Virus record (IMG/VR): IMGVR_UViG_3300021963_004241 | Span: 47,182 to 111,181 of that record | Source: a virus | Reading direction: 5' to 3' (one strand) | Length of the DNA stretch: 64,000 bases | Shown here: piece by piece, positions 1-64,000 of the stretch | Layout: the number at the start of each line of letters is the position of its first letter | Numbering within the stretch: position 1 is the first letter of the stretch | Position numbers and translations under genes: made by a program | Notes under the pieces: model-generated | Told to the model about the DNA's origin: nothing | What the model saw: the letters and a program-made list of their open reading frames with translations, nothing else | Databases searched by the model: none

Positions 1-3000
1 GGAGTTAGAAGCAGCAATAGATGCCAGTGCTGTAGTAGGACCGTTGCTAAGAATGCTGATCAGATTGTTTAGATTAGCGATTACTCTAAGATCAAACGTA
101 CTGTCAGATGCCTGAGATACTAGCAAATCTCTAGTTTTAGTGAATGCTAAGATAGTAGCAGTCTTTTGTGCTGTGCTAACAACATTAGTAGAAGTTAAAT
201 TTCTATAATATGATAATGCAGACTTGATAGTTGCTAGGTTGCTATTGAACATAGCATCAAATCCAACAGCATCGATTACATATCCTACGTCACGTTGGCA
301 AGTTGATACATTATAAGTAAAGCCGTCTCCTGGTCCTACTAGTAGAGAGTAAGAGTTTACTAGACCGCTCAAACTGGCAGTTAGTGCTGTGTCAATATTG
401 ATTCTACCAGTAGACACACCAGTGACCGCCGGGCTTTCATATGACAACACTCTATAATTTTGACCGGCATAACCGAATACGTATTGACCTGTATTCAGTT
501 TAGCAATAGTTGTAGTATCTGTTAGTGCAGTAATACTAATTTGTTTACTGCCAACTGCACCGTGATATGTTCTACCAACCAATTGTTGATCAGTTGACAC
601 TGTCAGCGCCATGTATGTGTAACTATCTCTTAGATTGGCAACTGCTTCACCAGTGCCCCCAGATCTTACATAACCACCTGTGGTATAGTTAATAACTGAG
701 TATACATTTAATGGATCATCGTCGTTGAATAGTAACGCTGTTGAATTCTTCTGTGTAGTGATATCGTCAACATCAGTTAAGAATAGTTTCTTACTCTGTC
801 TAATAGTAACTGACTGCGAGTTAGGAACCGATGCATAAAGTCCTGTAGTACCATCTGCTCTGGTAGTGGATGCCAATACAAGTTTAATTACTCCAGTTGG
901 TAATCCTGAAGTATTAATACTATTGATAGTATAAGTTAATATTCTCGGCATCAATCTTACTACAGGTGTTATGGTACCGCCGCTGACATAAGTTGTCACT
1001 GTTGCGTTAGCATAAGAAATACTACCCGGAGTTGAAGCTGTAATAACTACGACACCGTTGTATCCTGCCGGACTAATTCCTGAAATTGTAACAGTAGATC
1101 CTACTAGGAATGGAGTTACGTATGGTCCTGCTATTGTAGCGGTACCTGTCGGAGTTCCTATGACATTACATAGAACTTCAACATAAGTGGTAGTACAGGC
1201 AGTAACTTGCCAATAGTCATTGTATCCTGTATAGACAGTAAATCCGCTGATTCTGATCTGATCGCCCACTGCATATGGCGCAGAACCTTGTGCGCTGGCA
1301 AATGTAAATCTAGCCGTAGTTCCGTTAGCAAAAGTAAATGTAGAACTGGCTAAAGAAGTTAGTGTAGTTGATGCCTGGACAGGATTAAATGTAACAGTCG
1401 CTGTTCCGCCTCCATTGCCACTAGCACCGGTTATACTGATAGGTGTTAACGAGTAAGTTCCAGTGGCAGCACTAGTATCGAGATTAAGAGTGATAGTACC
1501 ACCGGAAGTATCAACACTGTCAACTACAAATAAATTTTTACTACTGTTGTAATTTAATAAACCAGATAATGTTCCGCCGGCGTATGGAAGTCCGGATACC
1601 TGTACATAATCTTGGCTAGCAAAGTAACCTGCCGCTATTGATCCTACTGCTAACTGTGTCTTAGCACCTTTAGTTACGGCTGTAAAACTAACTCCAGTCT
1701 GTGCGTTAGAATTCTTAAAGTGCGCTATTTCGATCTGGCTGTCAGTTAATGGAATATAGGTATAATTGTTAATGTAAAGCTCAACACCGTTTTGAGCGTT
1801 AGAATATTGTCCTACATTATAAATTGTTGCAGATTGGCTGAAAGGATATCTTGTTCTTACGGCATCTGGAATTTCTTTTGGATCGCTGCCCTCTGCTCTT
1901 AACGCATACACACCGTTGGCGCTTGATCCACCAACTGAACGGATCTGTCCACCGTTTAATGCATAATAAGCATTGTAGCAGTAGTAAGTGAACATACCAA
2001 CTGCTTCACTGATACCGCCATTGGTAGTAAACAGACCGTAACCCATGTCGTTAAGTTGCGTCCAGTCGTTACTTAAAATACTTCTATTACCAGCTGTAAT
2101 CAGTTCAAACAGTTCAGCAACGGTTCCACCGGTTCCGGATGCTGTTTCACCGCTGATAAAACTTACAGTGCTAGTAGTACAATCTGTTACAGTCCATACA
2201 CCGTTATATCCTGTAGCAGTAGTACCAAATCCTGTTACTGTAATTTGATTACCAACAGTAAACGGTGCAGTTCCTCTGGTTGCGAATGTAATGGTTGCCA
2301 CACTTCCTGTTCCGGCAACTGTACAAGGTGTGATCAAACCAGCTAATGCATTGGTGTAAGGGGTTGATGAATCTAACACTAGAGTAGCACTAGATCCAGT
2401 TGGATTGTAAACAAAGTTACGTAGATAGTTTACTTTGTAGTTGACTCCCTGTACTGTAAAGATACAAGGTAACTGTGGTCTTCTAAATAGTTGATCTACT
2501 TCAAGAGTAAAATTGTCAGTCTTTGATTTAATTCTAAATCTTTGATTACCAGTGTATCCGTCTACAAAGATACCTCCACGGAATGATTGTTTGTTGATAC
2601 TAGCAGAGAATATAGATCCTTGCTGTGAATACGGAGACTTAGTAAGTATTTGTCCTTCGGGGTCAAGTACCTGCGCCATTCCACCGTGACCTTGTACAGT
2701 AATCTGCCTTAAAATATTAGCATCATTTAATAAGAATACATCCATTTCTGAATTATTCTTAGGGAAGTTTACTTGGCTAGGTTGATCTAGCATCTGAGAA
2801 ATAACATTGACTAGTGTAGATAATGTTGTTCTGGAGCTAGGAATATTTTGACTAGGGTTACCTGGCTCAGCAGTTAGCGCAAAGTTGATGACCTGAACAG
2901 CATCTGGGTCTGTGTTTAATCTTGTATGAGGTGTGTTTGTAACGACCTTGTCAGCCAGTGTACCTAAGTGTGCTACAGCAGCAAGAGTTAATGGTTTCTG

Positions 3001-5400
3001 ACTTCCCGATCCAACCGGAGTTAATCCTGCGTCGACAGAACCAGTTAATCCAATGGCTATAAGTCCACTGGTACTTTGATAATATTTTAATGCAGATTCA
3101 ACAGATCTGGTATAGCTGCCATAGATTAAATCGTAGGCCAACGCATCGACCATTAACCCCACGTCTCTTTCGCATAGTGTTTGATTATATGGAACTAGTC
3201 CCGGTAATGTGTTTACATAAGCTACTACTTCTTTTTGTAAGAATAATCTGTTCAAACTTAATAGAGTTGAAGCGTTATAGTTCTTACCGATATTGTTAAT
3301 AATAGGCCAGATTGGTCTAGAGTTATCTCTTAGATAATGATAACCGTATTCAAGAACAGTTCGCAAATACCAATTTCCCGCCGTAGCAGTTGTTGTACTG
3401 GTTAACTCATCATAAACCTGTACAGTAAATTGTGTTGAAGAAACGATGCTTCTAACAATACCTTCGCCTCGATTCATTCCAAATACTTTACCTAACCAGT
3501 TAACATTGGCACTAGCAGTACCAATAGTTACGGTGATAAGACCGTTTATTCCGCTAGGTGTTGCTGTAGTATTAAGAGCATCAGCATAGTTAGGACCGCT
3601 CAAGCCTGTTACTCTGAGATTATCGATTACAGGATCTCTTCTGAAGTAAATCTGGGTATACGGACTGGTACTGATTCCTGGTTTAGGTCTAATTAAAGTT
3701 CTACGGAATTCTTCACCAATTAAAGATATATTTGGTGGAATACGCAAAGGTAAGTTTTCTTCAAATACACCAGACTCCATCTGGATGGTAATTTGCTTAT
3801 TCTTTACAAGTTCGCCATAGAGTAATTCTTCACCGTTAATAAATTCACCCTGCAAGATACCTACATCAAACATTTCGTTATTACCGCTACCTGCAGGATA
3901 ACCATTTGCTGGTGTATCTAGAGATGCACTATGGCTTAATATTTCTGCTACAGCGCCAGAAGTTGCTCCTTTGATACCTAACCCTTCTCTGATGTCTTGA
4001 GATCTTGGATCAACGCTCTTTGAAAAATCTGTTTTGATTCCGTTAGTGAATATAAAAAGTCTAGGCAATCTTACTGTAACTGTTGGGATAGCTGTATATC
4101 CAGTTCCGCCAGCTAATAAAGAGACCGTTGTAACAACCCCGTCAGTAACGTTGGCCACTGCGCTAGCTCCACTACCAGTTCCGGAAATCGTAACACTGAC
4201 TGGTCCGTACCCAGTGCCCCCATCGAAGATACTTAATTCTGTTACTTTATATGTTAGATTAAATGTTGCACCGGCACCAATTGCTGTTAGTTGAGACCCT
4301 GGTGCAGAAGTTACTGTAGTTGATACATTAGTAGTTCCAGGTAAACTGCTATAGTTTCCAGAACTTAGTCTTTGATAAGTTAGGATAGCACCATTTGATG
4401 TGTTAATAGACAACACTCTATAAGATGCTTGTGCAGAATATGAACCGCCCTGGATGGTTAGCACGTCGCCGACACGATAACCAGTTCCTGTATTATTTAG
4501 AGCTTCAACTTCAACAGTCATTCTAGCTCTAATGTCTGCGCCCGAACCGCTGTTAGGAGCAGTTTCGATTTTAGTTAATGTACAAGCCAAACCGTCGTTA
4601 TAGGTTAATTTTTTAGCATATACACTAAGTTCGTATAATGATTCAGTTATGACTCTTTCGGCTTCTTTAACTGCTCTTTCAAGAGTCCTAAATGCGTATG
4701 CCGGAGATCTTCCCTTTCTACTATCGGGAATATCTGTTCGATTATCGTTTCCTCCTAGATTCACATATAAAGAAGTTGTGCTGGCAAAACTAGAAGCATC
4801 AACATACGACTTAGTAGCAGCGATTAGGCCGCCATAATTATCATCGTCTTCTGCCCTAGGGGATCTTGACAGAACCAAAGGTCCAGTCATAGTTCCAAAC
4901 GCTCTGTTGGTTATACCTGTAGCAGGATCTATAGCACTAACACCAGCTATACTTAATTTAGAATCTACATATGATTTTTTAGCAGCATCGTCCGCTGCCA
5001 CAGGATCTGCAAGATTTTTAATTCTTCGTGCTATTCCGTCCGAAGTAGCGTTAAGATCGCCGCCCAATGCTGGACTTTTATCATTTACTATGCTCTGATT
5101 TAATGCTGTAAATGTAACTGTTCCGGCTGTTTCGTCGTGTGTGATAGTTAATCCTGTTGCGGCAACTAATCGACGGAATTCCATTCCTGTCTGATTATTG
5201 TTAACTACTAGGATTTTTTGTTGTTGATTGAGATACGATCCAGGAACGTCGTCGAGTCCTGTAAATCTTAGTCGTTCCCCTAATCCTAAAGAGCTGTAAA
5301 GCTCTTGGAAATTATCGTTTACTTTCTTAAACGAGTCGCGAATACTATCGCCTGTGCCGTCATTATCGGTTAAACCAACATCAATTATTTTTCTTGCCAT
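1..5400 (-). CDS. Very large virion structural protein (baseplate/fibre-associated), 3' end outside window
   Basis: Not in the ORF track (no stop in window). The frame from ATG 5400 (MARKIIDVGLTDNDGTGDSIRDSFKKVNDNF, T4 gp9/gp10-like N-terminus) is open to base 1. Contains CERDVGLMVDALAYD / CQRDVGYVIDAVGFD repeats and Thr/Gly-rich beta repeats. Confidence 0.85.
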   Translation of the reverse strand, partial: MARKIIDVGLTDNDGTGDSIRDSFKKVNDNFQELYSSLGLGERLRFTGLDDVPGSYLNQQQKILVVNNNQTGMEFRRLVAATGLTITHDETAGTVTFTALNQSIVNDKSPALGGDLNATSDGIARRIKNLADPVAADDAAKKSYVDSKLSIAGVSAIDPATGITNRAFGTMTGPLVLSRSPRAEDDDNYGGLIAATKSYVDASSFASTTSLYVNLGGNDNRTDIPDSRKGRSPAYAFRTLERAVKEAERVITESLYELSVYAKKLTYNDGLACTLTKIETAPNSGSGADIRARMTVEVEALNNTGTGYRVGDVLTIQGGSYSAQASYRVLSINTSNGAILTYQRLSSGNYSSLPGTTNVSTTVTSAPGSQLTAIGAGATFNLTYKVTELSIFDGGTGYGPVSVTISGTGSGASAVANVTDGVVTTVSLLAGGTGYTAIPTVTVRLPRLFIFTNGIKTDFSKSVDPRSQDIREGLGIKGATSGAVAEILSHSASLDTPANGYPAGSGNNEMFDVGILQGEFINGEELLYGELVKNKQITIQMESGVFEENLPLRIPPNISLIGEEFRRTLIRPKPGISTSPYTQIYFRRDPVIDNLRVTGLSGPNYADALNTTATPSGINGLITVTIGTASANVNWLGKVFGMNRGEGIVRSIVSSTQFTVQVYDELTSTTTATAGNWYLRTVLEYGYHYLRDNSRPIWPIINNIGKNYNASTLLSLNRLFLQKEVVAYVNTLPGLVPYNQTLCERDVGLMVDALAYDLIYGSYTRSVESALKYYQSTSGLIAIGLTGSVDAGLTPVGSGSQKPLTLAAVAHLGTLADKVVTNTPHTRLNTDPDAVQVINFALTAEPGNPSQNIPSSRTTLSTLVNVISQMLDQPSQVNFPKNNSEMDVFLLNDANILRQITVQGHGGMAQVLDPEGQILTKSPYSQQGSIFSASINKQSFRGGIFVDGYTGNQRFRIKSKTDNFTLEVDQLFRRPQLPCIFTVQGVNYKVNYLRNFVYNPTGSSATLVLDSSTPYTNALAGLITPCTVAGTGSVATITFATRGTAPFTVGNQITVTGFGTTATGYNGVWTVTDCTTSTVSFISGETASGTGGTVAELFELITAGNRSILSNDWTQLNDMGYGLFTTNGGISEAVGMFTYYCYNAYYALNGGQIRSVGGSSANGVYALRAEGSDPKEIPDAVRTRYPFSQSATIYNVGQYSNAQNGVELYINNYTYIPLTDSQIEIAHFKNSNAQTGVSFTAVTKGAKTQLAVGSIAAGYFASQDYVQVSGLPYAGGTLSGLLNYNSSKNLFVVDSVDTSGGTITLNLDTSAATGTYSLTPISITGASGNGGGTATVTFNPVQASTTLTSLASSTFTFANGTTARFTFASAQGSAPYAVGDQIRISGFTVYTGYNDYWQVTACTTTYVEVLCNVIGTPTGTATIAGPYVTPFLVGSTVTISGISPAGYNGVVVITASTPGSISYANATVTTYVSGGTITPVVRLMPRILTYTINSINTSGLPTGVIKLVLASTTRADGTTGLYASVPNSQSVTIRQSKKLFLTDVDDITTQKNSTALLFNDDDPLNVYSVINYTTGGYVRSGGTGEAVANLRDSYTYMALTVSTDQQLVGRTYHGAVGSKQISITALTDTTTIAKLNTGQYVFGYAGQNYRVLSYESPAVTGVSTGRINIDTALTASLSGLVNSYSLLVGPGDGFTYNVSTCQRDVGYVIDAVGFDAMFNSNLATIKSALSYYRNLTSTNVVSTAQKTATILAFTKTRDLLVSQASDSTFDLRVIANLNNLISILSNGPTTALASIAASNS

Positions 5401-5471
5401 GTTCAATACCCTGGAAAAATGGTTACTTCAATATTTAGCCCAAAGTTTGATAAGCCTAATGTAAATATTAG

Positions 5472-5759
5472 ATGTTCTTAGATATTGAGACAGTCGTTTC
5501 GGAATATAAACGACCAAGCAAATTAGGCAATGAGCACACCTACACGCGAACTAAAACTGTCGCAGTGTTTAGGTGTGATAATTGTAATGAAATCTTTAAA
5601 AGAGATCTAAAGAAGATTGATCGCAAACGATTAAGCAACAACTACTTTCACGTGTGCTCAAACTGCGATGCCAAGAGATTTGCCCAAAGAAAAGGTGTAG
5701 AGCAAAAGAATATATGGAATTTGCCGGCTAGCAGCAATTTACCTGTGGGAAAATATTAG
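5472..5759 (+). CDS. Small putative zinc-finger protein
   Basis: CDNC...CSNC pairs, basic; TAAATA box just upstream. Confidence 0.65.
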   Translation: MFLDIETVVSEYKRPSKLGNEHTYTRTKTVAVFRCDNCNEIFKRDLKKIDRKRLSNNYFHVCSNCDAKRFAQRKGVEQKNIWNLPASSNLPVGKY

Positions 5760-6076
5760 ATCCTAAAAGATTCTCCACACCCGCATCGATCTTTTTCTAA
5801 AGGATTTATAAAGTCGAACCCTTCGTTTAGCCCGTTACGTTTCCAATCCATTGTTAGTCCTTCTAAAAACGTAAGACTTTTTGGATCTACGAATACGTGT
5901 ACTCCGTAGCTCACAAAGCTAATATCTTCTAATCTAACGGAATCTACGTATTCTAAAGCGTAGGCATACCCGCTGCAACCGGTAGTTTTAACTCCGATTC
6001 GGATACCTAATCCTTTGCCTCTGCGTTCTATTTGTTGTTTTACTTTATCGGCTGCTAACTCAGTCAGTGATATCAT
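5756..6076 (-). CDS. iscA: Fe-S cluster A-type carrier IscA
   Basis: TGCSG and C-terminal CGCGESF motifs. Confidence 0.95.
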   Translation of the reverse strand: MISLTELAADKVKQQIERRGKGLGIRIGVKTTGCSGYAYALEYVDSVRLEDISFVSYGVHVFVDPKSLTFLEGLTMDWKRNGLNEGFDFINPLEKDRCGCGESFRI

Positions 6077-6446
6077 GTTTCTTTTTGTAGTCTTCTATGG
6101 CTGCTTTAATTGCGTCTTCTGCTAGGATAGAACAATGTATTTTAACCGGAGGGAGCGCAAGCTCTTCTGCAATCTGACTATTCTTAATCTGTGTTGCTTG
6201 GTCAAGCGTTTTGCCCTTAACCCATTCAGTGACCAATGAACTGCTCGCAATAGCACTTCCGCAACCATAAGTTTTAAACTTAGCATCTTCGATAATTCCT
6301 TGATTATTAACTTTGATTTGCAATTTCATTACATCACCACAGGCAGGTGCACCGACCATTCCTGTGCCAATAGTATCATCTATTTCGAACTTGCCCACAT
6401 TTCGTGGATTTTCATAATGATCAATTACTTTTTCAGAATATGCCAT
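6060..6446 (-). CDS. iscU: Fe-S scaffold protein IscU
   Basis: MAYSEKVIDHYENPRNVG, APACGD, YGCGSAIAS, LPPVKIHCS. Confidence 0.97.
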   Translation of the reverse strand: MAYSEKVIDHYENPRNVGKFEIDDTIGTGMVGAPACGDVMKLQIKVNNQGIIEDAKFKTYGCGSAIASSSLVTEWVKGKTLDQATQIKNSQIAEELALPPVKIHCSILAEDAIKAAIEDYKKKHDITD

Positions 6447-6447
6447 A

Positions 6448-7002
6448 TTAAACTCCTAGTCTAGTATTAACAACATCCCAATCGATTATTCTCCAAATAT
6501 TTGATAGGTATTTGGCCTTATCTTGTTGATAATCTAATGCCCAGGCGTGTTCCCAAGCATCTATCAACAGAGCAATCTTCATCGTGTTTTTGTATTCGTG
6601 ATTGTGTATGGTATGCAAGTCTCCAGCGGTGTCCATGTAGATCCAATTTGATCCTTGTGCTGCCATAAACTCTTTTTCAAATGCTTTTTTAAATTCTTCA
6701 AAGCTTCCATATTTTTCTTCGATTAAATCCTTGCTTGCACCAATAGCTTTATTTGCAGCTCTTGGGGGAGTTAGATTATTGAAAAATAAATTATGAAGGA
6801 CAGCACCTCCGTAGTTAAAATCCGGGTCGCCTTCACCTTTATTATATCTCTCTGAATACTTAGAAGCAAGCCCATCGTAATGGTATTTTATAGTTGCTTC
6901 GCTCATAACGGGATCAAGCTCATCTTTTTTAAATTTGAGCTTATCTTGTTTTAATTCTCGTTGATCTTTAGATTCTGTTAAACTTTTAATAAAATGTAGC
7001 AT
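6448..7002 (-). CDS. sod: Fe/Mn superoxide dismutase (compact, divergent)
   Basis: YHY...Y, LHNLFF and DAWEHAW metal-ligand motifs. Confidence 0.85.
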   Translation of the reverse strand: MLHFIKSLTESKDQRELKQDKLKFKKDELDPVMSEATIKYHYDGLASKYSERYNKGEGDPDFNYGGAVLHNLFFNNLTPPRAANKAIGASKDLIEEKYGSFEEFKKAFEKEFMAAQGSNWIYMDTAGDLHTIHNHEYKNTMKIALLIDAWEHAWALDYQQDKAKYLSNIWRIIDWDVVNTRLGV

Positions 7003-7046
7003 ACCTATATTTACCGCGCTAAATATTCCACAAGGAGATTTATAAA

Positions 7047-7334
7047 ATGCTTGGATTACTCAAAAAACTTTTTGGCGGTAAAACTGAAGAGGCACCAAAA
7101 GCAGAAGCCCCATACAAGGTTGAAGCACCTACTACTGTAGCAGAACAAGCTACTGAGGCAATGGTAGCATCTACAGCACCAGCTGCTTGGCCATTCCCAG
7201 ATGCACAAAAGCCTGCGGAACCCGTAGCAGAAGCTGCACCTAAAAAGAAAAAAGCGCCAGCAAAAAAGGCTGCTCCAAAAACTAAAGCAGCCCCTGCTGA
7301 GAAAAAACCACGTACTAAGAAATCAAAGTCCTAA
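7047..7334 (+). CDS. Ala/Lys/Pro-rich histone-H1-like protein with N-terminal amphipathic helix
   Basis: AAGGAG RBS; MLGLLKKLFGG start; KKKKAPAKKAAPK tail. Confidence 0.75.
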   Translation: MLGLLKKLFGGKTEEAPKAEAPYKVEAPTTVAEQATEAMVASTAPAAWPFPDAQKPAEPVAEAAPKKKKAPAKKAAPKTKAAPAEKKPRTKKSKS

Positions 7335-8348
7335 GCTTTTGGCTTCTTCGTAAAGTGCAAAGCTGGCTAAATTCTTAGCCTTGCTTTCGCACATAATGTC
7401 GTGTGTTTCTCTAAAGCTCAGAGCCCATCTGTTAACTGCTGTATTCCAGTAGAAGTCAGAATGAGCTCTGAGTTTTGCTTTCTTGTAACCATTTTCTAGA
7501 AGAACGGGATAGTCGGGCATTGTATTTGAGCAATGTCCATTGAGAATATCTTCACGGCTAACGGAATAGTGACACACAGGACGAACACCACGCCAGCTAT
7601 CAATGACTTTCTGCACTCGGGCATCTGTTGGTACAATATACTCACCTTCACGACACCAGTGATGATGTATATCGAGCACGATAGGTACAACATCAGAAAT
7701 AGTAAGACAGTCATCTAACCCCCAAGCGTTTTCTTCGTTTTCAATAGTAATAGTATTACGTGCTTCGGGTGTTAGGCGAGCCAACGCAGCACGTATTCCA
7801 TCGGGGCCTCGTCGACCCGCGATATGAACGTTGATTTTAAAGTCTTGAAACGTTTGACCAAACCCCATCCAGCGAGCCATGTCCACATGGTATTCAAACT
7901 CCTCAATTGATCGATTTACAATATCATCGTTATCAGATGCAAGCACAGTAAACTGGCCAGGGTGAAAAGACAACCGAACATTATTCGAACGAGCCACATC
8001 TCCGATTTGTCCAAATCCTCTTTCGCAATAGTTTCTAGTATCGGGAAGCCGCCAAAACCAGCTCCAAGTAGGCTCAGTGTAGACAGGAAGTATATCGCTG
8101 CTGAGTCGTACCATTCTAAGATTTTCATCGAGCCCTCCTACACGCTCTACAAGTTTACGAGTTGCTTCGATGTTTTGGACCATTAGATCCCACAGCTTTT
8201 GTTCAGCAACTGCCTTGTCTTGTCTATTTAACCAGGCCACTGTAGTAGCACCAGTGTTGTAGATCTTACACTCATCTTTGGGTTTAATACCGTCCACTTG
8301 ATCAGGGCGGTCGATCCATTTGCAGGCAAAGCCGATACGTTTAGTCAT
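7323..8348 (-). CDS. uvsE: UV-damage endonuclease UvsE/UVDE
   Basis: RIGFAC, RLSSD, SFHPGQF, IENEE, LDIHHH, HSD motifs. Confidence 0.93.
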   Translation of the reverse strand: MTKRIGFACKWIDRPDQVDGIKPKDECKIYNTGATTVAWLNRQDKAVAEQKLWDLMVQNIEATRKLVERVGGLDENLRMVRLSSDILPVYTEPTWSWFWRLPDTRNYCERGFGQIGDVARSNNVRLSFHPGQFTVLASDNDDIVNRSIEEFEYHVDMARWMGFGQTFQDFKINVHIAGRRGPDGIRAALARLTPEARNTITIENEENAWGLDDCLTISDVVPIVLDIHHHWCREGEYIVPTDARVQKVIDSWRGVRPVCHYSVSREDILNGHCSNTMPDYPVLLENGYKKAKLRAHSDFYWNTAVNRWALSFRETHDIMCESKAKNLASFALYEEAKSLGL

Positions 8349-8354
8349 ATAAGC

Positions 8355-8383
8355 AGTATAACGTCATTAACGCCAGTTGTCAA
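8355..8383 (-). promoter_or_regulatory. sigma70 promoter for uvsE (leaderless)
   Basis: TTGACA-17-TATACT with 6 nt to the ATG. Confidence 0.75.
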
Positions 8384-9086
8384 CAATAACAGGATCTTCA
8401 ACATCGTGTGGATTTGGAGTTCCGTGGAATGCCAATATACAAGTACCTTTTGGAACTATAGGATCGATTACTTGTTTAAAGAAGAACTGACCTCCTCTTC
8501 TTTCTAACTCGGATTGATTTCTAATTTCCCATTTATAACTGCGTATCCATTCTGCTGGAAAAAATTTAATCTCGTCTCTGTATAAAGACCAGATGTATTC
8601 CTGGTCTCCGGCAAATCTACTGCATATATTAGGATCTTGTTCTATTGTAGTCCATATCCTAGAGTAGTTGTCTCCTCGCCATTTTAACACAGCACTGCCT
8701 AACTTAGGTGCTCGGTATCCGAATACTCTTCCGACATCTTCTAATCCTACAAATTTGTCAGGTTCAAAAGAAAAAAAGTGATCGATGTTTTTTACAATAA
8801 CCATGTCAAGGTCTATAAAGAAGTTGGTATCTTTAGAATCGAAATGACCTTTTTTAAAAATATACGGTTTCCACCACCATCCTCGATAGTTTCCGGCAGG
8901 CAGCATTCTTATATCTATATCAGGATTTAACCCTGCCGCATTATCTGTAAAGCAGATAAAATTATAGGGCAAGGTTAAATTTCTAGATATCATGTTGAAT
9001 AGTTTGTTAACATACTCGGGGCCGTATTTGTCCCCGTGTTTCAAACAGACAATATTAACCTTCGTAGGTTGCGCTGTTTCCTGCAT
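8367..9086 (-). CDS. GT-A-fold glycosyltransferase-like protein
   Basis: VCLKHGDKYGPEYV, WWWK, DLD (DxD), GDQ, FHGTPNP; start placed at ATG 9086 overlapping the queD end. Confidence 0.75.
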   Translation of the reverse strand: MQETAQPTKVNIVCLKHGDKYGPEYVNKLFNMISRNLTLPYNFICFTDNAAGLNPDIDIRMLPAGNYRGWWWKPYIFKKGHFDSKDTNFFIDLDMVIVKNIDHFFSFEPDKFVGLEDVGRVFGYRAPKLGSAVLKWRGDNYSRIWTTIEQDPNICSRFAGDQEYIWSLYRDEIKFFPAEWIRSYKWEIRNQSELERRGGQFFFKQVIDPIVPKGTCILAFHGTPNPHDVEDPVIVDNWR

Positions 9087-9621
9087 GCTCGAATACTTTT
9101 GCAGAACGAAGTTTAACACCTGAGCCAGTTGGATAACGTGCTTCAAAGACACGCCCGTCTGGATGGGTCCATCCTCGTCCTTCTTGATATGCTGCTAGTA
9201 TTTCAGACATTGTTTGATATGCTAGTTCAGCAAACTTTTCGCAACCGACCGCATCTACAATTCTAAGATCGCAAAGTGCTCTGCGTTCGTGGGGTTTAAC
9301 AGCTTCTAAAGATCCTGTTCCAGATATAGGAGGATCACCGAGGTTACTCATTTGCCTGAAAAAGTTTAGATGAGGATCATCTTTAGCAACTACTAGAGTA
9401 TGATCGAATTGCCATTCGCTCCATTCTTTGAATGCTTTGAGACCTCCAAAGTCCATAACCCAATTACGATCGTCTAATGTTTCAGATTCGAAAACGAGTT
9501 CGATACCGATTGAGTAACCGTGAATTAATGAGCAGTGTGAGTGTGTAGAACGCCATTGGCGGAAGCAACAACTAAGTCCTCTGTCGTTGCCATAAGTTTT
9601 TGTAGAAAGATATTTTGCCAT
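9055..9621 (-). CDS. queD: QueD / 6-carboxytetrahydropterin synthase (T-fold)
   Basis: HCSLIHGY, WVMDFG, FDH, VFEH..NSA; AGGAG RBS before ATG 9621. Confidence 0.85.
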   Translation of the reverse strand: MAKYLSTKTYGNDRGLSCCFRQWRSTHSHCSLIHGYSIGIELVFESETLDDRNWVMDFGGLKAFKEWSEWQFDHTLVVAKDDPHLNFFRQMSNLGDPPISGTGSLEAVKPHERRALCDLRIVDAVGCEKFAELAYQTMSEILAAYQEGRGWTHPDGRVFEARYPTGSGVKLRSAKVFEHAGNSATYEG

Positions 9622-9700
9622 CTCTAGTCTCCTTGTAAAAGTAGCAAGTTTGATGACATGCAGAGTATTTAAAGTGGGATGAACGCCTAAGACCACTAAC
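9622..9700 (-). promoter_or_regulatory. Candidate preQ1-I-like riboswitch/pseudoknot leader of queD
   Basis: AGTGG-TCTTAGGCGTTCATC-CCACT-TTAAATA; loop GGCGT can pair with downstream ATGTC; begins at the predicted TSS. Confidence 0.45.
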
Positions 9701-9704
9701 CAGT

Positions 9705-9733
9705 AGTTTACAGAGTTGCATTGAAAATGTCAA
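9705..9733 (-). promoter_or_regulatory. sigma70 promoter for the queD leader
   Basis: TTGACA-17-TAAACT. Confidence 0.7.
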
Positions 9734-10313
9734 TGTCTTTAACAACAACATTCTCCAAATCCCATTGCCTTGGTAACTGCCAATTGGACTTGTTGTAAAC
9801 TACGAAGTATTTATCAGGAAAACTTTCGAAGACCTTTGAGATCTGATAGACCCAATAGCTGTGGTCAATAGCGTGACTATCTGATTTAGAATAGTTTTGA
9901 GTTCCTTTATATACGTTATTGACTTTGCCGTCGATGCCGTATAAATCAAATCCGATCATTTCAACAGTACTGGGATAATCCAATGCTGCCAACAGTGCAG
10001 CATATGGTCCACTACCCCAGTGCCAGGGGTCGTCTTCTCTGTTTGTTCCAGCATACGGCAAGTTGGGAACTACTCTAACCTGTGGGAATTGTTTGTAGTT
10101 GTTTATCCAATCTGTCCTGGTATAAATTTTAGATATTTTTTTAAGACTGACTAGTGCTTCGTCAACCATTCGAGAGTCAACACAGATCAAATGATCTACA
10201 TAATGATCTCTAAAAATAGCATTGCACCCGTATTTGGTACAATGTATTAAATCTAGATTTATATTTTTTCTGCTTTCACCGTTACCAATGACGAGAGTTT
10301 TGTCTGATAGCAT
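9708..10313 (-). CDS. Hypothetical, DUF115/Maf (sialyltransferase-like) fold
   Basis: VIGNGESR, YGCNA, CVD, WGSG, IGFD motifs. Confidence 0.6.
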   Translation of the reverse strand: MLSDKTLVIGNGESRKNINLDLIHCTKYGCNAIFRDHYVDHLICVDSRMVDEALVSLKKISKIYTRTDWINNYKQFPQVRVVPNLPYAGTNREDDPWHWGSGPYAALLAALDYPSTVEMIGFDLYGIDGKVNNVYKGTQNYSKSDSHAIDHSYWVYQISKVFESFPDKYFVVYNKSNWQLPRQWDLENVVVKDIDIFNATL

Positions 10314-10333
10314 TACGCTATTTAAAAAGATTT

Positions 10334-11203
10334 TTAATTGTGATTAAAAATTTGACCGAAAGGTAACCATTGTCCTGGGCGACCTGCTTGCACACAAACC
10401 CATCCAACACATTTACCTAGATTAGGTTCAGTGTTCCACAATATATCACCTTGTGTAAAGCTGCCGTCGCTTGGAGGTTCAGTTCCGCTTAGGTGTAGGT
10501 TATTATTAAATTTAATAGAACCACCTACATGCAATTGGACTCTAGGATCTACAGAATTGACATTTACACCCAATGTACCATTTATAGACACTTTAGTTGG
10601 ACCGAAGTTTTTATTTCCAAGGTCAATGTCTCCGTTAGCCTTAACGGTAATTCTGGATGTACTGTCCGTAACGATATCGAAATCATCAGAAGCAAAGGTT
10701 CCTATTTGTGCCCTAAACTCTTCAGAAGTACCAATAATAATCTCAACACCGTGTTCAGCTACGCTAATGGCAGCATTTGGACTATCTGTTCCGATGCCCA
10801 ATCTATCCGAAGCAGCATCATAATATAAGTACTCGTTTATGATTAGATTGCCATCTACTATTAAACTTTTTAATCTTCCTACTTCTCTTAGGCTGCTAGA
10901 GCTAACACTAGGACCTAGAGAAGATTCTGACAATACAGGAACACCACCTACGCTGTAGATTTTATCTTTGGCGATATCGATGTTTTCTGTAGTAAACAAC
11001 TTATCAGAATTACCAGATAGGATCAGCTGTTTAGTGATTCCTTTACCAGACCAAATCAATCCTTTGCCAACAAGATTTCCGTCTTTGCCTGCTTTAAATT
11101 CTACAAATGGCACATTCACAAGACTTACATCTTGTGTTCTTTCTTCTAATAATTCTTTCAGTGCAGAAGTTATTGTTTCTAAATTTTTATCTAACGAGCT
11201 CAT
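10334..11203 (-). CDS. Putative tail-fibre/virion protein (paralogue B)
   Basis: RLGIGTDSPNAAISV repeat; C-terminal GDILWN...GWVC...G.PGQW.PFG. Confidence 0.7.
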   Translation of the reverse strand: MSSLDKNLETITSALKELLEERTQDVSLVNVPFVEFKAGKDGNLVGKGLIWSGKGITKQLILSGNSDKLFTTENIDIAKDKIYSVGGVPVLSESSLGPSVSSSSLREVGRLKSLIVDGNLIINEYLYYDAASDRLGIGTDSPNAAISVAEHGVEIIIGTSEEFRAQIGTFASDDFDIVTDSTSRITVKANGDIDLGNKNFGPTKVSINGTLGVNVNSVDPRVQLHVGGSIKFNNNLHLSGTEPPSDGSFTQGDILWNTEPNLGKCVGWVCVQAGRPGQWLPFGQIFNHN

Positions 11204-12330
11204 AAATTAACTATTGCTCCAAATGGTGACCAGGTTCCTGGACTACCTGATTGTGTGCATACCCAACCAACATAACCTCCTACGTGAGGATAGTTGTTCC
11301 AAACAATATCTCCTTGATCGTAGTCACCGGATGTTGGAGAATTGTTTCCGTATTCGTGTCTATGACCGTGGAACTTGATAGGACCGGCAACATGAAGATC
11401 TACGTCCGGATCTGGGACATTCACCCTAACAGCTAGTTTGCCGTGTATTCCTACTTGTATAGGAGGCATTTTGTTATTGCCTAGAGTGATGTTGCCGTTT
11501 GCGGCTATAGAAATTCTAGTAGTGTTATCAGTAACAATATCAAATGCTTGCCCGGCAAAGGTACCGACCATTCCTTTAGTATTGTTGATAGTGCCTAGCA
11601 TCACTTCGATACCATCTTCGGCTACACTGATTGCTGCGTTAGGAGCATCAACACCTAATCCTAGTCTGTTGGTAATAGAATCAAAAAATAGATATTCTGC
11701 TATTTCAACGTCGCCATCTACTTTTAATTCTCTCAGTCTGCCTAATTCTTTTAGATTACTTTTAGTTACAGAAGGTCCAAGTGTGTTTGAAGAAAGCACA
11801 CCAATACCGCCAATGGAAAATGATTTTTCTGCTGCTAGATCAAAATGTTCTGTACTAAACAGCCTATCAGGATTTCCTGACATTACCAATTGCTTAGTAA
11901 TTCCCCAACCAGTCCAAAGCAACCCTTTTCCGTATGGGCTGTCACCTTTGATCGCTTTAAATTCTAATGGAGATGTCTTTTCTAATTTGAGATCAGCTTT
12001 GATTTCTCCAACCTCCAATACTGCTGCTTTTATCGTTCCCGTTACAGTGAGATCGCCTTCTGTAGTCACGGGACCTTGCAGTACTGAAGTGGTTATTTTG
12101 TTTGTTACTATGCCGTCGTCGTTAACTTGTAAAACTAGATCTTTAGCACTATCTTTGATTCCTGTGCTGGCAAAATTTACGATTTTCCCGCCAGAGATAT
12201 GATCACCGGTAAGCCCTCTTTTCGGCATAGCTAATACCAGTTGTGTTGGATCTAGAGCGGCTTTATCTGCTATGTTATTGAGATGTTTTCCGAGATCTTG
12301 AAGGATAGAATCAATAGTTTGTTTGGTCAT
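11200..12330 (-). CDS. Putative tail-fibre/virion protein (paralogue A)
   Basis: Collinear similarity to 10334-11203; ATG 12330 follows a TAAATA box. Confidence 0.7.
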   Translation of the reverse strand: MTKQTIDSILQDLGKHLNNIADKAALDPTQLVLAMPKRGLTGDHISGGKIVNFASTGIKDSAKDLVLQVNDDGIVTNKITTSVLQGPVTTEGDLTVTGTIKAAVLEVGEIKADLKLEKTSPLEFKAIKGDSPYGKGLLWTGWGITKQLVMSGNPDRLFSTEHFDLAAEKSFSIGGIGVLSSNTLGPSVTKSNLKELGRLRELKVDGDVEIAEYLFFDSITNRLGLGVDAPNAAISVAEDGIEVMLGTINNTKGMVGTFAGQAFDIVTDNTTRISIAANGNITLGNNKMPPIQVGIHGKLAVRVNVPDPDVDLHVAGPIKFHGHRHEYGNNSPTSGDYDQGDIVWNNYPHVGGYVGWVCTQSGSPGTWSPFGAIVNL

Positions 12331-12352
12331 AGTACTGTATTTATCAGCCAAT

Positions 12353-12375
12353 AAAAAAGCGGGCCGGAGCCCGCT
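12353..12375 (-). terminator. Rho-independent terminator
   Basis: AGCGGGC-TCCG-GCCCGCT followed by a T run. Confidence 0.85.
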
Positions 12376-12396
12376 GGTTACTGAGTAATTACTTTG

Positions 12397-13566
12397 TTAT
12401 TGTATTTTTAACAGCACAGTTTCTTCGTTAATACGACCATTCATTTTAGTATCAACAGCATTGATATCTTCAAGGAATTTTCGTAGTGCTACTTTACCAG
12501 CAGATTTAAACTCTTTGAGTTTCTCTTCAGGCTTACGCAGGGTCTTTTGAACGCTGAGATTTTCGCTAAATCCTGTGATGCTGGTTCCTTTAATACCCAA
12601 TTCCATGTATTCATTGGCAACATATTTGCCTAATTTGCGTGTTTTAGTATTGTAAACCCACAGCTCTTTAGAACCAATAATGTCAGCAGGATTAATCGAT
12701 ACTAGTTTCAGCGGCTCAAAAGTTTTAGCATATTTCACTTTAGCTACAAGTTTATCTTTGCTCACGGTCTTTTTGGCACGTGGCTTGCGATTAACTTTAG
12801 CTTCCTGCATCAGCATATTGCAGGCACTAAGAATTTCGTTATAGAAAGAGACGATCTTCTTAACATCTGCTTTGCTAAGGTGTCTATAAGCTTCTTTAAG
12901 CTGCTCGCACTTGCCTTCTTGTAGTTCGACATACTCGTCGTGTTGACGTTGATAAAAGTCACGAATAATTCGAGCGTGTGCAGCCTTGGCGTCTTTGCCT
13001 TTAAGGAGATTAAGAACTTTAAATGCTTTTGGATCGAAGGTTGCAGGATCTTCAGCAAACAGCTCTAGGGCATCTTCAATTTCTTCTGCCATTTTATAGC
13101 TGGCTTCTCTTACACGTTCCTGGATACTGATCTGCGGAACAGCTGATACTGGTTCTGCAGTTTCTTCATCTTCAGCATCATCGCGACCTTCATTAATGAC
13201 ATTCTGGATAGCATTACGTAACCAGGTATCAGTATTACGACCCTCATTGAAATCAGGACGAAGGTCGGGCATTCCTTTAAGAAGATTGGCTGCTACGGCA
13301 CCCATTGTAAGTCCACAACGATTATCTTTAGTTTTCTTAAAAGCAGAAATCTGATCTTTAGTATAACCGTTACGACCCATCCAATCAATAACTTTTGGTT
13401 TTAATTCTTTACCGCTTTTTTCAAGACGATACCATTCCATTGATCGGCGGAAGTGTTTAGAGAATTCGTCAGCTGACCAGGTTTCGTGACCATCCCACTT
13501 TGGGCTGAGATCACGTCCTTTGTTTTCACGAACAGCGATAGACAACTTCTTTGTTTTGGTTACCAA
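12397..13566 (-). CDS. Hypothetical phage protein (389 aa)
   Basis: Long ORF with GGAG RBS, own promoter and terminator. Confidence 0.8.
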   Translation of the reverse strand: MVTKTKKLSIAVRENKGRDLSPKWDGHETWSADEFSKHFRRSMEWYRLEKSGKELKPKVIDWMGRNGYTKDQISAFKKTKDNRCGLTMGAVAANLLKGMPDLRPDFNEGRNTDTWLRNAIQNVINEGRDDAEDEETAEPVSAVPQISIQERVREASYKMAEEIEDALELFAEDPATFDPKAFKVLNLLKGKDAKAAHARIIRDFYQRQHDEYVELQEGKCEQLKEAYRHLSKADVKKIVSFYNEILSACNMLMQEAKVNRKPRAKKTVSKDKLVAKVKYAKTFEPLKLVSINPADIIGSKELWVYNTKTRKLGKYVANEYMELGIKGTSITGFSENLSVQKTLRKPEEKLKEFKSAGKVALRKFLEDINAVDTKMNGRINEETVLLKIQ

Positions 13567-13604
13567 TTTAGGCTCCTGTTGTTAAGTTAAACAAAATAAT
13601 ACTT

Positions 13605-13633
13605 AGTGTAACTTCGAAAAAACATTCTGTCAA
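13605..13633 (-). promoter_or_regulatory. sigma70 promoter
   Basis: TTGACA-17-TACACT. Confidence 0.7.
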
Positions 13634-13824
13634 TCAAGTACGAATCTCTGGAATTCTTCCAAATCACCATCTTCGGTTTCGCGATAGATCACTGTTTCTG
13701 TAAAGCCTTCGTCTAATGTTCTTTCGGCTAGTTCCATCGCTTCTTTTTGACTTTTAGTTGTTTCGATTAACTGTTCGTGTCCTGCCTCGTCAACGGCCCA
13801 GACCTCATAGAGTTCCCAGGTCAT
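13630..13824 (-). CDS. Small acidic hypothetical protein
   Basis: ORF in a co-oriented string. Confidence 0.7.
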   Translation of the reverse strand: MTWELYEVWAVDEAGHEQLIETTKSQKEAMELAERTLDEGFTETVIYRETEDGDLEEFQRFVLD

Positions 13825-13847
13825 TTTATCTCACTTATCTCCTTGAA

Positions 13848-14444
13848 TTAAACAAATTTTTTCCAATCTCCATCGGGCGCCACTGCCCAACCAAGACGTT
13901 GGAGATCATTCCGGATCTCGTCGGTTATACAGCCTTCCGGCACGTATCTGTCAACAACAGCCTTTCTGGCTAATTGTTCTTCGGTAAATTCTTCGTTTTC
14001 TTTAGCAGGTGAATAGATTCCGATATCCCTTATACCTGAACAGTACCAATCTATGTAATCACCTTTTTGTTGCATGTCGGCAACGATGCCTCCGGCATAA
14101 CGCCAAGAGGCGCTCCAAAAATCTTTCTCTGGATCTTGCCTAAGAATCGGAACGACTTCCATTTTGATAAAGTCATTATTGCACATTGCCGCATATAAGT
14201 TTTGGGCATAGGCATCATCAGCACGAGCTTTTTCCAGGATCCAATCGGTGGTTAGGAGATCGTATTCCATGTTGTCGATTCTGCTTTGGGGATCTTCAAA
14301 TTTACGATCGTGATCGTCGAGGACCTTTTCAAAATAATCTAGGTATGCTTCGCTGGGAGGTTCACCTTTTTCCTCCATTCTTTTAACATACCCTTCTTTT
14401 TGAAAGGAGTGCCGCTGTGGGCTCTTAGACACAGTCTTGTTCAT
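13848..14444 (-). CDS. Hypothetical phage protein
   Basis: ORF in operon; YAQNLYAAMCNN / WYCSG motifs. Confidence 0.75.
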   Translation of the reverse strand: MNKTVSKSPQRHSFQKEGYVKRMEEKGEPPSEAYLDYFEKVLDDHDRKFEDPQSRIDNMEYDLLTTDWILEKARADDAYAQNLYAAMCNNDFIKMEVVPILRQDPEKDFWSASWRYAGGIVADMQQKGDYIDWYCSGIRDIGIYSPAKENEEFTEEQLARKAVVDRYVPEGCITDEIRNDLQRLGWAVAPDGDWKKFV

Positions 14445-14814
14445 TTGCTTCTTTTACAGCTTGTATATTTTCTTTTTTAGAAAGTCTTTTATTACGGAAT
14501 TCTTTAACATCTTTAATAGATGATTTTAAAGTTTCTGCATAGTTCAATGCAGTCTGTTCGGACATAGTAAGAACTGTTTCCTGTTGTAGATAACCTTTAG
14601 TAAGTAAAGTCCAAATCTGTTTAAATCGATTCATTGACCACCAAGGACTTTTTACAGTTGAATAGATCGTTACAGTAACACCTACATCTTCAGCCTCTAT
14701 CCAAAGATCGTGAGTATGCCAATCTGCACCACAGTCACAGACTACGTGATACATTTTTGAATCACCCCATTCGTTCTTTTTAAGAATACCTTCCGCAGGT
14801 GTTTGTAATTTCAT
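14425..14814 (-). CDS. Hypothetical protein
   Basis: Coupled by an ATGA overlap. Confidence 0.7.
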   Translation of the reverse strand: MKLQTPAEGILKKNEWGDSKMYHVVCDCGADWHTHDLWIEAEDVGVTVTIYSTVKSPWWSMNRFKQIWTLLTKGYLQQETVLTMSEQTALNYAETLKSSIKDVKEFRNKRLSKKENIQAVKEANEQDCV

Positions 14815-15086
14815 TGCAGTTTCCTATTCCGTGGCATACCCATGGATTCTAATTCGTTTAATTCTTCTTCGTCAAAAAAATGTTCAGCTAACTGTGCAAG
14901 AATTTCAGGGGGGAGATCATCCGGATCAACCATCCTACCAGAAGATTTAATTTCTTCGTGTGTTTTTCCTTCGAACATTTTTTGAATATCTTTAACAAGC
15001 TCGTTGAGTTCTTCTTGGGTTCCCTCGAAGTGATCGAAGCAACCGGGTGCAAATACAACCTTGGTTTCTTTCTTTTCATCAGTCAT
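14811..15086 (-). CDS. Hypothetical acidic protein
   Basis: Coupled ORF. Confidence 0.7.
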   Translation of the reverse strand: MTDEKKETKVVFAPGCFDHFEGTQEELNELVKDIQKMFEGKTHEEIKSSGRMVDPDDLPPEILAQLAEHFFDEEELNELESMGMPRNRKLQ

Positions 15087-15253
15087 TGTAATGCTTTCTT
15101 AAATTGGTGTTTAAGCCAATACTTGTGTTTGGCCCAATACTCTTTTATTTTATATGGGGATTCGCCATATGTCAAATGTTCTTCGGAGTTTTCTATCCAA
15201 AGTTGATAAACCCACGCCCGGAATCTACTAGGAGTTTTTGGAGTTAAGTCCAT
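15083..15253 (-). CDS. Small hypothetical protein (56 aa, MDLTPKTPSRFRAWVYQLW...)
   Basis: Read by eye; fills the gap and overlaps both neighbours. Confidence 0.6.
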   Translation of the reverse strand: MDLTPKTPSRFRAWVYQLWIENSEEHLTYGESPYKIKEYWAKHKYWLKHQFKKALQ

Positions 15254-16053
15254 AACGATTCGCGAATTTTAATAAGACGGATCATCATTTCTTCATCTTC
15301 TTTATTGTATGCTTCTTCAAGCTCTCTGGTTTTATTAAGGGCAGTATTACACATTTCTGCCATTTCGGGAGTTTTATCTTCCATATCTAAAAGATGATAA
15401 CCTTTTTCGCGGCGAAGATTACAGTAAGCAGTCCAACCGCTAGCGTCGTGAACATCTGGACGATTTGGATAAATTTCTTTCCACCAGGTATAGAGCTCTA
15501 AGATTTCTTTAGCAGCTTTGGCTTGATATGTAGGTTCTTCCTGTTCGCCTTCTTGGATGAACTCTTTGTTAGTTAGAGTCTTTGCCCAATTTAGATAAGC
15601 AATGCCAGCTTCTGGACACCGCCAGTTTCGATACCAACGACGCCACCAGGGATAGCTGTGCTTTTTACGGGCTTCTTCGTCCCATACACAGTGATGCCAC
15701 GCCTGTTCTATCTCGACGAAATCCACAAGCTCGTTAAAAAGACAGGGAAGAAAACGATTTCCCACATCACGCCATTCGCCAGGCTTAATGTCCCTAGGAT
15801 GGGCAGTAAGAGCATGAGTACGGGTAATCCAACGATTGTTAATATAGTAGCGAACATCATTAATCCTATCAGGAATGAACATCCAAACGTCTTGGATGTA
15901 GTCGAGACCTTCTTCAGCTAACCACCAACGGAAAGGATATCTGGCTTTGGCAGCTTTCTCCCACTCAGCCCATTCTTTTCCGGTGCCACACTTTAGTTTT
16001 GTGGTCCCGCGGATCCAGTCTGCAAATTTTGAACAAGTCCAGTAATTTCTCAT
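15244..16053 (-). CDS. Trp-rich hypothetical protein
   Basis: 269-aa ORF directly after a consensus promoter. Confidence 0.8.
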   Translation of the reverse strand: MRNYWTCSKFADWIRGTTKLKCGTGKEWAEWEKAAKARYPFRWWLAEEGLDYIQDVWMFIPDRINDVRYYINNRWITRTHALTAHPRDIKPGEWRDVGNRFLPCLFNELVDFVEIEQAWHHCVWDEEARKKHSYPWWRRWYRNWRCPEAGIAYLNWAKTLTNKEFIQEGEQEEPTYQAKAAKEILELYTWWKEIYPNRPDVHDASGWTAYCNLRREKGYHLLDMEDKTPEMAEMCNTALNKTRELEEAYNKEDEEMMIRLIKIRESLWT

Positions 16054-16062
16054 AGTAAAGTA

Positions 16063-16091
16063 ATTATAAGATATTTTTTAAAACCTGTCAA
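16063..16091 (-). promoter_or_regulatory. Consensus sigma70 promoter
   Basis: TTGACA-17-TATAAT. Confidence 0.85.
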
Positions 16092-16108
16092 TACTTATGA
16101 ATTTTGAT

Positions 16109-16492
16109 TCAAAATTTTCTTTGATATCCGGCTAGATTAAGCATTACAGAATATTGTTCGTAGGCTTTTTGTACAGCAGGATTGGTATTACGATAGTGTG
16201 CTTCTTCTCTTTCTTTGTCCATTAAAGTTTGGAACATATCGACCTCACCCTGACTGTGCCGTTGCCATCTAAAGAATCTGCGCTCCATTTCTATAAGAGT
16301 GCGTAGTCTACCTTCTGGTATTTCTAAAGTAATGACTTTTTCAGTTTCGTATTCTACAATGTCATTTCGGATGATGTCAGCACGTTCTGGTTCTGTAAAG
16401 AATCTGGGAGGGTGATATCGTGCCCTGCGTTTTTGGTCGTTCAGGACACGAACCTCGTAATTTTGACAGAAATCTTTTAATTCTTCAGTCAT
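16109..16492 (-). CDS. Hypothetical protein
   Basis: Coupled to thyX. Confidence 0.7.
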   Translation of the reverse strand: MTEELKDFCQNYEVRVLNDQKRRARYHPPRFFTEPERADIIRNDIVEYETEKVITLEIPEGRLRTLIEMERRFFRWQRHSQGEVDMFQTLMDKEREEAHYRNTNPAVQKAYEQYSVMLNLAGYQRKF

Positions 16493-17168
16493 TGCTGATT
16501 AAACTCTCGCTCATAGGAAATATAGCAGCGATAGCTTTGGCGCAGGCAAGAGCAACTAATTGATGCTCTTTTTGTGTACCGTTTCCAGAACGCAGTTCAA
16601 TAAAATGAACCCAACTACGTAAGGTACCATTCATGTATAGACGACTCACAGTTAATCCCTCTGGCAGCACCGCACGGGCTTGTTCTTTAGCTATGCCCTT
16701 AGATATAGCCCATTCGTATGTTTCCTTGGCGACTCTGATGAGTTCGAGTTGTCTATCTCTCCATTCATCTTGTATGATTGCATGGCCAAGTGTGCCGTCC
16801 AGAGGGACACTGTTCTGTCTATTTTTTGGATCTTGTAATCTTGCTTCTCTAATAGTAAACGAGAGGTCTCGAGTAGGGTCAGCATATCGTTGGCTGAACT
16901 CTTGGAATGAGAAACTTCTGTGTCGCAAGATTTGTCTTGCGATGTCTCTTGTGGTTTCGATTTCAACGCAGGCTGAGACCATTTCAAGTGGACTCCAGTG
17001 TGCGTGTTTGACCAGGTATCTGATGAGTTTTTCACTTGTCTCTGTATTGAGCTGGTTTGAGGGATTGCTGACACGGGCGCAATACGCAATGAGTTCCTGC
17101 GCATCGTCGATGCCCAAGTTTGCAAATTCCTCTGTTGGTTGTGAATAGGAGACCAATCGTACATTCAT
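16485..17168 (-). CDS. thyX: Flavin-dependent thymidylate synthase
   Basis: RHRSFSFQEFSQRY signature; AKEQARAVLP; TQKEH. Confidence 0.96.
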   Translation of the reverse strand: MNVRLVSYSQPTEEFANLGIDDAQELIAYCARVSNPSNQLNTETSEKLIRYLVKHAHWSPLEMVSACVEIETTRDIARQILRHRSFSFQEFSQRYADPTRDLSFTIREARLQDPKNRQNSVPLDGTLGHAIIQDEWRDRQLELIRVAKETYEWAISKGIAKEQARAVLPEGLTVSRLYMNGTLRSWVHFIELRSGNGTQKEHQLVALACAKAIAAIFPMSESLISND

Positions 17169-17636
17169 TTATTTGTCTTTCTTATCAGGGAAGCACAATG
17201 CTTCCATCGTTTTGTAATGTTCGTATGCTTTCTTAAGTGCTTCGAACTGTTCTAATTTTTCTGGATCGGGAACAAGTATTGACAATCTCTGTTCCATTTG
17301 TTCCATAAATTTTGTTAAACTTCTTTCGCCTATTTTTATATCACCGTCCTTGATTTCCATTCCGCCTTGGGTAATTACAACGTTTGCATTATTATTGATA
17401 CCAAGACCGCTATTTGACCAGGTGTATCCATTACTGCCAGCGATAGTATAATTTCCGCCGGTAAAAGAAGTAGTTGAAGAAGTAGGTATAGTTATCGATG
17501 TTGCCATGTTGTTCCATAAAGGATCTATGGTAATAGTGTCTATGCCGGAACTGCTTAATGTATAACTTTCTCCTGTATAGACACTGTTACCAAGATCGAT
17601 AACAATGTCATTGTCTTCGATCTTATCATCGCTCAT
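17169..17636 (-). CDS. Hypothetical protein (Ser/Thr-rich N-terminus, helical C-terminus)
   Basis: ORF in operon. Confidence 0.7.
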   Translation of the reverse strand: MSDDKIEDNDIVIDLGNSVYTGESYTLSSSGIDTITIDPLWNNMATSITIPTSSTTSFTGGNYTIAGSNGYTWSNSGLGINNNANVVITQGGMEIKDGDIKIGERSLTKFMEQMEQRLSILVPDPEKLEQFEALKKAYEHYKTMEALCFPDKKDK

Positions 17637-17637
17637 T

Positions 17638-17832
17638 TTACGCAGCCTTGGCTTCTTTGCGAGCGTTCTTTTCTTCTGTAATTTCTGTTCTACGAGCTTT
17701 AACTAATTTTGCAACTTCCTGTAATGCTTTACGAGCACGAGTACCTGCTGCACCATTACCACTTGAAAATTTTGCATCTTCTGCTAAGAATGCTTCGAAA
17801 TGAGATTTTAATTGTTCTACTGTATTTGACAT
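17638..17832 (-). CDS. Hc1-like histone-like DNA-binding protein
   Basis: F..GN.AAGTRARKAL motif. Confidence 0.75.
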   Translation of the reverse strand: MSNTVEQLKSHFEAFLAEDAKFSSGNGAAGTRARKALQEVAKLVKARRTEITEEKNARKEAKAA

Positions 17833-17871
17833 AATTTTTCCTTATATATGTTCTCTACTTATTATAGAGAA

Positions 17872-17982
17872 TGGTGTGGTCGGTAGGATTTGAACCTACA
17901 AAGGCGGCGACTACGTCTGTGCCCCATCCCAAGTGCGTTATCACAACGGACCGGAGGTATACCATATTCCACTCACGACCAC
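17872..17982 (-). ncRNA. Aberrant 111-nt tRNA-like RNA
   Basis: GTGGTCG/CGACCAC-A-CCA acceptor, Leu-like D loop, GTAGG-TTCAAAT-CCTAC T arm, enlarged non-canonical anticodon region; own promoter. Confidence 0.75.
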
Positions 17983-17988
17983 ATTGTA

Positions 17989-18016
17989 ATTATATATTAA
18001 TAAACTAAAAAGTCAA
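17989..18016 (-). promoter_or_regulatory. sigma70 promoter for the tRNA-like RNA
   Basis: TTGACT-16-TATAAT. Confidence 0.7.
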
Positions 18017-18042
18017 AAAAATAGGGCACCAAAGTGCCCTAT
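18015..18042 (-). terminator. Rho-independent terminator
   Basis: ATAGGGCAC-TTTG-GTGCCCTAT followed by a T run. Confidence 0.85.
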
Positions 18043-18266
18043 TATTGTCCCATTCTATCGGGATTGACCATCCAACCTAATTCAGAATTTCTAGTTTGAA
18101 GACGTTCAATTTCATTGGCAGCTTCTTCTAAAAGATCTGATATTCGATCTGGTTTACCTTCTTGAACTGATTTTCGATCTTGATTCTGTCGTCTAATCTC
18201 TGCCCGCTTACGAAGGCGGAAAACTAAACTTTGTTCACTGACCGGTAAATGACTTTCATCTTTCAT
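18042..18266 (-). CDS. Hypothetical protein
   Basis: ATG overlaps the ligase stop. Confidence 0.7.
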   Translation of the reverse strand: MKDESHLPVSEQSLVFRLRKRAEIRRQNQDRKSVQEGKPDRISDLLEEAANEIERLQTRNSELGWMVNPDRMGQ

Positions 18267-19162
18267 GCTAATTGTTCCCTTACCCAAGCCAGACGAGATT
18301 GCTCGTCCATTGCTGTATATTCTACTATATTAGCACGTATGGCGTCAACTAGAGGATAGTATTCTTCGTCTAGATTGTGCTTGATGTCTTTCTTCAAATC
18401 TACTAACTTGTCTGTGCGTGGATTGCGAGCAACCCACTTCGAAGTCAAGTAGTAAGGTGACTTGATCTTAGCACTAATACCTTCGTCTGTGTAGAATACA
18501 TAACCTTCGTGCCTGCACTCCTTGGCCATTTGTTCTAGACGTTCCATTGACGTTGTTACGCTTTCTGGAACGAAACAGTTGAACATACGACTCAGGTCTT
18601 GCAGTACAAAAGGATCGTGACCTACTCGACTACCCCATTCGTTTTCACGATATCCTAGCACATACATACCTGACGATTCTGGAATAATATGTGGATCCAA
18701 CGGATGTACACATTCAAACATAACAGTAAGGCCTTGCATGTCGGCAGTAGAAAACGCCAATTGCCAATCTGGCCAGGACATATGTTGCAGCATTCTATCT
18801 TTGGCCATGGTAACAAAGTCGCTGTCAGTGCTGCCAGTAGTAGACACTAATACGTCTCCATTGTACCAAGTGCAGACAACCATAAAGCCGTTAACCTTTC
18901 GGAATGCTGTAACCTTAGTATCTGGAGCAAGCACTGGTGCTTCCTTTTCGATACCATAGTTATAGATCTTTGTAAATGGATAAGCAACCAAGTTGAAATC
19001 CTTGTCCACAATGGATCCACGGCATTCGGCAATGTATTCGTTCCATAAGTTATCGTAGAAAACTTTTTTCTTGTACTTTAGGACATAAATGCCATCTCCG
19101 GCAGACTTCATGTTTACCAGTCCGGATTCAGCAACATACTTTTTTAATTCATCTTTAAACAT
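18263..19162 (-). CDS. RNA ligase, T4 Rnl1-like
   Basis: ECRG, PFTKIYN, KVNG (motif I), MFE, EGYV, KIKS. Confidence 0.85.
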   Translation of the reverse strand: MFKDELKKYVAESGLVNMKSAGDGIYVLKYKKKVFYDNLWNEYIAECRGSIVDKDFNLVAYPFTKIYNYGIEKEAPVLAPDTKVTAFRKVNGFMVVCTWYNGDVLVSTTGSTDSDFVTMAKDRMLQHMSWPDWQLAFSTADMQGLTVMFECVHPLDPHIIPESSGMYVLGYRENEWGSRVGHDPFVLQDLSRMFNCFVPESVTTSMERLEQMAKECRHEGYVFYTDEGISAKIKSPYYLTSKWVARNPRTDKLVDLKKDIKHNLDEEYYPLVDAIRANIVEYTAMDEQSRLAWVREQLA

Positions 19163-19349
19163 TTCCTAGTCCAATCCTTGAATAACCAAGTTTACTTCGT
19201 GTTTCTCTGCGAGTCTCTCGTCGCTCGGCGAAACGTTTTACACCAGCCAAATAACCAGCGAGATAACTTTCCCAGTCCAGCTTGTTAGACTCTTTATCGT
19301 AATCACGTCGCACACGTTCAATAAACTCAGGGGTCATTAAACTCTCCAA
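19155..19349 (-). CDS. Hypothetical protein
   Basis: Coupled ORF. Confidence 0.6.
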   Translation of the reverse strand: MESLMTPEFIERVRRDYDKESNKLDWESYLAGYLAGVKRFAERRETRRETRSKLGYSRIGLGNV

Positions 19350-19798
19350 ATTTCCTTAAAGCCTTCTTCTTCAGTTGGCTCTTGCAAGTTAGCGATCATA
19401 GAACGCATGACATTATCTGGAATAGACTTGCCTGGTCGATTAACCAGTCTTCGAGATAATTCTTCCTCATCAGGAGTTCTAAATACGATAGCGATTTTTT
19501 CGTAGTTAGGCAACATTGCCAATTTTGCTTTACGACTTTTTGCGCTAGTATTTGTTTGATCCCAGATGATGTTGAGATTATTTGCCTGTGCAATAGCCAC
19601 GTGATTTTCCATCAACTTGGTTGCGATTTTAATATAGTCGTTAAAAATCTCGTTATAAGTTTTGCCCACACGAGCAGCTTCCTCGTCAACAAAACGATCA
19701 GAACTTACAACTGTGCAATCTTTGACCCAGTCTTGATTAGAGATCCAGGTAGACTTTCCGCTACCTGGAACACCGATTAACATATATAAAGTTGGCAT
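19337..19798 (-). CDS. P-loop kinase (polynucleotide-kinase-like)
   Basis: GVPGSGKST, SSD, DQTN, R...R lid, P..EEGF. Confidence 0.85.
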   Translation of the reverse strand: MPTLYMLIGVPGSGKSTWISNQDWVKDCTVVSSDRFVDEEAARVGKTYNEIFNDYIKIATKLMENHVAIAQANNLNIIWDQTNTSAKSRKAKLAMLPNYEKIAIVFRTPDEEELSRRLVNRPGKSIPDNVMRSMIANLQEPTEEEGFKEIWRV

Positions 19799-20302
19799 TT
19801 AGCCTCCGATGTGTTGACGGGCTTCCGCCATTAAGGCAGGATCACCTTTGGTCATTACTTCTAACAACAATCTCTTTTCTTCTAAGTAGGTCTTAGCAAA
19901 CTTTTCATCGTGTTGCATAATACTACGAGTGTTAGAGATTAAGTCAGCCAACTTGACGGTTTGTGCTTCGGCTGGTGCCATTGCAGTGTGCGCTCTGTCG
20001 ATTGCTTTGCGTGTGGCACGATTGCCTTGTTCCGGACGGGATACGTCCGTAAGCCATCCCACCAACTCACTGACTTCTTCACCGAACTCTGCTCGAATAA
20101 CTTCAATAGTAACTCCTGTGTCTTCAACAACATCATGTAACCAAGCCGCTGCCAACATCTCCTTTGAATGAGATACTTTGCTGACGATTTTTACAACTTC
20201 AGCAGGATGGACGATGTAGGGCTCGTTGGTATACTTGCGTAATTGAGCCGCCGCACCGTGAGCTGCTGTAGCAAATACTCTAGCCTTTTCTACTATGTCC
20301 AT
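19799..20302 (-). CDS. HD-domain small alarmone hydrolase-like (SpoT/Mesh1 family)
   Basis: AHG..LRKY..EPYIVHP, WLHDVVEDT, VKLAD..SN. Confidence 0.85.
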   Translation of the reverse strand: MDIVEKARVFATAAHGAAAQLRKYTNEPYIVHPAEVVKIVSKVSHSKEMLAAAWLHDVVEDTGVTIEVIRAEFGEEVSELVGWLTDVSRPEQGNRATRKAIDRAHTAMAPAEAQTVKLADLISNTRSIMQHDEKFAKTYLEEKRLLLEVMTKGDPALMAEARQHIGG

Positions 20303-20311
20303 AACATCTCC

Positions 20312-20860
20312 TTAAACGTGATGACCTTTGATTTCGCCTTTTAATGCTCTTGAGATAGCATCTTCCATTTCAAGGACGATCCAACCAGTTGAATCCATGC
20401 CTACATCTAATGCACGAAACTTTTCTAATCCACTGGTGTTGCCATGCAAGTGACCGTGGAAGTGAACAGCGCCTCGATGCATTTGATCCCATTCTGCTAT
20501 TGGATAATGGAACATAACACACTTAGTACCATTGTAAGTGATATCTAAGTAATCGTGTATTTCCTCAAAGCAAGAGCGGAATACTGGATCGTTCAACAAT
20601 TTGCGATCGTGATTTCCTTTAACTAATATTTTAACACCATTGCATCGTTTCATGTATTGTACAGCCTTAGCCGATGGCAAAAATGCAACATCGCCTAAGA
20701 TATAAACTTGGTCTTCTGGTTCGACTATTTCGTTCCATTCCTTGACCATTTGTTCGTTCATGTAATCTACATCGTTTTTAAATCTTGCTCTCGTGACAGG
20801 ACAGAACTTCATTATGTTCGTATGTCCGAAATGTAAGTCACTTGTTATATAAGTTTTCAT
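20312..20860 (-). CDS. Calcineurin-like metallophosphoesterase
   Basis: SDLHFGH, LGD, GNHD, HYP, HGHLH. Confidence 0.9.
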   Translation of the reverse strand: MKTYITSDLHFGHTNIMKFCPVTRARFKNDVDYMNEQMVKEWNEIVEPEDQVYILGDVAFLPSAKAVQYMKRCNGVKILVKGNHDRKLLNDPVFRSCFEEIHDYLDITYNGTKCVMFHYPIAEWDQMHRGAVHFHGHLHGNTSGLEKFRALDVGMDSTGWIVLEMEDAISRALKGEIKGHHV

Positions 20861-20869
20861 TTTATTCTA

Positions 20870-21061
20870 TTACCAATTCTCCACACTAGAAACTACAACT
20901 TCAAACCTCCCAGTTTGATCATTGACTTTTGTCTCTATGGTCATAGTCGTATGACTGCCAATACCAGAACTATTATCCTGAGTAATTTCTGCTACCTCTA
21001 CATCTGGAAACTTTTCAAAAATTTCCATCATTCTTTTGATATCATCTCTATGTAAGTACAT
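20870..21061 (-). CDS. Hypothetical protein
   Basis: Coupled ORF. Confidence 0.65.
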   Translation of the reverse strand: MYLHRDDIKRMMEIFEKFPDVEVAEITQDNSSGIGSHTTMTIETKVNDQTGRFEVVVSSVENW

Positions 21062-21624
21062 TAAATATCTCCTTCACGTTCTCTACGAGCTCTACGCTCT
21101 GCGGCCAGTGTAAAAACTTTTTCGTTGTCGTTGGTCCACTCTACTGTTTTAGGAAGAATGATCCCGAACTCGGTTGTATGACCGTTGATAGTATGGGGCT
21201 CATTCTCGTCATAGGTCCAACCTAGGCACTTCATCATTCGATGCTTGACTAACAGGTTAGGTGATCGAAAAGCCTCGGAATCACGAAAGCCTAACATAAC
21301 ACCTACTTCTGCTACGGCACCAGAACGACATACACCTGCGTGGCAATGAACTACTACGTTCATATGTTCCTCGAGTGCGTGTTGCAGTAGTCGAACAAGC
21401 TCGTCGGCTTGTTCTTGACTGCATCGCATGGTCTCGTCTATTACAAGATCTTTAGCTTCAACGTCGAGAAACTTAAATTGATGTGTTTCGCGAAACTGAT
21501 GTTTAGGTTCTGGAAATTCCATGTCTGGATCAACGATCTGTATGAGCATAGAATTAAAACCGGCATCGATGTGAAATCCTTTTTTAATATCGCTCAAAGA
21601 TACGTTTTGGATCCAGGGATTCAT
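21061..21624 (-). CDS. Cys-based (PTP/dual-specificity) phosphatase
   Basis: VHCHAGVCRS = HCxxGxxR motif. Confidence 0.85.
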   Translation of the reverse strand: MNPWIQNVSLSDIKKGFHIDAGFNSMLIQIVDPDMEFPEPKHQFRETHQFKFLDVEAKDLVIDETMRCSQEQADELVRLLQHALEEHMNVVVHCHAGVCRSGAVAEVGVMLGFRDSEAFRSPNLLVKHRMMKCLGWTYDENEPHTINGHTTEFGIILPKTVEWTNDNEKVFTLAAERRARREREGDI

Positions 21625-21824
21625 TTTAAATTCTTCTTAATTTTATTAATGATATCGTTGGCCTGATCAAAGTTATTGATGCACTCCTCTACGATAATCT
21701 CATTATTTAGGTAATCATAGGCAACGGATTTTTGAAATCTCAAATCCTGTTGCCATTTGATCTTATTACCGATGTAGTCTATCTTAATTCTGTCTGTGTT
21801 CATTGTCGCCGCCTTTTCATCCAA
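21621..21824 (-). CDS. Hypothetical protein
   Basis: ORF in operon; start uncertain. Confidence 0.55.
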   Translation of the reverse strand: MDEKAATMNTDRIKIDYIGNKIKWQQDLRFQKSVAYDYLNNEIIVEECINNFDQANDIINKIKKNLK

Positions 21825-22018
21825 GTGTATTTTGATCCATCTGGTAACAGTCCGTCCTTGACGCTATCGGATCCAAAAACTCCAACTAGTTCAAAATCGT
21901 CTCCATTTATTTTTACAAATAAACCAATTTCTTTTGATCTAGTTAATGCTAATTCTAGAGTGTCTACTTCTTCCTCGCAAGCTCTTCCCCTTGCGTCTTT
22001 CCAATTTACTTTATACAT
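21800..22018 (-). CDS. Hypothetical protein
   Basis: AAGGA RBS. Confidence 0.65.
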   Translation of the reverse strand: MYKVNWKDARGRACEEEVDTLELALTRSKEIGLFVKINGDDFELVGVFGSDSVKDGLLPDGSKYTWMKRRRQ

Positions 22019-22053
22019 TCCTTGATTATATCTTCTTTTTTCATTCTTGTCTA

Positions 22054-22127
22054 TGGTGCTCCCAACTGGTAACGATCCAGTGTTTCTACATTACCAATGT
22101 AGTGTAATACCTTTATACTATGAGAGC
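22054..22127 (-). tRNA. tRNA-Thr(GGT)
   Basis: Cloverleaf, CTACA-TTGGTAA-TGTAG, encoded CCA; ATCGTTA T loop. Confidence 0.9.
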
Positions 22128-22757
22128 CGAAAATTTTTCTACTAGTTCTCTATGTGGTCGGATTCCAGGATGGCAGTTATCCGGAAAATCTTCAGACCAT
22201 TTCATTTGATCTAAGATAGTTTTGTGATCTTTTAAAAGACGGTTTTTAAACTCTAAACTGTCTGCGGATTTTTCTATGAGGTCCAAATGACAGAGTGTAT
22301 GTACAGTTGGAAATTGTTTGCCAAAAATAGAACTGCGCCAATCAGGAATCACAAAATCTGCAGATGTTATCTCATAGAAACAATCTAATAATTTTGCCTG
22401 TCCACCAATGACTAATGTTTTAGCCGAGGTGAACTTTTTAAGTTTATCAAATTCCTGATAGATTATTCTAGAATTACTTTCTATAACATCATTTATAAGG
22501 AATGATTTATCAGCATCGAAAAGATTCCTATCTCTTAGAGATTCTGTGTGAAACCAAATGATCCAATCTATTTTAGATATTAAATGATTCTTTGCTGAAC
22601 TAATCGATGCTAGATTAGATCCGCCATTGTTAGCACAGTTGTAAACTGTGTACCCTAGATCTTTTAGTAGAAATTCTGTATGGTATTTTGCATCAACTCC
22701 GGGCGGTCCGTAGTAATTTGGGACCCCCCAACTGTCGCCTAATATTAATATGTTCAT
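22113..22757 (-). CDS. SGNH/GDSL-like hydrolase
   Basis: GDSW, GGSN, DNCHP (DxxH). Confidence 0.7.
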   Translation of the reverse strand: MNILILGDSWGVPNYYGPPGVDAKYHTEFLLKDLGYTVYNCANNGGSNLASISSAKNHLISKIDWIIWFHTESLRDRNLFDADKSFLINDVIESNSRIIYQEFDKLKKFTSAKTLVIGGQAKLLDCFYEITSADFVIPDWRSSIFGKQFPTVHTLCHLDLIEKSADSLEFKNRLLKDHKTILDQMKWSEDFPDNCHPGIRPHRELVEKFSALIV

Positions 22758-22768
22758 GTGGATATTTA

Positions 22769-22843
22769 TGGCCTCCCCAGTAGGAATCGAACCTACAACT
22801 AAACCTTAGGAGTGTTTTGTTATATCCATTTAACTATAGGGAG
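22769..22843 (-). tRNA. tRNA-Arg(CCT)
   Basis: Loop CTCCTAA, CCA end. Confidence 0.9.
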
Positions 22844-22847
22844 AATT

Positions 22848-22924
22848 TGGCCTGACTGGAGGGACTCGAACCCCCGACCTACAGCTTAGAAGGCTGTTGC
22901 TCTATCCAGTTGAGCTACAGTCAG
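22848..22924 (-). tRNA. tRNA-Arg(TCT)
   Basis: ACAGC-CTTCTAA-GCTGT. Confidence 0.95.
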
Positions 22925-22929
22925 ATATT

Positions 22930-23003
22930 TGGAGCGGGGTAAGAGAATCGAACTCTCCGCATCAGCTTGGAAGGCTGAGGTATTACCACTATACGAACCC
23001 CGC
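22930..23003 (-). tRNA. tRNA-Gly(TCC)
   Basis: TCAGC-CTTCCAA-GCTGA, TCCA end. Confidence 0.95.
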
Positions 23004-23021
23004 ATAGATATTACTGTAGCA

Positions 23022-23432
23022 TCATCTTGATTTTTCTGCAAGTTCTTTATAACCTGCCCAGCTAGGATGTATTGAATCTTTTTGTAAACGATCTGTTTTA
23101 ATGATAGTATCTCCTCGGCTTCTTGCGATTATGTTAACGATATCATTAACGTTGGGTTTACAGAACTTGTCATTACAAGGCGGCAAGATCCAGAACACTT
23201 TATCTGCTTCTACTCTGGCCCGCATAGCAGACAATTCTTTAAAAGTATGAACACCAGAATGGTCATTAGTTCCGAGACTGATGATAACTGTGCTTGCTGC
23301 TATATTTTTTTCAGCAAACTTTTTATTCCAGCCCCAACTGTTGATCCCGCCAACACTGTAACTAACGCATTCTTTCCTTACGTTAGCTGTTCCTACTGCA
23401 ATACTGTCGCCTACGATTAAACATTCTAACAT
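23022..23432 (-). CDS. Minimal SGNH hydrolase
   Basis: GDSI, LGTND, DSIHP. Confidence 0.8.
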   Translation of the reverse strand: MLECLIVGDSIAVGTANVRKECVSYSVGGINSWGWNKKFAEKNIAASTVIISLGTNDHSGVHTFKELSAMRARVEADKVFWILPPCNDKFCKPNVNDIVNIIARSRGDTIIKTDRLQKDSIHPSWAGYKELAEKSR

Positions 23433-23443
23433 ATATTATCCTT

Positions 23444-23519
<76 letters not shown>

Positions 23520-23568
23520 ATTGAGACACACTACTTATCCTATTATACGCCATGTGTCAGGGCGAAAT

Positions 23569-23645
<77 letters not shown>

Positions 23646-23750
23646 AATAGATTTAGGGCACAACAACTAAAAGTATCTACAATACTAATGTCATCTTTGT
23701 TATTTAAAATGAGCACAATAACGATGCGTCAAGAGTGCTATTCCCTAAAA

Positions 23751-23826
23751 TGGTTGCAGGGGAGGGAATCGAACCCCCGACCTCAAGGTTATGAGCCTTG
23801 CCAGATACCGCTTCTAACACCCTGCG
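23751..23826 (-). tRNA. tRNA-Met(CAT), initiator-like
   Basis: CAAGG-CTCATAA-CCTTG; C1:A72 mismatch. Confidence 0.85.
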
Positions 23827-23830
23827 TCAA

Positions 23831-23974
23831 ACTTTTGTTAATGGTACAGTTTACTACCCTCTTGCTACCTATTGTTGATCTGTTACACAGACCATTTACT
23901 AGTATCATAGGCTTTCCGCTTTGGGCAAGGTTAGCTGTGTACATTAGCCCACGAGCTGTACCATTAACAAAAGT
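23831..23974 (-). ncRNA. Candidate structured RNA closed by a perfect 19-bp inverted repeat
   Basis: ACTTTTGTTAATGGTACAG (23831-23849) / CTGTACCATTAACAAAAGT (23956-23974). Confidence 0.5.
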
Positions 23975-24178
23975 GTCTAGCTACAGTTCCCTGTTCCGCC
24001 CTAGACTGAGTTGTCTACCCTGTCGATCAGTATTTAAATTTTTGTCGCCAGTTCTGCTTCTGCCGCCACGGTGTCTCAAGTCGCCGAAAAGGCCTTGGGG
24101 TCGATTACCGTTTGCACCCTGACGTTTTGGTGAAGTCAATTACCCCCTTTAATAACGAGGAAGGGACCCCGGGGTCTG

Positions 24179-24751
24179 TTAGATTAATCCTTCTAGTTGA
24201 AGAGTTGCAACAACTTCATCGCTGAGAGGGATCTCAGTTTTGATGTTTAACTCAAGAACTTCATCATTCAAAGATTGTTTCTGTTTCTTGAGATCATTTA
24301 ATTGAGCACGGAAACGATCAATGTCTCCTACTCGCAACACACTGGTTTCAACAGTGTCACCGTAGCCATAGATACGACTACGTGCTTCGTCTTTCAAATT
24401 CTTGATCTTCTCAAGTTTGCCTTTGACAACTTCGATGTCAGTGACAGTGTCACGACCAACGATTTCAGTCAGTTGTGCAACACGCTTGTCGATGAAAGCT
24501 GCTTTAGTCAGCTTAAGATCGATTCCGCTTTCGGCATTTGCGGCACACACTAGTCCGCGAATGTTGTAAAGGGCAACCAACAGGTTAGTCCTTCGGAGAT
24601 CATTTTCCAGCATCTTCTGATTGGCTTTTTCAATCTCAGCTTCTGGATTTTGAAATTCGTTGAGAGTTACATTGAACTCTACTTTGATATTTTTAACGGC
24701 ATCGTTGATGCTGTTTTGAATTGCATTTGCTTTACGTAATGTTACTTTCAT
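24179..24751 (-). CDS. Coiled-coil hypothetical protein
   Basis: 190-aa helical ORF, GAGG RBS. Confidence 0.8.
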   Translation of the reverse strand: MKVTLRKANAIQNSINDAVKNIKVEFNVTLNEFQNPEAEIEKANQKMLENDLRRTNLLVALYNIRGLVCAANAESGIDLKLTKAAFIDKRVAQLTEIVGRDTVTDIEVVKGKLEKIKNLKDEARSRIYGYGDTVETSVLRVGDIDRFRAQLNDLKKQKQSLNDEVLELNIKTEIPLSDEVVATLQLEGLI

Positions 24752-25040
24752 TTGTGCCTCTCTATGTTAACGGGTCGGTAAAGGGTCAAGTAATAGACCG
24801 GACAATTGACAAGACCTATTGTGCGATGTCGTCGGTCTGGACAATATGCAATAGACAGGCTACAGAGACCTGAATATTTCCGATTAGCAATTGACAGGTA
24901 TATAAGAATCGGTTCACTCAAGCACGAACAGTTTTCAAGACTGTTTGCCAGGATTAGTTCGTATTCGCTTATGGGCGAAAACGATTGTCTATTCTCTTCT
25001 ACCCTCTACTTCACCGGCTTTGGTATTACTACCTCAGCAA
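24752..25040 (-). ncRNA. Long structured leader RNA with repeated TGTCWATTG motifs
   Basis: Promoter at 25045-25072; ends can pair (GTAGAGGGT/ACCCTTTAC); four motif copies. Confidence 0.5.
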
Positions 25041-25044
25041 AACT

Positions 25045-25072
25045 ATTATAGTTGATTTAAAACTAATGTCAA
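25045..25072 (-). promoter_or_regulatory. sigma70 promoter
   Basis: TTGACA-16-TATAAT. Confidence 0.75.
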
Positions 25073-25099
25073 CCAGTTGTCTTAAATTTTTCTTTATTT

Positions 25100-25175
25100 T
25101 GGCTCCCCGGGGAAGGATCGAACTTCCGACCAATTGATTAACAGTCAACTGCTACTACCGCTGAGCTACCGGGGA
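25100..25175 (-). tRNA. tRNA-Asn(GTT)
   Basis: GTTGA-CTGTTAA-TCAAT. Confidence 0.93.
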
Positions 25176-25182
25176 ATGTGTT

Positions 25183-25256
25183 TGGTGCCCCTACACAGAA
25201 TCGAACTGCAAACTACGGATTACAAAACCGTCGTTATACCATTTAACTATAAGGGC
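25183..25256 (-). tRNA. tRNA-Thr(TGT)
   Basis: Loop TTTGTAA, ACCA end. Confidence 0.9.
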
Positions 25257-25262
25257 GAAACT

Positions 25263-25430
25263 TTACTTACTTCTTGATTCTAATGTCCTGATTCTATTTT
25301 GAATCTTGCTCTTGTCTTTTGGACGAGAGCTCTTTTCTAACATCTCACGTAATTGTACTAGATTAAGTGGTCCTAGTCTAGTCTTTCCTGTTTTTGTTTT
25401 CATTGGATCTGCATGATTTGTTTTTGACAT
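25263..25430 (-). CDS. Small basic protein (55 aa, MSKTNHADPMKTKTGKTRLGPLN...)
   Basis: GAGGA RBS; read by eye. Confidence 0.65.
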   Translation of the reverse strand: MSKTNHADPMKTKTGKTRLGPLNLVQLREMLEKSSRPKDKSKIQNRIRTLESRSK

Positions 25431-25444
25431 ATTATCCTCTTATT

Positions 25445-25520
25445 TGGTGGAGGTAAACGGGATCGAACCGATGACCTTTAGCTTGCAAAGCTACTGCTCT
25501 CCCAGCTGAGCTATACCCCC
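25445..25520 (-). tRNA. tRNA-Ala(TGC)
   Basis: G3:U70, loop TTTGCAA. Confidence 0.95.
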
Positions 25521-25990
25521 ATTGTGTACTTATAAACGTTTTTTTCTACTGGTAACCATTCCGGATTTTCTAAAGGATCAAAATATTTAGAATCGTATTC
25601 TCCAGAATATATAACACAATCATTTTTTACTAACAAATCTTTATTACCAGAAAACTTGGATAGATTTAAGTATCCTAGTTCTCTGTTTCTTACACACATA
25701 TTCCAAGCCATTCCTGCTAAGAATATTCCATCGACGGTATCGTCATCTAGTAAGAATTTAATCTCATCGATAGTAGTGGCGTAAATTTTTTTACCTTTAA
25801 GATTACATACTATAGAAGATGCTTTCTTGTTATCGTATGCAGCTATGACTATAGTGTCGATGTCATTTCTCGATTCAACGAATCTTTTGATATTTCTCAA
25901 CACAGCATAATGCGCTGACAACGGAAAAAGTAAAATATTAATCCAATCTAATTCCCAGGGATCTATAATTATTAAAATCCTCTTTTTCAT
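25511..25990 (-). CDS. Isochorismatase/cysteine-hydrolase-like protein
   Basis: IIIDPW and AGMAWNMCV motifs. Confidence 0.55.
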   Translation of the reverse strand: MKKRILIIIDPWELDWINILLFPLSAHYAVLRNIKRFVESRNDIDTIVIAAYDNKKASSIVCNLKGKKIYATTIDEIKFLLDDDTVDGIFLAGMAWNMCVRNRELGYLNLSKFSGNKDLLVKNDCVIYSGEYDSKYFDPLENPEWLPVEKNVYKYTMGV

Positions 25991-25998
25991 TAGACGAG

Positions 25999-26181
25999 TT
26001 ATTCTTCTGCTTTGTCTTTATTTCGAGATCTCGACGATACTGGTTTAATCAACGCAGCCATCTCGGCTTGTATCATTGCACGTTTCCACTGAGCCTTTTT
26101 GTGAGGATCTTGAAACTTAGACAATGCTAAACTTGTCTTTAGAGGTTTTGACATTCTATAATTAGCGCCTGGTTTTAACAT
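25999..26181 (-). CDS. Small basic hypothetical protein
   Basis: AAGGA RBS before MLKPG; the longer track ORF runs into the tRNA. Confidence 0.65.
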   Translation of the reverse strand: MLKPGANYRMSKPLKTSLALSKFQDPHKKAQWKRAMIQAEMAALIKPVSSRSRNKDKAEE

Positions 26182-26201
26182 ATTTTTCCTTTTTAAAAAT
26201 T

Positions 26202-26296
26202 TGGCGGAGTGTATTGGATTCGAACCAATGATGCAGGTTTTTGCCCACATGCCTTCTTAGCAGGAAGGTGCCTTCGACCAACTCGGCCAACACTCC
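26202..26296 (-). tRNA. tRNA-Ser(GCT)
   Basis: CCTTC-CTGCTAA-GAAGG, long variable arm, GCCA. Confidence 0.93.
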
Positions 26297-26302
26297 AATG
26301 TT

Positions 26303-27907
26303 TCACTTGAGATACTTTCTTTCCCAGGTTTTATAATCTACATCCTGGAATATATTTTCTTTTAACCATTCATAATTATTAGGTAAGTCATCGCTGATTA
26401 AATCGTGCTTTACTTCTCTCGAAGTAAAATAATGACGTCCTAAGTTCAACTGATTTTTAGTTATCGAATCTTTCTTAAATTTAGATAAATCTAATTTCCA
26501 AGAAGCCGCTAACTGCAACCACATATATTCTGCAAATAATGTCCAATGGTCTTTAGCATTGGTTATGGAATTTCTTCCATCGCTATACTTTTGAAAAATC
26601 AAATCTTCGTGACGTTCTTTGTCGCCGATCGATCGCATGTCGTTCCAAAAGTCAGTGTCAGTTCTCTTACTAAGAGTGTAATGTATCTTTATAAAATCTG
26701 TTAGATCGTCAATGGTGTATGCCAGTTTCTTATTGTAATTGGACCAATCTAAGTTTCCAGTTTTTTTATATCCGTCTAAACTGTTGATCAATTCGTATAT
26801 TCCACTGATCAAAATGTATAACGCATTTGCTTCTAATGGTTCGTAGAAACCAGAACACAGTCCTACAGTGGCTACGTTACCATTGGCAAATTGTTCTAAT
26901 CTAGCAGGTTTCCAGGATAGCACTCTGGGTTCTAATCTTCTATTAGAATTTAGTTTTTTGTACTCGTCTATAGCCTGTTCAACATCTAAGTGACTAGAAC
27001 TAAAACAAAGTCCACATCCCATCCTATGATATAAACCGATCTTAAACATCCATCCGTTGGGTTGTGCTATCGATTGTGTGTAATTTACTAACTCTTTTTG
27101 TATGTCGTTATATTCTAATTGTGCAACTACAGCAGTATCGATGGCATAATCTTTGTAGGGAATCACATTCCAGTTTAGTGCTTTGACTAACAGTCTCGCG
27201 AAACCAGAAGCATCAACAAACAAATCAGCTGTAACAACTTCTCCATCTTCTAAAACAACGGATGATATTTTATCCTGTTCACATTTTACTTCTATGACTT
27301 TTTTAGAAATATGTTTCACACCGTTCGGTAATGCAATAAAATCTCTTACATAGTCTCCGCATTTATCTGCGTTGATGTGTTGACTCCAGCTGTAAAACTG
27401 ATTAAGTAGATACTTGTCATTTAAAAACGGAGAAACGTTTTTCTCCATGTAATGATATGCACTACTCCAATACCTATCAAACTTGTCTATGGAACCATCT
27501 AACAACAGTTGAGAAAATACATCTGTTGTTTTAACAGTACTCTCTGGATATTTTAAATCGTTGTAGCTGACTAATTCTGAAGTTTCTCTGTACAGCAACT
27601 CTGCTGCGGAAGGATACGAAAATCCAAAATATTCGGATTCATTTTGATCCCCAGTGATCCATCCAGTGAACTTGTTAGCTAATTTATAAACAGCACCAGT
27701 TTCATTCATCCAGTGCTTTGTGTCAATTTCTAGAAAATCAAAAAATCCTTGTACGTGCGGTGTAACACTTTCTCCTACTCCAATCTTTGGAATATCCGGA
27801 GACTCTATCAAAGTGATATTAAATTGATCATAGACTTTTGAAAGAGCTCCTGCTGTAAACCAGCCAGAAGTGCCGCCACCGACTATAACTATATTTTTTA
27901 TTTTCAT
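26303..27907 (-). CDS. Tryptophan-halogenase-family flavoprotein
   Basis: GGGTSGW, IGVGES, YKLANKF (catalytic Lys position), DASGF, FYEPLEA. Confidence 0.88.
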   Translation of the reverse strand: MKIKNIVIVGGGTSGWFTAGALSKVYDQFNITLIESPDIPKIGVGESVTPHVQGFFDFLEIDTKHWMNETGAVYKLANKFTGWITGDQNESEYFGFSYPSAAELLYRETSELVSYNDLKYPESTVKTTDVFSQLLLDGSIDKFDRYWSSAYHYMEKNVSPFLNDKYLLNQFYSWSQHINADKCGDYVRDFIALPNGVKHISKKVIEVKCEQDKISSVVLEDGEVVTADLFVDASGFARLLVKALNWNVIPYKDYAIDTAVVAQLEYNDIQKELVNYTQSIAQPNGWMFKIGLYHRMGCGLCFSSSHLDVEQAIDEYKKLNSNRRLEPRVLSWKPARLEQFANGNVATVGLCSGFYEPLEANALYILISGIYELINSLDGYKKTGNLDWSNYNKKLAYTIDDLTDFIKIHYTLSKRTDTDFWNDMRSIGDKERHEDLIFQKYSDGRNSITNAKDHWTLFAEYMWLQLAASWKLDLSKFKKDSITKNQLNLGRHYFTSREVKHDLISDDLPNNYEWLKENIFQDVDYKTWERKYLK

Positions 27908-27947
27908 ATTTGTATATATTATAGAAAAATAGTTTTCTATAATAAAT

Positions 27948-28046
27948 TGGTGCCTCCGGCAGGACTCGAACCTGCACACTCAGGCTTATCTGGCCTGTGC
28001 TTTGGCGAGGTATAAGCTCGCTTCTTTACCATTAAGCTACGGAGGC
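27948..28046 (-). tRNA. tRNA with TAT anticodon (Ile) and an abnormally long variable arm
   Basis: GCGAG-CTTATAC-CTCGC; ~29-nt variable region containing CAGGC/GCCTG; ACCA. Confidence 0.8.
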
Positions 28047-28051
28047 ATTTT

Positions 28052-28126
28052 TGGTGCATCGTGAGAGGGTTGAACTCCCGACCTTGGCCTTGTAAGGGCC
28101 CTGCTCTACCACTGAGCTAACGATGC
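28052..28126 (-). tRNA. tRNA-Val(TAC)
   Basis: Loop CTTACAA. Confidence 0.93.
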
Positions 28127-28348
28127 TTATTTCTTTTTCCCTATCTCTTTAGAAACTTTAGTTAGATACTGTTTCATTTCTTTATATGTAGGAAAATGAA
28201 GTTTGTCCCCTTGTATCTCAAGTACCCACATTATTTCGTCTGCGTCATGAGGGCTTTCAACTTGTTCTACTACGAAGTCGACATTAGGCAGTTTCTTTTC
28301 AAAGTCCGCCATGTCTTTGGTAAATTTTGCGAAATTAATCTCTTCCAT
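28127..28348 (-). CDS. Hypothetical protein
   Basis: AAGGA RBS before MEEINF. Confidence 0.65.
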   Translation of the reverse strand: MEEINFAKFTKDMADFEKKLPNVDFVVEQVESPHDADEIMWVLEIQGDKLHFPTYKEMKQYLTKVSKEIGKKK

Positions 28349-28357
28349 GATTATCCT

Positions 28358-28441
28358 TGGTGCCCCAGGAGAGACTCGAACTCTCACGCCTTGCGACATT
28401 GGCTTCTAAGACCAACGTGTCTACCATTCCACCACCGGGGC
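28358..28441 (-). tRNA. tRNA-Leu(TAG)
   Basis: TTGGT-CTTAGAA-GCCAA, variable arm. Confidence 0.95.
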
Positions 28442-28449
28442 ATAAATCT

Positions 28450-28477
28450 ATTATAGCAAATTACTTAGCTGTGTCAA
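28450..28477 (-). promoter_or_regulatory. Internal sigma70 promoter in the tRNA array
   Basis: TTGACA-16-TATAAT. Confidence 0.75.
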
Positions 28478-28646
28478 GTCTCTTTTCTAATTTTTTTAGA
28501 GTATCCTTGCGCATTAAGAATCGTCTTTCCTGACTAGGCCTATGAACGACGAGATATTCAACACCATCTATTACCTGCACATCTCGCGTGTTCTCACAAA
28601 CAAATTTTTCGTGATTAAGAATGTTTTCAAAAGTTACAGGCTTCAT
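28461..28646 (-). CDS. Hypothetical protein
   Basis: AAGGAG RBS. Confidence 0.7.
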   Translation of the reverse strand: MKPVTFENILNHEKFVCENTRDVQVIDGVEYLVVHRPSQERRFLMRKDTLKKLEKRLDTAK

Positions 28647-28657
28647 AATTATCTCCT

Positions 28658-28731
28658 TGGGGTGCCTTGGGGAATCGAACCCTCGCCTGCTGATTCACAG
28701 TCAGCTTTGCTACCACTACACTAAAGACACC
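28658..28731 (-). tRNA. tRNA-His(GTG)
   Basis: G-1:C73, loop CTGTGAA. Confidence 0.9.
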
Positions 28732-28737
28732 ATTGTG

Positions 28738-28811
28738 TGGCGGCGGTACCAGGGCTCGAACCTAGAACGACTGAGTCAAAGTCAGTTGTGTTACCATTAC
28801 ACCATACCGCT
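28738..28811 (-). tRNA. tRNA-Gln(TTG)
   Basis: ACTGA-CTTTGAC-TCAGT. Confidence 0.93.
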
Positions 28812-28816
28812 ATATT

Positions 28817-28892
28817 TGGTGCTGCCTCGTGGGATCGAACCACGTTCCTCGGTTCTTCAGACCGGTGCTATGACCACATCAGCTAAAGCAGC
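28817..28892 (-). tRNA. tRNA-Phe(GAA)
   Basis: Loop CTGAAGA. Confidence 0.92.
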
Positions 28893-28897
28893 AAAAT

Positions 28898-28973
28898 TGG
28901 TGGAGGCACAGGGACTCGAACCCTGAACCTACCGGTTAAAAGCCGGTTGCTCTAGCCATTGAGCTATACCTCC
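28898..28973 (-). tRNA. tRNA-Lys(TTT)
   Basis: ACCGG-CTTTTAA-CCGGT. Confidence 0.95.
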
Positions 28974-28976
28974 GTA

Positions 28977-29068
28977 TAGTCCGTATTAGATTGATTTACT
29001 GTGCCAACCCGGACCACACGGAGTACCGGGCGACACTAAGGTTTACCTACCTTCATGCCATTCTCCTA
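28977..29068 (-). other. Mini-ORF MKVGKP* (29056-29036) followed by a pseudoknotted hairpin
   Basis: AGGAG RBS; GTGTCG-CCCGG/CCGGG-TTGGCAC stem; loop TCCGTG pairs with TACGGA. Confidence 0.5.
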
Positions 29069-29150
29069 TTTTAAATTTTTGTCTATCCAAATTAATCCTA
29101 CTACAACCAAAATAATAACTGCGATCGCCCCATTTTGTTTTCTCCTTTAA

Positions 29151-29232
29151 TGGTACCCCTGCCCGGACTCGAACCGGGAGAAACTAACACTCCTTTTGAG
29201 AGAGCTGCCTTTACCAATTTGGCCACAGGGGC
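29151..29232 (-). tRNA. tRNA-Leu(CAA), short variable arm
   Basis: Loop CTCAAAA. Confidence 0.88.
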
Positions 29233-29235
29233 ATT

Positions 29236-29320
29236 TGGTGCGAGCGGAGGGTCACGATCCCTCAATCCCGAAGGCGGCAGATTTTAAGTCTGCTGTGTAT
29301 ACCAATTCCACCACGCTCGC
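29236..29320 (-). tRNA. tRNA-Leu(TAA)
   Basis: GCAGA-CTTAAAA-TCTGC; ATCGTGA T loop. Confidence 0.93.
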
Positions 29321-29327
29321 ATATTTC

Positions 29328-29403
29328 TGGCACCCCTGGAAGGAATCGAACCTCCTACTCCGATGTTCGTAGCATCGTACTCTGTCCAATGAGTTACAGG
29401 GGT
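29328..29403 (-). tRNA. tRNA-Arg(ACG)
   Basis: CGATG-CTACGAA-CATCG. Confidence 0.93.
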
Positions 29404-29405
29404 AT

Positions 29406-29480
29406 TGGCCGGCCTGGAGAGATTCGAACTCCCGACAGCTGGTTTCGAAGACCAGAACTCTTCCACTGAGCTACAGGCCG
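29406..29480 (-). tRNA. tRNA-Arg(TCG)
   Basis: CTGGT-CTTCGAA-ACCAG. Confidence 0.9.
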
Positions 29481-29483
29481 AAT

Positions 29484-29562
29484 TGGTCTGGATGGTAGGA
29501 TTCGAACCTACAACCTCGATCTTCCAAAGATCGCCGTCTACGCAGATTGACATTACACCCAG
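29484..29562 (-). tRNA. tRNA-Pro(TGG), second copy with atypical D arm
   Basis: CGATC-TTTGGAA-GATCG; D loop lacks GG. Confidence 0.8.
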
Positions 29563-29571
29563 GTTAAAGGA

Positions 29572-29795
29572 TTGTAGCCTAGCGTCCTCAGGTTCATCGC
29601 TAGTGTTTACGCATACAGAGCCGGACTTCCTTATGCGGAGGTTTTCCAGGACATGTTACTTGGGCTACTAAGCCAGGCGCTTCCACTTCAGCTACCGCCC
29701 GGAATGGACGGTGGGGAGTCGAACCCCCTCCTGCTCTACATTGTATTAAGTTTCGAACCTTTTTACAATGTGCTTTTTACTTGCTAACGCTACAA
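29572..29795 (-). ncRNA. ~224-nt RNA containing a circularly permuted tRNA-like domain (YrlA/Y-RNA-like topology)
   Basis: Ends pair (TTGTAGC/GCTACAA); internal order T arm > acceptor hairpin > D arm. Confidence 0.6.
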
Positions 29796-29798
29796 ACT

Positions 29799-29873
29799 TG
29801 GTGCCGCAGGGTGGGAACGATCCACCGACCTACGCCTTATCAAGACGTTGCTCTACCACTGAGCTACTGAGGC
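29799..29873 (-). tRNA. tRNA-Ile(GAT)
   Basis: ACGTC-TTGATAA-GGCGT; ATCGTTC T loop. Confidence 0.9.
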
Positions 29874-29883
29874 AAATTTTATT

Positions 29884-29958
29884 TGGTGGTAACGATAGGA
29901 CTCGAACCTATACCTTGCAGCGTATGAAGCTGTTGCACGACCATTATGCTACGTTACC
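29884..29958 (-). tRNA. tRNA-Met(CAT) elongator (Ile2 not excluded)
   Basis: Loop TTCATAC. Confidence 0.85.
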
Positions 29959-29960
29959 GT

Positions 29961-30035
29961 TGGCGGTCCCAAGGGGTAACGATCCCCTTCTTTCAGCGTG
30001 ACAGGCTGATGTGCGTCCATGAACACTTTGAGACC
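29961..30035 (-). tRNA. tRNA-Asp(GTC)
   Basis: TCAGC-CTGTCAC-GCTGA; ATCGTTA T loop. Confidence 0.88.
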
Positions 30036-30041
30036 TAATGT

Positions 30042-30131
30042 TGGCGGAAGCGGTGAGATTCGAACTCACGGACCATTTCTGATCGTCTGTTTTCAAGACA
30101 GGTGCAATAAACCGGACTCTGCCACACTTCC
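30042..30131 (-). tRNA. tRNA-Ser(TGA)
   Basis: Loop CTTGAAA, long variable arm. Confidence 0.93.
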
Positions 30132-30593
30132 TTCGATTTTAAATTTTGTTAGAATGTCTACACTCCAACGATAAGCATAACTAGTGCCATGCTCATTACT
30201 AAAGAATAATTTTTTACTGTGAGGTAGATCCATGTCTAGGATATAGACATGGTCTGGATCAAACTTAGGATCATTGAATCCTATGTAAACTTTTGTATCG
30301 TGTTTCTTAGCTATGTTTTTATAACTGTTATAGAATCGTTCATCAAAGCCAAAGTATCTTTGACCATACATTTCGTAACAGTTTCTTTTCTTAGCATCTA
30401 TAAAACAGATCTTTTCTGTCTCAGTATTGTAAAGAACATAGTCGGGAAATTGATCTCCGTCCTCGTCTCTATGTACGTCTCGGGTATCATTGACTTCCCA
30501 GTTTGTATTAGCGAAGTATTGGTCCATCCATTTCTCCATCTTGGATTCCCATACTTGGCCTACAGCTAATGATTTTCTAAATTTAATTCCCAT
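30093..30593 (-). CDS. PD-(D/E)xK nuclease-fold protein
   Basis: G..WE, FPDY...FIDAKKR. Confidence 0.65.
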   Translation of the reverse strand: MGIKFRKSLAVGQVWESKMEKWMDQYFANTNWEVNDTRDVHRDEDGDQFPDYVLYNTETEKICFIDAKKRNCYEMYGQRYFGFDERFYNSYKNIAKKHDTKVYIGFNDPKFDPDHVYILDMDLPHSKKLFFSNEHGTSYAYRWSVDILTKFKIEGSVAESGLLHLS

Positions 30594-30598
30594 ACTAC

Positions 30599-30627
30599 AG
30601 TGTATAGTATAAAAATTAGTTTGTCAA
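30599..30627 (-). promoter_or_regulatory. sigma70 promoter (leaderless) for the nuclease-like gene
   Basis: TTGACA-17-TACACT with 5 nt to the ATG. Confidence 0.65.
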
Positions 30628-30705
30628 TGGAGCACCGGGTAGGATTTGAACCTACGGTTTTATGGATTTGCAATCCACTGCATTGGGCCTCTCTGCCACC
30701 GGTGC
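30628..30705 (-). tRNA. tRNA-Cys(GCA)
   Basis: GTGGA-TTGCAAA-TCCAT, TCCA. Confidence 0.92.
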
Positions 30706-30710
30706 ATAAC

Positions 30711-30786
30711 TGGTACACGGTACGGGAATCGAACCCGTCTTTCCGCCTTGAAAGGGCAGCGTCCTCGACCGATAGACGAACCGTGC
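30711..30786 (-). tRNA. tRNA-Glu(TTC)
   Basis: CTGCC-CTTTCAA-GGCGG. Confidence 0.93.
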
Positions 30787-30883
30787 ATAAAAACTGCTAA
30801 GGGACACACAGGGCTGTTGTTTAAGAGTGAGCGGCGACTTTACGTAAAAGTCTCCTCCCGCAACTCTCCCATTAAGACTTTAC

Positions 30884-30958
30884 TGGCGTACCCCCAGGGA
30901 TTCGAACCCCGACTAGCAGTTTTGGAGACTGTCGTGCTGCCGTTGACACTAGGGATAC
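30884..30958 (-). tRNA. tRNA-Trp(CCA)
   Basis: Loop CTCCAAA, GCCA. Confidence 0.92.
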
Positions 30959-30964
30959 ATTCTT

Positions 30965-31049
30965 TGGTGGATGCGGCTGGAGTCGAACCAGCAGTGCCAG
31001 AGGCGGCGGATTTACAGTCCACTGGGGTTACCAATTTTCCTACACATCC
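30965..31049 (-). tRNA. tRNA-Tyr(GTA)
   Basis: Loop CTGTAAA, variable arm. Confidence 0.92.
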
Positions 31050-31140
31050 AAAAACTATTCTGAAATACACTGACGACAATATGCTATGCATCCTATTTCT
31101 ATGCGTCTAGGCTGTGGCCAATATGTTTTAGAATAGTGTT

Positions 31141-32024
31141 AAAGCTGAGATTACACTTTAACCAGTAACACCTCGAGCATTATACTGCACCTTGCGAGCA
31201 CAGCTTCTCTCGACATCCACATAAGCCCTTGCGGTACCTATGTCTGCTACCAGCATCGCCGTTTTTAAAGACAGGCAGTAGTCTTGTCGTCATACGCTAT
31301 TCTGTATCATCTATCCCGTTGACCTTGCGAGCCATTCAAGTGCGCTAACACTTTACGAAACTTCCAATACAAACTAGTATCACCTTGCGAGCTTTACTAG
31401 GCTTGATTCACTTGCGTGTCAAGCATTAGATGCTTTTCACGTATGACCGAGGCAGTCTTTGCATTTTTGTGTTGATAGTTGGAATCGAACCAACTGCCGT
31501 CTGTTTAACATACAGATGCTCTACCGAATGAGCTATATCGAACCTACCGTGATGAGCTACCTCTGTTGCTCAATAATCTTTTGGACTACTGAATACAACT
31601 CACCACATACCTTTTGTCTTGCGGACTACTCAGTGATGTTTCACGATCGGTGTCCTGCATCAAAACAGTCCACTAACCATTAACATTGCACACGAGCTCT
31701 TGACTGCAACATCTCGAACCAATGCACTACCCTTTCTCATACCTGTTCGCAAGTTGGTTTTGTTAGGAAGTCAGCACCACCTGTTACTTTTCATACGCCC
31801 AGGTTCCTTACGGCCTGTCGACGCACATTCTTTCCCTAACACTTGCTTCACAGTTACATCCACCGGTCTTATCAGTGAACGCTACCTCGCGGTAGTGAGC
31901 AGGCTTGTTTACGTGAACCATTGCTGGCGCTAGTATGTAGGCATTCTAGCTTTGGCTGTGTCACCACAGTTATTCTTCGTAACGCTGGGCGAACCATACG
32001 CTACAGGACAATAAACTGCCCTAA
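31141..32024 (-). ncRNA. Giant structured ncRNA, GOLLD-like
   Basis: ~880 nt without a credible ORF, more GC-rich than the flanks, six C-GCAA-G plus other GNRA hairpins, own promoter, located in a phage tRNA array. Confidence 0.7.
31470..31543 (-). tRNA. tRNA-Asn(GTT)-like element embedded in the giant RNA (no CCA, bulged acceptor)
   Basis: GCTC-ATTCGGTA-GAGC, TCTGT-ATGTTAA-ACAGA, GTTGG-TTCGATT-CCAAC. Confidence 0.65.
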
Positions 32025-32030
32025 GTCTCT

Positions 32031-32058
32031 ATTATATACAAGTTATTTTACTTGTCAA
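32031..32058 (-). promoter_or_regulatory. sigma70 promoter for the giant RNA
   Basis: TTGACA-16-TATAAT. Confidence 0.8.
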
Positions 32059-32306
32059 TACTTTTTGGTTAAACACTCTTCCCTATGGTTTTAGACAGCG
32101 TCAGGGGCTGAATGAAGAGTGTGTATTAAAGTGCTCTATGTACGCTATGCGCCGCCTTGTTCAGAGGTCGATAGAACACTTTAATACGCTACCATTTTAC
32201 GCATCTAGGTTGTCGCCCTAGACTTACCATCCGGTAGGCCGCCCACATTAGTAGCAAGATTTTTATAGTGCCCTGCAGGGTCGCGTTCCCTATCACACTT
32301 CGCGTT

Positions 32307-32465
32307 CTACGAAAGGTCTTCCTTACGTTCCCGCACTTTGTCTAACGAGTAAAAAAATGTGTTTCTTTTCACTTTAGATTCAATTAATTTCTTAAATTGT
32401 TCTTCAGTTAAAACAAATCCTTCACTGTGCTCAACTTTGTAATCGTCATCTATCTCAAATTCCAT
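32307..32465 (-). CDS. Small hypothetical protein (52 aa, MEFEIDDDYKV...)
   Basis: AAAGGA RBS just after the attenuator terminator; read by eye. Confidence 0.55.
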   Translation of the reverse strand: MEFEIDDDYKVEHSEGFVLTEEQFKKLIESKVKRNTFFYSLDKVRERKEDLS

Positions 32466-32479
32466 CTGTTCCTTTCGGC

Positions 32480-32514
32480 AAACAAAAACCCCAGGGTTTT
32501 TAATCCTGGGGTCC
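32480..32514 (-). terminator. Intrinsic terminator of the putative attenuator
   Basis: GACCCCAGG-ATTAAAAAC-CCTGGGGTT-TTTGTTT. Confidence 0.85.
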
Positions 32515-32537
32515 TTTTGAAGTTTGTGTAGTTTTGT

Positions 32538-32681
32538 TTACGCTACACGATCCTCCGAGGACCCCGATTCTGGTGTACGATCATTAGATAGACTAATCTC
32601 ACATACAGACCAATATGAGGGCATAAAGCCTCCCAACTGGGCTATCTGTTTCGCTTGTCTATGTAACGATAATTGTTTCAT
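32538..32681 (-). CDS. Putative attenuator leader peptide (47 aa, all 20 amino acids)
   Basis: MKQLSLHRQAKQIAQLGGFMPSYWSVCEISLSNDRTPESGSSEDRVA*; lies between tandem promoters and a terminator, and its 3' end forms the antiterminator. Confidence 0.7.
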   Translation of the reverse strand: MKQLSLHRQAKQIAQLGGFMPSYWSVCEISLSNDRTPESGSSEDRVA

Positions 32682-32720
32682 TTGCTTTTCTTTCCTTGTG
32701 CTGTTTCCAGCGATGTTCTT

Positions 32721-32811
32721 ACTATAACAACTGTTAAGAAGCTTGTCAACCTATTTTGGCATTCTTCCTAACCATTGCAAAAATTATAATGTAACTTTAT
32801 TTAGTTGTCAA
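32721..32811 (-). promoter_or_regulatory. Tandem sigma70 promoters heading the tRNA array
   Basis: TTGACA-17-TATAAT (32811-32783) and TTGACA-17-TATAGT (32749-32721). Confidence 0.85.
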
Positions 32812-32893
32812 TCTAAAAAGTACACTATAATGTGGTATTTTTACAACATTCTAAATATTGTACACAGTTATTTATGTTCTGTAAATACACTGG

Positions 32894-33868
32894 ATGATGA
32901 ATTACGAAAAAATTTCTTGGCAGTCTATAAAATCGTTTGGTCAACAAACAATGTTAGATCGTCCACTGTTCAACATAAGTTGGATACTGGGCAGGTTCTG
33001 CAATTACAAATGTAGCTACTGTTGGCCCTACGCCAGAAGCGATCAACAAGACTACCAATCACTTGATGTGTATAAGAATACAATTGATCAAATTAAAAGT
33101 CAAGCCCGTTCGAACGGATTCACAGAGTTCCATTGGAGCTTCAGCGGCGGCGAGCCAACTGCTTATAAACATCTAAATGACTTAGTCAAGTATTTGGACG
33201 AGAAGGAAAGTTCCTATCAAAGTGTGCATATGACTACTAATCTTAGTCCGGGAAGCAAATGGTGGAACACCTGGTGTAGTAATACTTGTTTATTACAAAG
33301 AAGAAGCATCACAGCCAGCTTTCACGAGGAGTTTGCCAAAGAGCAAGAGTTTGGAGACAAGTGTTTGCAACTAATGTATGAGCGTGTGCATGTAACTATC
33401 AATCAAGTAATGGTGCCTGATCGATTCTATGAGCTGTATGAACGCTGCGATCGATTCCACAGGAAAGGTATCAACGTCACATTGAAACCCCAAAGTGATC
33501 CTACTGCTAGCCGTGTAGTAGAAGGGTACACTGACGAAATGATAAAGATTATGCAAACAGGATTTCCCCAAAGATCTGAAGATGAAAATGTATATCAAAT
33601 CCGTTTAAACAACGGAACAACAGATTATTACTTTGATCAAGCAGAAAGATTTAATGCTTTTGGATTTAATAAATTTAAAAATTGGACCTGCAACAGCGGG
33701 TATCAAAGTCTAGTGATCAGAGGAAATGAAGTAAAACGTGCTTACAGTTGCAAAGAAGAACCCTTAGGAACTTTGGAGGATTTCCAAATTTTTAAAGAAC
33801 CTAAGGTCTGTGTAACAGAAACTTGTGTAAGTTCAGCAGACAGTAAAATACCAAAAAGAATACAATGA
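32894..33868 (+). CDS. Radical SAM protein
   Basis: CNYKCSYC, SGGEP, C-terminal Cys cluster. Confidence 0.9.
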   Translation: MMNYEKISWQSIKSFGQQTMLDRPLFNISWILGRFCNYKCSYCWPYARSDQQDYQSLDVYKNTIDQIKSQARSNGFTEFHWSFSGGEPTAYKHLNDLVKYLDEKESSYQSVHMTTNLSPGSKWWNTWCSNTCLLQRRSITASFHEEFAKEQEFGDKCLQLMYERVHVTINQVMVPDRFYELYERCDRFHRKGINVTLKPQSDPTASRVVEGYTDEMIKIMQTGFPQRSEDENVYQIRLNNGTTDYYFDQAERFNAFGFNKFKNWTCNSGYQSLVIRGNEVKRAYSCKEEPLGTLEDFQIFKEPKVCVTETCVSSADSKIPKRIQ

Positions 33869-34542
33869 TTTGGAATCAATACTTTAAATTAGATGAGCAG
33901 GGCAATCGCTGTATGGCCCAGCAGACCTATGAACCGTTAGTTAGCGAGGATGGCAAAACTTTTTGTAAAAACTACGATCAGGATAACGAATACCAAAAAT
34001 TAACAGGATACCCGAGACCTTTGTATACTAGAGAAGTAGTTGATTGGTTTTTTAATAACGAAATCAAATGGTTAGAATTTTTTAAAAATAAACCATATGC
34101 TCCAGAAGTTGTTGACATAGATTTAAAAAATAAAAAGATCTACATCAAATGGTATAACGAAACCTGTAATCAAATTATGTATGGTGGGAAGTTTTGGCCT
34201 AAAGATATTTGGAAACAACAGATAAAAGACATAATTAAAGATCAATACCGAGATGGTGTATACAAACTCACGATGTATCCGCACTGCCATTACATCGATG
34301 ATCAAAATAACATGAGGGCGATTGATTGGTACGGATGTGTTCCTGTATCAGACCCTTTTGTAGAAGCTGTTTACATGGACGGAATCATACACGAGACAGC
34401 TAAATTTAGATTAGACGAAACAGGAGATCAGATCGACCATAGATACAATCTTGAAATCATGTTCAAGAATAGTTTAAGATCTCACGTCCTCTGGGGAGAA
34501 GAAAACATGAGTTTCATTTATAAGGATCTCTTCAATGCCTAA
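33865..34542 (+). CDS. Protein-kinase-like-fold protein (divergent)
   Basis: FCK, NEIKWL, APEV, AIDW; paralogue of 38195-38890. Confidence 0.5.
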   Translation: MIWNQYFKLDEQGNRCMAQQTYEPLVSEDGKTFCKNYDQDNEYQKLTGYPRPLYTREVVDWFFNNEIKWLEFFKNKPYAPEVVDIDLKNKKIYIKWYNETCNQIMYGGKFWPKDIWKQQIKDIIKDQYRDGVYKLTMYPHCHYIDDQNNMRAIDWYGCVPVSDPFVEAVYMDGIIHETAKFRLDETGDQIDHRYNLEIMFKNSLRSHVLWGEENMSFIYKDLFNA

Positions 34543-35110
34543 GTATGTAGGTTCCACTGAAAATTTAATAGACTGGGGAAGCATTGTAAAAATATGCAAG
34601 TCCAGGAATGATGGTGACTTTAATTCTGTAACCACAGTAGTTGATAGATCTGAATCTAGCTGGCAGGAGGATCAGGATCTGTTAGGGTCTTATAGAGAAG
34701 TTATAAAAATTTGGACCGATGCTGGATATGCCTTAGAAAAAATACAGTGGTACGATTACTATCCAGGAACTCATTTTGATATAGAGGTACAAAATAAATT
34801 TGCAGATCTAGTCAATGCAGATCCAAGAAGGGTATTTGTTAGCGAACTATGGCCAGGCCGATGTGTTCCATACCACTGGGATGTAGAAGACAAAGAGAAA
34901 GAATGGTTAGCCGAAGGCGATCTAGTTCGTTACGTTTGCTTTATGGAGAAGCCTCAATTTGGTCATGTGTTGATAATTGAAAATGATATTTTTTATAATA
35001 CCAAACAACACGATGTATGGGAATGGGACAACTATAGGAATTGGCATGCTGGAACTAATTGTGGTTCAGAGCCCTATTACCTATTTCATTTTTTAGGAAA
35101 ACCTAGATGA
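34535..35110 (+). CDS. 2OG-Fe(II)/cupin oxygenase-like
   Basis: PGRCVPYHWD...WHAGTN (HxD...H). Confidence 0.7.
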   Translation: MPKYVGSTENLIDWGSIVKICKSRNDGDFNSVTTVVDRSESSWQEDQDLLGSYREVIKIWTDAGYALEKIQWYDYYPGTHFDIEVQNKFADLVNADPRRVFVSELWPGRCVPYHWDVEDKEKEWLAEGDLVRYVCFMEKPQFGHVLIIENDIFYNTKQHDVWEWDNYRNWHAGTNCGSEPYYLFHFLGKPR

Positions 35111-35652
35111 TAGAATACATAGGAAACTGTTCTCAGATAATAGATTGGGATGAAATAATAAAACAGTGTGCATCGACTGCTCCGGAATACATAGGACCTA
35201 GTCATAAGAAAAGTGATGACATTCCTGGTCTTAAAGAAGTCTCGGACTTATGGGACCATGCCGGATACAAAAATCTAAATGAAGGCGGCACCGTTGGATG
35301 GAGTATGTATCTTCCAGGTAAGCAATTTGATTCTTCAGTGATTGATAAGTTTTGTGGATTTTACAATATTGAAACTTATCGCACTGCCTGGATCAGTAGG
35401 ATAGATGTTGGACACTTTGCTCCTATACATTGGGATGTAAACGATCAGGAAGAACAATTATCTAAGTTACCTCCTATGGTCCGATATCATTGTCATATAT
35501 CAAAACCAAAGTTCGGACACGTTTTTATAGTAGAAGATCAATGCTTCTATAACAAAGCGCAAGGCGATACATTTAAATGGGCAGATAGGAGATACTGGCA
35601 CGCCGGATCTAACTGCGGACTAGAACCTAAATATATTTTGAATTTGTGGTGA
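35107..35652 (+). CDS. 2OG-Fe(II)/cupin oxygenase-like
   Basis: APIHWD...WHAGSN. Confidence 0.7.
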   Translation: MIEYIGNCSQIIDWDEIIKQCASTAPEYIGPSHKKSDDIPGLKEVSDLWDHAGYKNLNEGGTVGWSMYLPGKQFDSSVIDKFCGFYNIETYRTAWISRIDVGHFAPIHWDVNDQEEQLSKLPPMVRYHCHISKPKFGHVFIVEDQCFYNKAQGDTFKWADRRYWHAGSNCGLEPKYILNLW

Positions 35653-35655
35653 TGT

Positions 35656-36111
35656 ATGTTTAAAGTTTGTATTACAGGTACAACTAGAGGACTTGGTAAA
35701 TTTTTAAAAGAATATTTTACCAAGAAGGGATATTTTGTTATTGGATTAAATCGAGGTGATGATATCGTTACTTCGGCAGTAGGTTGTAATTTGTTTATTA
35801 ATAATGCTTACGGCGGAAAATTGCAAATAGATCTTTTTAATGAATTACACTCTAGAATTAAAAATATAGTAGTAATGGGTAGCGTAGCCGCAGACTATCC
35901 CGATCCTAGTATGCCTGAATATAGTCAGAATAAAAAAGAATTAAAACAACGTGTATTAGAAGTAGCGAATACAAGTGACAGAAATATATTGTTATTAGAA
36001 CTAACAGGTGCAAGTTATAATGATCCAGAAACAATAGGTAAAGTTATTGATTTTTGGCTTGCTAATCCAACAGTAACTTGTGTATCGTTTATTCACGGAG
36101 AAAAGAATTGA
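35656..36111 (+). CDS. Minimal short-chain dehydrogenase/reductase
   Basis: TGTTRGLG, INNA, YSQNK. Confidence 0.8.
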   Translation: MFKVCITGTTRGLGKFLKEYFTKKGYFVIGLNRGDDIVTSAVGCNLFINNAYGGKLQIDLFNELHSRIKNIVVMGSVAADYPDPSMPEYSQNKKELKQRVLEVANTSDRNILLLELTGASYNDPETIGKVIDFWLANPTVTCVSFIHGEKN

Positions 36112-36704
36112 GTAAGAGGATAGTTATAACTGGTCACACCAGCGGCATTGGCAAATCTATATATGATGCTCTCAAGCAAGATAGCTGTAGAGAAATTGTA
36201 GGGTTGTCTCGCAGTAATGGATACGACATTGATAAAGATTTTGATCGAGTGGTCGAAGAAGCGTCTGGTTGTGAGTTGTTTATTAACAATGCCTACAGGG
36301 ACGGACAGCAGTTAAAGTTGCTACAAGCACTAAAGAATAAAGTTGATTCTATGGTAGTTATGGGCAGTGTCAGTAGATTTTATCCAGAAATTATACCTAC
36401 GCAATATGTGAAAGACAAGCAAGAGTTAGCAGAAGAATGTAGATTGATAAGTTTAGATCCAAACGGAATACCTATACTGCATTTAGATCTTAGTTTTATC
36501 GAAGGCACAACAGTTGACAATGATCCTGCTGCGTTTGTTAGTGATTATACCACTAGCCACGACGATATAATAGAGTCGATTGTGTTCTGGACTAGACATC
36601 CCGTTGTAAGACAAATGGAATTTAGATGGAAGCTGACTCCTTATCTAAGGGAGCAGCTATACAGGATTAATCCAAATTTAGATCCATCTAGGATAACGAT
36701 TTAA
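36108..36704 (+). CDS. Short-chain dehydrogenase/reductase
   Basis: TGHTSGIG, INNA, YVKDK; TTG start with GGAG. Confidence 0.8.
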   Translation: MSKRIVITGHTSGIGKSIYDALKQDSCREIVGLSRSNGYDIDKDFDRVVEEASGCELFINNAYRDGQQLKLLQALKNKVDSMVVMGSVSRFYPEIIPTQYVKDKQELAEECRLISLDPNGIPILHLDLSFIEGTTVDNDPAAFVSDYTTSHDDIIESIVFWTRHPVVRQMEFRWKLTPYLREQLYRINPNLDPSRITI

Positions 36705-37232
36705 ATTTTCATAGAACTTATCAACTTTTATTTTCCAAACAGTTTGATCAGTTCCTCTATAAAATACATCTTTAACTTTTTCAACGATTCCTAGTTTTTC
36801 AAGAGTAGGGAAGTAAGTTCTGTGTACAAATCTTTGGCTAGCAACAATACTTTCATTAGAGGTTGCATAGATATTATCTCCAGCCCACTCAATGCAAGCA
36901 GGTAGGAAGAATTGATCGGTGATGTTTTGATGTTGACCTATTGCCACTCGAGCAGTCATCATTCCACCGTTTGATCTAGCACCTGTTAGTACACAGCATC
37001 TCGCCAACACTCTGTAACTACCCGTACCCATTACATCATCAAAAGTGTGAGAGACTACACTACCCACTGCTTGATCATTTTCGTAGAGTATCCAAGCTTT
37101 CCAATCTCTCTCGTTTTTAAAACAGTCTATCATTCTTTGTTGATTACTGTTATTGTAAAAACCTTTTTGGTCAGCTTTATTATAAAAGTCAGTTAGATCT
37201 AGATCAGAGGTCCATTCTAATAACTTGTACAT
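36678..37232 (-). CDS. Hypothetical, possibly GNAT-like
   Basis: Start at MYKLLEW; fold guess is weak. Confidence 0.55.
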   Translation of the reverse strand: MYKLLEWTSDLDLTDFYNKADQKGFYNNSNQQRMIDCFKNERDWKAWILYENDQAVGSVVSHTFDDVMGTGSYRVLARCCVLTGARSNGGMMTARVAIGQHQNITDQFFLPACIEWAGDNIYATSNESIVASQRFVHRTYFPTLEKLGIVEKVKDVFYRGTDQTVWKIKVDKFYENLNRYPRWI

Positions 37233-38193
37233 TGGTAACATCTTCCTTGGATCTATTAAAATATTTGGTTCCGCACATATCACATTCTGCAATGGCACAA
37301 AATTTACTTAAATGAAATTTCATCACATCGCCGTCTGTGCAGTTTTCTAAATCTAGATAATTGTAATCGAGATACTTTTTCCAGTCCGGATCATCTAGAC
37401 TATTATGAAATTCTAACAATCTTTTTAGTGTGCCAAGTGCAGCACATTTATATATTTTCTTGTCTATTAGAAAACTGCACATAGGACTACTACATCCTTG
37501 CTTATACGAAAGATGTGGTAGTCCTGTTTGAAATGGTTTAGGTTTACCATCTTTCATATAATGATTCTTTTTAAATTCTCCTTGCGGTCTAAAGTGTACA
37601 AATATTTCGTTGTCGTGATAGTAAAGATCGTTGGGTTGTTCTCCCTGGCTGTAATCTTTATTAATATCAATCCACTTAGCAAAGAACGGATCGTTTCTAG
37701 GATTGTCTAATTTCATAAAGTCGTACAAGAATTTGTTAGCATCACCGGGTTTCAGACCTAACTGATTTACTAATTCGTCAACGCTGTTTGATATTTTCTC
37801 TGACATCGATGCATCAAATGATGAAAAATGATTGCACACAAATAGACTGCATTTATGTTTTCTTAGTAATTCAGAAACTTCATTTATTCTTTTAGACAAT
37901 AATGTTCCGTTTGTAGAGAACTGTATTGGAGTATCCGGATCAAGAGACCTTATGTATGAAAGGATAGCATCTATTTTATCAAGGTAATACAAGGGTTCGC
38001 CACCAATCATGCTGTAAAGTTCGATTTCAAACTTTTCTCTTGCTAATCGAATCCCCTCGAATATAGTTTCAAGGTCAGGATCGTTAGTTGTATCTCTGAT
38101 AGTATCACTACGAGTGTCACATTGGTTGCAAAACAAATTACATCTTGCACCGTAGTAGATGTCTAACATTTTTAAATATGGTTTGAATATCAT
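37204..38193 (-). CDS. Radical SAM protein
   Basis: CNLFCNQC, GGEP, STNG. Confidence 0.88.
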   Translation of the reverse strand: MIFKPYLKMLDIYYGARCNLFCNQCDTRSDTIRDTTNDPDLETIFEGIRLAREKFEIELYSMIGGEPLYYLDKIDAILSYIRSLDPDTPIQFSTNGTLLSKRINEVSELLRKHKCSLFVCNHFSSFDASMSEKISNSVDELVNQLGLKPGDANKFLYDFMKLDNPRNDPFFAKWIDINKDYSQGEQPNDLYYHDNEIFVHFRPQGEFKKNHYMKDGKPKPFQTGLPHLSYKQGCSSPMCSFLIDKKIYKCAALGTLKRLLEFHNSLDDPDWKKYLDYNYLDLENCTDGDVMKFHLSKFCAIAECDMCGTKYFNRSKEDVTNVQVIRMDL

Positions 38194-38194
38194 T

Positions 38195-38890
38195 TTATTT
38201 GTATATGTTTTTGGCTTGTTCCATTAAATCGTCTGGAAAATTATTTTTAAAACTATCAAATGCCAGCATCTGTAAATCAATAAACGGAACAGGGCTATCG
38301 ACTGACAGTCCTAGTTTATCTATTTTTAAATAGAGATCCTTTTGTCTATCTTCACTGATGTGGCTCAACACACTGTTAATCGTGATCGGAGCTTCGTGAT
38401 CTTTGTAACAAAAGAAATAATTGATGCTTTTTAATTTTCCATTAATTACAAAGTAACTACTAGGGTGTAGACTATACTTATAGATTCCTAATTGTCTATG
38501 TGCTCTAAATATGTCAAGCATCTGTTCTTTCCAATCAGGAAGAACGCTGTCATAATTTTGTTCTACAGTCCCTGCCTGTTGCCAAAAATCATAACCGTCG
38601 ATTTCTAGATAGATTTTTCTTTTGTCTAGATCTATATTAAGTATCTTTGGTACCAAGTCCGGAAACGAATTACGCATCTGTGTAATATAATTTACTTCAC
38701 GCAACCATTTTTCTTCCATTAAAGAAGAATCTACGACTTGATTTTGTCCTCGATGATATTCAGTATCGTTATGATACCATTGGCAAAATGTTTTACGGTC
38801 TTTGCTTATAAGGCTTGTGTAGATTAAATTATTTCGGCAAAGGCCTTTGCCAGGAACATCATTGTAGTAATATTCGTAATCCGTATTCAT
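38195..38890 (-). CDS. Protein-kinase-like-fold protein (divergent)
   Basis: REV, LVPKI, YKYSLHPSS; paralogue of 33865. Confidence 0.5.
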   Translation of the reverse strand: MNTDYEYYYNDVPGKGLCRNNLIYTSLISKDRKTFCQWYHNDTEYHRGQNQVVDSSLMEEKWLREVNYITQMRNSFPDLVPKILNIDLDKRKIYLEIDGYDFWQQAGTVEQNYDSVLPDWKEQMLDIFRAHRQLGIYKYSLHPSSYFVINGKLKSINYFFCYKDHEAPITINSVLSHISEDRQKDLYLKIDKLGLSVDSPVPFIDLQMLAFDSFKNNFPDDLMEQAKNIYK

Positions 38891-38917
38891 GCAAATACTT
38901 ATCAGCTAAGTATTGCT

Positions 38918-39733
38918 ATGATTAGAGGTATTGGCGGTAAGCCCTACATTAACTTAGATCCGTTTTTGGATGTAAAAGGATTTATAGATCTACACGCTGA
39001 GATCTGTAAAGGTTTTGCTTTGGCTAGAGATTATGCCAAGGAAGGAACTTGGATGGCACCTGGCTTTGATCAAAGCAGAGGTAGTTATGTTATCGATTGG
39101 AAACCAATCTACAAAGCGTTTGAAGAATATCAGAAACTACCCGATGATCATCCTATTAAGGTGCAGGGAAAAGAAATCTATCCTACAGACTTTAAAGATT
39201 ATAAACAGCGCAATTTATTCACACGTTATCTTAAGAGTGTGTTGGGTGCTAATGATCCTTACGTATATTATTTCCTATGGAATGAAGGCGACTGGAATGA
39301 ACGCAATGCTGAACGTCAGCTAACAGAAGAAAGTCGATTCTTTCCGGGCGTAGTAAGTTGGGTAAAAAGTTTGCAGGCACACGGTGTGATAGATCGTATT
39401 GGACGTGTGATATTCTTTCATTGCGACCATAACGGTAAGGCTTTTGAGCACAGAGACTTAGATGCTAAGAATGGTGTGTTTGAAAACGACTACTATACTC
39501 CTCATAACAATGAGTTTATACACATACGTTATCGTACCAAACGTGGGTTCTATATTTGGGATCCAGACACACAAGACAAACACTATGTAAACTCACATGC
39601 CGCTTTCTGGAACGACCAAGATTGGCACGGTGGAGAACACAGTTTAGAACAAGAATACGGACTAAGAATAGATTGTAAGTTTAGTAAAGAATTTAGAAAA
39701 ATTATAAACATAGATCATTTGGATTTTTATTAA
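38918..39733 (+). CDS. 2OG-Fe(II)/cupin oxygenase-like
   Basis: EHRD...WHGG...RID. Confidence 0.6.
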   Translation: MIRGIGGKPYINLDPFLDVKGFIDLHAEICKGFALARDYAKEGTWMAPGFDQSRGSYVIDWKPIYKAFEEYQKLPDDHPIKVQGKEIYPTDFKDYKQRNLFTRYLKSVLGANDPYVYYFLWNEGDWNERNAERQLTEESRFFPGVVSWVKSLQAHGVIDRIGRVIFFHCDHNGKAFEHRDLDAKNGVFENDYYTPHNNEFIHIRYRTKRGFYIWDPDTQDKHYVNSHAAFWNDQDWHGGEHSLEQEYGLRIDCKFSKEFRKIINIDHLDFY

Positions 39734-40881
39734 TGACTTCCAAGTATTGTCCTTTGCCCTTTAGGGAAGTAGTTCTATTCAACGGTGACATTTTACAGCC
39801 CTGTTGTCAAAATCACGCTTATAAAGTTTTTATAAAAGATTCCTTCGATCAGTCTTTTAACACAGGAGTGTTAGAACAGTTCAGGAATCAATTGTTGTCC
39901 GGCCAACCTGTTAAAGGCTGCGACCAATGTTATAACGAAGAAGCTGCCGGTGTAGAATCTATGAGGCAAAGAAGTATTAACCGATACGGATATGTTGATA
40001 ATGTTGAGATCCACGCAATTCAAATGCAGTTTGATAACTTGTGTAATTTAAAATGTAGAATGTGTGCATCTACTAATAGTCATATGTTGTATGAAGATGA
40101 AATAGAAGTATTAGGTAAGACAATCAATCCTAAAAAGTTTATCTTAACAACAAGACATAATGAAATAGATAAGACACATTTAAAAGAAATTAAATTTTGG
40201 GGCGGTGAACCGTTAATAAGTCCTAGAGCTCAAGAATTTTTTAAAGACTTTACGACCTCCGGAGAAATATCTCAAGTTGTAATCTCTACATACACTAACG
40301 GAATGGTCACACCTTCAGGATACATTTTAGAAGCGTTTGAAAAATGTAGGTATCTTGATTTGTTTGTTAGCATAGATGCATACGGCGGATTGAATGAATA
40401 CATTAGAGGAAAGTCAAACTTTGATGATATTGTTAACACACTAAATTTCTTGCGGTCTTTAATGAAATCAAGACCTCCCGAAAGTACTTTTATCGGCGTG
40501 TCGACTCTTGTGAATATATACAATGTTAATAAGTTACAAGACTTAGATTCATTTATTAAGAAAGAATTTCCTGAGTTTGGGTTAGAGAAGAAATTTTTAT
40601 TCTATCCGGAATTTTTAAGAATAAGTTCTTTGCCCGCCGAGTATAAAAATAAAATAAGATCTTCAGTTGAACCATATCCGGAAGTTCTTAAATTTTTAAA
40701 CAACGAAGATACTGAGTACTTCGATGAATTTATTTTTTATAGTAATTCAATTGATAAGCTAAGACAAGAATTTTTAAAAGAAGTAAACCCGGAGTTGTAT
40801 GATTTTATGAAATCTTACAAATCAAAGAAGCAAGTTAAACAAATAGATTTACAAAAATTATATCCACAGATAGATTTATGA
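39733..40881 (+). CDS. Radical SAM protein with N-terminal SPASM/twitch-like domain
   Basis: CPLPF..PCC..CDQC; CNLKCRMC; GGEP. Confidence 0.9.
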   Translation: MTSKYCPLPFREVVLFNGDILQPCCQNHAYKVFIKDSFDQSFNTGVLEQFRNQLLSGQPVKGCDQCYNEEAAGVESMRQRSINRYGYVDNVEIHAIQMQFDNLCNLKCRMCASTNSHMLYEDEIEVLGKTINPKKFILTTRHNEIDKTHLKEIKFWGGEPLISPRAQEFFKDFTTSGEISQVVISTYTNGMVTPSGYILEAFEKCRYLDLFVSIDAYGGLNEYIRGKSNFDDIVNTLNFLRSLMKSRPPESTFIGVSTLVNIYNVNKLQDLDSFIKKEFPEFGLEKKFLFYPEFLRISSLPAEYKNKIRSSVEPYPEVLKFLNNEDTEYFDEFIFYSNSIDKLRQEFLKEVNPELYDFMKSYKSKKQVKQIDLQKLYPQIDL

Positions 40882-41477
40882 ACAAAATAGTATATTCAGA
40901 AATGCCTTTAGTTGCCGTCTACGAAGATGTTGTTGATCACGAATACTGTGATTATATCATTGACAAGTTTAATAAAGACGGAATGAATCCTAGAGCAGGG
41001 TGGGAATCCTATCAGCAGTCAGACGGACAAGTACACGAAGGAATTGAACAACGTAACATAAGTTGGGATACGCCACAAGAAATCAGAGAACACTTTTGGG
41101 CCATAATAACCCAAGTCACAGGAGTACCTCGAAGTCATATTGAAGCTGGAGACATTTATAGATACGATCAAGGTCAGTTTTTTGATCTACACGTAGATTT
41201 TCCTTTAGAACCAAGGAAGATCAAATATTATGAAAAGGGCGGAGATCGAAAGCATACTGCTATATTCTATTTGAATGATGATTATGAAGGTGGAGAACTT
41301 AGTTTTCCTGTATTAGGTTTTTCGATAAAGCCTAAAAAAGGTTCAATGGCTTGGCTAGAATATGACTATCCAGATGAATCAATTAATCAGTCTGGCGTAC
41401 ACGAGTCAACAGTAATAACCAAAGGCGAGAAATGGATCTGTGCTACGTTTATAGCAAACGGACCTAGGGTGATCTAA
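40878..41477 (+). CDS. Prolyl-4-hydroxylase-like 2OG-Fe(II) oxygenase
   Basis: HVD, FYLNDDYEGGEL.FP, HES..I..GEKW. Confidence 0.9.
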   Translation: MNKIVYSEMPLVAVYEDVVDHEYCDYIIDKFNKDGMNPRAGWESYQQSDGQVHEGIEQRNISWDTPQEIREHFWAIITQVTGVPRSHIEAGDIYRYDQGQFFDLHVDFPLEPRKIKYYEKGGDRKHTAIFYLNDDYEGGELSFPVLGFSIKPKKGSMAWLEYDYPDESINQSGVHESTVITKGEKWICATFIANGPRVI

Positions 41478-42886
41478 TGGAAGAATTTTGGATTAAACCT
41501 CAAGATACTGAGCTAGGCCATTGGCAAAATAAAATAGCATCGATGACCGGCAGCAATACTTTTTGTGCATTGCCCTGGATACACTTTGCAACTAGACCAA
41601 ATGGCGACATGAGATTATGTTGTTCGTCAAATGCCTCTGGTGCTGGCGAAGATCATATAGTAGGATTAGTAAAAAACGAAACAGGACGACCTGCTAACTT
41701 CGGTAGAGAAACTCCTATGAGCGCCTGGAATAACGAATACATGCGTTCGGTTAGAACAACGATGCTGCGCAATGAAATTCCTGCTAGCTGTCGTAAATGT
41801 TTTGAAGAAGAAAGCAAAGGAATAGCCAGCAAGCGCATTTGGGAAACAGCATCCTGGTCTTTGGACGGAATCGATTTAGAGGAGTTAGTAGAACAGACTG
41901 CTCAAGATGGCACTGTGCCGGAGAAGTTAGTCTATCTAGATCTTAGATTAGGCCATACCTGTAACTTAAAATGTGTTATGTGCAGTCCACACGATTCGAG
42001 TTTGTGGGTAGCAGATCATAAAAAAGTCTATCCGTTATTCAAACACGATGCATTGAAGAGTCAAATGAGTTGGGACCAAAAGGAGTTCAACAATTATTGG
42101 CACGAAAATCCAGACTTCTGGAAAGAAATGTATAAACAGATTCCTAATCTAAAACAAGTTTACTTTGCAGGCGGGGAACCTTTACTAATAAAAGAACACA
42201 AAAAGTTTTTAGAAGAAATAATCAGTCAAGGATATGCGGATAAGATCCTAATCAGATACAACACAAACGGATTATTAGTAAATGAAGAGATCATTGATCT
42301 ATGGACAAAATTTAAAAAAGTTAAAGTAGGATTTAGCATAGATGCTTATGGTGATAAAAATTATTACATAAGATATCCTAGCGATTGGTCAGTTATCGAA
42401 AAGAACTTGCACAGGTTAGATAACACCCCAGACAATATACAAGTCAGTATAGCCACAGCTATACAGATACTAAACATCAAACATCTGCCAGACTTTGCTC
42501 GATGGAAGATAAAACAGAACTTTAAAAAGATAAATTTTGAAAATGTCACGGGCGGAATACAAGCAGGTGGCGGTATCTTTAATATGCATCTGCTTTACAT
42601 ACCTACATTTTTAGATATTAGATGTTTACCGCAAGAAGATAAAGCAGAAGTAAGAAAATCATTTGCAGAATTTGCAACCTGGTTACACGAAAATTACAGA
42701 CAGGATGAAGACTTTTGGAAAAAGAATCCTTATGGTTGGCGCCGCTGGCAAGCTGTACTAGAATTTATGGATTCGGCAGACAACAGTCATTTGTTACCAG
42801 CATTAAAAGAATATCTCGCAGAGTTAGATAAAGTAAGAAATACAAAGTTTTCTACTTTCTTCCCAGAATTAAAATTCATAGAATAA
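41477..42886 (+). CDS. Radical SAM protein with N-terminal SPASM/twitch-like domain
   Basis: CALPW, LCC, CRKC; CNLKCVMC; AGGEP. Confidence 0.92.
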   Translation: MEEFWIKPQDTELGHWQNKIASMTGSNTFCALPWIHFATRPNGDMRLCCSSNASGAGEDHIVGLVKNETGRPANFGRETPMSAWNNEYMRSVRTTMLRNEIPASCRKCFEEESKGIASKRIWETASWSLDGIDLEELVEQTAQDGTVPEKLVYLDLRLGHTCNLKCVMCSPHDSSLWVADHKKVYPLFKHDALKSQMSWDQKEFNNYWHENPDFWKEMYKQIPNLKQVYFAGGEPLLIKEHKKFLEEIISQGYADKILIRYNTNGLLVNEEIIDLWTKFKKVKVGFSIDAYGDKNYYIRYPSDWSVIEKNLHRLDNTPDNIQVSIATAIQILNIKHLPDFARWKIKQNFKKINFENVTGGIQAGGGIFNMHLLYIPTFLDIRCLPQEDKAEVRKSFAEFATWLHENYRQDEDFWKKNPYGWRRWQAVLEFMDSADNSHLLPALKEYLAELDKVRNTKFSTFFPELKFIE

Positions 42887-43968
42887 TGCCAGATTTTAAG
42901 TTTTTAGATCAAACTAATAATCATCACTCATTTCAAGTAGCTTGGGAATCTACTTTAAAATGTAATCTTGATTGTAGTTATTGCGGTGATGGGCACGACA
43001 ATAAGATAGATCATCCTAGTTTAGAAGATAGTTTATCTACAATTGACTTTATAGTAGAGTATCTCAATCTTTACATGATGGATAGGCCCGAGCATATAAG
43101 ATTTGCAAATCTAAATATCCAAGGCGGAGAAAGTATATTCCATCCAAATATTATAGAAATATTAGAGTACTTGAGAAAAAAGAAAAGCCTCTACAATGAT
43201 TGGAACTTGAATGTAGCATTGATTACAAATGGAACTACAGGAACCGATCGATGGAAACGTATTGCAGATCTTGTTGACTACTTTACAATGAGTTTTCATT
43301 CAGAAAGCTTGCCTAAGCAACAGGAACTATTTAAATCTAATGTTCTTTATCTTAGAGATCAAAAAAAGAATTTTAAAGTTTCCGTATTGATGCATCCTAA
43401 ACACTGGGATAGGTGTGTAGAGATTGTTGAATGGTGTAAAGAAAACAATATAAGTTATACTCCAAGACAACTAGATCATACTTGGACTGAGTTTAGATTT
43501 AATTACAACGCTGAACAAACTGAATACTTGACAGGAATAAAACAAGTTCCGATTACAACTAAGGTCATTTCATTTTTTAGAAATGGTATCAATCTTTCTT
43601 CTCAGGGCAGAGCTTGCTGCGGGGGAGAAGTACTATGCACAGACAAAGATAAAGAAACAACCTACATAAAAGGAAATAATTTTAAAGGCTGGCATTGTTC
43701 TGTGAATAGATTCTTTCTCTACATTAGGCAAACAACAGGAGAGATCTATACTAATAAAGACTGTAGAATGAATCTAGAGGGAAAGGTTGGAGTCATAGGG
43801 ATGTTAAAAGACTCAGATAAAATTTTAAAAGACCTAAAAGAACGGATATCAACCGATACATTACCAGATATAATTTGTAAGAAACATAGTTGTTGGTGTG
43901 GACTGTGTGCTCCTAAAGCAGAAACAAAAGAAATGTTTGATGAAATAATGGAAAAGTACAAATGCTGA
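42886..43968 (+). CDS. Radical SAM protein
   Basis: CNLDCSYC, GGE, GRACCGG, CWCGLC. Confidence 0.9.
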   Translation: MPDFKFLDQTNNHHSFQVAWESTLKCNLDCSYCGDGHDNKIDHPSLEDSLSTIDFIVEYLNLYMMDRPEHIRFANLNIQGGESIFHPNIIEILEYLRKKKSLYNDWNLNVALITNGTTGTDRWKRIADLVDYFTMSFHSESLPKQQELFKSNVLYLRDQKKNFKVSVLMHPKHWDRCVEIVEWCKENNISYTPRQLDHTWTEFRFNYNAEQTEYLTGIKQVPITTKVISFFRNGINLSSQGRACCGGEVLCTDKDKETTYIKGNNFKGWHCSVNRFFLYIRQTTGEIYTNKDCRMNLEGKVGVIGMLKDSDKILKDLKERISTDTLPDIICKKHSCWCGLCAPKAETKEMFDEIMEKYKC

Positions 43969-44936
43969 CTCGTGTTATTAACAGCAGAAAATCAAATGTT
44001 CTTAGCATAGAATTTATGTTAGGTAATCTATGCAATTACAAATGTTCGTATTGCTTTCCTGGCAGCAACGAAGGTGATCATCCCTGGCCAGATTATGAAT
44101 TATTAATTAAAAATTTAAAATATCTTTTAGACACTTATAAAAATAACGGTAAAGATGTTTTTGAATTCTACTTAGTAGGTGGTGAACCTACACTGTGGAA
44201 GAAGTTGCCTGACTTATGTAAGTTTTTAAAATCAAATTATAATGCAGTTATCCGATTATCAACTAATGGTTACAAAAGTAGCAACTGGTGGAAACAACAT
44301 GCTAAGTTGTTTGATGCTGTAGAAATATCTGTGCATCACGAATATGCCAAACCGCATCACATTATCGATGTAGGGGATGCTCTTTATAGAGAAAAAACTA
44401 ATCTAGTTGCCAATGTATTAATGGATCCTGCACATTGGGATAAGTGCAAAGGCATATTAGAGATGTTAAGGGGCAGCGAAAAGCGTTGGCCTATAGTTGC
44501 CAAATGGGTACACTTTAACGGAGAAAGTAGATACAACTCTGATCAAGTTCAATATCTCGAGAAGCCTCTCAAACGTTGGCCTAATCTATGGTGGTGGTTT
44601 ACTTTGCCCTACAAAGAATATTATAAACTATGGGTGATCGAGAACGGAAAAAAGAAACTTGTTGCAGATAATTGGCTTACTCTACAAGGGAAAAATAAAT
44701 TCAAAGGATGGATCTGTAACTTAGGTGTAGATCATCTTGAAATATTTCAGACAGGCCGTATAGGTGGCAATTGTAAACAGAAGGTTTACGGGAGAGATTC
44801 TTTTTATAATCTCTATGATGAGAACTTTGTTAGAGAGTTTAGTCCCAATATCAAACCGATAGTTTGTCAGAAAGACATATGTGAGTGCGGTTTTGAAACC
44901 GGAATTAATAAATTTATTCCAATTCAGCCGTTGTAA
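43962..44936 (+). CDS. Radical SAM protein
   Basis: CNYKCSYC, GGEP. Confidence 0.9.
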   Translation: MLTRVINSRKSNVLSIEFMLGNLCNYKCSYCFPGSNEGDHPWPDYELLIKNLKYLLDTYKNNGKDVFEFYLVGGEPTLWKKLPDLCKFLKSNYNAVIRLSTNGYKSSNWWKQHAKLFDAVEISVHHEYAKPHHIIDVGDALYREKTNLVANVLMDPAHWDKCKGILEMLRGSEKRWPIVAKWVHFNGESRYNSDQVQYLEKPLKRWPNLWWWFTLPYKEYYKLWVIENGKKKLVADNWLTLQGKNKFKGWICNLGVDHLEIFQTGRIGGNCKQKVYGRDSFYNLYDENFVREFSPNIKPIVCQKDICECGFETGINKFIPIQPL

Positions 44937-46017
44937 CTTCTTTCCAAAGCTGTTTAAAATCTTCAAACGATTGTGCTTTAGGTACACACATACCACAACC
45001 GCATCTCTGATTAGGACATACGATTGCAGGAAGTTTATCCTTGTTTAAAAACTCTTTTAAATTATCTAGGATCTGTTGTGATTCTTTTATATTACCAATA
45101 GGACCCTTGCCATCAAATGTAGCTTGACAAGTTTGATGATGAAAGACATTTCCTGTATGTTGGTCAATGTGCATAAAGAACCAATTAACTGTACAATGCC
45201 AATCTTTAAACCAGTTCTTTACTAACTTTACCTCAGTCCACTCGCCGTTGACTTTTCCTGTAGTGCATCTGCCACCGCAGCAGGCTCGACCTATGTTAGT
45301 TCCTTCTTGTTTTTGTTCAGCCGATCTATCAAGATTCATAAATTTAAAGAACCAATCTTGTTGTTCTTTAGTATATTCGTGACTGGTTCTACGATTCTTA
45401 CCTTCTGAATCTATGAACCATCCCTTGCGTTCCATGTTACCATCACCGATGGGCACAGGGTTTATCTTTGTAATACCGTTAGATCTTAGATTTTCACAAA
45501 TCTCAACAGCTTCATCGAAGTGGTCACAGTGTAACATTATATTGGCCTGCACACTCATTCCCGCTTTATGCAATTCAATGATGTTCTTCCAGCTGCGTAA
45601 CTTTAATTTCGGAGAAGCTTCCGTATGATAACTGATAGTAACGTGTATAAAGTTATCTAAGATCTTGCTTGTGAATTGAGGTCCCCAGGTTCCGTTGGTA
45701 GTAAGACCTAATTTGAATCCTCCTACGGATTTTATATAATCAATTAAAGGCCAGAAGTTAGGATTAGCCGTAGGCTCACCTCCGGTAAAATCTATATTGC
45801 TGTGATCTTTGTATACTCTTTTGTCTTTATACAAGTCAGTATATTGTTTAATGAAGTTGAAAGTTTCTTTTAATTCTTCTAGTGAGGGGTAAGGACTGTA
45901 ATTATTGTGTCTGGTGCTTTCGCAGTAGGAGCAATCTAAGTTACACCTTCTTAACATATCCCAGGTTATCATTAATCCGGAAGGATTTTTTAAATTAATA
46001 GCAGTAGTTTCAATCAT
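44914..46017 (-). CDS. Radical SAM protein
   Basis: CNLDCSYC, GGEP, GRACCGG, CGCGMC. Confidence 0.9.
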   Translation of the reverse strand: MIETTAINLKNPSGLMITWDMLRRCNLDCSYCESTRHNNYSPYPSLEELKETFNFIKQYTDLYKDKRVYKDHSNIDFTGGEPTANPNFWPLIDYIKSVGGFKLGLTTNGTWGPQFTSKILDNFIHVTISYHTEASPKLKLRSWKNIIELHKAGMSVQANIMLHCDHFDEAVEICENLRSNGITKINPVPIGDGNMERKGWFIDSEGKNRRTSHEYTKEQQDWFFKFMNLDRSAEQKQEGTNIGRACCGGRCTTGKVNGEWTEVKLVKNWFKDWHCTVNWFFMHIDQHTGNVFHHQTCQATFDGKGPIGNIKESQQILDNLKEFLNKDKLPAIVCPNQRCGCGMCVPKAQSFEDFKQLWKEVTTAELE

Positions 46018-46906
46018 TTTTGTATTTTGTTAGCGGGATATCGGCTGCACAAGTACACCAATCTCTAGTACAAACAATTGGACTGGAAGGAATTTCAAAT
46101 GTTCCTTCGTATATGTTGCCAAGGCTTCCACCGACCCTACAGGTTGCTCTATGTACTTCACCGTTCCAGTTAATCATCAAACTTTCAATTCCGGCATTAC
46201 AAGTCCATCCTTTGAATTGATTCAAGTGATTCTTAATAATATCATTAGCATGTATTATCTGTTGGTCATCTATTCTGCAATTGGGCTTGGCAGTTGCATC
46301 TTGACTTAATAGCCATTCTAGATCGTCACCGTCATATCTTAAATCATCAAATATATTATGATCTCCATCAGTCCATCTTATCCTACGAACAGCATACCTG
46401 ATGCCTAACTCTTGGAATTTTTTCACTACCGTACGAACACTGTGCATGTGTTTATGATGCGCCATTACATTAACATGAAAATCACGCTCGGTGCTGTCAT
46501 AAAACTTAAGAATAGTGTCAAACACTCTCATCCATTCTTGTTCGAAGTGCAGACTGAATACTAAATGATTATAAAAAATTTCGTTATCTAAATACCATTT
46601 ATATCCTCTGGTACCGTTGGTAGTTACGTTAACCCAAAACACATATTTTCTTTTTAAGTATTCTAGAAAATCCTCGATGTCGGGATGAACGCAAGGTTCT
46701 CCACCAGTTAAACTAATTCTTAAGGGTTTACCTATTTCACATAAAGTATCAACTGCTGACTCGAGAACGTTTATATCAGTGTGAGGACTGTAATTATCGT
46801 GTATGCTGCTAGGACAATATGAACAGTCGTAGTTACACCGCTTGCCTAGATTCCACTCTACTTTAAGTTGATCCTGATGTGGCCAAGAACTAGTGATCTT
46901 GTACAA
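46010..46906 (-). CDS. Radical SAM protein
   Basis: CNYDCSYC, GGEP; probable TTG start with GGAG. Confidence 0.9.
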   Translation of the reverse strand: MYKITSSWPHQDQLKVEWNLGKRCNYDCSYCPSSIHDNYSPHTDINVLESAVDTLCEIGKPLRISLTGGEPCVHPDIEDFLEYLKRKYVFWVNVTTNGTRGYKWYLDNEIFYNHLVFSLHFEQEWMRVFDTILKFYDSTERDFHVNVMAHHKHMHSVRTVVKKFQELGIRYAVRRIRWTDGDHNIFDDLRYDGDDLEWLLSQDATAKPNCRIDDQQIIHANDIIKNHLNQFKGWTCNAGIESLMINWNGEVHRATCRVGGSLGNIYEGTFEIPSSPIVCTRDWCTCAADIPLTKYKND

Positions 46907-47882
46907 ATTGTTCTCCCAACTTATCAAATGATCCGCACTGTCTGCTACATTCTCTTAGAGGTTTATTCATCCAGGTAGATTCTATCTTGTGAAAATAGTC
47001 AGAATTAAAAATTTCTTCAAGTGTATTTTCTCTTAGACTAGGTAGCATATCTATTTGATCCATGTAGTCTACTCTGCTTTCGTGTCTAGGAAGTATCCAA
47101 CTAAAATCTAACCAGCAACAAGGACTAATAGATCCCGATGCTCCTATATAAAATTCTTTATTATTTTGCACCTTGCAGTTTATAAAAGGTTTTTCTACTT
47201 TCAATGATTCTACGATTTTAGGAATCATCTCCTTGCTCTTAACTGTTGGTTGAAGTATATGTGTAGTTTTTCCTCGCTCGTCAATGACGTGCAGTTTATC
47301 ATCTTGAAATCTAGATGTGTGTTTAACAGTAAATTTTCTAAATCCTAAATCTTGAGACATAGATCTGCAGGATTCTATCTGGTGTTCATTATGAGCAAAC
47401 GCTAACATAGCCCATTCAGCGTTACCGCCTGCTTGTATAAATGCCCGAGCATTTTCTATTATCTTATCAAAGTCAGTATCGATCCTATACAAATGATGTG
47501 TATCCTTTAGTCCATCGATGCCGAATGCTACCCTTATGTTGAGCTTGGCTAATCTTTCCCACCATTTGATATCTCTAGCACTTCCATTAGTGTGCATATT
47601 CAATATAACAGAAGGATTTATAGATCTAATGTATTCTAATATTTCTAAACAATCCTTGGCAATTATAGGATCTCCAAGATTCCCGCATAGATTAATTCCC
47701 TGTAACTGCTGAATAAAACTTTCAGGAAACCATTTTTTAAATACATCTAGATCAATTTCTGTTATTTCAAACAATGGATTTAATATTCCACCATTGATTC
47801 TTCTAGGACACATAGGACACCTAGCTTGGCATCTTGTGGTTAATTCCAAGTGTATACTTTTTATGTCGGAAAGTTTATACAT
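46890..47882 (-). CDS. Radical SAM/SPASM protein
   Basis: CQARCPMC, GNLGDP, PCC, CSRQC. Confidence 0.9.
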   Translation of the reverse strand: MYKLSDIKSIHLELTTRCQARCPMCPRRINGGILNPLFEITEIDLDVFKKWFPESFIQQLQGINLCGNLGDPIIAKDCLEILEYIRSINPSVILNMHTNGSARDIKWWERLAKLNIRVAFGIDGLKDTHHLYRIDTDFDKIIENARAFIQAGGNAEWAMLAFAHNEHQIESCRSMSQDLGFRKFTVKHTSRFQDDKLHVIDERGKTTHILQPTVKSKEMIPKIVESLKVEKPFINCKVQNNKEFYIGASGSISPCCWLDFSWILPRHESRVDYMDQIDMLPSLRENTLEEIFNSDYFHKIESTWMNKPLRECSRQCGSFDKLGEQFVQDH

Positions 47883-49140
47883 AGTCTTTAAACTCTGGCA
47901 CAGCATCTGTTAGACTTTGATTACGTGTGCTGTCTAATCTTTTATTAAATTCAACAAAGTCGTTCCATAGATGACTTTGATCTTTAGCCTGTAGATAATT
48001 TATATTATCTTTGATTTGTTGTCTTGTTACTTTTTCTAGCAAAGCATTTTCTGTTATAGCTGGAAACGTAAACAGTCTTTGTTCTACTGATTTCAATCTG
48101 TTAATTGCTTCTTCTTTTAACGGTTGAGGCAATACCTGTGCAGATAACACATTAGGGTAACTTACTCTATGACTATAGAATACTATTCCTAATTCGTTGA
48201 TAAAATGATCTACACATTCTGCAGCCTGTAATATATTAGCGGCCTGCGCGGTAAATGCTCCTACTATTCGCGTAACATTTTTGATTTTTTGTATTTCTCG
48301 TATGTTGTTAACAACCAAATCCCAGTTACTGTTAGTGCGTATGTAATTGTAAACATTCCCAACGCCGTCAAGGCTGACATTAACGGCAACTGATCTAAAC
48401 TTAGGCCAATATTCGTGAACACTTCTTCCTCCCTTTATTCCTAGTGTTGTGCCATTAGTGGCATATTTTAATTCTATATTCTTGCCATATGGCTCTAGCA
48501 TATCTAGTATTCGATAATGCTGCGGATCCATTAGAGGTTCGCCGCCTGCAAATTCTACACGTCTAAAATGAGGAAGTAATTTTTCAAAACTATTCCACCA
48601 ATTATCAGTGTTATCAAACGGTCCTATGTATTGTCCGGGAGTCTTAACTAACTTGGCTACAGTAGGTACTAGGTAATTGTTTTCTTTTTCGTAGAAAGGT
48701 TTAACTTCATCCCAATCTTTCCAGTTCGTGCTATCCAACGGATTGCACATTCTACATTTGAGATTGCAAAGATTGTTAAGTTTAATCTCAATAGTAGGAA
48801 ATGTAAATGGCATATTGAAGTTATGATCCATTCCATTTAGTGCGTGTGGATATAAGTTAATACGTGCTTCAGGAATGACGCCATTAATGTGACGCTGGCG
48901 TAGACTTTCAACTCCCTGATCTTCTAGATCGAAACAAGGTTTACAAACTTCAGGTCTTTCATTATGTAAGACCTGTTGCCGGACCAGTTTCATGTTATCA
49001 CTGTTCCACACTTCTTCTAAACTTTGTTCTTGTATCCAACCAATAGGTTGGCTGCGGCAGCATATTTTAATTGCACCGTCTTCGCGTGTTGCTAATCCTG
49101 TAAAAGGATGCATACAAAAGGTTTTACTTGGATGATTCAA
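47875..49140 (-). CDS. Radical SAM protein with N-terminal SPASM/twitch-like domain
   Basis: CMHPF, ICC, CKPC; CNLKCRMC; start uncertain (TTG 49140). Confidence 0.88.
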   Translation of the reverse strand: MNHPSKTFCMHPFTGLATREDGAIKICCRSQPIGWIQEQSLEEVWNSDNMKLVRQQVLHNERPEVCKPCFDLEDQGVESLRQRHINGVIPEARINLYPHALNGMDHNFNMPFTFPTIEIKLNNLCNLKCRMCNPLDSTNWKDWDEVKPFYEKENNYLVPTVAKLVKTPGQYIGPFDNTDNWWNSFEKLLPHFRRVEFAGGEPLMDPQHYRILDMLEPYGKNIELKYATNGTTLGIKGGRSVHEYWPKFRSVAVNVSLDGVGNVYNYIRTNSNWDLVVNNIREIQKIKNVTRIVGAFTAQAANILQAAECVDHFINELGIVFYSHRVSYPNVLSAQVLPQPLKEEAINRLKSVEQRLFTFPAITENALLEKVTRQQIKDNINYLQAKDQSHLWNDFVEFNKRLDSTRNQSLTDAVPEFKDYV

Positions 49141-49804
49141 TTGCCCAGGCTCTTTCTTTACACCAAAAACATTTCCCACAAGTAGGAACATATTGACCAG
49201 GTTGATAGGTTTGATAATCAATACCTTCAAATTCTCCCTCACAACTGCGAGTTAGATTTAATAAATCTTCAATATGATTTTCATAATATTGTTTTACTAT
49301 CCAATCTTTAGTTGTGTGTACGAACGGATGACAAATACTAATTCCATTATGTTCAAAGTACGGAGGTATATGTCCTTCATCTCTATCACTCAATGAGCCG
49401 TCTATCGGAATATTTGGATTTTTGTTTATGCCCCCATATAGTGCATTTAAATTATATTTGTGAGCGATATATTCATTGTGCGATCTCAATATGATTTGAT
49501 TACCGCTTTTCAACTTTCCGTATTCGTCGATAATATTAGGACCTTTGTCTGCCCATTCTAATTCGGGAGGAATTAGATTTCGATGTACATAAAATTTATT
49601 TTTAAAACGTTTCTGAAACCAACCTATTACTTTATCGGCTACGTATTCCTGCCAAGGTCTAGTTTTCCAAAGTCGTATCTGATTGGTAAAATGTATTTCT
49701 GCATCAGTATTAGAACAAATTAAAAATGATAATAGCGCACTGTCTGCTCCACCACTTATGCTAATTCCAATCTTTTTCCACTCGGGGTTAAGGTATAGGT
49801 TCAT
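49124..49804 (-). CDS. QueC-like PP-loop ATPase
   Basis: SGGADS; TRSC...CGKCFWCKER. Confidence 0.75.
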   Translation of the reverse strand: MNLYLNPEWKKIGISISGGADSALLSFLICSNTDAEIHFTNQIRLWKTRPWQEYVADKVIGWFQKRFKNKFYVHRNLIPPELEWADKGPNIIDEYGKLKSGNQIILRSHNEYIAHKYNLNALYGGINKNPNIPIDGSLSDRDEGHIPPYFEHNGISICHPFVHTTKDWIVKQYYENHIEDLLNLTRSCEGEFEGIDYQTYQPGQYVPTCGKCFWCKERAWAIESSK

Positions 49805-49844
49805 AAACGTATTTACATCATTATAGTAGCACATAAATATTTCT

Positions 49845-50516
49845 ATGATTAAGAAGCAACGATGGCAATGCCCAGATGGATTAATTGAGAAGGCCCTTAA
49901 AGAATGTCCTATTCAGGATGATAGTGCGGTACTTAACGAACCAACTGGTAATTTCTTTTATGATGAATGGACTATTAAAGAGATTTATAAGGGCACGGCC
50001 TGGGAAGAAGTTTTAAATACACTTCCCTACACTGTTGGACAGGCACGTATTATCAAATTAGAGCCCGGCGAAAGTTACATGGCACACGCTGATATAGACA
50101 ATCGCTGGCACTTAAATTTAACAGGCGAACAATCTTATCTAATTGATTTAGATAATAAGGTAATGCACGAATGTGTTAGAGATAATCGATGGGCATACAT
50201 GGATGCTAGTCATATACACGCTGCTACCAATTACGGATCTATTCCACGTTTACAACTTGTAGTAAGAGAGCTGCTGTTTACTAGTCGAACTCCGACAGAT
50301 CTAATTGACATTTCTATTGAACCTGCGTATGAACAGCACGATTATAGATACAAGTTTGATAAGATCTTTAGTCCATTTTTAAATCGTGCTAATCAGAAAT
50401 ACAAACTAGCAGACTTTTTTCATAATTCGTCTAAGGTATCATTTAGATTAGAGAGAGAATTGTTAGAAGATTTTAAACAGATAACAACGGACGATTTTAA
50501 AATTAATTATGAATGA
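49845..50516 (+). CDS. Aspartyl/asparaginyl-hydroxylase-like oxygenase
   Basis: PGESYMAHAD, H.ATN.G..PR. Confidence 0.75.
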   Translation: MIKKQRWQCPDGLIEKALKECPIQDDSAVLNEPTGNFFYDEWTIKEIYKGTAWEEVLNTLPYTVGQARIIKLEPGESYMAHADIDNRWHLNLTGEQSYLIDLDNKVMHECVRDNRWAYMDASHIHAATNYGSIPRLQLVVRELLFTSRTPTDLIDISIEPAYEQHDYRYKFDKIFSPFLNRANQKYKLADFFHNSSKVSFRLERELLEDFKQITTDDFKINYE

Positions 50517-51447
50517 AAAAATATTAATAGAAACAAACGTTTCTATAATGGTTAACAATCTTTGTAACATGACCTGTAGTCATTGCACAGGATTAGCAAT
50601 GTATGATTTTCTAGGAACATTTAAGTGGACCTCTTACGAAGAATATTACAAAGAATGGGCTAAGATTTTAGATTTAAAATACATATCCTTGTGCGGAGGG
50701 GAACCATACCTGCATCCTGAATTAGAATTATGGTTTGATAATGTTCGACAGTTATGGCCAGACGCTAGACTAGAAATATTAACTAATGGTACACGCCTTG
50801 CCCAACGAAAAGAACTGTCTAGAAAATTTGTACAAGATCAAAAAACCTGGATACAAGTTTCTTGTCACGATGAAAGTACATTTGAAAAACAAAGAAAAGA
50901 TGTTTTAGACATACTATCTCCCTGGATGGATCGAGTTACTACTATAGAAAAAGAAAAAGTCCATCTCAAAGAATGGAAGATGATAGAGTATTACTTAGAT
51001 GGTCGGATAGCAATACGATTACAGCAGGTAACTGAAATGGCTCCACCGTATCATAAGACGGTTGAAAATGGTATAGTATATTTTGAAATGGGTGGGGATC
51101 AGGAAGCAAGCCATCAGAATTGTGCTTGGAAAGATACATACACATTCCAAAATGGTCGTTTATATAAATGTCCGCCAGTTACAAACTATCCAGAAGCCAA
51201 ATTGCAGATTAGATACGAACCAGAAGCCCAGGAAGTTTTAGAGAAATACAAAGGCTGCAATCCATTTGACGAATATGAATTAATTAAAGAGTTCGTTCAA
51301 CGGCTACCAGAATCGATTCCTGTGTGCAAACTGTGTGCGTTTGACAAACAAAAAGATACATTGTGTTTGAGTATTCCGGTTACACTCGATGCTAGCCGCA
51401 AGAAAAAATTTAGACAATTTAAAATTACCCCAGTAACTACTCCATAA
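50509..51447 (+). CDS. Radical SAM protein
   Basis: CNMTCSHC, GGEP, TNG. Confidence 0.88.
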   Translation: MNEKILIETNVSIMVNNLCNMTCSHCTGLAMYDFLGTFKWTSYEEYYKEWAKILDLKYISLCGGEPYLHPELELWFDNVRQLWPDARLEILTNGTRLAQRKELSRKFVQDQKTWIQVSCHDESTFEKQRKDVLDILSPWMDRVTTIEKEKVHLKEWKMIEYYLDGRIAIRLQQVTEMAPPYHKTVENGIVYFEMGGDQEASHQNCAWKDTYTFQNGRLYKCPPVTNYPEAKLQIRYEPEAQEVLEKYKGCNPFDEYELIKEFVQRLPESIPVCKLCAFDKQKDTLCLSIPVTLDASRKKKFRQFKITPVTTP

Positions 51448-51457
51448 ATATCAGCAT

Positions 51458-51964
51458 ATGACAGACGCAATGAAATACATCGGCAATTTTGCCGAATTTA
51501 TACAAGACGAATGGATAGAAGAAATAATGTCCAAGGACGGAAAAGCCAGACCTAGAGATTGGCCTCCAGCTTTTAAACACGAAAGTGACGAATATAAAAA
51601 GGCTAGAGATGCTGGATATGACCTAGAGGGCGTTCATTGGTTTGTATTTGACCCACCTGATTTAAGTTTTAAATTAAATTTTCCTTTCTTAAAAAACGAT
51701 TATCACTGGTGGGTTACAAAATTGTTACCAGGCCAGTATATGCCTATGCATTCAGATCCTCACGTTTATGAAAGAGATGGTACACGATATTGGATACCTT
51801 TGCAAGATTATCATTCAGGTCACGTGTTTATATACAATGACAAGCTAATGACCGATTATAAGAAGGGCGATGTATTTGTATTTTTAGACTCTTACGATGT
51901 ACACGGTGCTGCTAACATCGGACATCAAACAAGACTATCTTTGTTGATCACTGAATATACATGA
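51458..51964 (+). CDS. 2OG-Fe(II)/cupin oxygenase-like
   Basis: PGQYMPMHSD, HGAANIG..TR. Confidence 0.75.
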   Translation: MTDAMKYIGNFAEFIQDEWIEEIMSKDGKARPRDWPPAFKHESDEYKKARDAGYDLEGVHWFVFDPPDLSFKLNFPFLKNDYHWWVTKLLPGQYMPMHSDPHVYERDGTRYWIPLQDYHSGHVFIYNDKLMTDYKKGDVFVFLDSYDVHGAANIGHQTRLSLLITEYT

Positions 51965-52689
51965 AAATAGGGTTCTTCGGTGATAGCTTCTGTATGGAAG
52001 AGAGTAACTTTCATAGTTGGGGCAATGGATACGAAACTTATATACGTAAACTTAAAAAACATTACGGTGCTAAGGTTGCGTGTCTGGGACACGGAGGAAG
52101 CTCCGGATGGGATGTTATTTTAAATCAATTCCCCCAGCATCGAGACCAGCTCCCGGATGTATGTATTTTTTGTTGGACAGATTGCAATAGATTATTCAAT
52201 GAAAATATTAGGAACATAGGCCTATGGGTGATGGATCCTGAACACAGAAAAGATCCAGTAGTAAATGCTATACATTGGTTTAACAGAAAAACATACGATG
52301 CTGCTAGAGAGTATTACACACATATACACAATGAAAGAAAAGCTGTTAGAGAAATGCAAGCAGCATGGTATCATTTTGATAACACCGTGCTAAAGCCTCT
52401 AGAGAATAAAACTAAAATCATCCATTTATGGAGTTTTGGCAACATACAAAAACGTAACGAGGATCGAACTGTAGATCCAGAAAACGTAACATATGATTAT
52501 AGGTGGTCATCCGGAGTAGAGATACGGCCAGCATTATCTTGTTTTAGATTAGAAGGTCCTAAATTCTTCCACTCAGCTAATCATATAGGCACAGATGAAT
52601 CAAACTCAAAGGTAGCAAATCTAATTATTGATGCTATCGATAACTACGAAACTGGAAAATTAATTGTTTATGATAAATCTTGTAGGTGA
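51961..52689 (+). CDS. SGNH-like hydrolase/acyltransferase
   Basis: FFGDSF, GGSS, ANH. Confidence 0.6.
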   Translation: MKIGFFGDSFCMEESNFHSWGNGYETYIRKLKKHYGAKVACLGHGGSSGWDVILNQFPQHRDQLPDVCIFCWTDCNRLFNENIRNIGLWVMDPEHRKDPVVNAIHWFNRKTYDAAREYYTHIHNERKAVREMQAAWYHFDNTVLKPLENKTKIIHLWSFGNIQKRNEDRTVDPENVTYDYRWSSGVEIRPALSCFRLEGPKFFHSANHIGTDESNSKVANLIIDAIDNYETGKLIVYDKSCR

Positions 52690-52698
52690 TACGCTGCT

Positions 52699-53316
52699 AT
52701 GAAAATAGGATTCTTTGGCGATAGTTTTTGCATGGAAGAAAGTAACCCGCATAGTTGGTTTCTTAATTACGAAACTTATATTAGAAAAATCAAAAACAAC
52801 TATAAAGCAGATATAGTAAATCTAGGTCGGCCGGGTAGCAGCTATTGGGATACTATATTAGATCAATTCACATCTGTAGATACTCCCGACGTGTGTATTT
52901 TTTGTTGGACCAGTCATCACAGAATATATCATCCTGTGGTTAGAAATTTAACTTATTCTACTGTGCTGGATTTAAAGTTAAAAGATATAAAACTTTCTAA
53001 TATATTAAATCACGGTGTAGTTAATGCTGCAAAACATTATTACAAATTTTTGTATGATGATAGAAAAGCTAGAGAAGAAATGATTTCTGCGTTTTATAGA
53101 TTTGATAGAGAAGTATTATCTAATTTAAAAAATACAAAAATTATACACCTATGGTGTTTTGAAAAATCATATGACTGGCAAAATGGAATTACTGTTCCTG
53201 TAATTTTAAAAGAACTGTCAGCTGATAGTTCGCCTTCTGCACCTAATCATTTCGAAGGTGATGCGATTAATTCTAAACTAGCGAATTTACTAATAGAGAT
53301 TATAGATGCCAAGTAG
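52699..53316 (+). CDS. SGNH-like hydrolase/acyltransferase (tandem paralogue)
   Basis: Identical N-terminus MKIGFFGDSFCMEESN. Confidence 0.6.
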   Translation: MKIGFFGDSFCMEESNPHSWFLNYETYIRKIKNNYKADIVNLGRPGSSYWDTILDQFTSVDTPDVCIFCWTSHHRIYHPVVRNLTYSTVLDLKLKDIKLSNILNHGVVNAAKHYYKFLYDDRKAREEMISAFYRFDREVLSNLKNTKIIHLWCFEKSYDWQNGITVPVILKELSADSSPSAPNHFEGDAINSKLANLLIEIIDAK

Positions 53317-54430
53317 GCACAGCAGTAATTATGTTTGCCGATAGGCTGACATTTATATCTGCATCGGGCATTGTATTTTCAATATCTCTTATTAACGAGT
53401 TTTCTTTATATTTTCTATAATTTAAACTGTAGAAAAACAAAGTTCCTTCGTAGTTAAAAATGTTTGATAGATTTATTAGTGTATTGCCTATACTCGTGTC
53501 TACATAATCTAACAAATTATCGTTGCCTAGAAGATCACACTTTACAAATTTGTAATTAGGATATTGCTTCTGCCAATAATCTAAAGAAGATTTGTTGTAA
53601 TCGTACATAATTACTGTTCCTTTATCGGACAGATATTCAGTAAACCACACTCCACTGGCAGGAGTAACAATCTGATCATATTTCTTTATAGGAAGATCTA
53701 CAGTTTCTGTGTTGGCTGTGTGAACAAATGTATCGTGACAGTAGTTTAGTCGATGGTATGCCCAACTTAATTGCTTGTAAAAATCAGCAGGACTTTCAGG
53801 ATAGAAATGTTTTTTATTATTTCTAAGTTCTTCGTCAAACACTAACATAGTAGAATCTTCTTCGAAGCCTTTGCTAAGTATATTCCAACCGTGGCATTGA
53901 TGATGGTACTGCTTAGTATCATCTCCTACGCTGACCCATTTAGGAGTATAGTCGTCGTGCCAGTTTTCAGGGCTACGCCAGGGCATCCACTGCTTGTGTT
54001 TTGCTCCTAATTGTTGTTTTCCTATTTCGGGTTTACCTAGTTGTTTGTAATACTTTAAGTTAATAACATAACATTGGTGATGCAATTCGTAATACGCATC
54101 GCCACGATCTAGTATATGTCCTGCTACAAAGAAATCTTTTGTAATCAGATTTGATAATGCATCAAAGAATGCAGTTCCGTTGATAAATTCTGTACCAGTG
54201 CTGACCACTAATGCAAATTCGTATCCTAATGTAGATACATGATTAATCAGTGCATCCTCATCTACCCATTGAAAAACAGTATAACCTTTTTTGTACAGAT
54301 TAGATAACACTCCATCTGCTTGATTTTTTATTAATTCGCGGATCTCAGGCTGATACTGTCTTGTGTTATCAACAAAACATACAGCTATGTTTCTATCCCA
54401 TCCGGGATTAAATTCTAGAATGTTTATCAT
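53300..54430 (-). CDS. Hypothetical enzyme (possible glycosyltransferase-like and methyltransferase-like parts)
   Basis: 376-aa ORF; function not resolvable by eye. Confidence 0.6.
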   Translation of the reverse strand: MINILEFNPGWDRNIAVCFVDNTRQYQPEIRELIKNQADGVLSNLYKKGYTVFQWVDEDALINHVSTLGYEFALVVSTGTEFINGTAFFDALSNLITKDFFVAGHILDRGDAYYELHHQCYVINLKYYKQLGKPEIGKQQLGAKHKQWMPWRSPENWHDDYTPKWVSVGDDTKQYHHQCHGWNILSKGFEEDSTMLVFDEELRNNKKHFYPESPADFYKQLSWAYHRLNYCHDTFVHTANTETVDLPIKKYDQIVTPASGVWFTEYLSDKGTVIMYDYNKSSLDYWQKQYPNYKFVKCDLLGNDNLLDYVDTSIGNTLINLSNIFNYEGTLFFYSLNYRKYKENSLIRDIENTMPDADINVSLSANIITAVPTWHL

Positions 54431-55163
54431 ACTGTTTTATATAACTGCGAACGACTAACTCTGCAAATTCTTCTTTTTTAATACCAGGTATACCGTGTGA
54501 TATTAAGTGTACTCTAGGAATGTTAGAAAGATTGATAACACTATGATAGTTCCTTATGTTAACAATAAATGCTCGACCTTCTTTAAAAGGAACAACTCCG
54601 TACCCCTCGACTGATAGATAACAAGTATCTGGATGATGGATAGCTATGTTGATTGGTACTCCGAAGTCTAACATATCAAGATTATTTTCACCTGGTAGTT
54701 TTCCAGGTGCATCGCTATGAGGATTAATATATCCGTTAGGTTCTACCTGCATAAATCTTATTCTGCGATAAGACTCGTAAGGAAAATCTGTCCAAAAAGA
54801 TTTTATAGAAGGAGTCTGTTCCGATAAAGATGTCCAATGATAAGGAACTTGAGACTCATCAGTATAGCCATAGTTCGTCCAGGCTCCTGTTTTATCAACA
54901 TCAATACCGTGTATACAACAACTGTTCCATCCCTTGCTGTCTGTTTCTCTATGTGGTACTAATCGAAATTCAGATTTGTCCGATTCTCTTTGCCAGGATT
55001 CTACATCAATGTCTAGGTCAAGTTCCAACCATCCTATCTTAGAATAGTTTAAAATCCATCGGGCAATCTGTAGATTACCGAGAAGGTCTTCTGGTATTTC
55101 TGGAGTCTTCCAAATTATATCTTTGTTCTTCAAATAAAAATCAAATGCTGTTTGGGTATTCAT
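54408..55163 (-). CDS. Aspartyl/asparaginyl-hydroxylase-like oxygenase
   Basis: PNGYINPHSD, HSVIN...PRVH. Confidence 0.8.
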   Translation of the reverse strand: MNTQTAFDFYLKNKDIIWKTPEIPEDLLGNLQIARWILNYSKIGWLELDLDIDVESWQRESDKSEFRLVPHRETDSKGWNSCCIHGIDVDKTGAWTNYGYTDESQVPYHWTSLSEQTPSIKSFWTDFPYESYRRIRFMQVEPNGYINPHSDAPGKLPGENNLDMLDFGVPINIAIHHPDTCYLSVEGYGVVPFKEGRAFIVNIRNYHSVINLSNIPRVHLISHGIPGIKKEEFAELVVRSYIKQYDKHSRI

Positions 55164-55202
55164 ATATGTAATTATCTGCGTATTTAACGAATAAGTAGTT
55201 AT

Positions 55203-56060
55203 ATGACTGCACCACCTAACGATAAAAGATCTCTACCCTATGGCGGATCATTTGCTATTATGGATCCAGAGACTTTGGACAGCCTACCTCAGGCTGTGAA
55301 CATAGATGCCGAGACATTTTGTAAAAGATACTTAGAGTGGATAAAGTCTACTGAACTAAACACCATTACGGGAATAGAAAATTTTCCATACGCTGTATTT
55401 TCCAACGGAACCACAGAAGCATTTGATAAGTTTTATATAAAAAATAACAAAAGACGATTCCGCTGCTTCAAAGGAGAATACATCTATCATCAAGTGACCT
55501 GGAGGAACAGCTGGCCGGATTGGAAATTTATAGAAGATGCACCATTAGAAACTAACGATGCAGTGGTTATCAGTCTACCGTTTAGCGACACAGGTAACGA
55601 GCATTCCAAAATGAGAGAAACTTTGCGTATCTGTACAGAACTTGAAATTCCTGTATTGGTTGACTGTGTATATTTTGGTGTATGTTCTGACATAGATTTT
55701 AATTTTAATTTTGACTGCATTACAGATATTACGTTTAGTCTATCAAAAGCATTTCCTTTAGCATATGCTCGTGTTGGTATGAGACTGACCAGAGAGGACA
55801 ATGACGATTCTTTACTAATGTTGCACAAGATCGACTATACCAATAGAGTAGGAGCAGGATTGGGATATAAAATGATCGAAAGATTCTCTCCAGATTTTAT
55901 TGTTCAGCGTTACAAGAAACATCAAATAGAACTTTGTAAGACTCTTGGTATTAAACCTAGCAATACTGTGTTATTTGGTATAGATGAATACAATCGTTAT
56001 CCAGAATACAACAGGGGCGGTCCAACGAATCGTCTGGGATTATACAAGCACTATGTATAA
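55203..56060 (+). CDS. PLP-dependent (fold type I) enzyme
   Basis: NGTT, LVDCVY, FSLSKAF...RVG. Confidence 0.8.
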   Translation: MTAPPNDKRSLPYGGSFAIMDPETLDSLPQAVNIDAETFCKRYLEWIKSTELNTITGIENFPYAVFSNGTTEAFDKFYIKNNKRRFRCFKGEYIYHQVTWRNSWPDWKFIEDAPLETNDAVVISLPFSDTGNEHSKMRETLRICTELEIPVLVDCVYFGVCSDIDFNFNFDCITDITFSLSKAFPLAYARVGMRLTREDNDDSLLMLHKIDYTNRVGAGLGYKMIERFSPDFIVQRYKKHQIELCKTLGIKPSNTVLFGIDEYNRYPEYNRGGPTNRLGLYKHYV

Positions 56061-57084
56061 GATTGTTAATTTAGAAACATTTGCTGTTTCACAAGACACC
56101 GTTGAAGATTTATTAAAGCAAGAGATAGGTGATAGCAAACATATTTTAGGGTTGTTGTTATTAGATGGATTTCTTTTTAATAACAACTGTAACATAGATC
56201 TAATAGACAACAGCATCGATCTGCATGTAGTTGCAGGCATAGTTAACGACCAACATCAATACAAGAATATAATTCATTTTGATTTTATGATGCACACTGT
56301 TTTTATGGGATATAAAAATAAAGAAACATATACCTGGAATAAAAATTCTAATAAATTTTTATTTCTAGGAGGAGTTCCTAACAGGCCCAACAGAGCAGGT
56401 CTCTTGAATAAATTTAGAAAAAGCGATTTATTAAAAGATTCAGTGTATACATTTTTTAAACCCTGGACTGAAGAACAAGAACAATGGTGTAAAAATAATG
56501 TAGATGGATATGATGAGATAATCGAGCAGTCCATAGACGATGTTTATTCCTCATCTAAGCATTACGGAACTAGTCCTTCCCAGAACGAGTGGACAAAGAA
56601 TATAGGATGGATCGAACCAACAGTTTATAAGAACACCGTATTAAGCATAATTTCAGAAGGTGTGAGCAGCAGTGACTTAACTTCTAGATATCTTACAGAA
56701 AAGACCTATAGAGTATTTGTTCAACGCCATCCATTTTTACATGCTTCTACTCCGGAGATGTTTAGATACATTAAAGAATTAGGATTTAAAACTTTTGAAG
56801 AATATATGCTAATAAAAGATTATGCATACCTAGCCGACGAAGATGAGAGATTAGAAGCCATAGTAAAAAACACAAAGTATTTTTTAGAAAATTATCAAAG
56901 ATTCGAAGATGATATAGAAAATGATATCAACTATAACTACGATCATTTTTTTAAACTGGCAAAAAGTAATGCAGACAAGCTGCTATACATAAAAGATAAA
57001 TTCAACATAGAACAACACGAAATAGACAAGTGGTTTAATCAGACAGGGTTCTCACATTTGATAAGGGCATATAACAATGTATAA
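56053..57084 (+). CDS. Glycosyltransferase-like (GT10-like TEK motif) protein
   Basis: IISE...YLTEKTYR...HPF...GFKTF. Confidence 0.55.
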   Translation: MYKIVNLETFAVSQDTVEDLLKQEIGDSKHILGLLLLDGFLFNNNCNIDLIDNSIDLHVVAGIVNDQHQYKNIIHFDFMMHTVFMGYKNKETYTWNKNSNKFLFLGGVPNRPNRAGLLNKFRKSDLLKDSVYTFFKPWTEEQEQWCKNNVDGYDEIIEQSIDDVYSSSKHYGTSPSQNEWTKNIGWIEPTVYKNTVLSIISEGVSSSDLTSRYLTEKTYRVFVQRHPFLHASTPEMFRYIKELGFKTFEEYMLIKDYAYLADEDERLEAIVKNTKYFLENYQRFEDDIENDINYNYDHFFKLAKSNADKLLYIKDKFNIEQHEIDKWFNQTGFSHLIRAYNNV

Positions 57085-57748
57085 CAGTGCAGAAATCTTA
57101 TCTAGTCAATATGTAGATTTTAATAAGGTACTAGAACTGAAACAGATATGTGCCGACGAAGTTTCTAAAATAGACTGGAAAGAGTTAAAGGATTTCCTAC
57201 TGACCCAACCAAAGGATGACGAAACTAATGACGGTCCTTCTTGGATGGTACTGAAAAGCAATGTTGAAGAAGGAATGCAAAGTTACGAAGATAGTAGATC
57301 ATTGCAAGAAGTTATTAACAATGACCCGAAGCATGATCTAGGAACTTGGTTATGTGTAACTTTTCTAGATAATGAATGGAACAAGCAAACAAATAATCCT
57401 AGAGTTGTAGAACACTTTAAGAACACGATTAAACATATAGAAACTCTTTCTGGATTAATACATGCAAGTGTACATTTTGTCAGCCCTAAATTTCTGATAG
57501 TCAAACATACTGATTCTTCGAGCCTTTATTCTATGTTGTTAACTTTTTCTATATCGAAAAGTAATCCGGAAAAAGTTACTCTACACATGAGCACTGGTGA
57601 GGAATTTAATTTTAAAGATAGAGAATTTTTTACATTTATTCCGCAGATAGAACATTCGTCATCTAATCTCTCCGACAGCGACTGGATTTTTATGATGTTG
57701 AGAATAGACAAAACCAAATTTAAACAAGATGAAAATACAATCAAATAA
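57077..57748 (+). CDS. Aspartyl-hydroxylase-like cupin
   Basis: KHTD...EHSSSN. Confidence 0.6.
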   Translation: MYNSAEILSSQYVDFNKVLELKQICADEVSKIDWKELKDFLLTQPKDDETNDGPSWMVLKSNVEEGMQSYEDSRSLQEVINNDPKHDLGTWLCVTFLDNEWNKQTNNPRVVEHFKNTIKHIETLSGLIHASVHFVSPKFLIVKHTDSSSLYSMLLTFSISKSNPEKVTLHMSTGEEFNFKDREFFTFIPQIEHSSSNLSDSDWIFMMLRIDKTKFKQDENTIK

Positions 57749-58784
57749 CGACTGGGATCCTTTAAAAGAAATAGTAGTAGGTCGAGCAGATAAAGCTCGA
57801 GTCCCCACAGTTGACCTTAGCACTATGAGCATGAGTTATACTAACTATGCCATTGAAAAAGTCAAGCCTTTAGAAGGAGAGTATCCGCAATGGTTAATTG
57901 ATGAAGCCAACGAAGATGCCGACGAGTTATCTTCGGTACTAGAACAAGCAGGGGTCAAGGTACATAGACCAGAACTAATAGATCATTCTAAAATATTTTC
58001 TACACCAGACTGGACTACTACTGGTTGGTATACCTGGTGTCCTAGAGATCTGTTATTACCATTAAACAATCTAATGATTGAAACTCCTAGTCCTTGTCGC
58101 AGCAGACTATTTGAAACTAGAGCATATCACAACATAATGATAGATGCAGTTAAAGACGGAACTGAATGGATCGCTGCTCCGAAACCTAGATTATTAGACG
58201 AGTCATATCAGTTTAAAGAGTTGAGTAAGCCCAGTCTCAATAACCTAGAACCTATATTTGATGCTCCTAATTGTATAAGATTAGGACGAGATATTTTGTT
58301 TCAGATATCTAATACAGGTAATTGGTTAGGATTCCAATGGTTAAAAAATACGCTAGAGCCTAGGGGTTATAGATTACACGCAGCGGAACATATCTACAGT
58401 TTCGCACACTTTGACAGCACTATCATTCCTCTTCGTCCTGGTTTGGTGTTGTTAAACAGTACAAGAGTAACACCGGAGAACTGTCCTAAATTATTTGAGA
58501 AGTGGGATAAGATTTATTTTAAAGATGTTAATGTCAATCCTGTTACACAATCGGGTCCGGGCAGTATTAGTCCGTGTAGTCCTTACATCGGAATGAACAT
58601 TCTAAGTATCGATCAGGACACTGTAATAGTAGGAAAAGATCAAACTAATTTAATAAAAGTATTAGAGCAGCACAAGTTCACGGTCATACCAACACGAATG
58701 AGACACGCACAAACTCTTAGTGGGGGGTATCATTGTGCTACATTAGATCTAGCAAGACAAGGAAATCTCGAGGATTATTTTTAA
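57729..58784 (+). CDS. Amidinotransferase (glycine/inosamine amidinotransferase family)
   Basis: WDPLKEIVVG, CPRD, FDA, HFDS, GGYHCATLD. Confidence 0.9.
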   Translation: MKIQSNNDWDPLKEIVVGRADKARVPTVDLSTMSMSYTNYAIEKVKPLEGEYPQWLIDEANEDADELSSVLEQAGVKVHRPELIDHSKIFSTPDWTTTGWYTWCPRDLLLPLNNLMIETPSPCRSRLFETRAYHNIMIDAVKDGTEWIAAPKPRLLDESYQFKELSKPSLNNLEPIFDAPNCIRLGRDILFQISNTGNWLGFQWLKNTLEPRGYRLHAAEHIYSFAHFDSTIIPLRPGLVLLNSTRVTPENCPKLFEKWDKIYFKDVNVNPVTQSGPGSISPCSPYIGMNILSIDQDTVIVGKDQTNLIKVLEQHKFTVIPTRMRHAQTLSGGYHCATLDLARQGNLEDYF

Positions 58785-60226
58785 TGCAGAATACTATCTC
58801 TAGATACATGATCAGTGATAATTTTATAGGATTACCTTTACATAAGGGGCACCAGTACGATAAAAAAGATTTAGTTTCTAAAATCGATCTTTGGAAATAT
58901 GTATTGAAATATAAATGTGATGCACAGTCTGGTGAATCTATTCTCATAGGAATGCAGACACTCAATATTGATTATCTTGCAGTGTGTTTCGCTGCGGCAG
59001 AATTGTCTTTAAAGATAGTGATAGTAGACTACACTAGAAATGATGATTTTTCAGACGTTACATATTACGATCCAAAGACAAAAATATTATCACCTATAGA
59101 TATATTTTTGCACGACTTTTCAAAAAAAGAAATCGAAGAAAAGCCAAAAGCATTTTCTAAATTTATATTTTTTTCAAATTGCTCAAATAGAACCTACAGT
59201 ATAAAAGAGATAGATTTTACTGTTGATGATAAACAGTTTGAAGTTTCTAAGAATATTTTCCCTAACCCATCCGACGTAGTAATGCGATGCACTAGCAGCG
59301 GTACTACAGGAACACCTAAAATAGTAGAACATACACACGAATTCTTGTATAAAGTTTCTATGAGAAATTCAAAAAAGTTTTCTGGAAAATGTTTACACGT
59401 AAGAAATCTAAATCACGGAAGTAGTTTAGCTGTGTATCTTTTACCAACATTAATTAGCGACAAGGTAACTGAACACCTATTCTACGATCTAGATGAACTG
59501 CTTCCAATGGAAGATTTTATAAACGATATCTACGAATTTAAAAATGATCTAGAGTTTGTTATATTCCCTTATCCGTTTATGATAGATAGGTTCATAGATG
59601 TTAGCATAAAAAATAACATCCAATGGCCTAATTTAAATGTACAAACTTTATCATACATACAAGATAAATCAAAACAGGCCATCGCACAGGGAGTATTTAG
59701 ATCCATTACTAGCATATTTGGTTCTAATGAAACTAGTGGACCAATTTTTACAGTAGTCATTGATAAATCAAATGTATATCAGGATTCTGCGATATTTGAT
59801 CACGTAGATGATTTTTATAAAATTAAAATTTATCAAGGCGGGCTGCTAGGAGTTACCTTGCCAGTATATGATACAGAAATAATAACCAACGATCTTTTTG
59901 AGCAACAGGGAGTGTTTTACAAACATAAGGGCAGAAGTGATCTAGTTAAAATTAATGGCGAAGTATTAGACATAAAAATTGTTAATGATTTTAACGATAA
60001 AAATACTAACTCATACCTAGTCACAGACACTGTAAAAAATTGTCTATACCTAGCATTTTGGGACGATAAAGATTCCTACATACTAAACGAGTATACTAAC
60101 TTTTTTAAAAACAATTTCAAACGGATAGAGATAGTAAAGACCTCAGTATTAAATAAACATAAATTCTTAACAGGTATTAAGATAGATAACGAATTGTTAA
60201 GAGAATACTTTAGAAATTATGTTTGA
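58784..60226 (+). CDS. ANL-family adenylate-forming enzyme
   Basis: TSSGTTGTPK, FGSNE, TND, GRSD.VKING. Confidence 0.8.
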   Translation: MQNTISRYMISDNFIGLPLHKGHQYDKKDLVSKIDLWKYVLKYKCDAQSGESILIGMQTLNIDYLAVCFAAAELSLKIVIVDYTRNDDFSDVTYYDPKTKILSPIDIFLHDFSKKEIEEKPKAFSKFIFFSNCSNRTYSIKEIDFTVDDKQFEVSKNIFPNPSDVVMRCTSSGTTGTPKIVEHTHEFLYKVSMRNSKKFSGKCLHVRNLNHGSSLAVYLLPTLISDKVTEHLFYDLDELLPMEDFINDIYEFKNDLEFVIFPYPFMIDRFIDVSIKNNIQWPNLNVQTLSYIQDKSKQAIAQGVFRSITSIFGSNETSGPIFTVVIDKSNVYQDSAIFDHVDDFYKIKIYQGGLLGVTLPVYDTEIITNDLFEQQGVFYKHKGRSDLVKINGEVLDIKIVNDFNDKNTNSYLVTDTVKNCLYLAFWDDKDSYILNEYTNFFKNNFKRIEIVKTSVLNKHKFLTGIKIDNELLREYFRNYV

Positions 60227-60461
60227 TGAACATCTCAATAAAAGCAAAGTTACATACCTAGAGCATCTATCCTGGGCGTTTATTTCTGGAATAAGATTAA
60301 TCTATGCGGGCATAGCTAGTATTATCCACGGAGTATTTCCTTCGTTGTTCAATAGCACAGCACCTAGGACAGTGATCGACATTTATCATTCTCATCTAAC
60401 AGATCATCCAAATACAGAATATCAGGATTTAATAGAAAAGGCCAGAAAGAAAAATGATTGA
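60219..60461 (+). CDS. Small His-rich hydrophobic protein (DUF6356-like)
   Basis: HL....TYLEH..WA...IIHGVFPSLF. Confidence 0.6.
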   Translation: MFDEHLNKSKVTYLEHLSWAFISGIRLIYAGIASIIHGVFPSLFNSTAPRTVIDIYHSHLTDHPNTEYQDLIEKARKKND

Positions 60462-60939
60462 ATATGTAAGGAACATAACAAACTTTTGGGATGGTGATTT
60501 AAAAACCCACGAGTTTGCAAGGCAAGTTCCGTTTGTTGCTAAGAATTTTGATCATTTGGATAGGAAGTTTTATAATTCTGGTTATCTATTGCAGAGCTTC
60601 AATGACGAATTAGTCAATGCTGAAGAATTTAAAAAAGTGTTGGATGTTGTAGAAGGTTCTGTTAGTTGGACTTGCATACTTCCAAATTTAATATTGCCTA
60701 CGCATTCAGACACATTCTATACCCTACGAGAACAACATAGTGTAAACATAGACAGATGTTTTAGATATCTAATCTTTTTAGAAGATTGGACATTTGGGCA
60801 TTATGTGGGATTTGAAAAAATTAATATAACAAATTGGAAAGCCGGTGATGTTTGGATCTTTGATAGCGAGGAAACACACTACGGTGTTAATGCCAGCAAT
60901 GTTCCTTTTTATTCTTGTCAAGTGAGTTCATTCAAATGA
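60454..60939 (+). CDS. 2OG-Fe(II)/cupin oxygenase-like
   Basis: LPTHSD, FLEDW..GH, HYGVN. Confidence 0.7.
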   Translation: MIEYVRNITNFWDGDLKTHEFARQVPFVAKNFDHLDRKFYNSGYLLQSFNDELVNAEEFKKVLDVVEGSVSWTCILPNLILPTHSDTFYTLREQHSVNIDRCFRYLIFLEDWTFGHYVGFEKINITNWKAGDVWIFDSEETHYGVNASNVPFYSCQVSSFK

Positions 60940-61676
60940 AATTGGGAATTGCAGGTTACGGCATTGTGGGAAAGGCCACACACAAAGGTTTACTTAAAAA
61001 TAGTCCTGTAGTAATACACGATTTATTAACAGGCACAACTATTGAAGACTTGTATGTGTGTAACTATGTGTTCTTTTGTATTCCAACTGACACTGACGCG
61101 AGCATACAAATACTAGTTGACGAAATCAAACGCCTTAAGGCAGTTAATCCTAGTTGCGTTATTATTATTAGAAGTACTGTTCCTGTAGGTACGTGTAAAT
61201 CTATTGAAAAAATAATCAATGATAAAATTTACTATATGCCAGAATTCCTGCGTGAACGTATGTGGGAAGAAGATTGTTTCGATCGCCCTATAATTGTAGG
61301 TAGCGATAGCCAGGCAGTTCCTATTTGGTTACAGGGAGAGGAATGTATATTTTGTACATTAGAAGAAGCAGAAGTTATTAAGATGTTGAGCAACAACATG
61401 GCTGCGGCAAGAGTTGTATTTGCAAATCACATGTATGAACTAAGCAAGGCAGCCGGTGCAAATTACGATAACGTACTAAATGCATACCTTCAGGTTAATC
61501 ACGATCAAAACTATTTAGAAGTAAATGAGAACATGCGAGCATTCGGAGGCAAGTGCTTACCAAAAGATTTAGATTTTTTGATCAATACTTTTAAGCAGCT
61601 AGGTATTCCGCAGACTTATTTTACAGCAATGAAAGAAGACAACCAACTATGGCCAGTAACCGTAAGAAAATCCTAA
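60936..61676 (+). CDS. UDP-glucose/GDP-mannose dehydrogenase (lacks C-terminal domain)
   Basis: GYGIVG, RSTVPVG, PEFLRE, FGGKCLPKD. Confidence 0.88.
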   Translation: MKLGIAGYGIVGKATHKGLLKNSPVVIHDLLTGTTIEDLYVCNYVFFCIPTDTDASIQILVDEIKRLKAVNPSCVIIIRSTVPVGTCKSIEKIINDKIYYMPEFLRERMWEEDCFDRPIIVGSDSQAVPIWLQGEECIFCTLEEAEVIKMLSNNMAAARVVFANHMYELSKAAGANYDNVLNAYLQVNHDQNYLEVNENMRAFGGKCLPKDLDFLINTFKQLGIPQTYFTAMKEDNQLWPVTVRKS

Positions 61677-62536
61677 TCACAGGTGCGTGTGGACTAATTG
61701 GTCGAGAATTGTGCAATCAACTCAGCTTGCATCACGATGTTACGGCTGTGGATAACAATCAACGTTTTAGAGATTACACTCCTAAAAACTGTATCTATGT
61801 CAGATCTAATTTGTCGGAATACTTAGAACAAACTAGGAATACATTTGATATAATATATCATTTAGCAGCAACTAATGGTACCAAATATTTTTATAGTCAA
61901 CCCAATGATGTGTTGCGTAACAATGTAACACTAGACTTATCTATTTTTAAATTTGCAGAATCTAATCCTAAGTGTAAATTAATCTATGCAAGTAGTAGCG
62001 AAGTTGTATCAGGCTCATATATTTTCCCCACTCCTGAAATTGTTGATATTACTATAGGCAATCTACACAATCCCAGATGGAGTTACATGCTGCCCAAGAT
62101 GCTTGCAGAAAACTATCTATTCAATAGTCCTATTGATTTTTTAATTATTAGATTTTTTAATGTCTACAGCGAACACAGCGGCCAGGGACATTTTTTCAAA
62201 GATATAGTTGAAAAAATTAAAAATGAAAATTACGAGTTGATAGGTTCAACTGAAACAAGAAGTTTTTGTTATGTTGAAGATGCTGTAGACGCAATGATTA
62301 AAATTTCTAATGTATCTGGGCAAGTTGTTAATATCGGGTCTGATGAAGAAATAAAAATAGTCGATGCTGCAAACTTGATCGCACAAAGATTAGGAATTAA
62401 AAATATCAATTGGATTACTAAAGACAGCCTTCCTGGTAGCACATCGAGAAGAACTCCGGATATAGAAAAACTTAAATCCTATTATCCAGAGTTCAAACCT
62501 AGATCGTTTAAAACGATTATTGATAAAATCTTATGA
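61649..62536 (+). CDS. NAD-dependent nucleotide-sugar epimerase/dehydratase
   Basis: TGACGLIG, HLAA, SSSEV, YMLPK, RSFCYVED. Confidence 0.9.
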   Translation: MASNRKKILITGACGLIGRELCNQLSLHHDVTAVDNNQRFRDYTPKNCIYVRSNLSEYLEQTRNTFDIIYHLAATNGTKYFYSQPNDVLRNNVTLDLSIFKFAESNPKCKLIYASSSEVVSGSYIFPTPEIVDITIGNLHNPRWSYMLPKMLAENYLFNSPIDFLIIRFFNVYSEHSGQGHFFKDIVEKIKNENYELIGSTETRSFCYVEDAVDAMIKISNVSGQVVNIGSDEEIKIVDAANLIAQRLGIKNINWITKDSLPGSTSRRTPDIEKLKSYYPEFKPRSFKTIIDKIL

Positions 62537-63430
62537 TTTTAATGGAAAGACTGGTATAGCAAATTCTGTACCTGGATGTGTTCCATCTGTCCAAATACTG
62601 ATCTTAAGATATGCGGGTGATTCAGTATTTACTCTTTCAGCAGGTATTAGATTATTGGCTAAATGTAATACTTGATGTTTGTCGAGACCTAACGCTAATT
62701 TCCATCCGTCGTCTGGGCTAGAAGTTACAACACTTAATCTACTAGGAACTGCTCCTTTTTTCACATCGTCGTCTACTTCAAAAAATAGAGCAGCGGACAT
62801 TGTGAGATTACTATCTGCATCAGCACCTAAGTATTCAAAACTATAAATGATGTCGTCTTTCTCTAGTGGCTTAGGATCTGCAAGAGTGCCTCTAGATCTT
62901 CCAACAAGAAACGATTGTGCATCTCTTCCTGGAAACGCACCTTTGATCATAAGAGCGTGTGAACGCTGATTGTCTTCTTCAGTTTCGATCTTAATCTGCG
63001 GAGGTAATGATCTATCATTTAGATGAGTAACATGGACTAGGTCAGTAGTCAATGCTCCAGTATGCAGTCCATAAGTTGATCCTGTAACGTCACCGTATAC
63101 ATCTCCTAAAACTGTTCCTCTAAATCTACCTTCAGTTACAACATCAGATACAACTCTTAGTTCCGAATTTACAGTTATTGATATATCTCCGTTTGAACTG
63201 ATAGTGTTAGTGAAAACATTTCCTGTTACGCTACCTACAACATCGCCTGTGACATTTCCGTTTACGTTTACATTTAAGCTGCCTTCTACCGAAGATAACA
63301 TAGTTGAAATATCGATGTTATCAGCAAAGGTGATTCTACCCGTTTTATCGACTTTGATACAGGGTACTTTGTTAAGTCCACCGTATGTTCCGGGTTCTAC
63401 ACCCGATTGAGCTATTTGAAAGTTAGGCAT
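62531..63430 (-). CDS. Putative fibre/virion structural protein
   Basis: SGVEPGTY..VDKTGRIT; GNVTGDVVG-type repeats; TAAATA upstream. Confidence 0.6.
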   Translation of the reverse strand: MPNFQIAQSGVEPGTYGGLNKVPCIKVDKTGRITFADNIDISTMLSSVEGSLNVNVNGNVTGDVVGSVTGNVFTNTISSNGDISITVNSELRVVSDVVTEGRFRGTVLGDVYGDVTGSTYGLHTGALTTDLVHVTHLNDRSLPPQIKIETEEDNQRSHALMIKGAFPGRDAQSFLVGRSRGTLADPKPLEKDDIIYSFEYLGADADSNLTMSAALFFEVDDDVKKGAVPSRLSVVTSSPDDGWKLALGLDKHQVLHLANNLIPAERVNTESPAYLKISIWTDGTHPGTEFAIPVFPLKS

Positions 63431-63469
63431 TTTGTCAATCCAAAAATATTATAGTATATTTATCTTGGA

Positions 63470-63982
63470 CTAGAGCAAAGAACGATGACAGACTTTCCCC
63501 TCAGAAATCGCTTCTAAGTTTTGGGTTATCATTTTGAGCAGCTTTCTAAAGGGCTGTCCGTTGTAAAACCAGTAGTAATAGTCAGCTAGATAGCAGTCTT
63601 TCTTAACAGCAGAATCTATATCGTTCAGCTGATCTACTGCACGATTACCGTACATCCTATAAAAATTATGTGCTATGTTTACTGAATACGCAAACATTTC
63701 GTCCGGATCTAGGTAGTAGTCTCTTTCCGGAACTCCAGACCCATCATAAGAAGAATCTTTCCCGCGCAGTTTAAATTGCTTTCTATGTATACTCTCGTGA
63801 CAGAGAGTGTCAGCTACATCGTGGATCAGTAGTTTTTTAAATTTTGCATTAATGGGGATTTTCTTTTTGTAACTAGAACAGCAAACTTCTATTTCGATAT
63901 CTTTTTTAACTTCTGAATCAAAATATCCATTGATTCCAAAACAATCAACTAATGCTTTTGATCGTCTATACGAAACTTTAAT
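63470..63982 (-). CDS. HExxH metallopeptidase-like ORF, 5' part disrupted or outside window
   Basis: The frame upstream of the track ORF reads LCHESIHRKQ...YYLDPDEMFAY; in-frame TGA at 63983-63985. Confidence 0.5.
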   Translation of the reverse strand: MKVSYRRSKALVDCFGINGYFDSEVKKDIEIEVCCSSYKKKIPINAKFKKLLIHDVADTLCHESIHRKQFKLRGKDSSYDGSGVPERDYYLDPDEMFAYSVNIAHNFYRMYGNRAVDQLNDIDSAVKKDCYLADYYYWFYNGQPFRKLLKMITQNLEAISEGKVCHRSLL

Positions 63983-64000
63983 TCAAATTTTGTTGGCAGC

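What the first reader, a model, noticed from the sequence alone, without database searches (positions are those of the whole stretch)
31141..32024. ~880-nt GOLLD-like giant RNA carrying an embedded tRNA-like element
Seen: an ORF-free, GC-richer tract with its own TTGACA-16-TATAAT promoter, six C-GCAA-G hairpins (three as GCTCGCAAGGT) and other GNRA loops. A full cloverleaf (GTT anticodon, bulged acceptor, no CCA) sits in the middle at 31470-31543. Known: GOLLD RNAs are ~800-nt ornate RNAs found near tRNA genes in phages, with unknown function. Inference: a GOLLD-family or new giant RNA displaying a tRNA mimic, possibly as a decoy or processing site.
Basis: partly seen in the sequence, partly recalled or inferred. 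Interest (0 to 1): 0.8.

Follow-up and report, generated by a model that had tools for sequence, protein, structure and literature searches.

The report
Phage GOLLD RNA with tethered tRNA mimic
This gene-free stretch of a large uncultivated phage encodes a full-length member of the known GOLLD family of giant cage-forming RNAs, and the tRNA-shaped piece in its middle looks like a permanently attached tRNA look-alike and not a working tRNA, so the find is real but ordinary.

Summary
On the minus strand, 32024..31141, there is an ~884-nt non-coding RNA gene behind a perfect TTGACA-16-TATAAT promoter. It carries six C-GCAA-G loops and a tRNA-Asn(GUU)-shaped cloverleaf at 31543..31470.

Its 3' half matches Rfam GOLLD (RF02032) over the whole model: 225.6 bits against a cut-off of 150. 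More than 100 IMG/VR phage contigs hold full-length relatives. In 65 of them, 220 predicted pairs are 98% canonical and 143-160 show compensatory changes, 67 of these in the 5' domain that Rfam does not model.

GOLLD RNAs in phage tRNA arrays, some with a tRNA in the inner linker, are published. This scan has already reported the same thing in at least 42 other genomes. So this is a new member of a known kind.

The comparison adds that the linker module is a lineage of its own:
- None of 76 unique modules encodes CCA, against 98% of 1066 free tRNAs in the same contigs.
- Acceptor positions 1-3 pair at about chance level.
- None of 31 GUU modules has the G73 found in 38 of 38 CCA-bearing free tRNA-Asn genes.
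- The anticodon switches repeatedly among NNU types.

The phage also has a canonical tRNA-Asn and an Rnl1-type RNA repair module. The module is most likely a retained tRNA mimic inside the cage. Its function is still inferred.

The parts
32031..32058 (-). Sigma-70-type promoter: -35 TTGACA (32058-32053), 16-nt spacer, -10 TATAAT (32036-32031). Predicted start near 32024.
   Evidence: One search gives 12 of 12 matches. Homology to relatives begins at query position 1-4 of a query that starts at 32024.
31141..32024 (-). Full-length GOLLD RNA gene, ~884 nt. The 3' end is taken from the end of the Rfam model. A short conserved ACACUAUUCUA tail may extend it a few nt.
31607..32024 (-). 5' domain, ~418 nt, not covered by the Rfam model. 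It is homologous and structured in relatives.
   Evidence: nhmmer hits of 150-346 bits to ~95 IMG/VR loci. 97 consensus pairs, 67 with compensatory changes, 98% canonical.
31142..31606 (-). Conserved GOLLD 3' region as modelled by Rfam RF02032 (model positions 1-416), with the tRNA-shaped insert in its unpaired linker.
   Evidence: 225.6 bits against a gathering score of 150, E 1e-62. 82 pairs in the part 3' of the insert, 53 with compensatory changes.
31470..31543 (-). tRNA-Asn(GUU)-shaped module in the linker. D, anticodon and T arms are intact. The acceptor has a bulged C or two mismatches, the discriminator is A73 and no CCA follows.
   Evidence: Subfamily comparison.
31556..31563 (-). 5' strand (GAGGUAGC) of a covarying helix that brackets the tRNA slot.
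   Evidence: Consensus fold of A1. Variants visible: GAGGCAGC/GACUGCCUC, GAGUCAGC/GACUGACUC, GAGACAGC/GUCUGUCUC, GUGUCAGC/GACUGACAC.
31449..31457 (-). 3' strand (G-CUGCCUC) of the bracket helix, just after the A-rich trailer of the module.
31191..31623 (-). Span holding the six C-GCAA-G tetraloop hairpins (31191, 31228, 31324, 31384, 31411, 31618).
   Evidence: Their stems covary in A1.
22054..31049 (-). Context: array of 29 canonical tRNA genes directly downstream on the same strand, starting with tRNA-Tyr 92 nt after the GOLLD 3' end. No terminator-like site lies between them.
25100..25175 (-). Context: canonical free-standing tRNA-Asn(GTT) with a 7/7 acceptor, G73 and encoded CCA. It makes the embedded module redundant for decoding.
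   Evidence: It is 55% identical to the embedded module.
18263..21624 (-). Context: RNA healing and sealing module downstream of the tRNA array. It comprises a DSP/CX5R phosphatase, a metallophosphoesterase, an HD_4 hydrolase, an AAA_33 kinase and an Rnl1-like RNA ligase.
   Evidence: Pfam hits.

Best explanation
This is the gene for a GOLLD RNA of a large uncultivated phage, probably one that infects a proteobacterium. The RNA is ~884 nt, runs 32024..31141 on the minus strand, and is transcribed from its own sigma-70 promoter at the head of the phage's tRNA array.

By homology with the solved GOLLD RNAs (env-38, a 14-mer; Streptococcus agalactiae, a 12-mer), it should fold into a 5' domain and a conserved 3' domain. 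These should self-assemble into a closed RNA-only cage whose inner linker points into the cavity.

In this subfamily the linker carries a tRNA-shaped module, here with a GUU anticodon. The module keeps its elbow and anticodon arm under selection but has lost what a chargeable tRNA needs: a paired acceptor top, the G73 discriminator and a CCA end. It therefore most likely stays covalently attached and is displayed, one copy per chain, as a tRNA mimic inside the cage.

Shown here: family membership, conserved structure, and the non-canonical, separately inherited nature of the module.

Inferred: cage assembly (from solved relatives), retention of the module, and its purpose. My favoured purpose is that the module engages a factor that reads the anticodon arm of tRNAs for ANN codons, for example a host anticodon nuclease or a modification enzyme. 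That would make it part of the phage's tRNA-protection toolkit, alongside the tRNA array and the Rnl1-type repair genes.
For: Family membership:
- RF02032 scores 225.6 bits against a cut-off of 150 over model positions 1-416.
- Full-length relatives occur in more than 100 IMG/VR contigs.
- 220 consensus pairs are 98% canonical. 160 show at least one double-sided change. 143 do under a stricter count, 67 of them in the 5' domain.
- The module lies at nt ~482-555 of ~884. In env-38 the disordered inward-facing linker is nt 497-538 of 833 (PMC12286853).

The module is not a normal tRNA:
- 0 of 76 unique modules encode CCA and 5 of 76 have a 7/7 acceptor.
- Of 1066 unique free tRNAs in the same contigs, 1043 encode CCA and 869 have a 7/7 acceptor.
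- Acceptor positions 1-3 pair in 37-51% of modules (chance is 37.5%). Positions 4-7 pair in 85-90%.
- The D, anticodon and T arms covary: 11 of 13 pairs.
- 0 of 31 embedded GUU modules have G73, against 38 of 38 CCA-bearing free tRNA-Asn genes.

Own lineage and redundancy:
- All 52 ARAGORN-called unique modules have another embedded module as nearest neighbour (median 90% identity, against 60% to any free tRNA).
- 20 loci, including this window, also hold a free tRNA with the same anticodon that is only 40-58% identical.

Anticodon arm:
- U33, U36, A37 and A38 are nearly fixed, while position 34 changed about 25 times and position 35 about 12 times on the backbone tree.

Other support:
- A covarying helix brackets the slot.
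- In a mycobacterial GOLLD, Northern blots found no separate product from the internal pseudo-tRNA (PMC6582537).
- An Rnl1-type repair module lies downstream.
- PARIS AriB cuts exactly tRNA-Lys(UUU), Thr(UGU) and Asn(GUU) (PMC12409363).
Against: - No expression or end-mapping data exist for this RNA.
- Cage formation is extrapolated from two solved relatives that lack a tRNA insert.
- An unencoded CCA does not by itself exclude maturation, because hosts have CCA-adding enzymes.
- The bracket helix could hold the two halves together after excision, so release of the module is not excluded.
- The conserved C32-U33-NNU36-A37-A38 loop is also what a genuine ANN-decoding tRNA would keep, so it does not separate decoy from decoder.
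- The module's anticodon stem reads U36-A-A-A-C-A and not the AriB site U36-A-A-U-C|A, so a direct link to PARIS is not shown.
- Counts come from related sequences and are not independent events.
Confidence: 0.6

Rival explanations
1. The embedded element is a genuine tRNA precursor, and GOLLD stores or times it. RNase P and a 3' nuclease would cut it out, the host CCA-adding enzyme would finish it, and it would then decode AAY codons. The two GOLLD halves would stay together through the bracket helix.
For: The cloverleaf scores 56.1 bits with the Rfam tRNA model, mid-range for this phage's tRNAs. The arms and the T-loop TTCRAxx are conserved. A covarying helix flanks the slot and could hold nicked halves together. 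Published reviews propose 'inhibited storage' of linker tRNAs (PMC12990946).
Against: No module encodes CCA, whereas 98% of free tRNAs in these phages do. The top three acceptor pairs are at chance level. G73 is absent from all 31 GUU modules but present in all 38 CCA-bearing free tRNA-Asn genes. A canonical isoacceptor is present in the same array. Anticodon identity flips repeatedly on nearly identical bodies. No separate product was seen for the mycobacterial case.
Confidence: 0.25
2. The module is a decaying relic of a tRNA gene that was once captured in a tolerant, variable linker. It has no function of its own.
For: The linker is the least conserved part of GOLLD and is A/U-rich filler in the Rfam consensus. 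Some relatives lack an insert (L091; Xanthomonas phage BUDD). One clade has a degraded D loop and T arm.
Against: The module is present at the same slot in nearly all of ~100 subfamily loci. 11 of 13 arm pairs show compensatory changes. U33, U36, A37 and A38 are nearly invariant, and identity among modules is high. This pattern is purifying selection, not decay.
Confidence: 0.1
3. The tract is not a GOLLD RNA. It would instead be a different or new giant RNA, or a non-functional spacer with chance hairpins.
For: The Rfam model covers only the 3' half, so the 5' 418 nt have no curated family model.
Against: The model matches over its full length at 75 bits above threshold. The 5' half is homologous and covaries in about 95 relatives that carry the same 3' domain. 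No ROOL or other large-RNA family hit appears even at E up to 1.
Confidence: 0.02

Closest known systems
GOLLD RNA (Rfam RF02032; Weinberg et al. 2009). Solved cages: env-38, a 14-mer, and Streptococcus agalactiae, a 12-mer (PMC12286853, PMC12990946).
   Same: Full-length match to the family model. Total size ~880 nt, with a ~420-nt 5' domain and a conserved 3' domain. Many GNRA loops. The variable linker sits at the same relative position. Encoded by a phage next to tRNA genes.
   Different: The solved examples have a disordered linker without a tRNA. Here, and in this IMG/VR subfamily, the linker is a structured tRNA-shaped module. This copy has its own consensus promoter, whereas many relatives start directly after an upstream tRNA.
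Mycobacterial GOLLD inside horizontally transferred tRNA arrays, with a pseudo-tRNA or tRNA-Phe in J13/15 (PMC6582537; Morgado 2020 as cited in PMC12990946).
   Same: GOLLD embedded in a ~30-tRNA array. A tRNA-like insert in the same linker. The insert was judged a pseudo-tRNA, and no separate product was seen on Northern blots.
   Different: A different host group and a different anticodon class. Here the insert belongs to a large lineage whose anticodons are restricted to NNU (Asn, Lys, Arg-UCU, Thr, Ile).
ROOL RNA (a phage-encoded cage-forming RNA found near tRNA islands).
   Same: Same genomic setting, large size, and a cage with an inward-facing variable linker.
   Different: Unrelated sequence and fold. 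No ROOL hit here even at E up to 1.
Phage tRNAs that counter tRNA-cleaving defences, such as the T5 tRNA-Lys, Thr and Asn variants that resist PARIS AriB (PMC11464382, PMC12409363), and T4 Pnk/Rnl1 repair of PrrC damage.
   Same: The same tRNA species are involved (Asn GUU, Lys UUU, Thr UGU). This phage also carries a large tRNA array and an Rnl1-type repair module.
   Different: Those are free, chargeable replacement tRNAs. The module here is tethered and looks unchargeable, so it could act only as a decoy or binding site. This resemblance concerns how it may work, not membership, and it is untested.

Membership tests
GOLLD RNA (RF02032) | Covariance-model score above the curated gathering score over the whole model | tested here: met
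   225.6 bits against 150, model positions 1-416 of 416, E 1e-62
GOLLD RNA (RF02032) | Conserved 3'-domain secondary structure kept by compensatory changes | tested here: met
   82 consensus pairs, 53 with compensatory changes, 98% canonical in 65 sequences
GOLLD RNA (RF02032) | A structured but less conserved 5' domain of ~400 nt | tested here: met
   418 nt. Homologous in about 95 loci. 97 pairs, 67 with compensatory changes. There is no curated model of the 5' domain to score against.
GOLLD RNA (RF02032) | A variable linker after the first helix of the 3' region, which can hold a tRNA | tested here: met
   The tRNA-shaped insert lies in the unpaired model stretch ~62-150. This is the same relative position as env-38 nt 497-538.
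GOLLD RNA (RF02032) | Phage or prophage location next to tRNA genes | tested here: met
   IMG/VR viral contig. 29 tRNAs lie directly downstream.
GOLLD RNA (RF02032) | Self-assembly into a closed 12- to 14-mer RNA cage | not testable with these tools
   Known only from cryo-EM of env-38 and S. agalactiae GOLLD.
GOLLD RNA (RF02032) | Expressed as a discrete large RNA during phage growth | not tested
Only the consensus promoter supports transcription.
Functional elongator tRNA-Asn | Cloverleaf with D, anticodon and T arms and a GUU anticodon | tested here: met
   Rfam tRNA 56.1 bits. ARAGORN calls Asn GTT. Arms paired 4/5/5.
Functional elongator tRNA-Asn | Seven-pair acceptor stem | tested here: not met
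   Two mismatches in the standard register, or a bulged C. Across 68 modules, positions 1-3 pair in 37-51%, against 82% 7/7 stems in 1066 free tRNAs.
Functional elongator tRNA-Asn | Encoded 3' CCA, as in the other tRNAs of these phages | tested here: not met
   The sequence after A73 is CAAAAAUGCAAAG. 0 of 76 modules encode CCA, against 1043 of 1066 free tRNAs.
Functional elongator tRNA-Asn | G73 discriminator. That this is an AsnRS identity element in E. coli is my own knowledge. | tested here: not met
   A73 here. 0 of 31 embedded GUU modules have G73, against 38 of 38 CCA-bearing free tRNA-Asn genes.
Functional elongator tRNA-Asn | Released as a ~75-nt RNA and aminoacylated | not tested
   No RNA data were available.
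ROOL RNA | Match to the Rfam ROOL model | tested here: not met
   No hit at gathering threshold or at E up to 1.
YrlA / Y RNA-like | Score above the gathering score | tested here: not met
   21.4 bits against 69 over the tRNA-like part only.

The most novel reading that the evidence does not exclude
The linker module would be a fast-evolving anticodon-arm decoy. One tethered, unchargeable tRNA look-alike per chain, 12-14 per cage, would bind or absorb a host factor specific for ANN-reading tRNAs. Candidates are an anticodon nuclease of the PrrC or PARIS type, or the t6A or wobble-modification enzymes. Repeated switching at anticodon positions 34 and 35 would track the specificity of that factor. 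This would give GOLLD its first assigned function and tie it to the tRNA-centred arms race between phages and bacteria.
Probability: 0.2. Interest if true: 0.8.

Novelty: new member of a known kind. Interest (0 to 1): 0.35.

Why it matters
GOLLD is one of the largest structured bacterial and phage RNAs, and it still has no known function. This copy adds nothing new in kind.

The subfamily it belongs to offers a handle on the open question. It has more than 100 phage contigs, each with a conserved but unchargeable tRNA-shaped module at the point that faces the cage interior. The module's anticodons are restricted to those of ANN-reading tRNAs, and the genes sit beside tRNA arrays and RNA-repair genes.

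If the module is retained, the cage would display tRNA anticodon arms rather than enclose free cargo. That can be tested directly with an in vitro transcript.

Tried and rejected
- Close relatives among cultured phages: megablast of the flanking 12 kb found nothing. blastn of the RNA found only short pieces in Xanthomonas phages BUDD and X1 and in Serratia phage tRNA-Asn genes.
- Xanthomonas phage BUDD has an unannotated GOLLD but no tRNA insert, so it cannot serve as a model for the module.
- The genome-contig scan with the 3'-end motif gave almost only chance matches. One of 120 loci was a true subfamily member.
- My first pattern for viral contigs had too few specified bases.
- Morgado 2020 (PMC7549688) is not held, so its claims are cited only through PMC12990946 and PMC6582537.
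- Direct PARIS link: the AriB site U36AAUC|A is not present in this module, which reads U36AAACA. I kept this only as a lead.
- My first slot-extraction regex caught the T loop and was replaced.
- Four modules with a degenerate T arm were mis-registered by my parser and inflate the apparent variation at positions 36-38.
- RNAalifold predicts no acceptor stem in the consensus. It cannot show the pseudoknot between the Rfam outer helix and the bracket helix. Both are supported by covariation seen.

Full report
**What is there**

The window is part of a 111-kb IMG/VR viral contig that CheckV rates about 31% complete, so it is a fragment of a large phage.

Between 32058 and 31141 on the minus strand the sequence shows the following:
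- A perfect TTGACA-16-TATAAT promoter.
- No ORF longer than 41 aa on that strand.
- GC of 44-46% against mostly 33-42% nearby.
- Six CGCAAG motifs on the minus strand where about 0.1 is expected.
- A tRNA-Asn(GTT) cloverleaf called by both ARAGORN and the Rfam tRNA model.

**Family**

cmscan against Rfam 15 places 31606..31142 (minus) in GOLLD, RF02032. The score is 225.6 bits against a gathering score of 150, E is 1e-62, and all 416 model positions are matched. The tRNA lies in the model's long unpaired stretch. A permissive scan adds nothing else of weight. ROOL gives no hit, and YrlA scores 21 bits against a cut-off of 69.

The Rfam model covers only the conserved 3' region, so I looked for relatives of the 5' 418 nt. 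Two motif scans of IMG/VR, followed by nhmmer, gave 106 loci with the 3' domain. About 95 of them also match the 5' domain, and the homology starts at query position 1-4. That corresponds to 32024-32021, just downstream of the -10 box.

I aligned 65 non-redundant full-length sequences that are 50-83% identical to the window (alignment A1). RNAalifold gives 220 consensus pairs, 160 of them with at least one double-sided change, and a covariation term of -52.7 kcal/mol.

I then applied a stricter count, requiring two canonical pair types that differ on both sides, each in at least 2 sequences:

| Region | Pairs | With compensatory change |
|---|---|---|
| 5' domain | 97 | 67 |
| 3' domain | 82 | 53 |
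| tRNA arms | 13 | 11 |

Overall, 98% of cells are canonical. Membership in GOLLD, as a full-length two-domain RNA, is secure.

**What is already known**

GOLLD RNAs are phage and prophage RNAs of more than 800 nt that lie in or beside tRNA arrays.
- Some carry a tRNA in the linker (Weinberg 2009, as cited in PMC6582537).
- Cryo-EM shows closed homo-oligomeric cages: a 14-mer for env-38 and a 12-mer for S. agalactiae.
- The disordered linker (env-38 nt 497-538 of 833) faces the interior.
- The authors themselves draw cages 'exposing the covalently linked tRNAs'.

In this RNA the module occupies nt ~482-555 of ~884, the same relative place. This scan has already reported GOLLD RNAs with linker tRNAs 46 times, in at least 42 other genomes. 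The find is thus a new member of a known kind.

**What the comparison adds about the embedded tRNA**

Nearly every member of the subfamily has a tRNA-shaped insert of 75-84 nt at the same slot. It lies between a conserved GUAGGUU and a conserved A-rich AAANGCAAAG.

*Arms and acceptor.* The D, anticodon and T arms are almost always fully paired. Only 5 of 76 unique modules have seven acceptor pairs, and none is followed by CCA. As a control I took 1066 unique free-standing tRNAs from the same contigs: 869 have 7/7 acceptor pairs and 1043 encode CCA. Position by position, acceptor pairs 1-3 form in 37%, 50% and 51% of modules, where chance with G-U allowed is 37.5%. Pairs 4-7 form in 85-90%.

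*Discriminator.* All 38 CCA-bearing free tRNA-Asn(GTT) genes have G73, but none of the 31 embedded GUU modules does (U 21, A 8, C 2). That G73 is an AsnRS identity element is my own knowledge.

*Lineage.* All 52 ARAGORN-called unique modules have another embedded module as nearest neighbour. Median identity is 90%, against 60% to any free tRNA. In 20 loci a free tRNA with the same anticodon sits in the same stretch and is only 40-58% identical. In this window that gene is the canonical tRNA-Asn at 25100-25175, with a 7/7 acceptor, G73 and CCA.

*Anticodon.* Among confidently parsed unique modules the anticodons are GUU 32, UUU 14, CUU 5, UCU 5, UGU 2, and AUU, GAU and UAU 1 each. Only three distant relatives carry UUG, CUA or UGG. 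On the backbone tree, position 34 changes about 25 times and position 35 about 12 times. U33, U36, A37 and A38 are nearly fixed once four mis-registered parses are set aside. Near-identical bodies carry UUU, UCU, CUU or GUU.

*Bracket helix.* A covarying helix brackets the slot: GAGGYAGC at 31563-31556 pairs with G-CUGRCCUC at 31457-31449. It forms a pseudoknot with the Rfam outer helix.

**Reading**

The module is under purifying selection as an L-shaped RNA with an anticodon arm. It is not maintained as a chargeable tRNA, and it is inherited with the GOLLD backbone rather than exchanged with the tRNA array. The simplest account is a retained tRNA mimic displayed inside the cage. A mycobacterial GOLLD gave no separate product from its internal pseudo-tRNA on Northern blots, which agrees with this.

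Release is not excluded. Hosts can add CCA, and the bracket helix could hold nicked halves together.

**Setting**

No terminator-like site lies between the GOLLD 3' end and tRNA-Tyr 92 nt downstream. GOLLD probably heads a long transcript through 29 tRNAs.

Beyond the array lie five genes: a CX5R/DSP phosphatase, a metallophosphoesterase, an HD_4 hydrolase, an AAA_33 kinase and an Rnl1-like ligase. Together they form an RNA healing and sealing set like T4 Pnk/Rnl1. The ligase is closest (38-45% identity) to those of Variovorax, Acidovorax and Ralstonia phages. Together with the sigma-70 promoters, this suggests a proteobacterial host.

**Function**

What the mimic does is inferred. The anticodon set (Asn GUU, Lys UUU/CUU, Thr UGU, Arg UCU, Ile) is that of tRNAs for ANN codons. 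It includes the three species cut by the PARIS nuclease AriB (PMC12409363) and the PrrC target tRNA-Lys.

A decoy or binding site for such a factor fits three things: the setting, the repeated switching at positions 34 and 35, and the loss of the acceptor end. But the same loop is what a real ANN decoder would keep, and this module lacks the AriB cleavage motif. I give the decoy idea about 20%, retention as a mimic about 65%, and family membership about 97%.

**Verdict**

The object is a known family with a known kind of insert, so interest is modest. The subfamily statistics are the useful by-product.

Noticed in passing
window 32060-32890 (minus strand): An ORF-poor stretch upstream of the GOLLD promoter holds two more perfect or near-perfect sigma-70 promoters (32811..32783 and 32749..32721). 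The only ORFs are 47 and 52 codons long. Another first-stage note reads this as a leader peptide with an attenuator. No Rfam family matches it.
   Followed up: no
window 18263-21624 (minus strand): Five adjacent genes lie downstream of the tRNA array: a DSP/CX5R phosphatase, Metallophos_2, HD_4, an AAA_33 kinase and an Rnl1-like RNA ligase. This looks like an RNA healing and sealing (tRNA repair) module.
   Followed up: partly
window 26303-27979 (minus strand): A 558-aa tryptophan-halogenase-family flavoenzyme gene (Pfam E 8e-89) sits in the middle of the tRNA array.
   Followed up: no
window 32894-49242: Several radical SAM genes lie divergent from and upstream of the GOLLD gene (32894-33868, 41477-42886, 47875-49242, among others).
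   Followed up: no
L046 about 6490-6563 (+), IMGVR_UViG_3300012036_000005: A more distant GOLLD relative carries a linker module with a CUA (amber-reading) anticodon. Others carry UGG (L110), UUG (L027) or UCU (L020).
   Followed up: partly
L124, L142, L152, L156, L177, L215, L219, L220, L229 (slot just 5' of the AAANGCAAAG motif): In one clade of the subfamily the module has lost the D-loop GG and the canonical T arm (for example GUGACUUCAAAAUCAC), yet it keeps a perfect anticodon arm with CUGUUAA. The anticodon arm is the most strongly kept part.
   Followed up: partly
L358 1416-1843 (+), Xanthomonas phage BUDD ON758385.1: This cultured 199-kb phage has a GOLLD RNA (181.9 bits) inside its tRNA array that the GenBank record does not annotate. 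It has a short linker and no tRNA insert.
   Followed up: partly
G001:C204:6576-7035 and G001:C224:2070-2511: One bacterial or metagenome-assembled genome from the GTDB set holds two GOLLD copies (229 and 170 bits). The first belongs to this subfamily and also carries an embedded Asn(GUU) module.
   Followed up: no
L123, L130, L136, L137, L144, L153, L160, L199 and others: In many relatives a canonical tRNA ends 10-20 nt before the GOLLD 5' end, where this window has a dedicated promoter. In those phages the 5' end is probably made by tRNA processing.
   Followed up: no

Follow-up and report, generated by a model that had tools for sequence, protein, structure and literature searches.

A candidate all-amino-acid, translation-sensing attenuator at the head of a phage tRNA array

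Organization of the locus

The window analyzed here is a 64,000-nucleotide stretch (positions 47,182 to 111,181) of IMG/VR virus record IMGVR_UViG_3300021963_004241, a 111-kb viral contig with 38% G+C and an estimated completeness of 31%. The locus lies on the minus strand of the window and comprises the following features, given in the order in which they would be transcribed.

32783..32811, minus strand: promoter P1, TTGACA-17-TATAAT (12/12)
32721..32749, minus strand: promoter P2, TTGACA-17-TATAGT with an extended -10 TG (11/12)
32693..32697, minus strand: Shine-Dalgarno-like AAGGA, weak and distant, 11 nt before the ATG
32538..32681, minus strand: leader ORF, 47 codons plus a TAA stop
32558..32565, minus strand: S1, putative antiterminator 5' strand GGGGTCCT, within the ORF (codons 39 to 42)
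32519..32556, minus strand: inner part of the putative antiterminator, GGAG/CTTC plus GTGTAG/CTACAC, with the TAA stop (32540-32538) in the loop
32508..32515, minus strand: S2, shared strand AGGACCCC, partner of S1 (antiterminator) or of S3 (terminator)
32484..32516, minus strand: intrinsic terminator, stem AAGGACCCCAGG/CCTGGGGTTTTT, 9-nt loop, U-tract
32307..32465, minus strand: first gene after the terminator, ~52 amino acids, good Shine-Dalgarno, conserved, no known family
32031..32058, minus strand: promoter of the GOLLD region (12/12)
22054..32058, minus strand: GOLLD RNA (Rfam, 225.6 bits), then 30 tRNA genes on the same strand, with all 20 amino acids represented

A first-pass annotation, made from the letters of the window, had proposed two near-consensus sigma-70 promoters ahead of a 47-codon minus-strand ORF, and both promoters and the ORF were recovered at these positions. 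The -10 box of P2 ends 39 nt before the ATG, and that of P1 lies 101 nt from the ORF start. The leader ORF is thus short and promoter proximal within a 5' leader, as is typical of attenuators, and it reaches the full set of 20 amino acids by codon 36, as originally described. The annotation had also cautioned that the ribosome binding site is weak and distant, and the AAGGA found 11 nt upstream of the ATG fits that caution. Since this Shine-Dalgarno sequence is weak and distant, we infer translation of the leader ORF solely from its conservation. Searches of the ORF product against Pfam, PHROGs, and the ESM Atlas returned no family match; gene callers annotate it as a hypothetical protein.

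Two folds are available to the 3' end of the ORF together with the next 50 nt. The MFE fold of an RNA ending before the 3' arm of the terminator consists of GGGGTCCT/AGGACCCC, GGAG/CTTC, and GTGTAG/CTACAC, which is the three-part hairpin with the stop codon in its loop that had been put forward earlier. The full RNA can instead form the terminator, with a 12-bp stem, a 9-nt loop, and a U-tract (-18.6 kcal/mol). Because AGGACCCC is common to both folds, the hairpin would sequester the 5' strand of the terminator, in agreement with the first-pass annotation. The terminator lies between the leader ORF and the genes that it would regulate, another feature of attenuators.

The 52-codon ORF that follows starts 18 nt past the U-tract, and its product had no match in Pfam, PHROGs, or the ESM Atlas. 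Beyond it lie the GOLLD RNA and the tRNA genes, which together with GOLLD were the only matches to Rfam 15 over positions 20000 to 35000 at gathering thresholds. A gene for an Rnl1-type RNA ligase is found downstream of the array. The 12/12 promoter at 32058-32031, which had been listed earlier as an independent internal feed, can drive expression of the GOLLD RNA and the tRNAs in the window without read-through from the leader, and we count it against the attenuator reading developed below.

Conservation of the leader ORF and its composition

Relatives of the locus were collected from IMG/VR with two independent DNA anchors, yielding 137 distinct sequences. The first anchor, the terminator pattern, matched 114 viral contigs, and the second, the ORF-internal motif TGATCGYACACCAGAG, matched at least 120 contigs, with eight chance matches removed. 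Amino acid content played no part in either anchor, apart from the D, R, T, P, and E encoded by the second. All 137 relatives come from uncultured phages, whose complete records span about 340 to 365 kb; a BLAST search of 50,697 cultured-phage records returned no homologue of the locus. A radical-SAM-like gene neighboring the locus has 316 relatives, but the DNA upstream of these is not homologous to the locus and holds no tRNAs within 4 kb, so synteny is not conserved on that side.

Ahead of the ORF, 130 of the 137 relatives have a promoter of 11/12 or better at a distance of no more than 150 nt. Members carry either an AAGGA 12 to 18 nt upstream of the ORF or, in 37 of 137, a -10 box ending 6 to 10 nt before the ATG, an arrangement that implies a leaderless mRNA. 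A gene for a protein of ~53 amino acids directly after the terminator is kept in most relatives. In 124 relatives a same-strand tRNA begins 218 to 1,055 nt past the terminator (median, 472 nt), and the downstream DNA of the remaining 13 extends only 66 to 1,564 nt (under 620 nt in 12 of them). Every relative with sufficient downstream sequence has a tRNA array on the same strand. The downstream tRNAs number 1,835 on the same strand and 0 on the opposite strand; most relatives have no tRNAs upstream. The interval between terminator and first tRNA is free of a consensus promoter in 89 of 124 cases.

An open, ATG-started ORF of 35 to 54 codons is present in all 137 relatives, with TAA as its stop in 129, so that the ORF, on whose conservation the first-pass annotation had staked its reading, is kept throughout the family. 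By comparison, the two alternative frames over the same span contain a mean of 3.7 stops and are open in 1.8% of cases. The conserved GGGTY core of S1 is read in frames 0, 1, and 2 by 68, 62, and 6 members, respectively, and the ORF runs through S1 in every member to a stop located 7 to 30 nt past S1 and 17 to 31 nt before S2; such an overlap of a leader ORF with the antiterminator 5' strand is characteristic of attenuators. Because the ORF always traverses S1, whatever its frame, it is the passage of a ribosome through S1 that seems to be preserved rather than the residues encoded there. Furthermore, conservation at codon positions 1, 2, and 3 is 0.64, 0.67, and 0.66, without periodicity, and the peptide sequence itself is therefore not the conserved target. 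This pattern argues that selection on the leader acts on translation and composition and not on the peptide.

Composition is kept to an unusual degree. All 20 amino acids are encoded by 122 of the 137 leaders (89%), 19 by another 14, and 18 by a single member, and even two leaders of only 35 residues hold the complete set. In the long ORFs of the window, representing the phage's own proteins, a complete set occurs in 1.9% of 47-residue and 0.14% of 35-residue stretches, placing the codon diversity of the leader above chance, as the first-pass annotation had anticipated. Random peptides drawn multinomially from the pooled composition of the family were complete in 3.7% of cases (maximum, 10%). 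A tree-aware simulation, in which alignment columns evolve independently with column-specific frequencies and fitted rates, gave a mean of 19.6% complete leaders and a maximum of 42% in 300 runs.

The scarce residues show the same tendency. A leader typically has about one Trp, one His, one Cys, and one Tyr, and the counts of these residues are strongly under-dispersed (variance/mean, 0.07 to 0.2). Cys is spread over ~25 alignment columns and His over ~15, yet Cys is absent from only 5 of 137 leaders and His from none, compared with simulated expectations of 31% of leaders without Cys and 24% without His. Since these rare residues shift position yet persist, selection would act on their presence. 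Meanwhile, the position of Trp is fixed, as are those of a DRTPE motif and an AKQAGFMP-like stretch. By these comparisons, the all-amino-acid composition of the leader ORF is under selection.

In known attenuators the regulatory codons lie upstream of the antiterminator strand, and the leader has a variant of this arrangement, in which the whole amino acid alphabet takes the place of a run of a single residue. When only codons located 9 nt or more ahead of the S1 core are considered, the set is complete in 88 of 136 members and includes 19 or more amino acids in 125 of 136. In most leaders the full set is completed by the Glu of DRTPE, and the completing codon precedes the outermost 5' paired base of S1 by a median of 8 nt; because a ribosome stalled at this Glu may partly cover S1, not every amino acid is clearly within the sensing zone. 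The nucleotides encoding DRTPE are conserved at synonymous sites as well, an RNA-level constraint that we also count against the attenuator reading.

A rival explanation is an ordinary small-protein gene with its own terminator, in which the peptide is functional and the terminator just ends the gene. Such a gene would account for the hypothetical protein predicted by gene callers and for the position-fixed Trp, DRTPE motif, and AKQAGFMP-like stretch, but it leaves several observations unaccommodated: third codon positions show no relaxation, the reading frame of the C-terminal part differs among members, and residue counts are under-dispersed, W, H, C, and Y each appearing about once and at shifting positions. 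Nor would it be expected that the 5' arm of the terminator covaries with a strand inside the ORF (see below) or that the gene is always sited before a tRNA array, and its product belongs to no Pfam or PHROG family. We consider this the least probable of the explanations weighed here.

A shared RNA strand and the proposed mechanism

The two folds predicted for the window recur in its relatives. In an alignment of 136 sequences, pairing is seen in 96.6% of cells for S1:S2 and, across 132 distinct sequences, in 99.6% of cells for the terminator, and pairing of both elements exceeds that in all 500 shuffles and in all slid registers. S1:S2 is also part of the MFE fold of the RNA ending before S3 in 136 of 137 relatives. 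Relatives also show an inner hairpin, which is variable in sequence. One column of S2 covaries with both of its partners: it forms GC, AU, and GU pairs with S1 in 76, 38, and 6 sequences and CG, UG, and UA pairs with S3 in 86, 27, and 19, with triplet states G-C-G (80 sequences), A-T-G (25), and A-T-A (13). Further S2 variants compensated in S1 lie outside the terminator core (GAAC/GTTC, AGAC/GTCT, GGAAC/GTTCC, and CGGGACCCC/GGGGTTCCG). The covariation resides mostly in the one column, and the number of independent events is counted on a poorly resolved tree. Variation in the terminator is seen only through the set retrieved by the second anchor; its invariance in the first-anchor set is an artefact, since that set was retrieved by the terminator pattern. 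Given that the 5' arm of the terminator covaries with both the ORF-internal strand and the 3' arm, two mutually exclusive folds are therefore indicated, and the covarying antiterminator pairs that the first-pass annotation proposed to look for in related arrays are present. A shared-strand antiterminator that excludes the terminator is a further attenuator feature.

A structured noncoding RNA, or a switch controlled by a ligand or protein, could use the same folds if some factor other than the ribosome set the choice between S1:S2 and S2:S3 and the ORF were incidental. The absence of three-base periodicity in the conservation fits such a switch, as do the conservation of the motif ATGATCGYACACCAGAG at the nucleotide level and the near equality of the two folds in energy (for the whole sequence, the energy difference between the terminator and antiterminator conformers is -1.6 +/- 2.5 kcal/mol, with 70% of members within 3 kcal/mol). 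An incidental ORF would not, however, be expected to stay open in 137 of 137 members when alternative frames do so in 1.8%, to keep a fixed ATG, to run through S1 in any frame, and to stop between S1 and S2, and selection on amino acid composition is meaningful only if the ORF is translated. Consensus folding with RNAalifold found no conserved pause hairpin or other structure in the ORF upstream of S1, and Rfam searches of positions 32250 to 32900 at E values up to 1 returned nothing credible, placing the element in no known family of structured RNAs. A T-box or other riboswitch was rejected on these Rfam results. The lack of a conserved pause hairpin in the ORF weighs against the attenuator reading as well. 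Altogether, we regard control by a factor other than the ribosome as very unlikely.

Instead, the element is probably a ribosome-mediated attenuator that heads the phage tRNA array and reports decoding speed for all amino acids. This was the core proposal of the first-pass annotation, and the comparative data support it through the composition kept in 122 of 137 leaders, the dual covariation of S2, and the arrays downstream. In the mechanism that we propose, host RNA polymerase would initiate at the consensus promoters and transcribe the short ORF, within which S1 (GGGGTCC) can pair with S2 (GGACCCC), the strand that also serves as the 5' arm of the terminator. A leading ribosome that keeps in step with the polymerase would sit on the last codons and the stop, where it covers or has just left S1; with S1 masked, S2 would pair with S3, and transcription would end before the small gene and the tRNAs. 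A ribosome lagging within the first ~36 codons would leave S1 free, so that S1:S2 forms before S3 is made and transcription reads through into the array. Because the element has no fourth strand like that of the trp leader, an untranslated leader is also predicted to read through: with no ribosome at all, the same S1:S2 fold would form. The sensing zone would be selected to contain every amino acid, usually with single Trp, His, Cys, and Tyr codons, such that slow decoding of any amino acid, or damage to any class of tRNA, increases transcription of the tRNA array. In this way, the supply of tRNA would be under homeostatic feedback. We infer both the direction and the magnitude of this response, as well as its natural trigger, which may be tRNA shortage, tRNA cleavage, or general translation stress.

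The spacing of the elements is compatible with this scheme. With the stop codon in its A site, a ribosome of general footprint dimensions would reach from roughly the 3' boundary of S1 to just beyond the stop, by a few nucleotides. Terminator efficiency in E. coli is under 10% when the terminator follows a stop codon by 5 bp and about 90% when it follows by 28 bp (PMC4824070). Given these values and the 17 to 31 nt between stop and S2, an in-step ribosome should therefore give termination. Control of the pyrBI type, in which a close ribosome melts the terminator, was rejected, since the stop lies 17 to 31 nt before the terminator stem.

We compared the codons of the leader with the tRNAs of the phage. 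The first-pass annotation had counted cognate codons for 26 of 29 phage anticodons; our count, 25 of 28 distinct anticodons by wobble, is close, and the same three anticodons (Thr-GGT, Arg-CCT, and Arg-TCG) lack a codon, but only 16 of 28 are matched under strict Watson-Crick pairing. Its stronger claim, that the codons mirror the tRNA set down to isoacceptors, holds to a modest extent for wobble coverage, which in real 47-codon windows averages 19.2 (P = 0.004; P = 0.017 against windows already holding all 20 amino acids). It does not hold for exact codon-anticodon matching, where 16 of 28 is not above ordinary genes (P = 0.34). Likewise, phage tRNAs can decode a fraction of 0.87 of the codons in the leader, which matches the genome average (0.85). 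Across the family, leaders contain 28.9 decoding classes, compared with 26.8 on synonymous resampling, and 95% of members are above expectation; this excess, although consistent, is small and comes from related sequences. Codons from both Leu boxes appear in 113 members (88 expected), and codons from both Arg boxes appear in 110 (79 expected). The amino acids absent from a leader showed no correspondence to the tRNAs absent from its array, which we likewise count against the attenuator reading. As a separate observation, NNT codons of four-fold boxes are avoided in leaders but not in the phage's own genes.

The decoding-class excess also bears on an attenuator of the same anatomy that reports general ribosome availability or initiation, for example, when ribosomes are saturated late in infection, and in which the complete amino acid set plays no sensing role. 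By geometry, the absence of a ribosome would likewise give read-through; initiation may be limiting in the 37 relatives that look leaderless; and some amino acids lie at or past the edge of the sensing zone. A report on availability in general nevertheless leaves unexplained why all 20 amino acids are retained above both tree-aware and composition-matched expectations, why rare residues move yet are retained, and why 95% of members exceed synonymous resampling in decoding classes. We therefore think it unlikely and retain the attenuator that reads decoding speed.

A broader possibility, which we put forward tentatively and consider doubtful, is that the leader, with its one or a few codons per amino acid and its excess of decoding classes, gauges the whole tRNA pool, such that loss of any single tRNA species would induce replacement tRNAs together with co-oriented RNA-repair genes. 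Such loss might be caused by host anticodon nucleases, by phage-induced shut-off of the host, or by a codon demand beyond what the host can supply. A specific link to anticodon nucleases is speculation, for which the one piece of supporting context is the Rnl1-type RNA ligase gene downstream of the array.

Relation to known systems and implications

The closest published mechanism appears to be the uORF attenuator of mycobacterial whiB7, in which a uORF close to the promoter precedes a Rho-independent terminator and the antiterminator that is alternative to it; transcription terminates when the uORF is translated efficiently and reads through on stalling (PMC10274678). The whiB7 uORF of Mycobacterium smegmatis is long and diverse, with 19 of the 20 amino acids, and its residues decide which starvations are sensed, since removal of the Trp or His codon abolishes the matching response (PMC10274678). 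The phage leaders, with 35 to 54 codons and 18 to 20 amino acids, share these whiB7-type features, the similarity being one of working only. Several differences are apparent, however. The output of whiB7 is a transcription factor for drug tolerance and alanine homeostasis, and its uORF is alanine enriched and variable among species, with several amino acids missing in M. tuberculosis (PMC10274678). In contrast, the phage element is virus encoded, has a tRNA array as its output, and conserves the complete set (89% of 137 leaders), and the two share no sequence similarity.

Similar logic underlies the leaders of amino acid operons (trpL, hisL, leuL, thrL, pheL, and ilv), which also combine a short ORF with mutually exclusive hairpins that share a strand, the position of the ribosome selecting the fold. 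In those leaders, one to three cognate amino acids are repeated in runs, whereas the phage leader has one or a few codons of every amino acid. They also possess a fourth strand, whose 1:2 pairing causes termination when the leader is untranslated, whereas the phage element has three strands. Finally, they control amino acid synthesis, and the phage element would control the supply of tRNA.

With regard to physiology, the nearest published case seems to be the trn operon of Anabaena sp. PCC 7120, a silent 26-gene tRNA array that is induced by translational stress (PMC8421152, PMC10272220). Its control is attributed to a ribbon-helix-helix repressor, TrcR, acting at the promoter, with no mention of a leader peptide or attenuation (PMC10272220). 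An accessory tRNA array that is switched on when elongation is impaired is the physiological logic that we propose for the phage element, although the Anabaena array is cellular and under repressor control, whereas the phage element is viral and of the attenuator type.

To our knowledge, how phages regulate their tRNA genes is largely unknown. The near-complete tRNA sets of large phages are themselves debated, with codon compensation and escape from tRNA-cleaving defenses offered as explanations. In a full-text literature search, no account of phage tRNA genes controlled through a leader peptide was found. What is new here is thus the tRNA array as the probable output of an attenuator, which is unreported; the attenuator mechanism itself is of a known kind. 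If the proposed mechanism is correct, tRNA supply would be under feedback from decoding speed itself, and the leader would be a natural example of selection on peptide composition rather than on sequence. It might also find use as a small, portable reporter with which elongation can be followed for each of the 20 amino acids. Should the leader in addition gauge the whole tRNA pool, it would head a regulon for inducible counter-defense and translation homeostasis in giant phages.

Among cultured phages, the closest by DNA polymerase are Sinorhizobium phage Phosso, Agrobacterium phage Atu_ph07, and 350-kb jumbo phages of E. coli (44 to 51% identity). In Escherichia phage Turkey3, Sinorhizobium phage Phosso, and Vibrio phage 2.275.O, inspection of the ~2.5 kb preceding the array heads revealed no analogous element. 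Atu_ph07 (MF403008), with a DNA polymerase 47% identical, resembles the window in having an ORF, a shared-strand switch, and a terminator ahead of its main tRNA array. Its 42-codon ORF (AUZ95228.1) is followed by the first tRNA of that array ~200 nt downstream; an ORF-internal strand, CCGGTTCCG, can pair with CGGAACCGG, the 5' arm of a terminator, and the stop ends 28 nt before this arm. The switch strands differ in sequence from those of the window, and the ORF encodes 18 of the 20 amino acids (no Cys and no Leu). A pattern search for relatives of this switch recovered Atu_ph07 alone, leaving it a single example, and comparison of its array with its leader gave no specific match. Given this analogue, together with a consensus sigma-70 promoter and an intrinsic terminator, the proposed mechanism should be testable in ordinary laboratory strains or cell-free systems. 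Like the leader in the window, AUZ95228.1 is annotated only as a hypothetical protein.

Possible RNA-level signals in the leader ORF

Immediately 5′ of S1, the 5′ antiterminator strand within the leader ORF, lies a conserved motif encoding N/Y-D-R-T-P-E:
32569-32585 (-), motif ATGATCGYACACCAGAG
In the window and its relatives, conservation of this motif extends to synonymous positions, which points to a putative role at the RNA level, for example as a pause site or in additional pairing. Codon usage across the leader ORFs of the family is unlike that of the phages' own genes, with NNT codons of four-fold boxes strongly avoided (e.g., ACT, 0.09 versus 0.37 in the phages' own genes; GCT, 0.05 versus 0.30) and C- or G-ending codons enriched.

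The family also varies at the leader 5′ end. In 37 relatives (e.g., the members L171, L181, and L194), the leader ATG lies only 6 to 10 nt past the end of the −10 box, a spacing that implies a putatively leaderless mRNA. Other family members carry AAGGA 12 to 18 nt upstream of the ATG, within a leader of 40 to 65 nt.

Genes flanking the proposed attenuator

32307-32465 (-), small-protein gene directly 3′ of the terminator
32894-33868 (+), divergently transcribed CxxxCxxC (radical-SAM-like) gene

Most family members have a gene for a conserved protein of ~50 to 60 aa directly 3′ of the terminator, and this protein, with the motif HTLT.EQ..KLI.DK.ERAR, would be the first product of read-through. 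Searches of Pfam, PHROG, and Atlas returned no match to it. On the other side, the CxxxCxxC gene has 316 relatives in IMG/VR (~75% identity) whose upstream regions are unrelated, so its junction with the tRNA region is specific to the lineage of the window's phage.

GOLLD RNA and other features of the tRNA region

31142-31606 (-), GOLLD RNA (Rfam RF02032, 225.6 bits)
31469-31542 (-), tRNA-Asn
32058-32031 (-), promoter of GOLLD's own (score, 12/12)
27951-28046 (-), Rfam tRNA-model match (59 bits)
29488-29561 (-), Rfam tRNA-model match (36.5 bits)
26303-27979 (-), tryptophan-halogenase-family gene (PF04820, E = 7.7e-89)
18263-19162 (-), T4 Rnl1-type RNA ligase gene (PF09511, E = 3.8e-11)
7323-8348 (-), UvdE endonuclease gene

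The GOLLD RNA, within which the tRNA-Asn is embedded, probably extends to ~32024. GOLLD also lies inside the tRNA arrays of two relatives, L135 and G001 (L082), and its position varies. Both extra tRNA-model matches were uncalled by ARAGORN. The 558-aa tryptophan-halogenase-family gene lies within the tRNA array, and the RNA ligase gene lies downstream of the array on the same strand.
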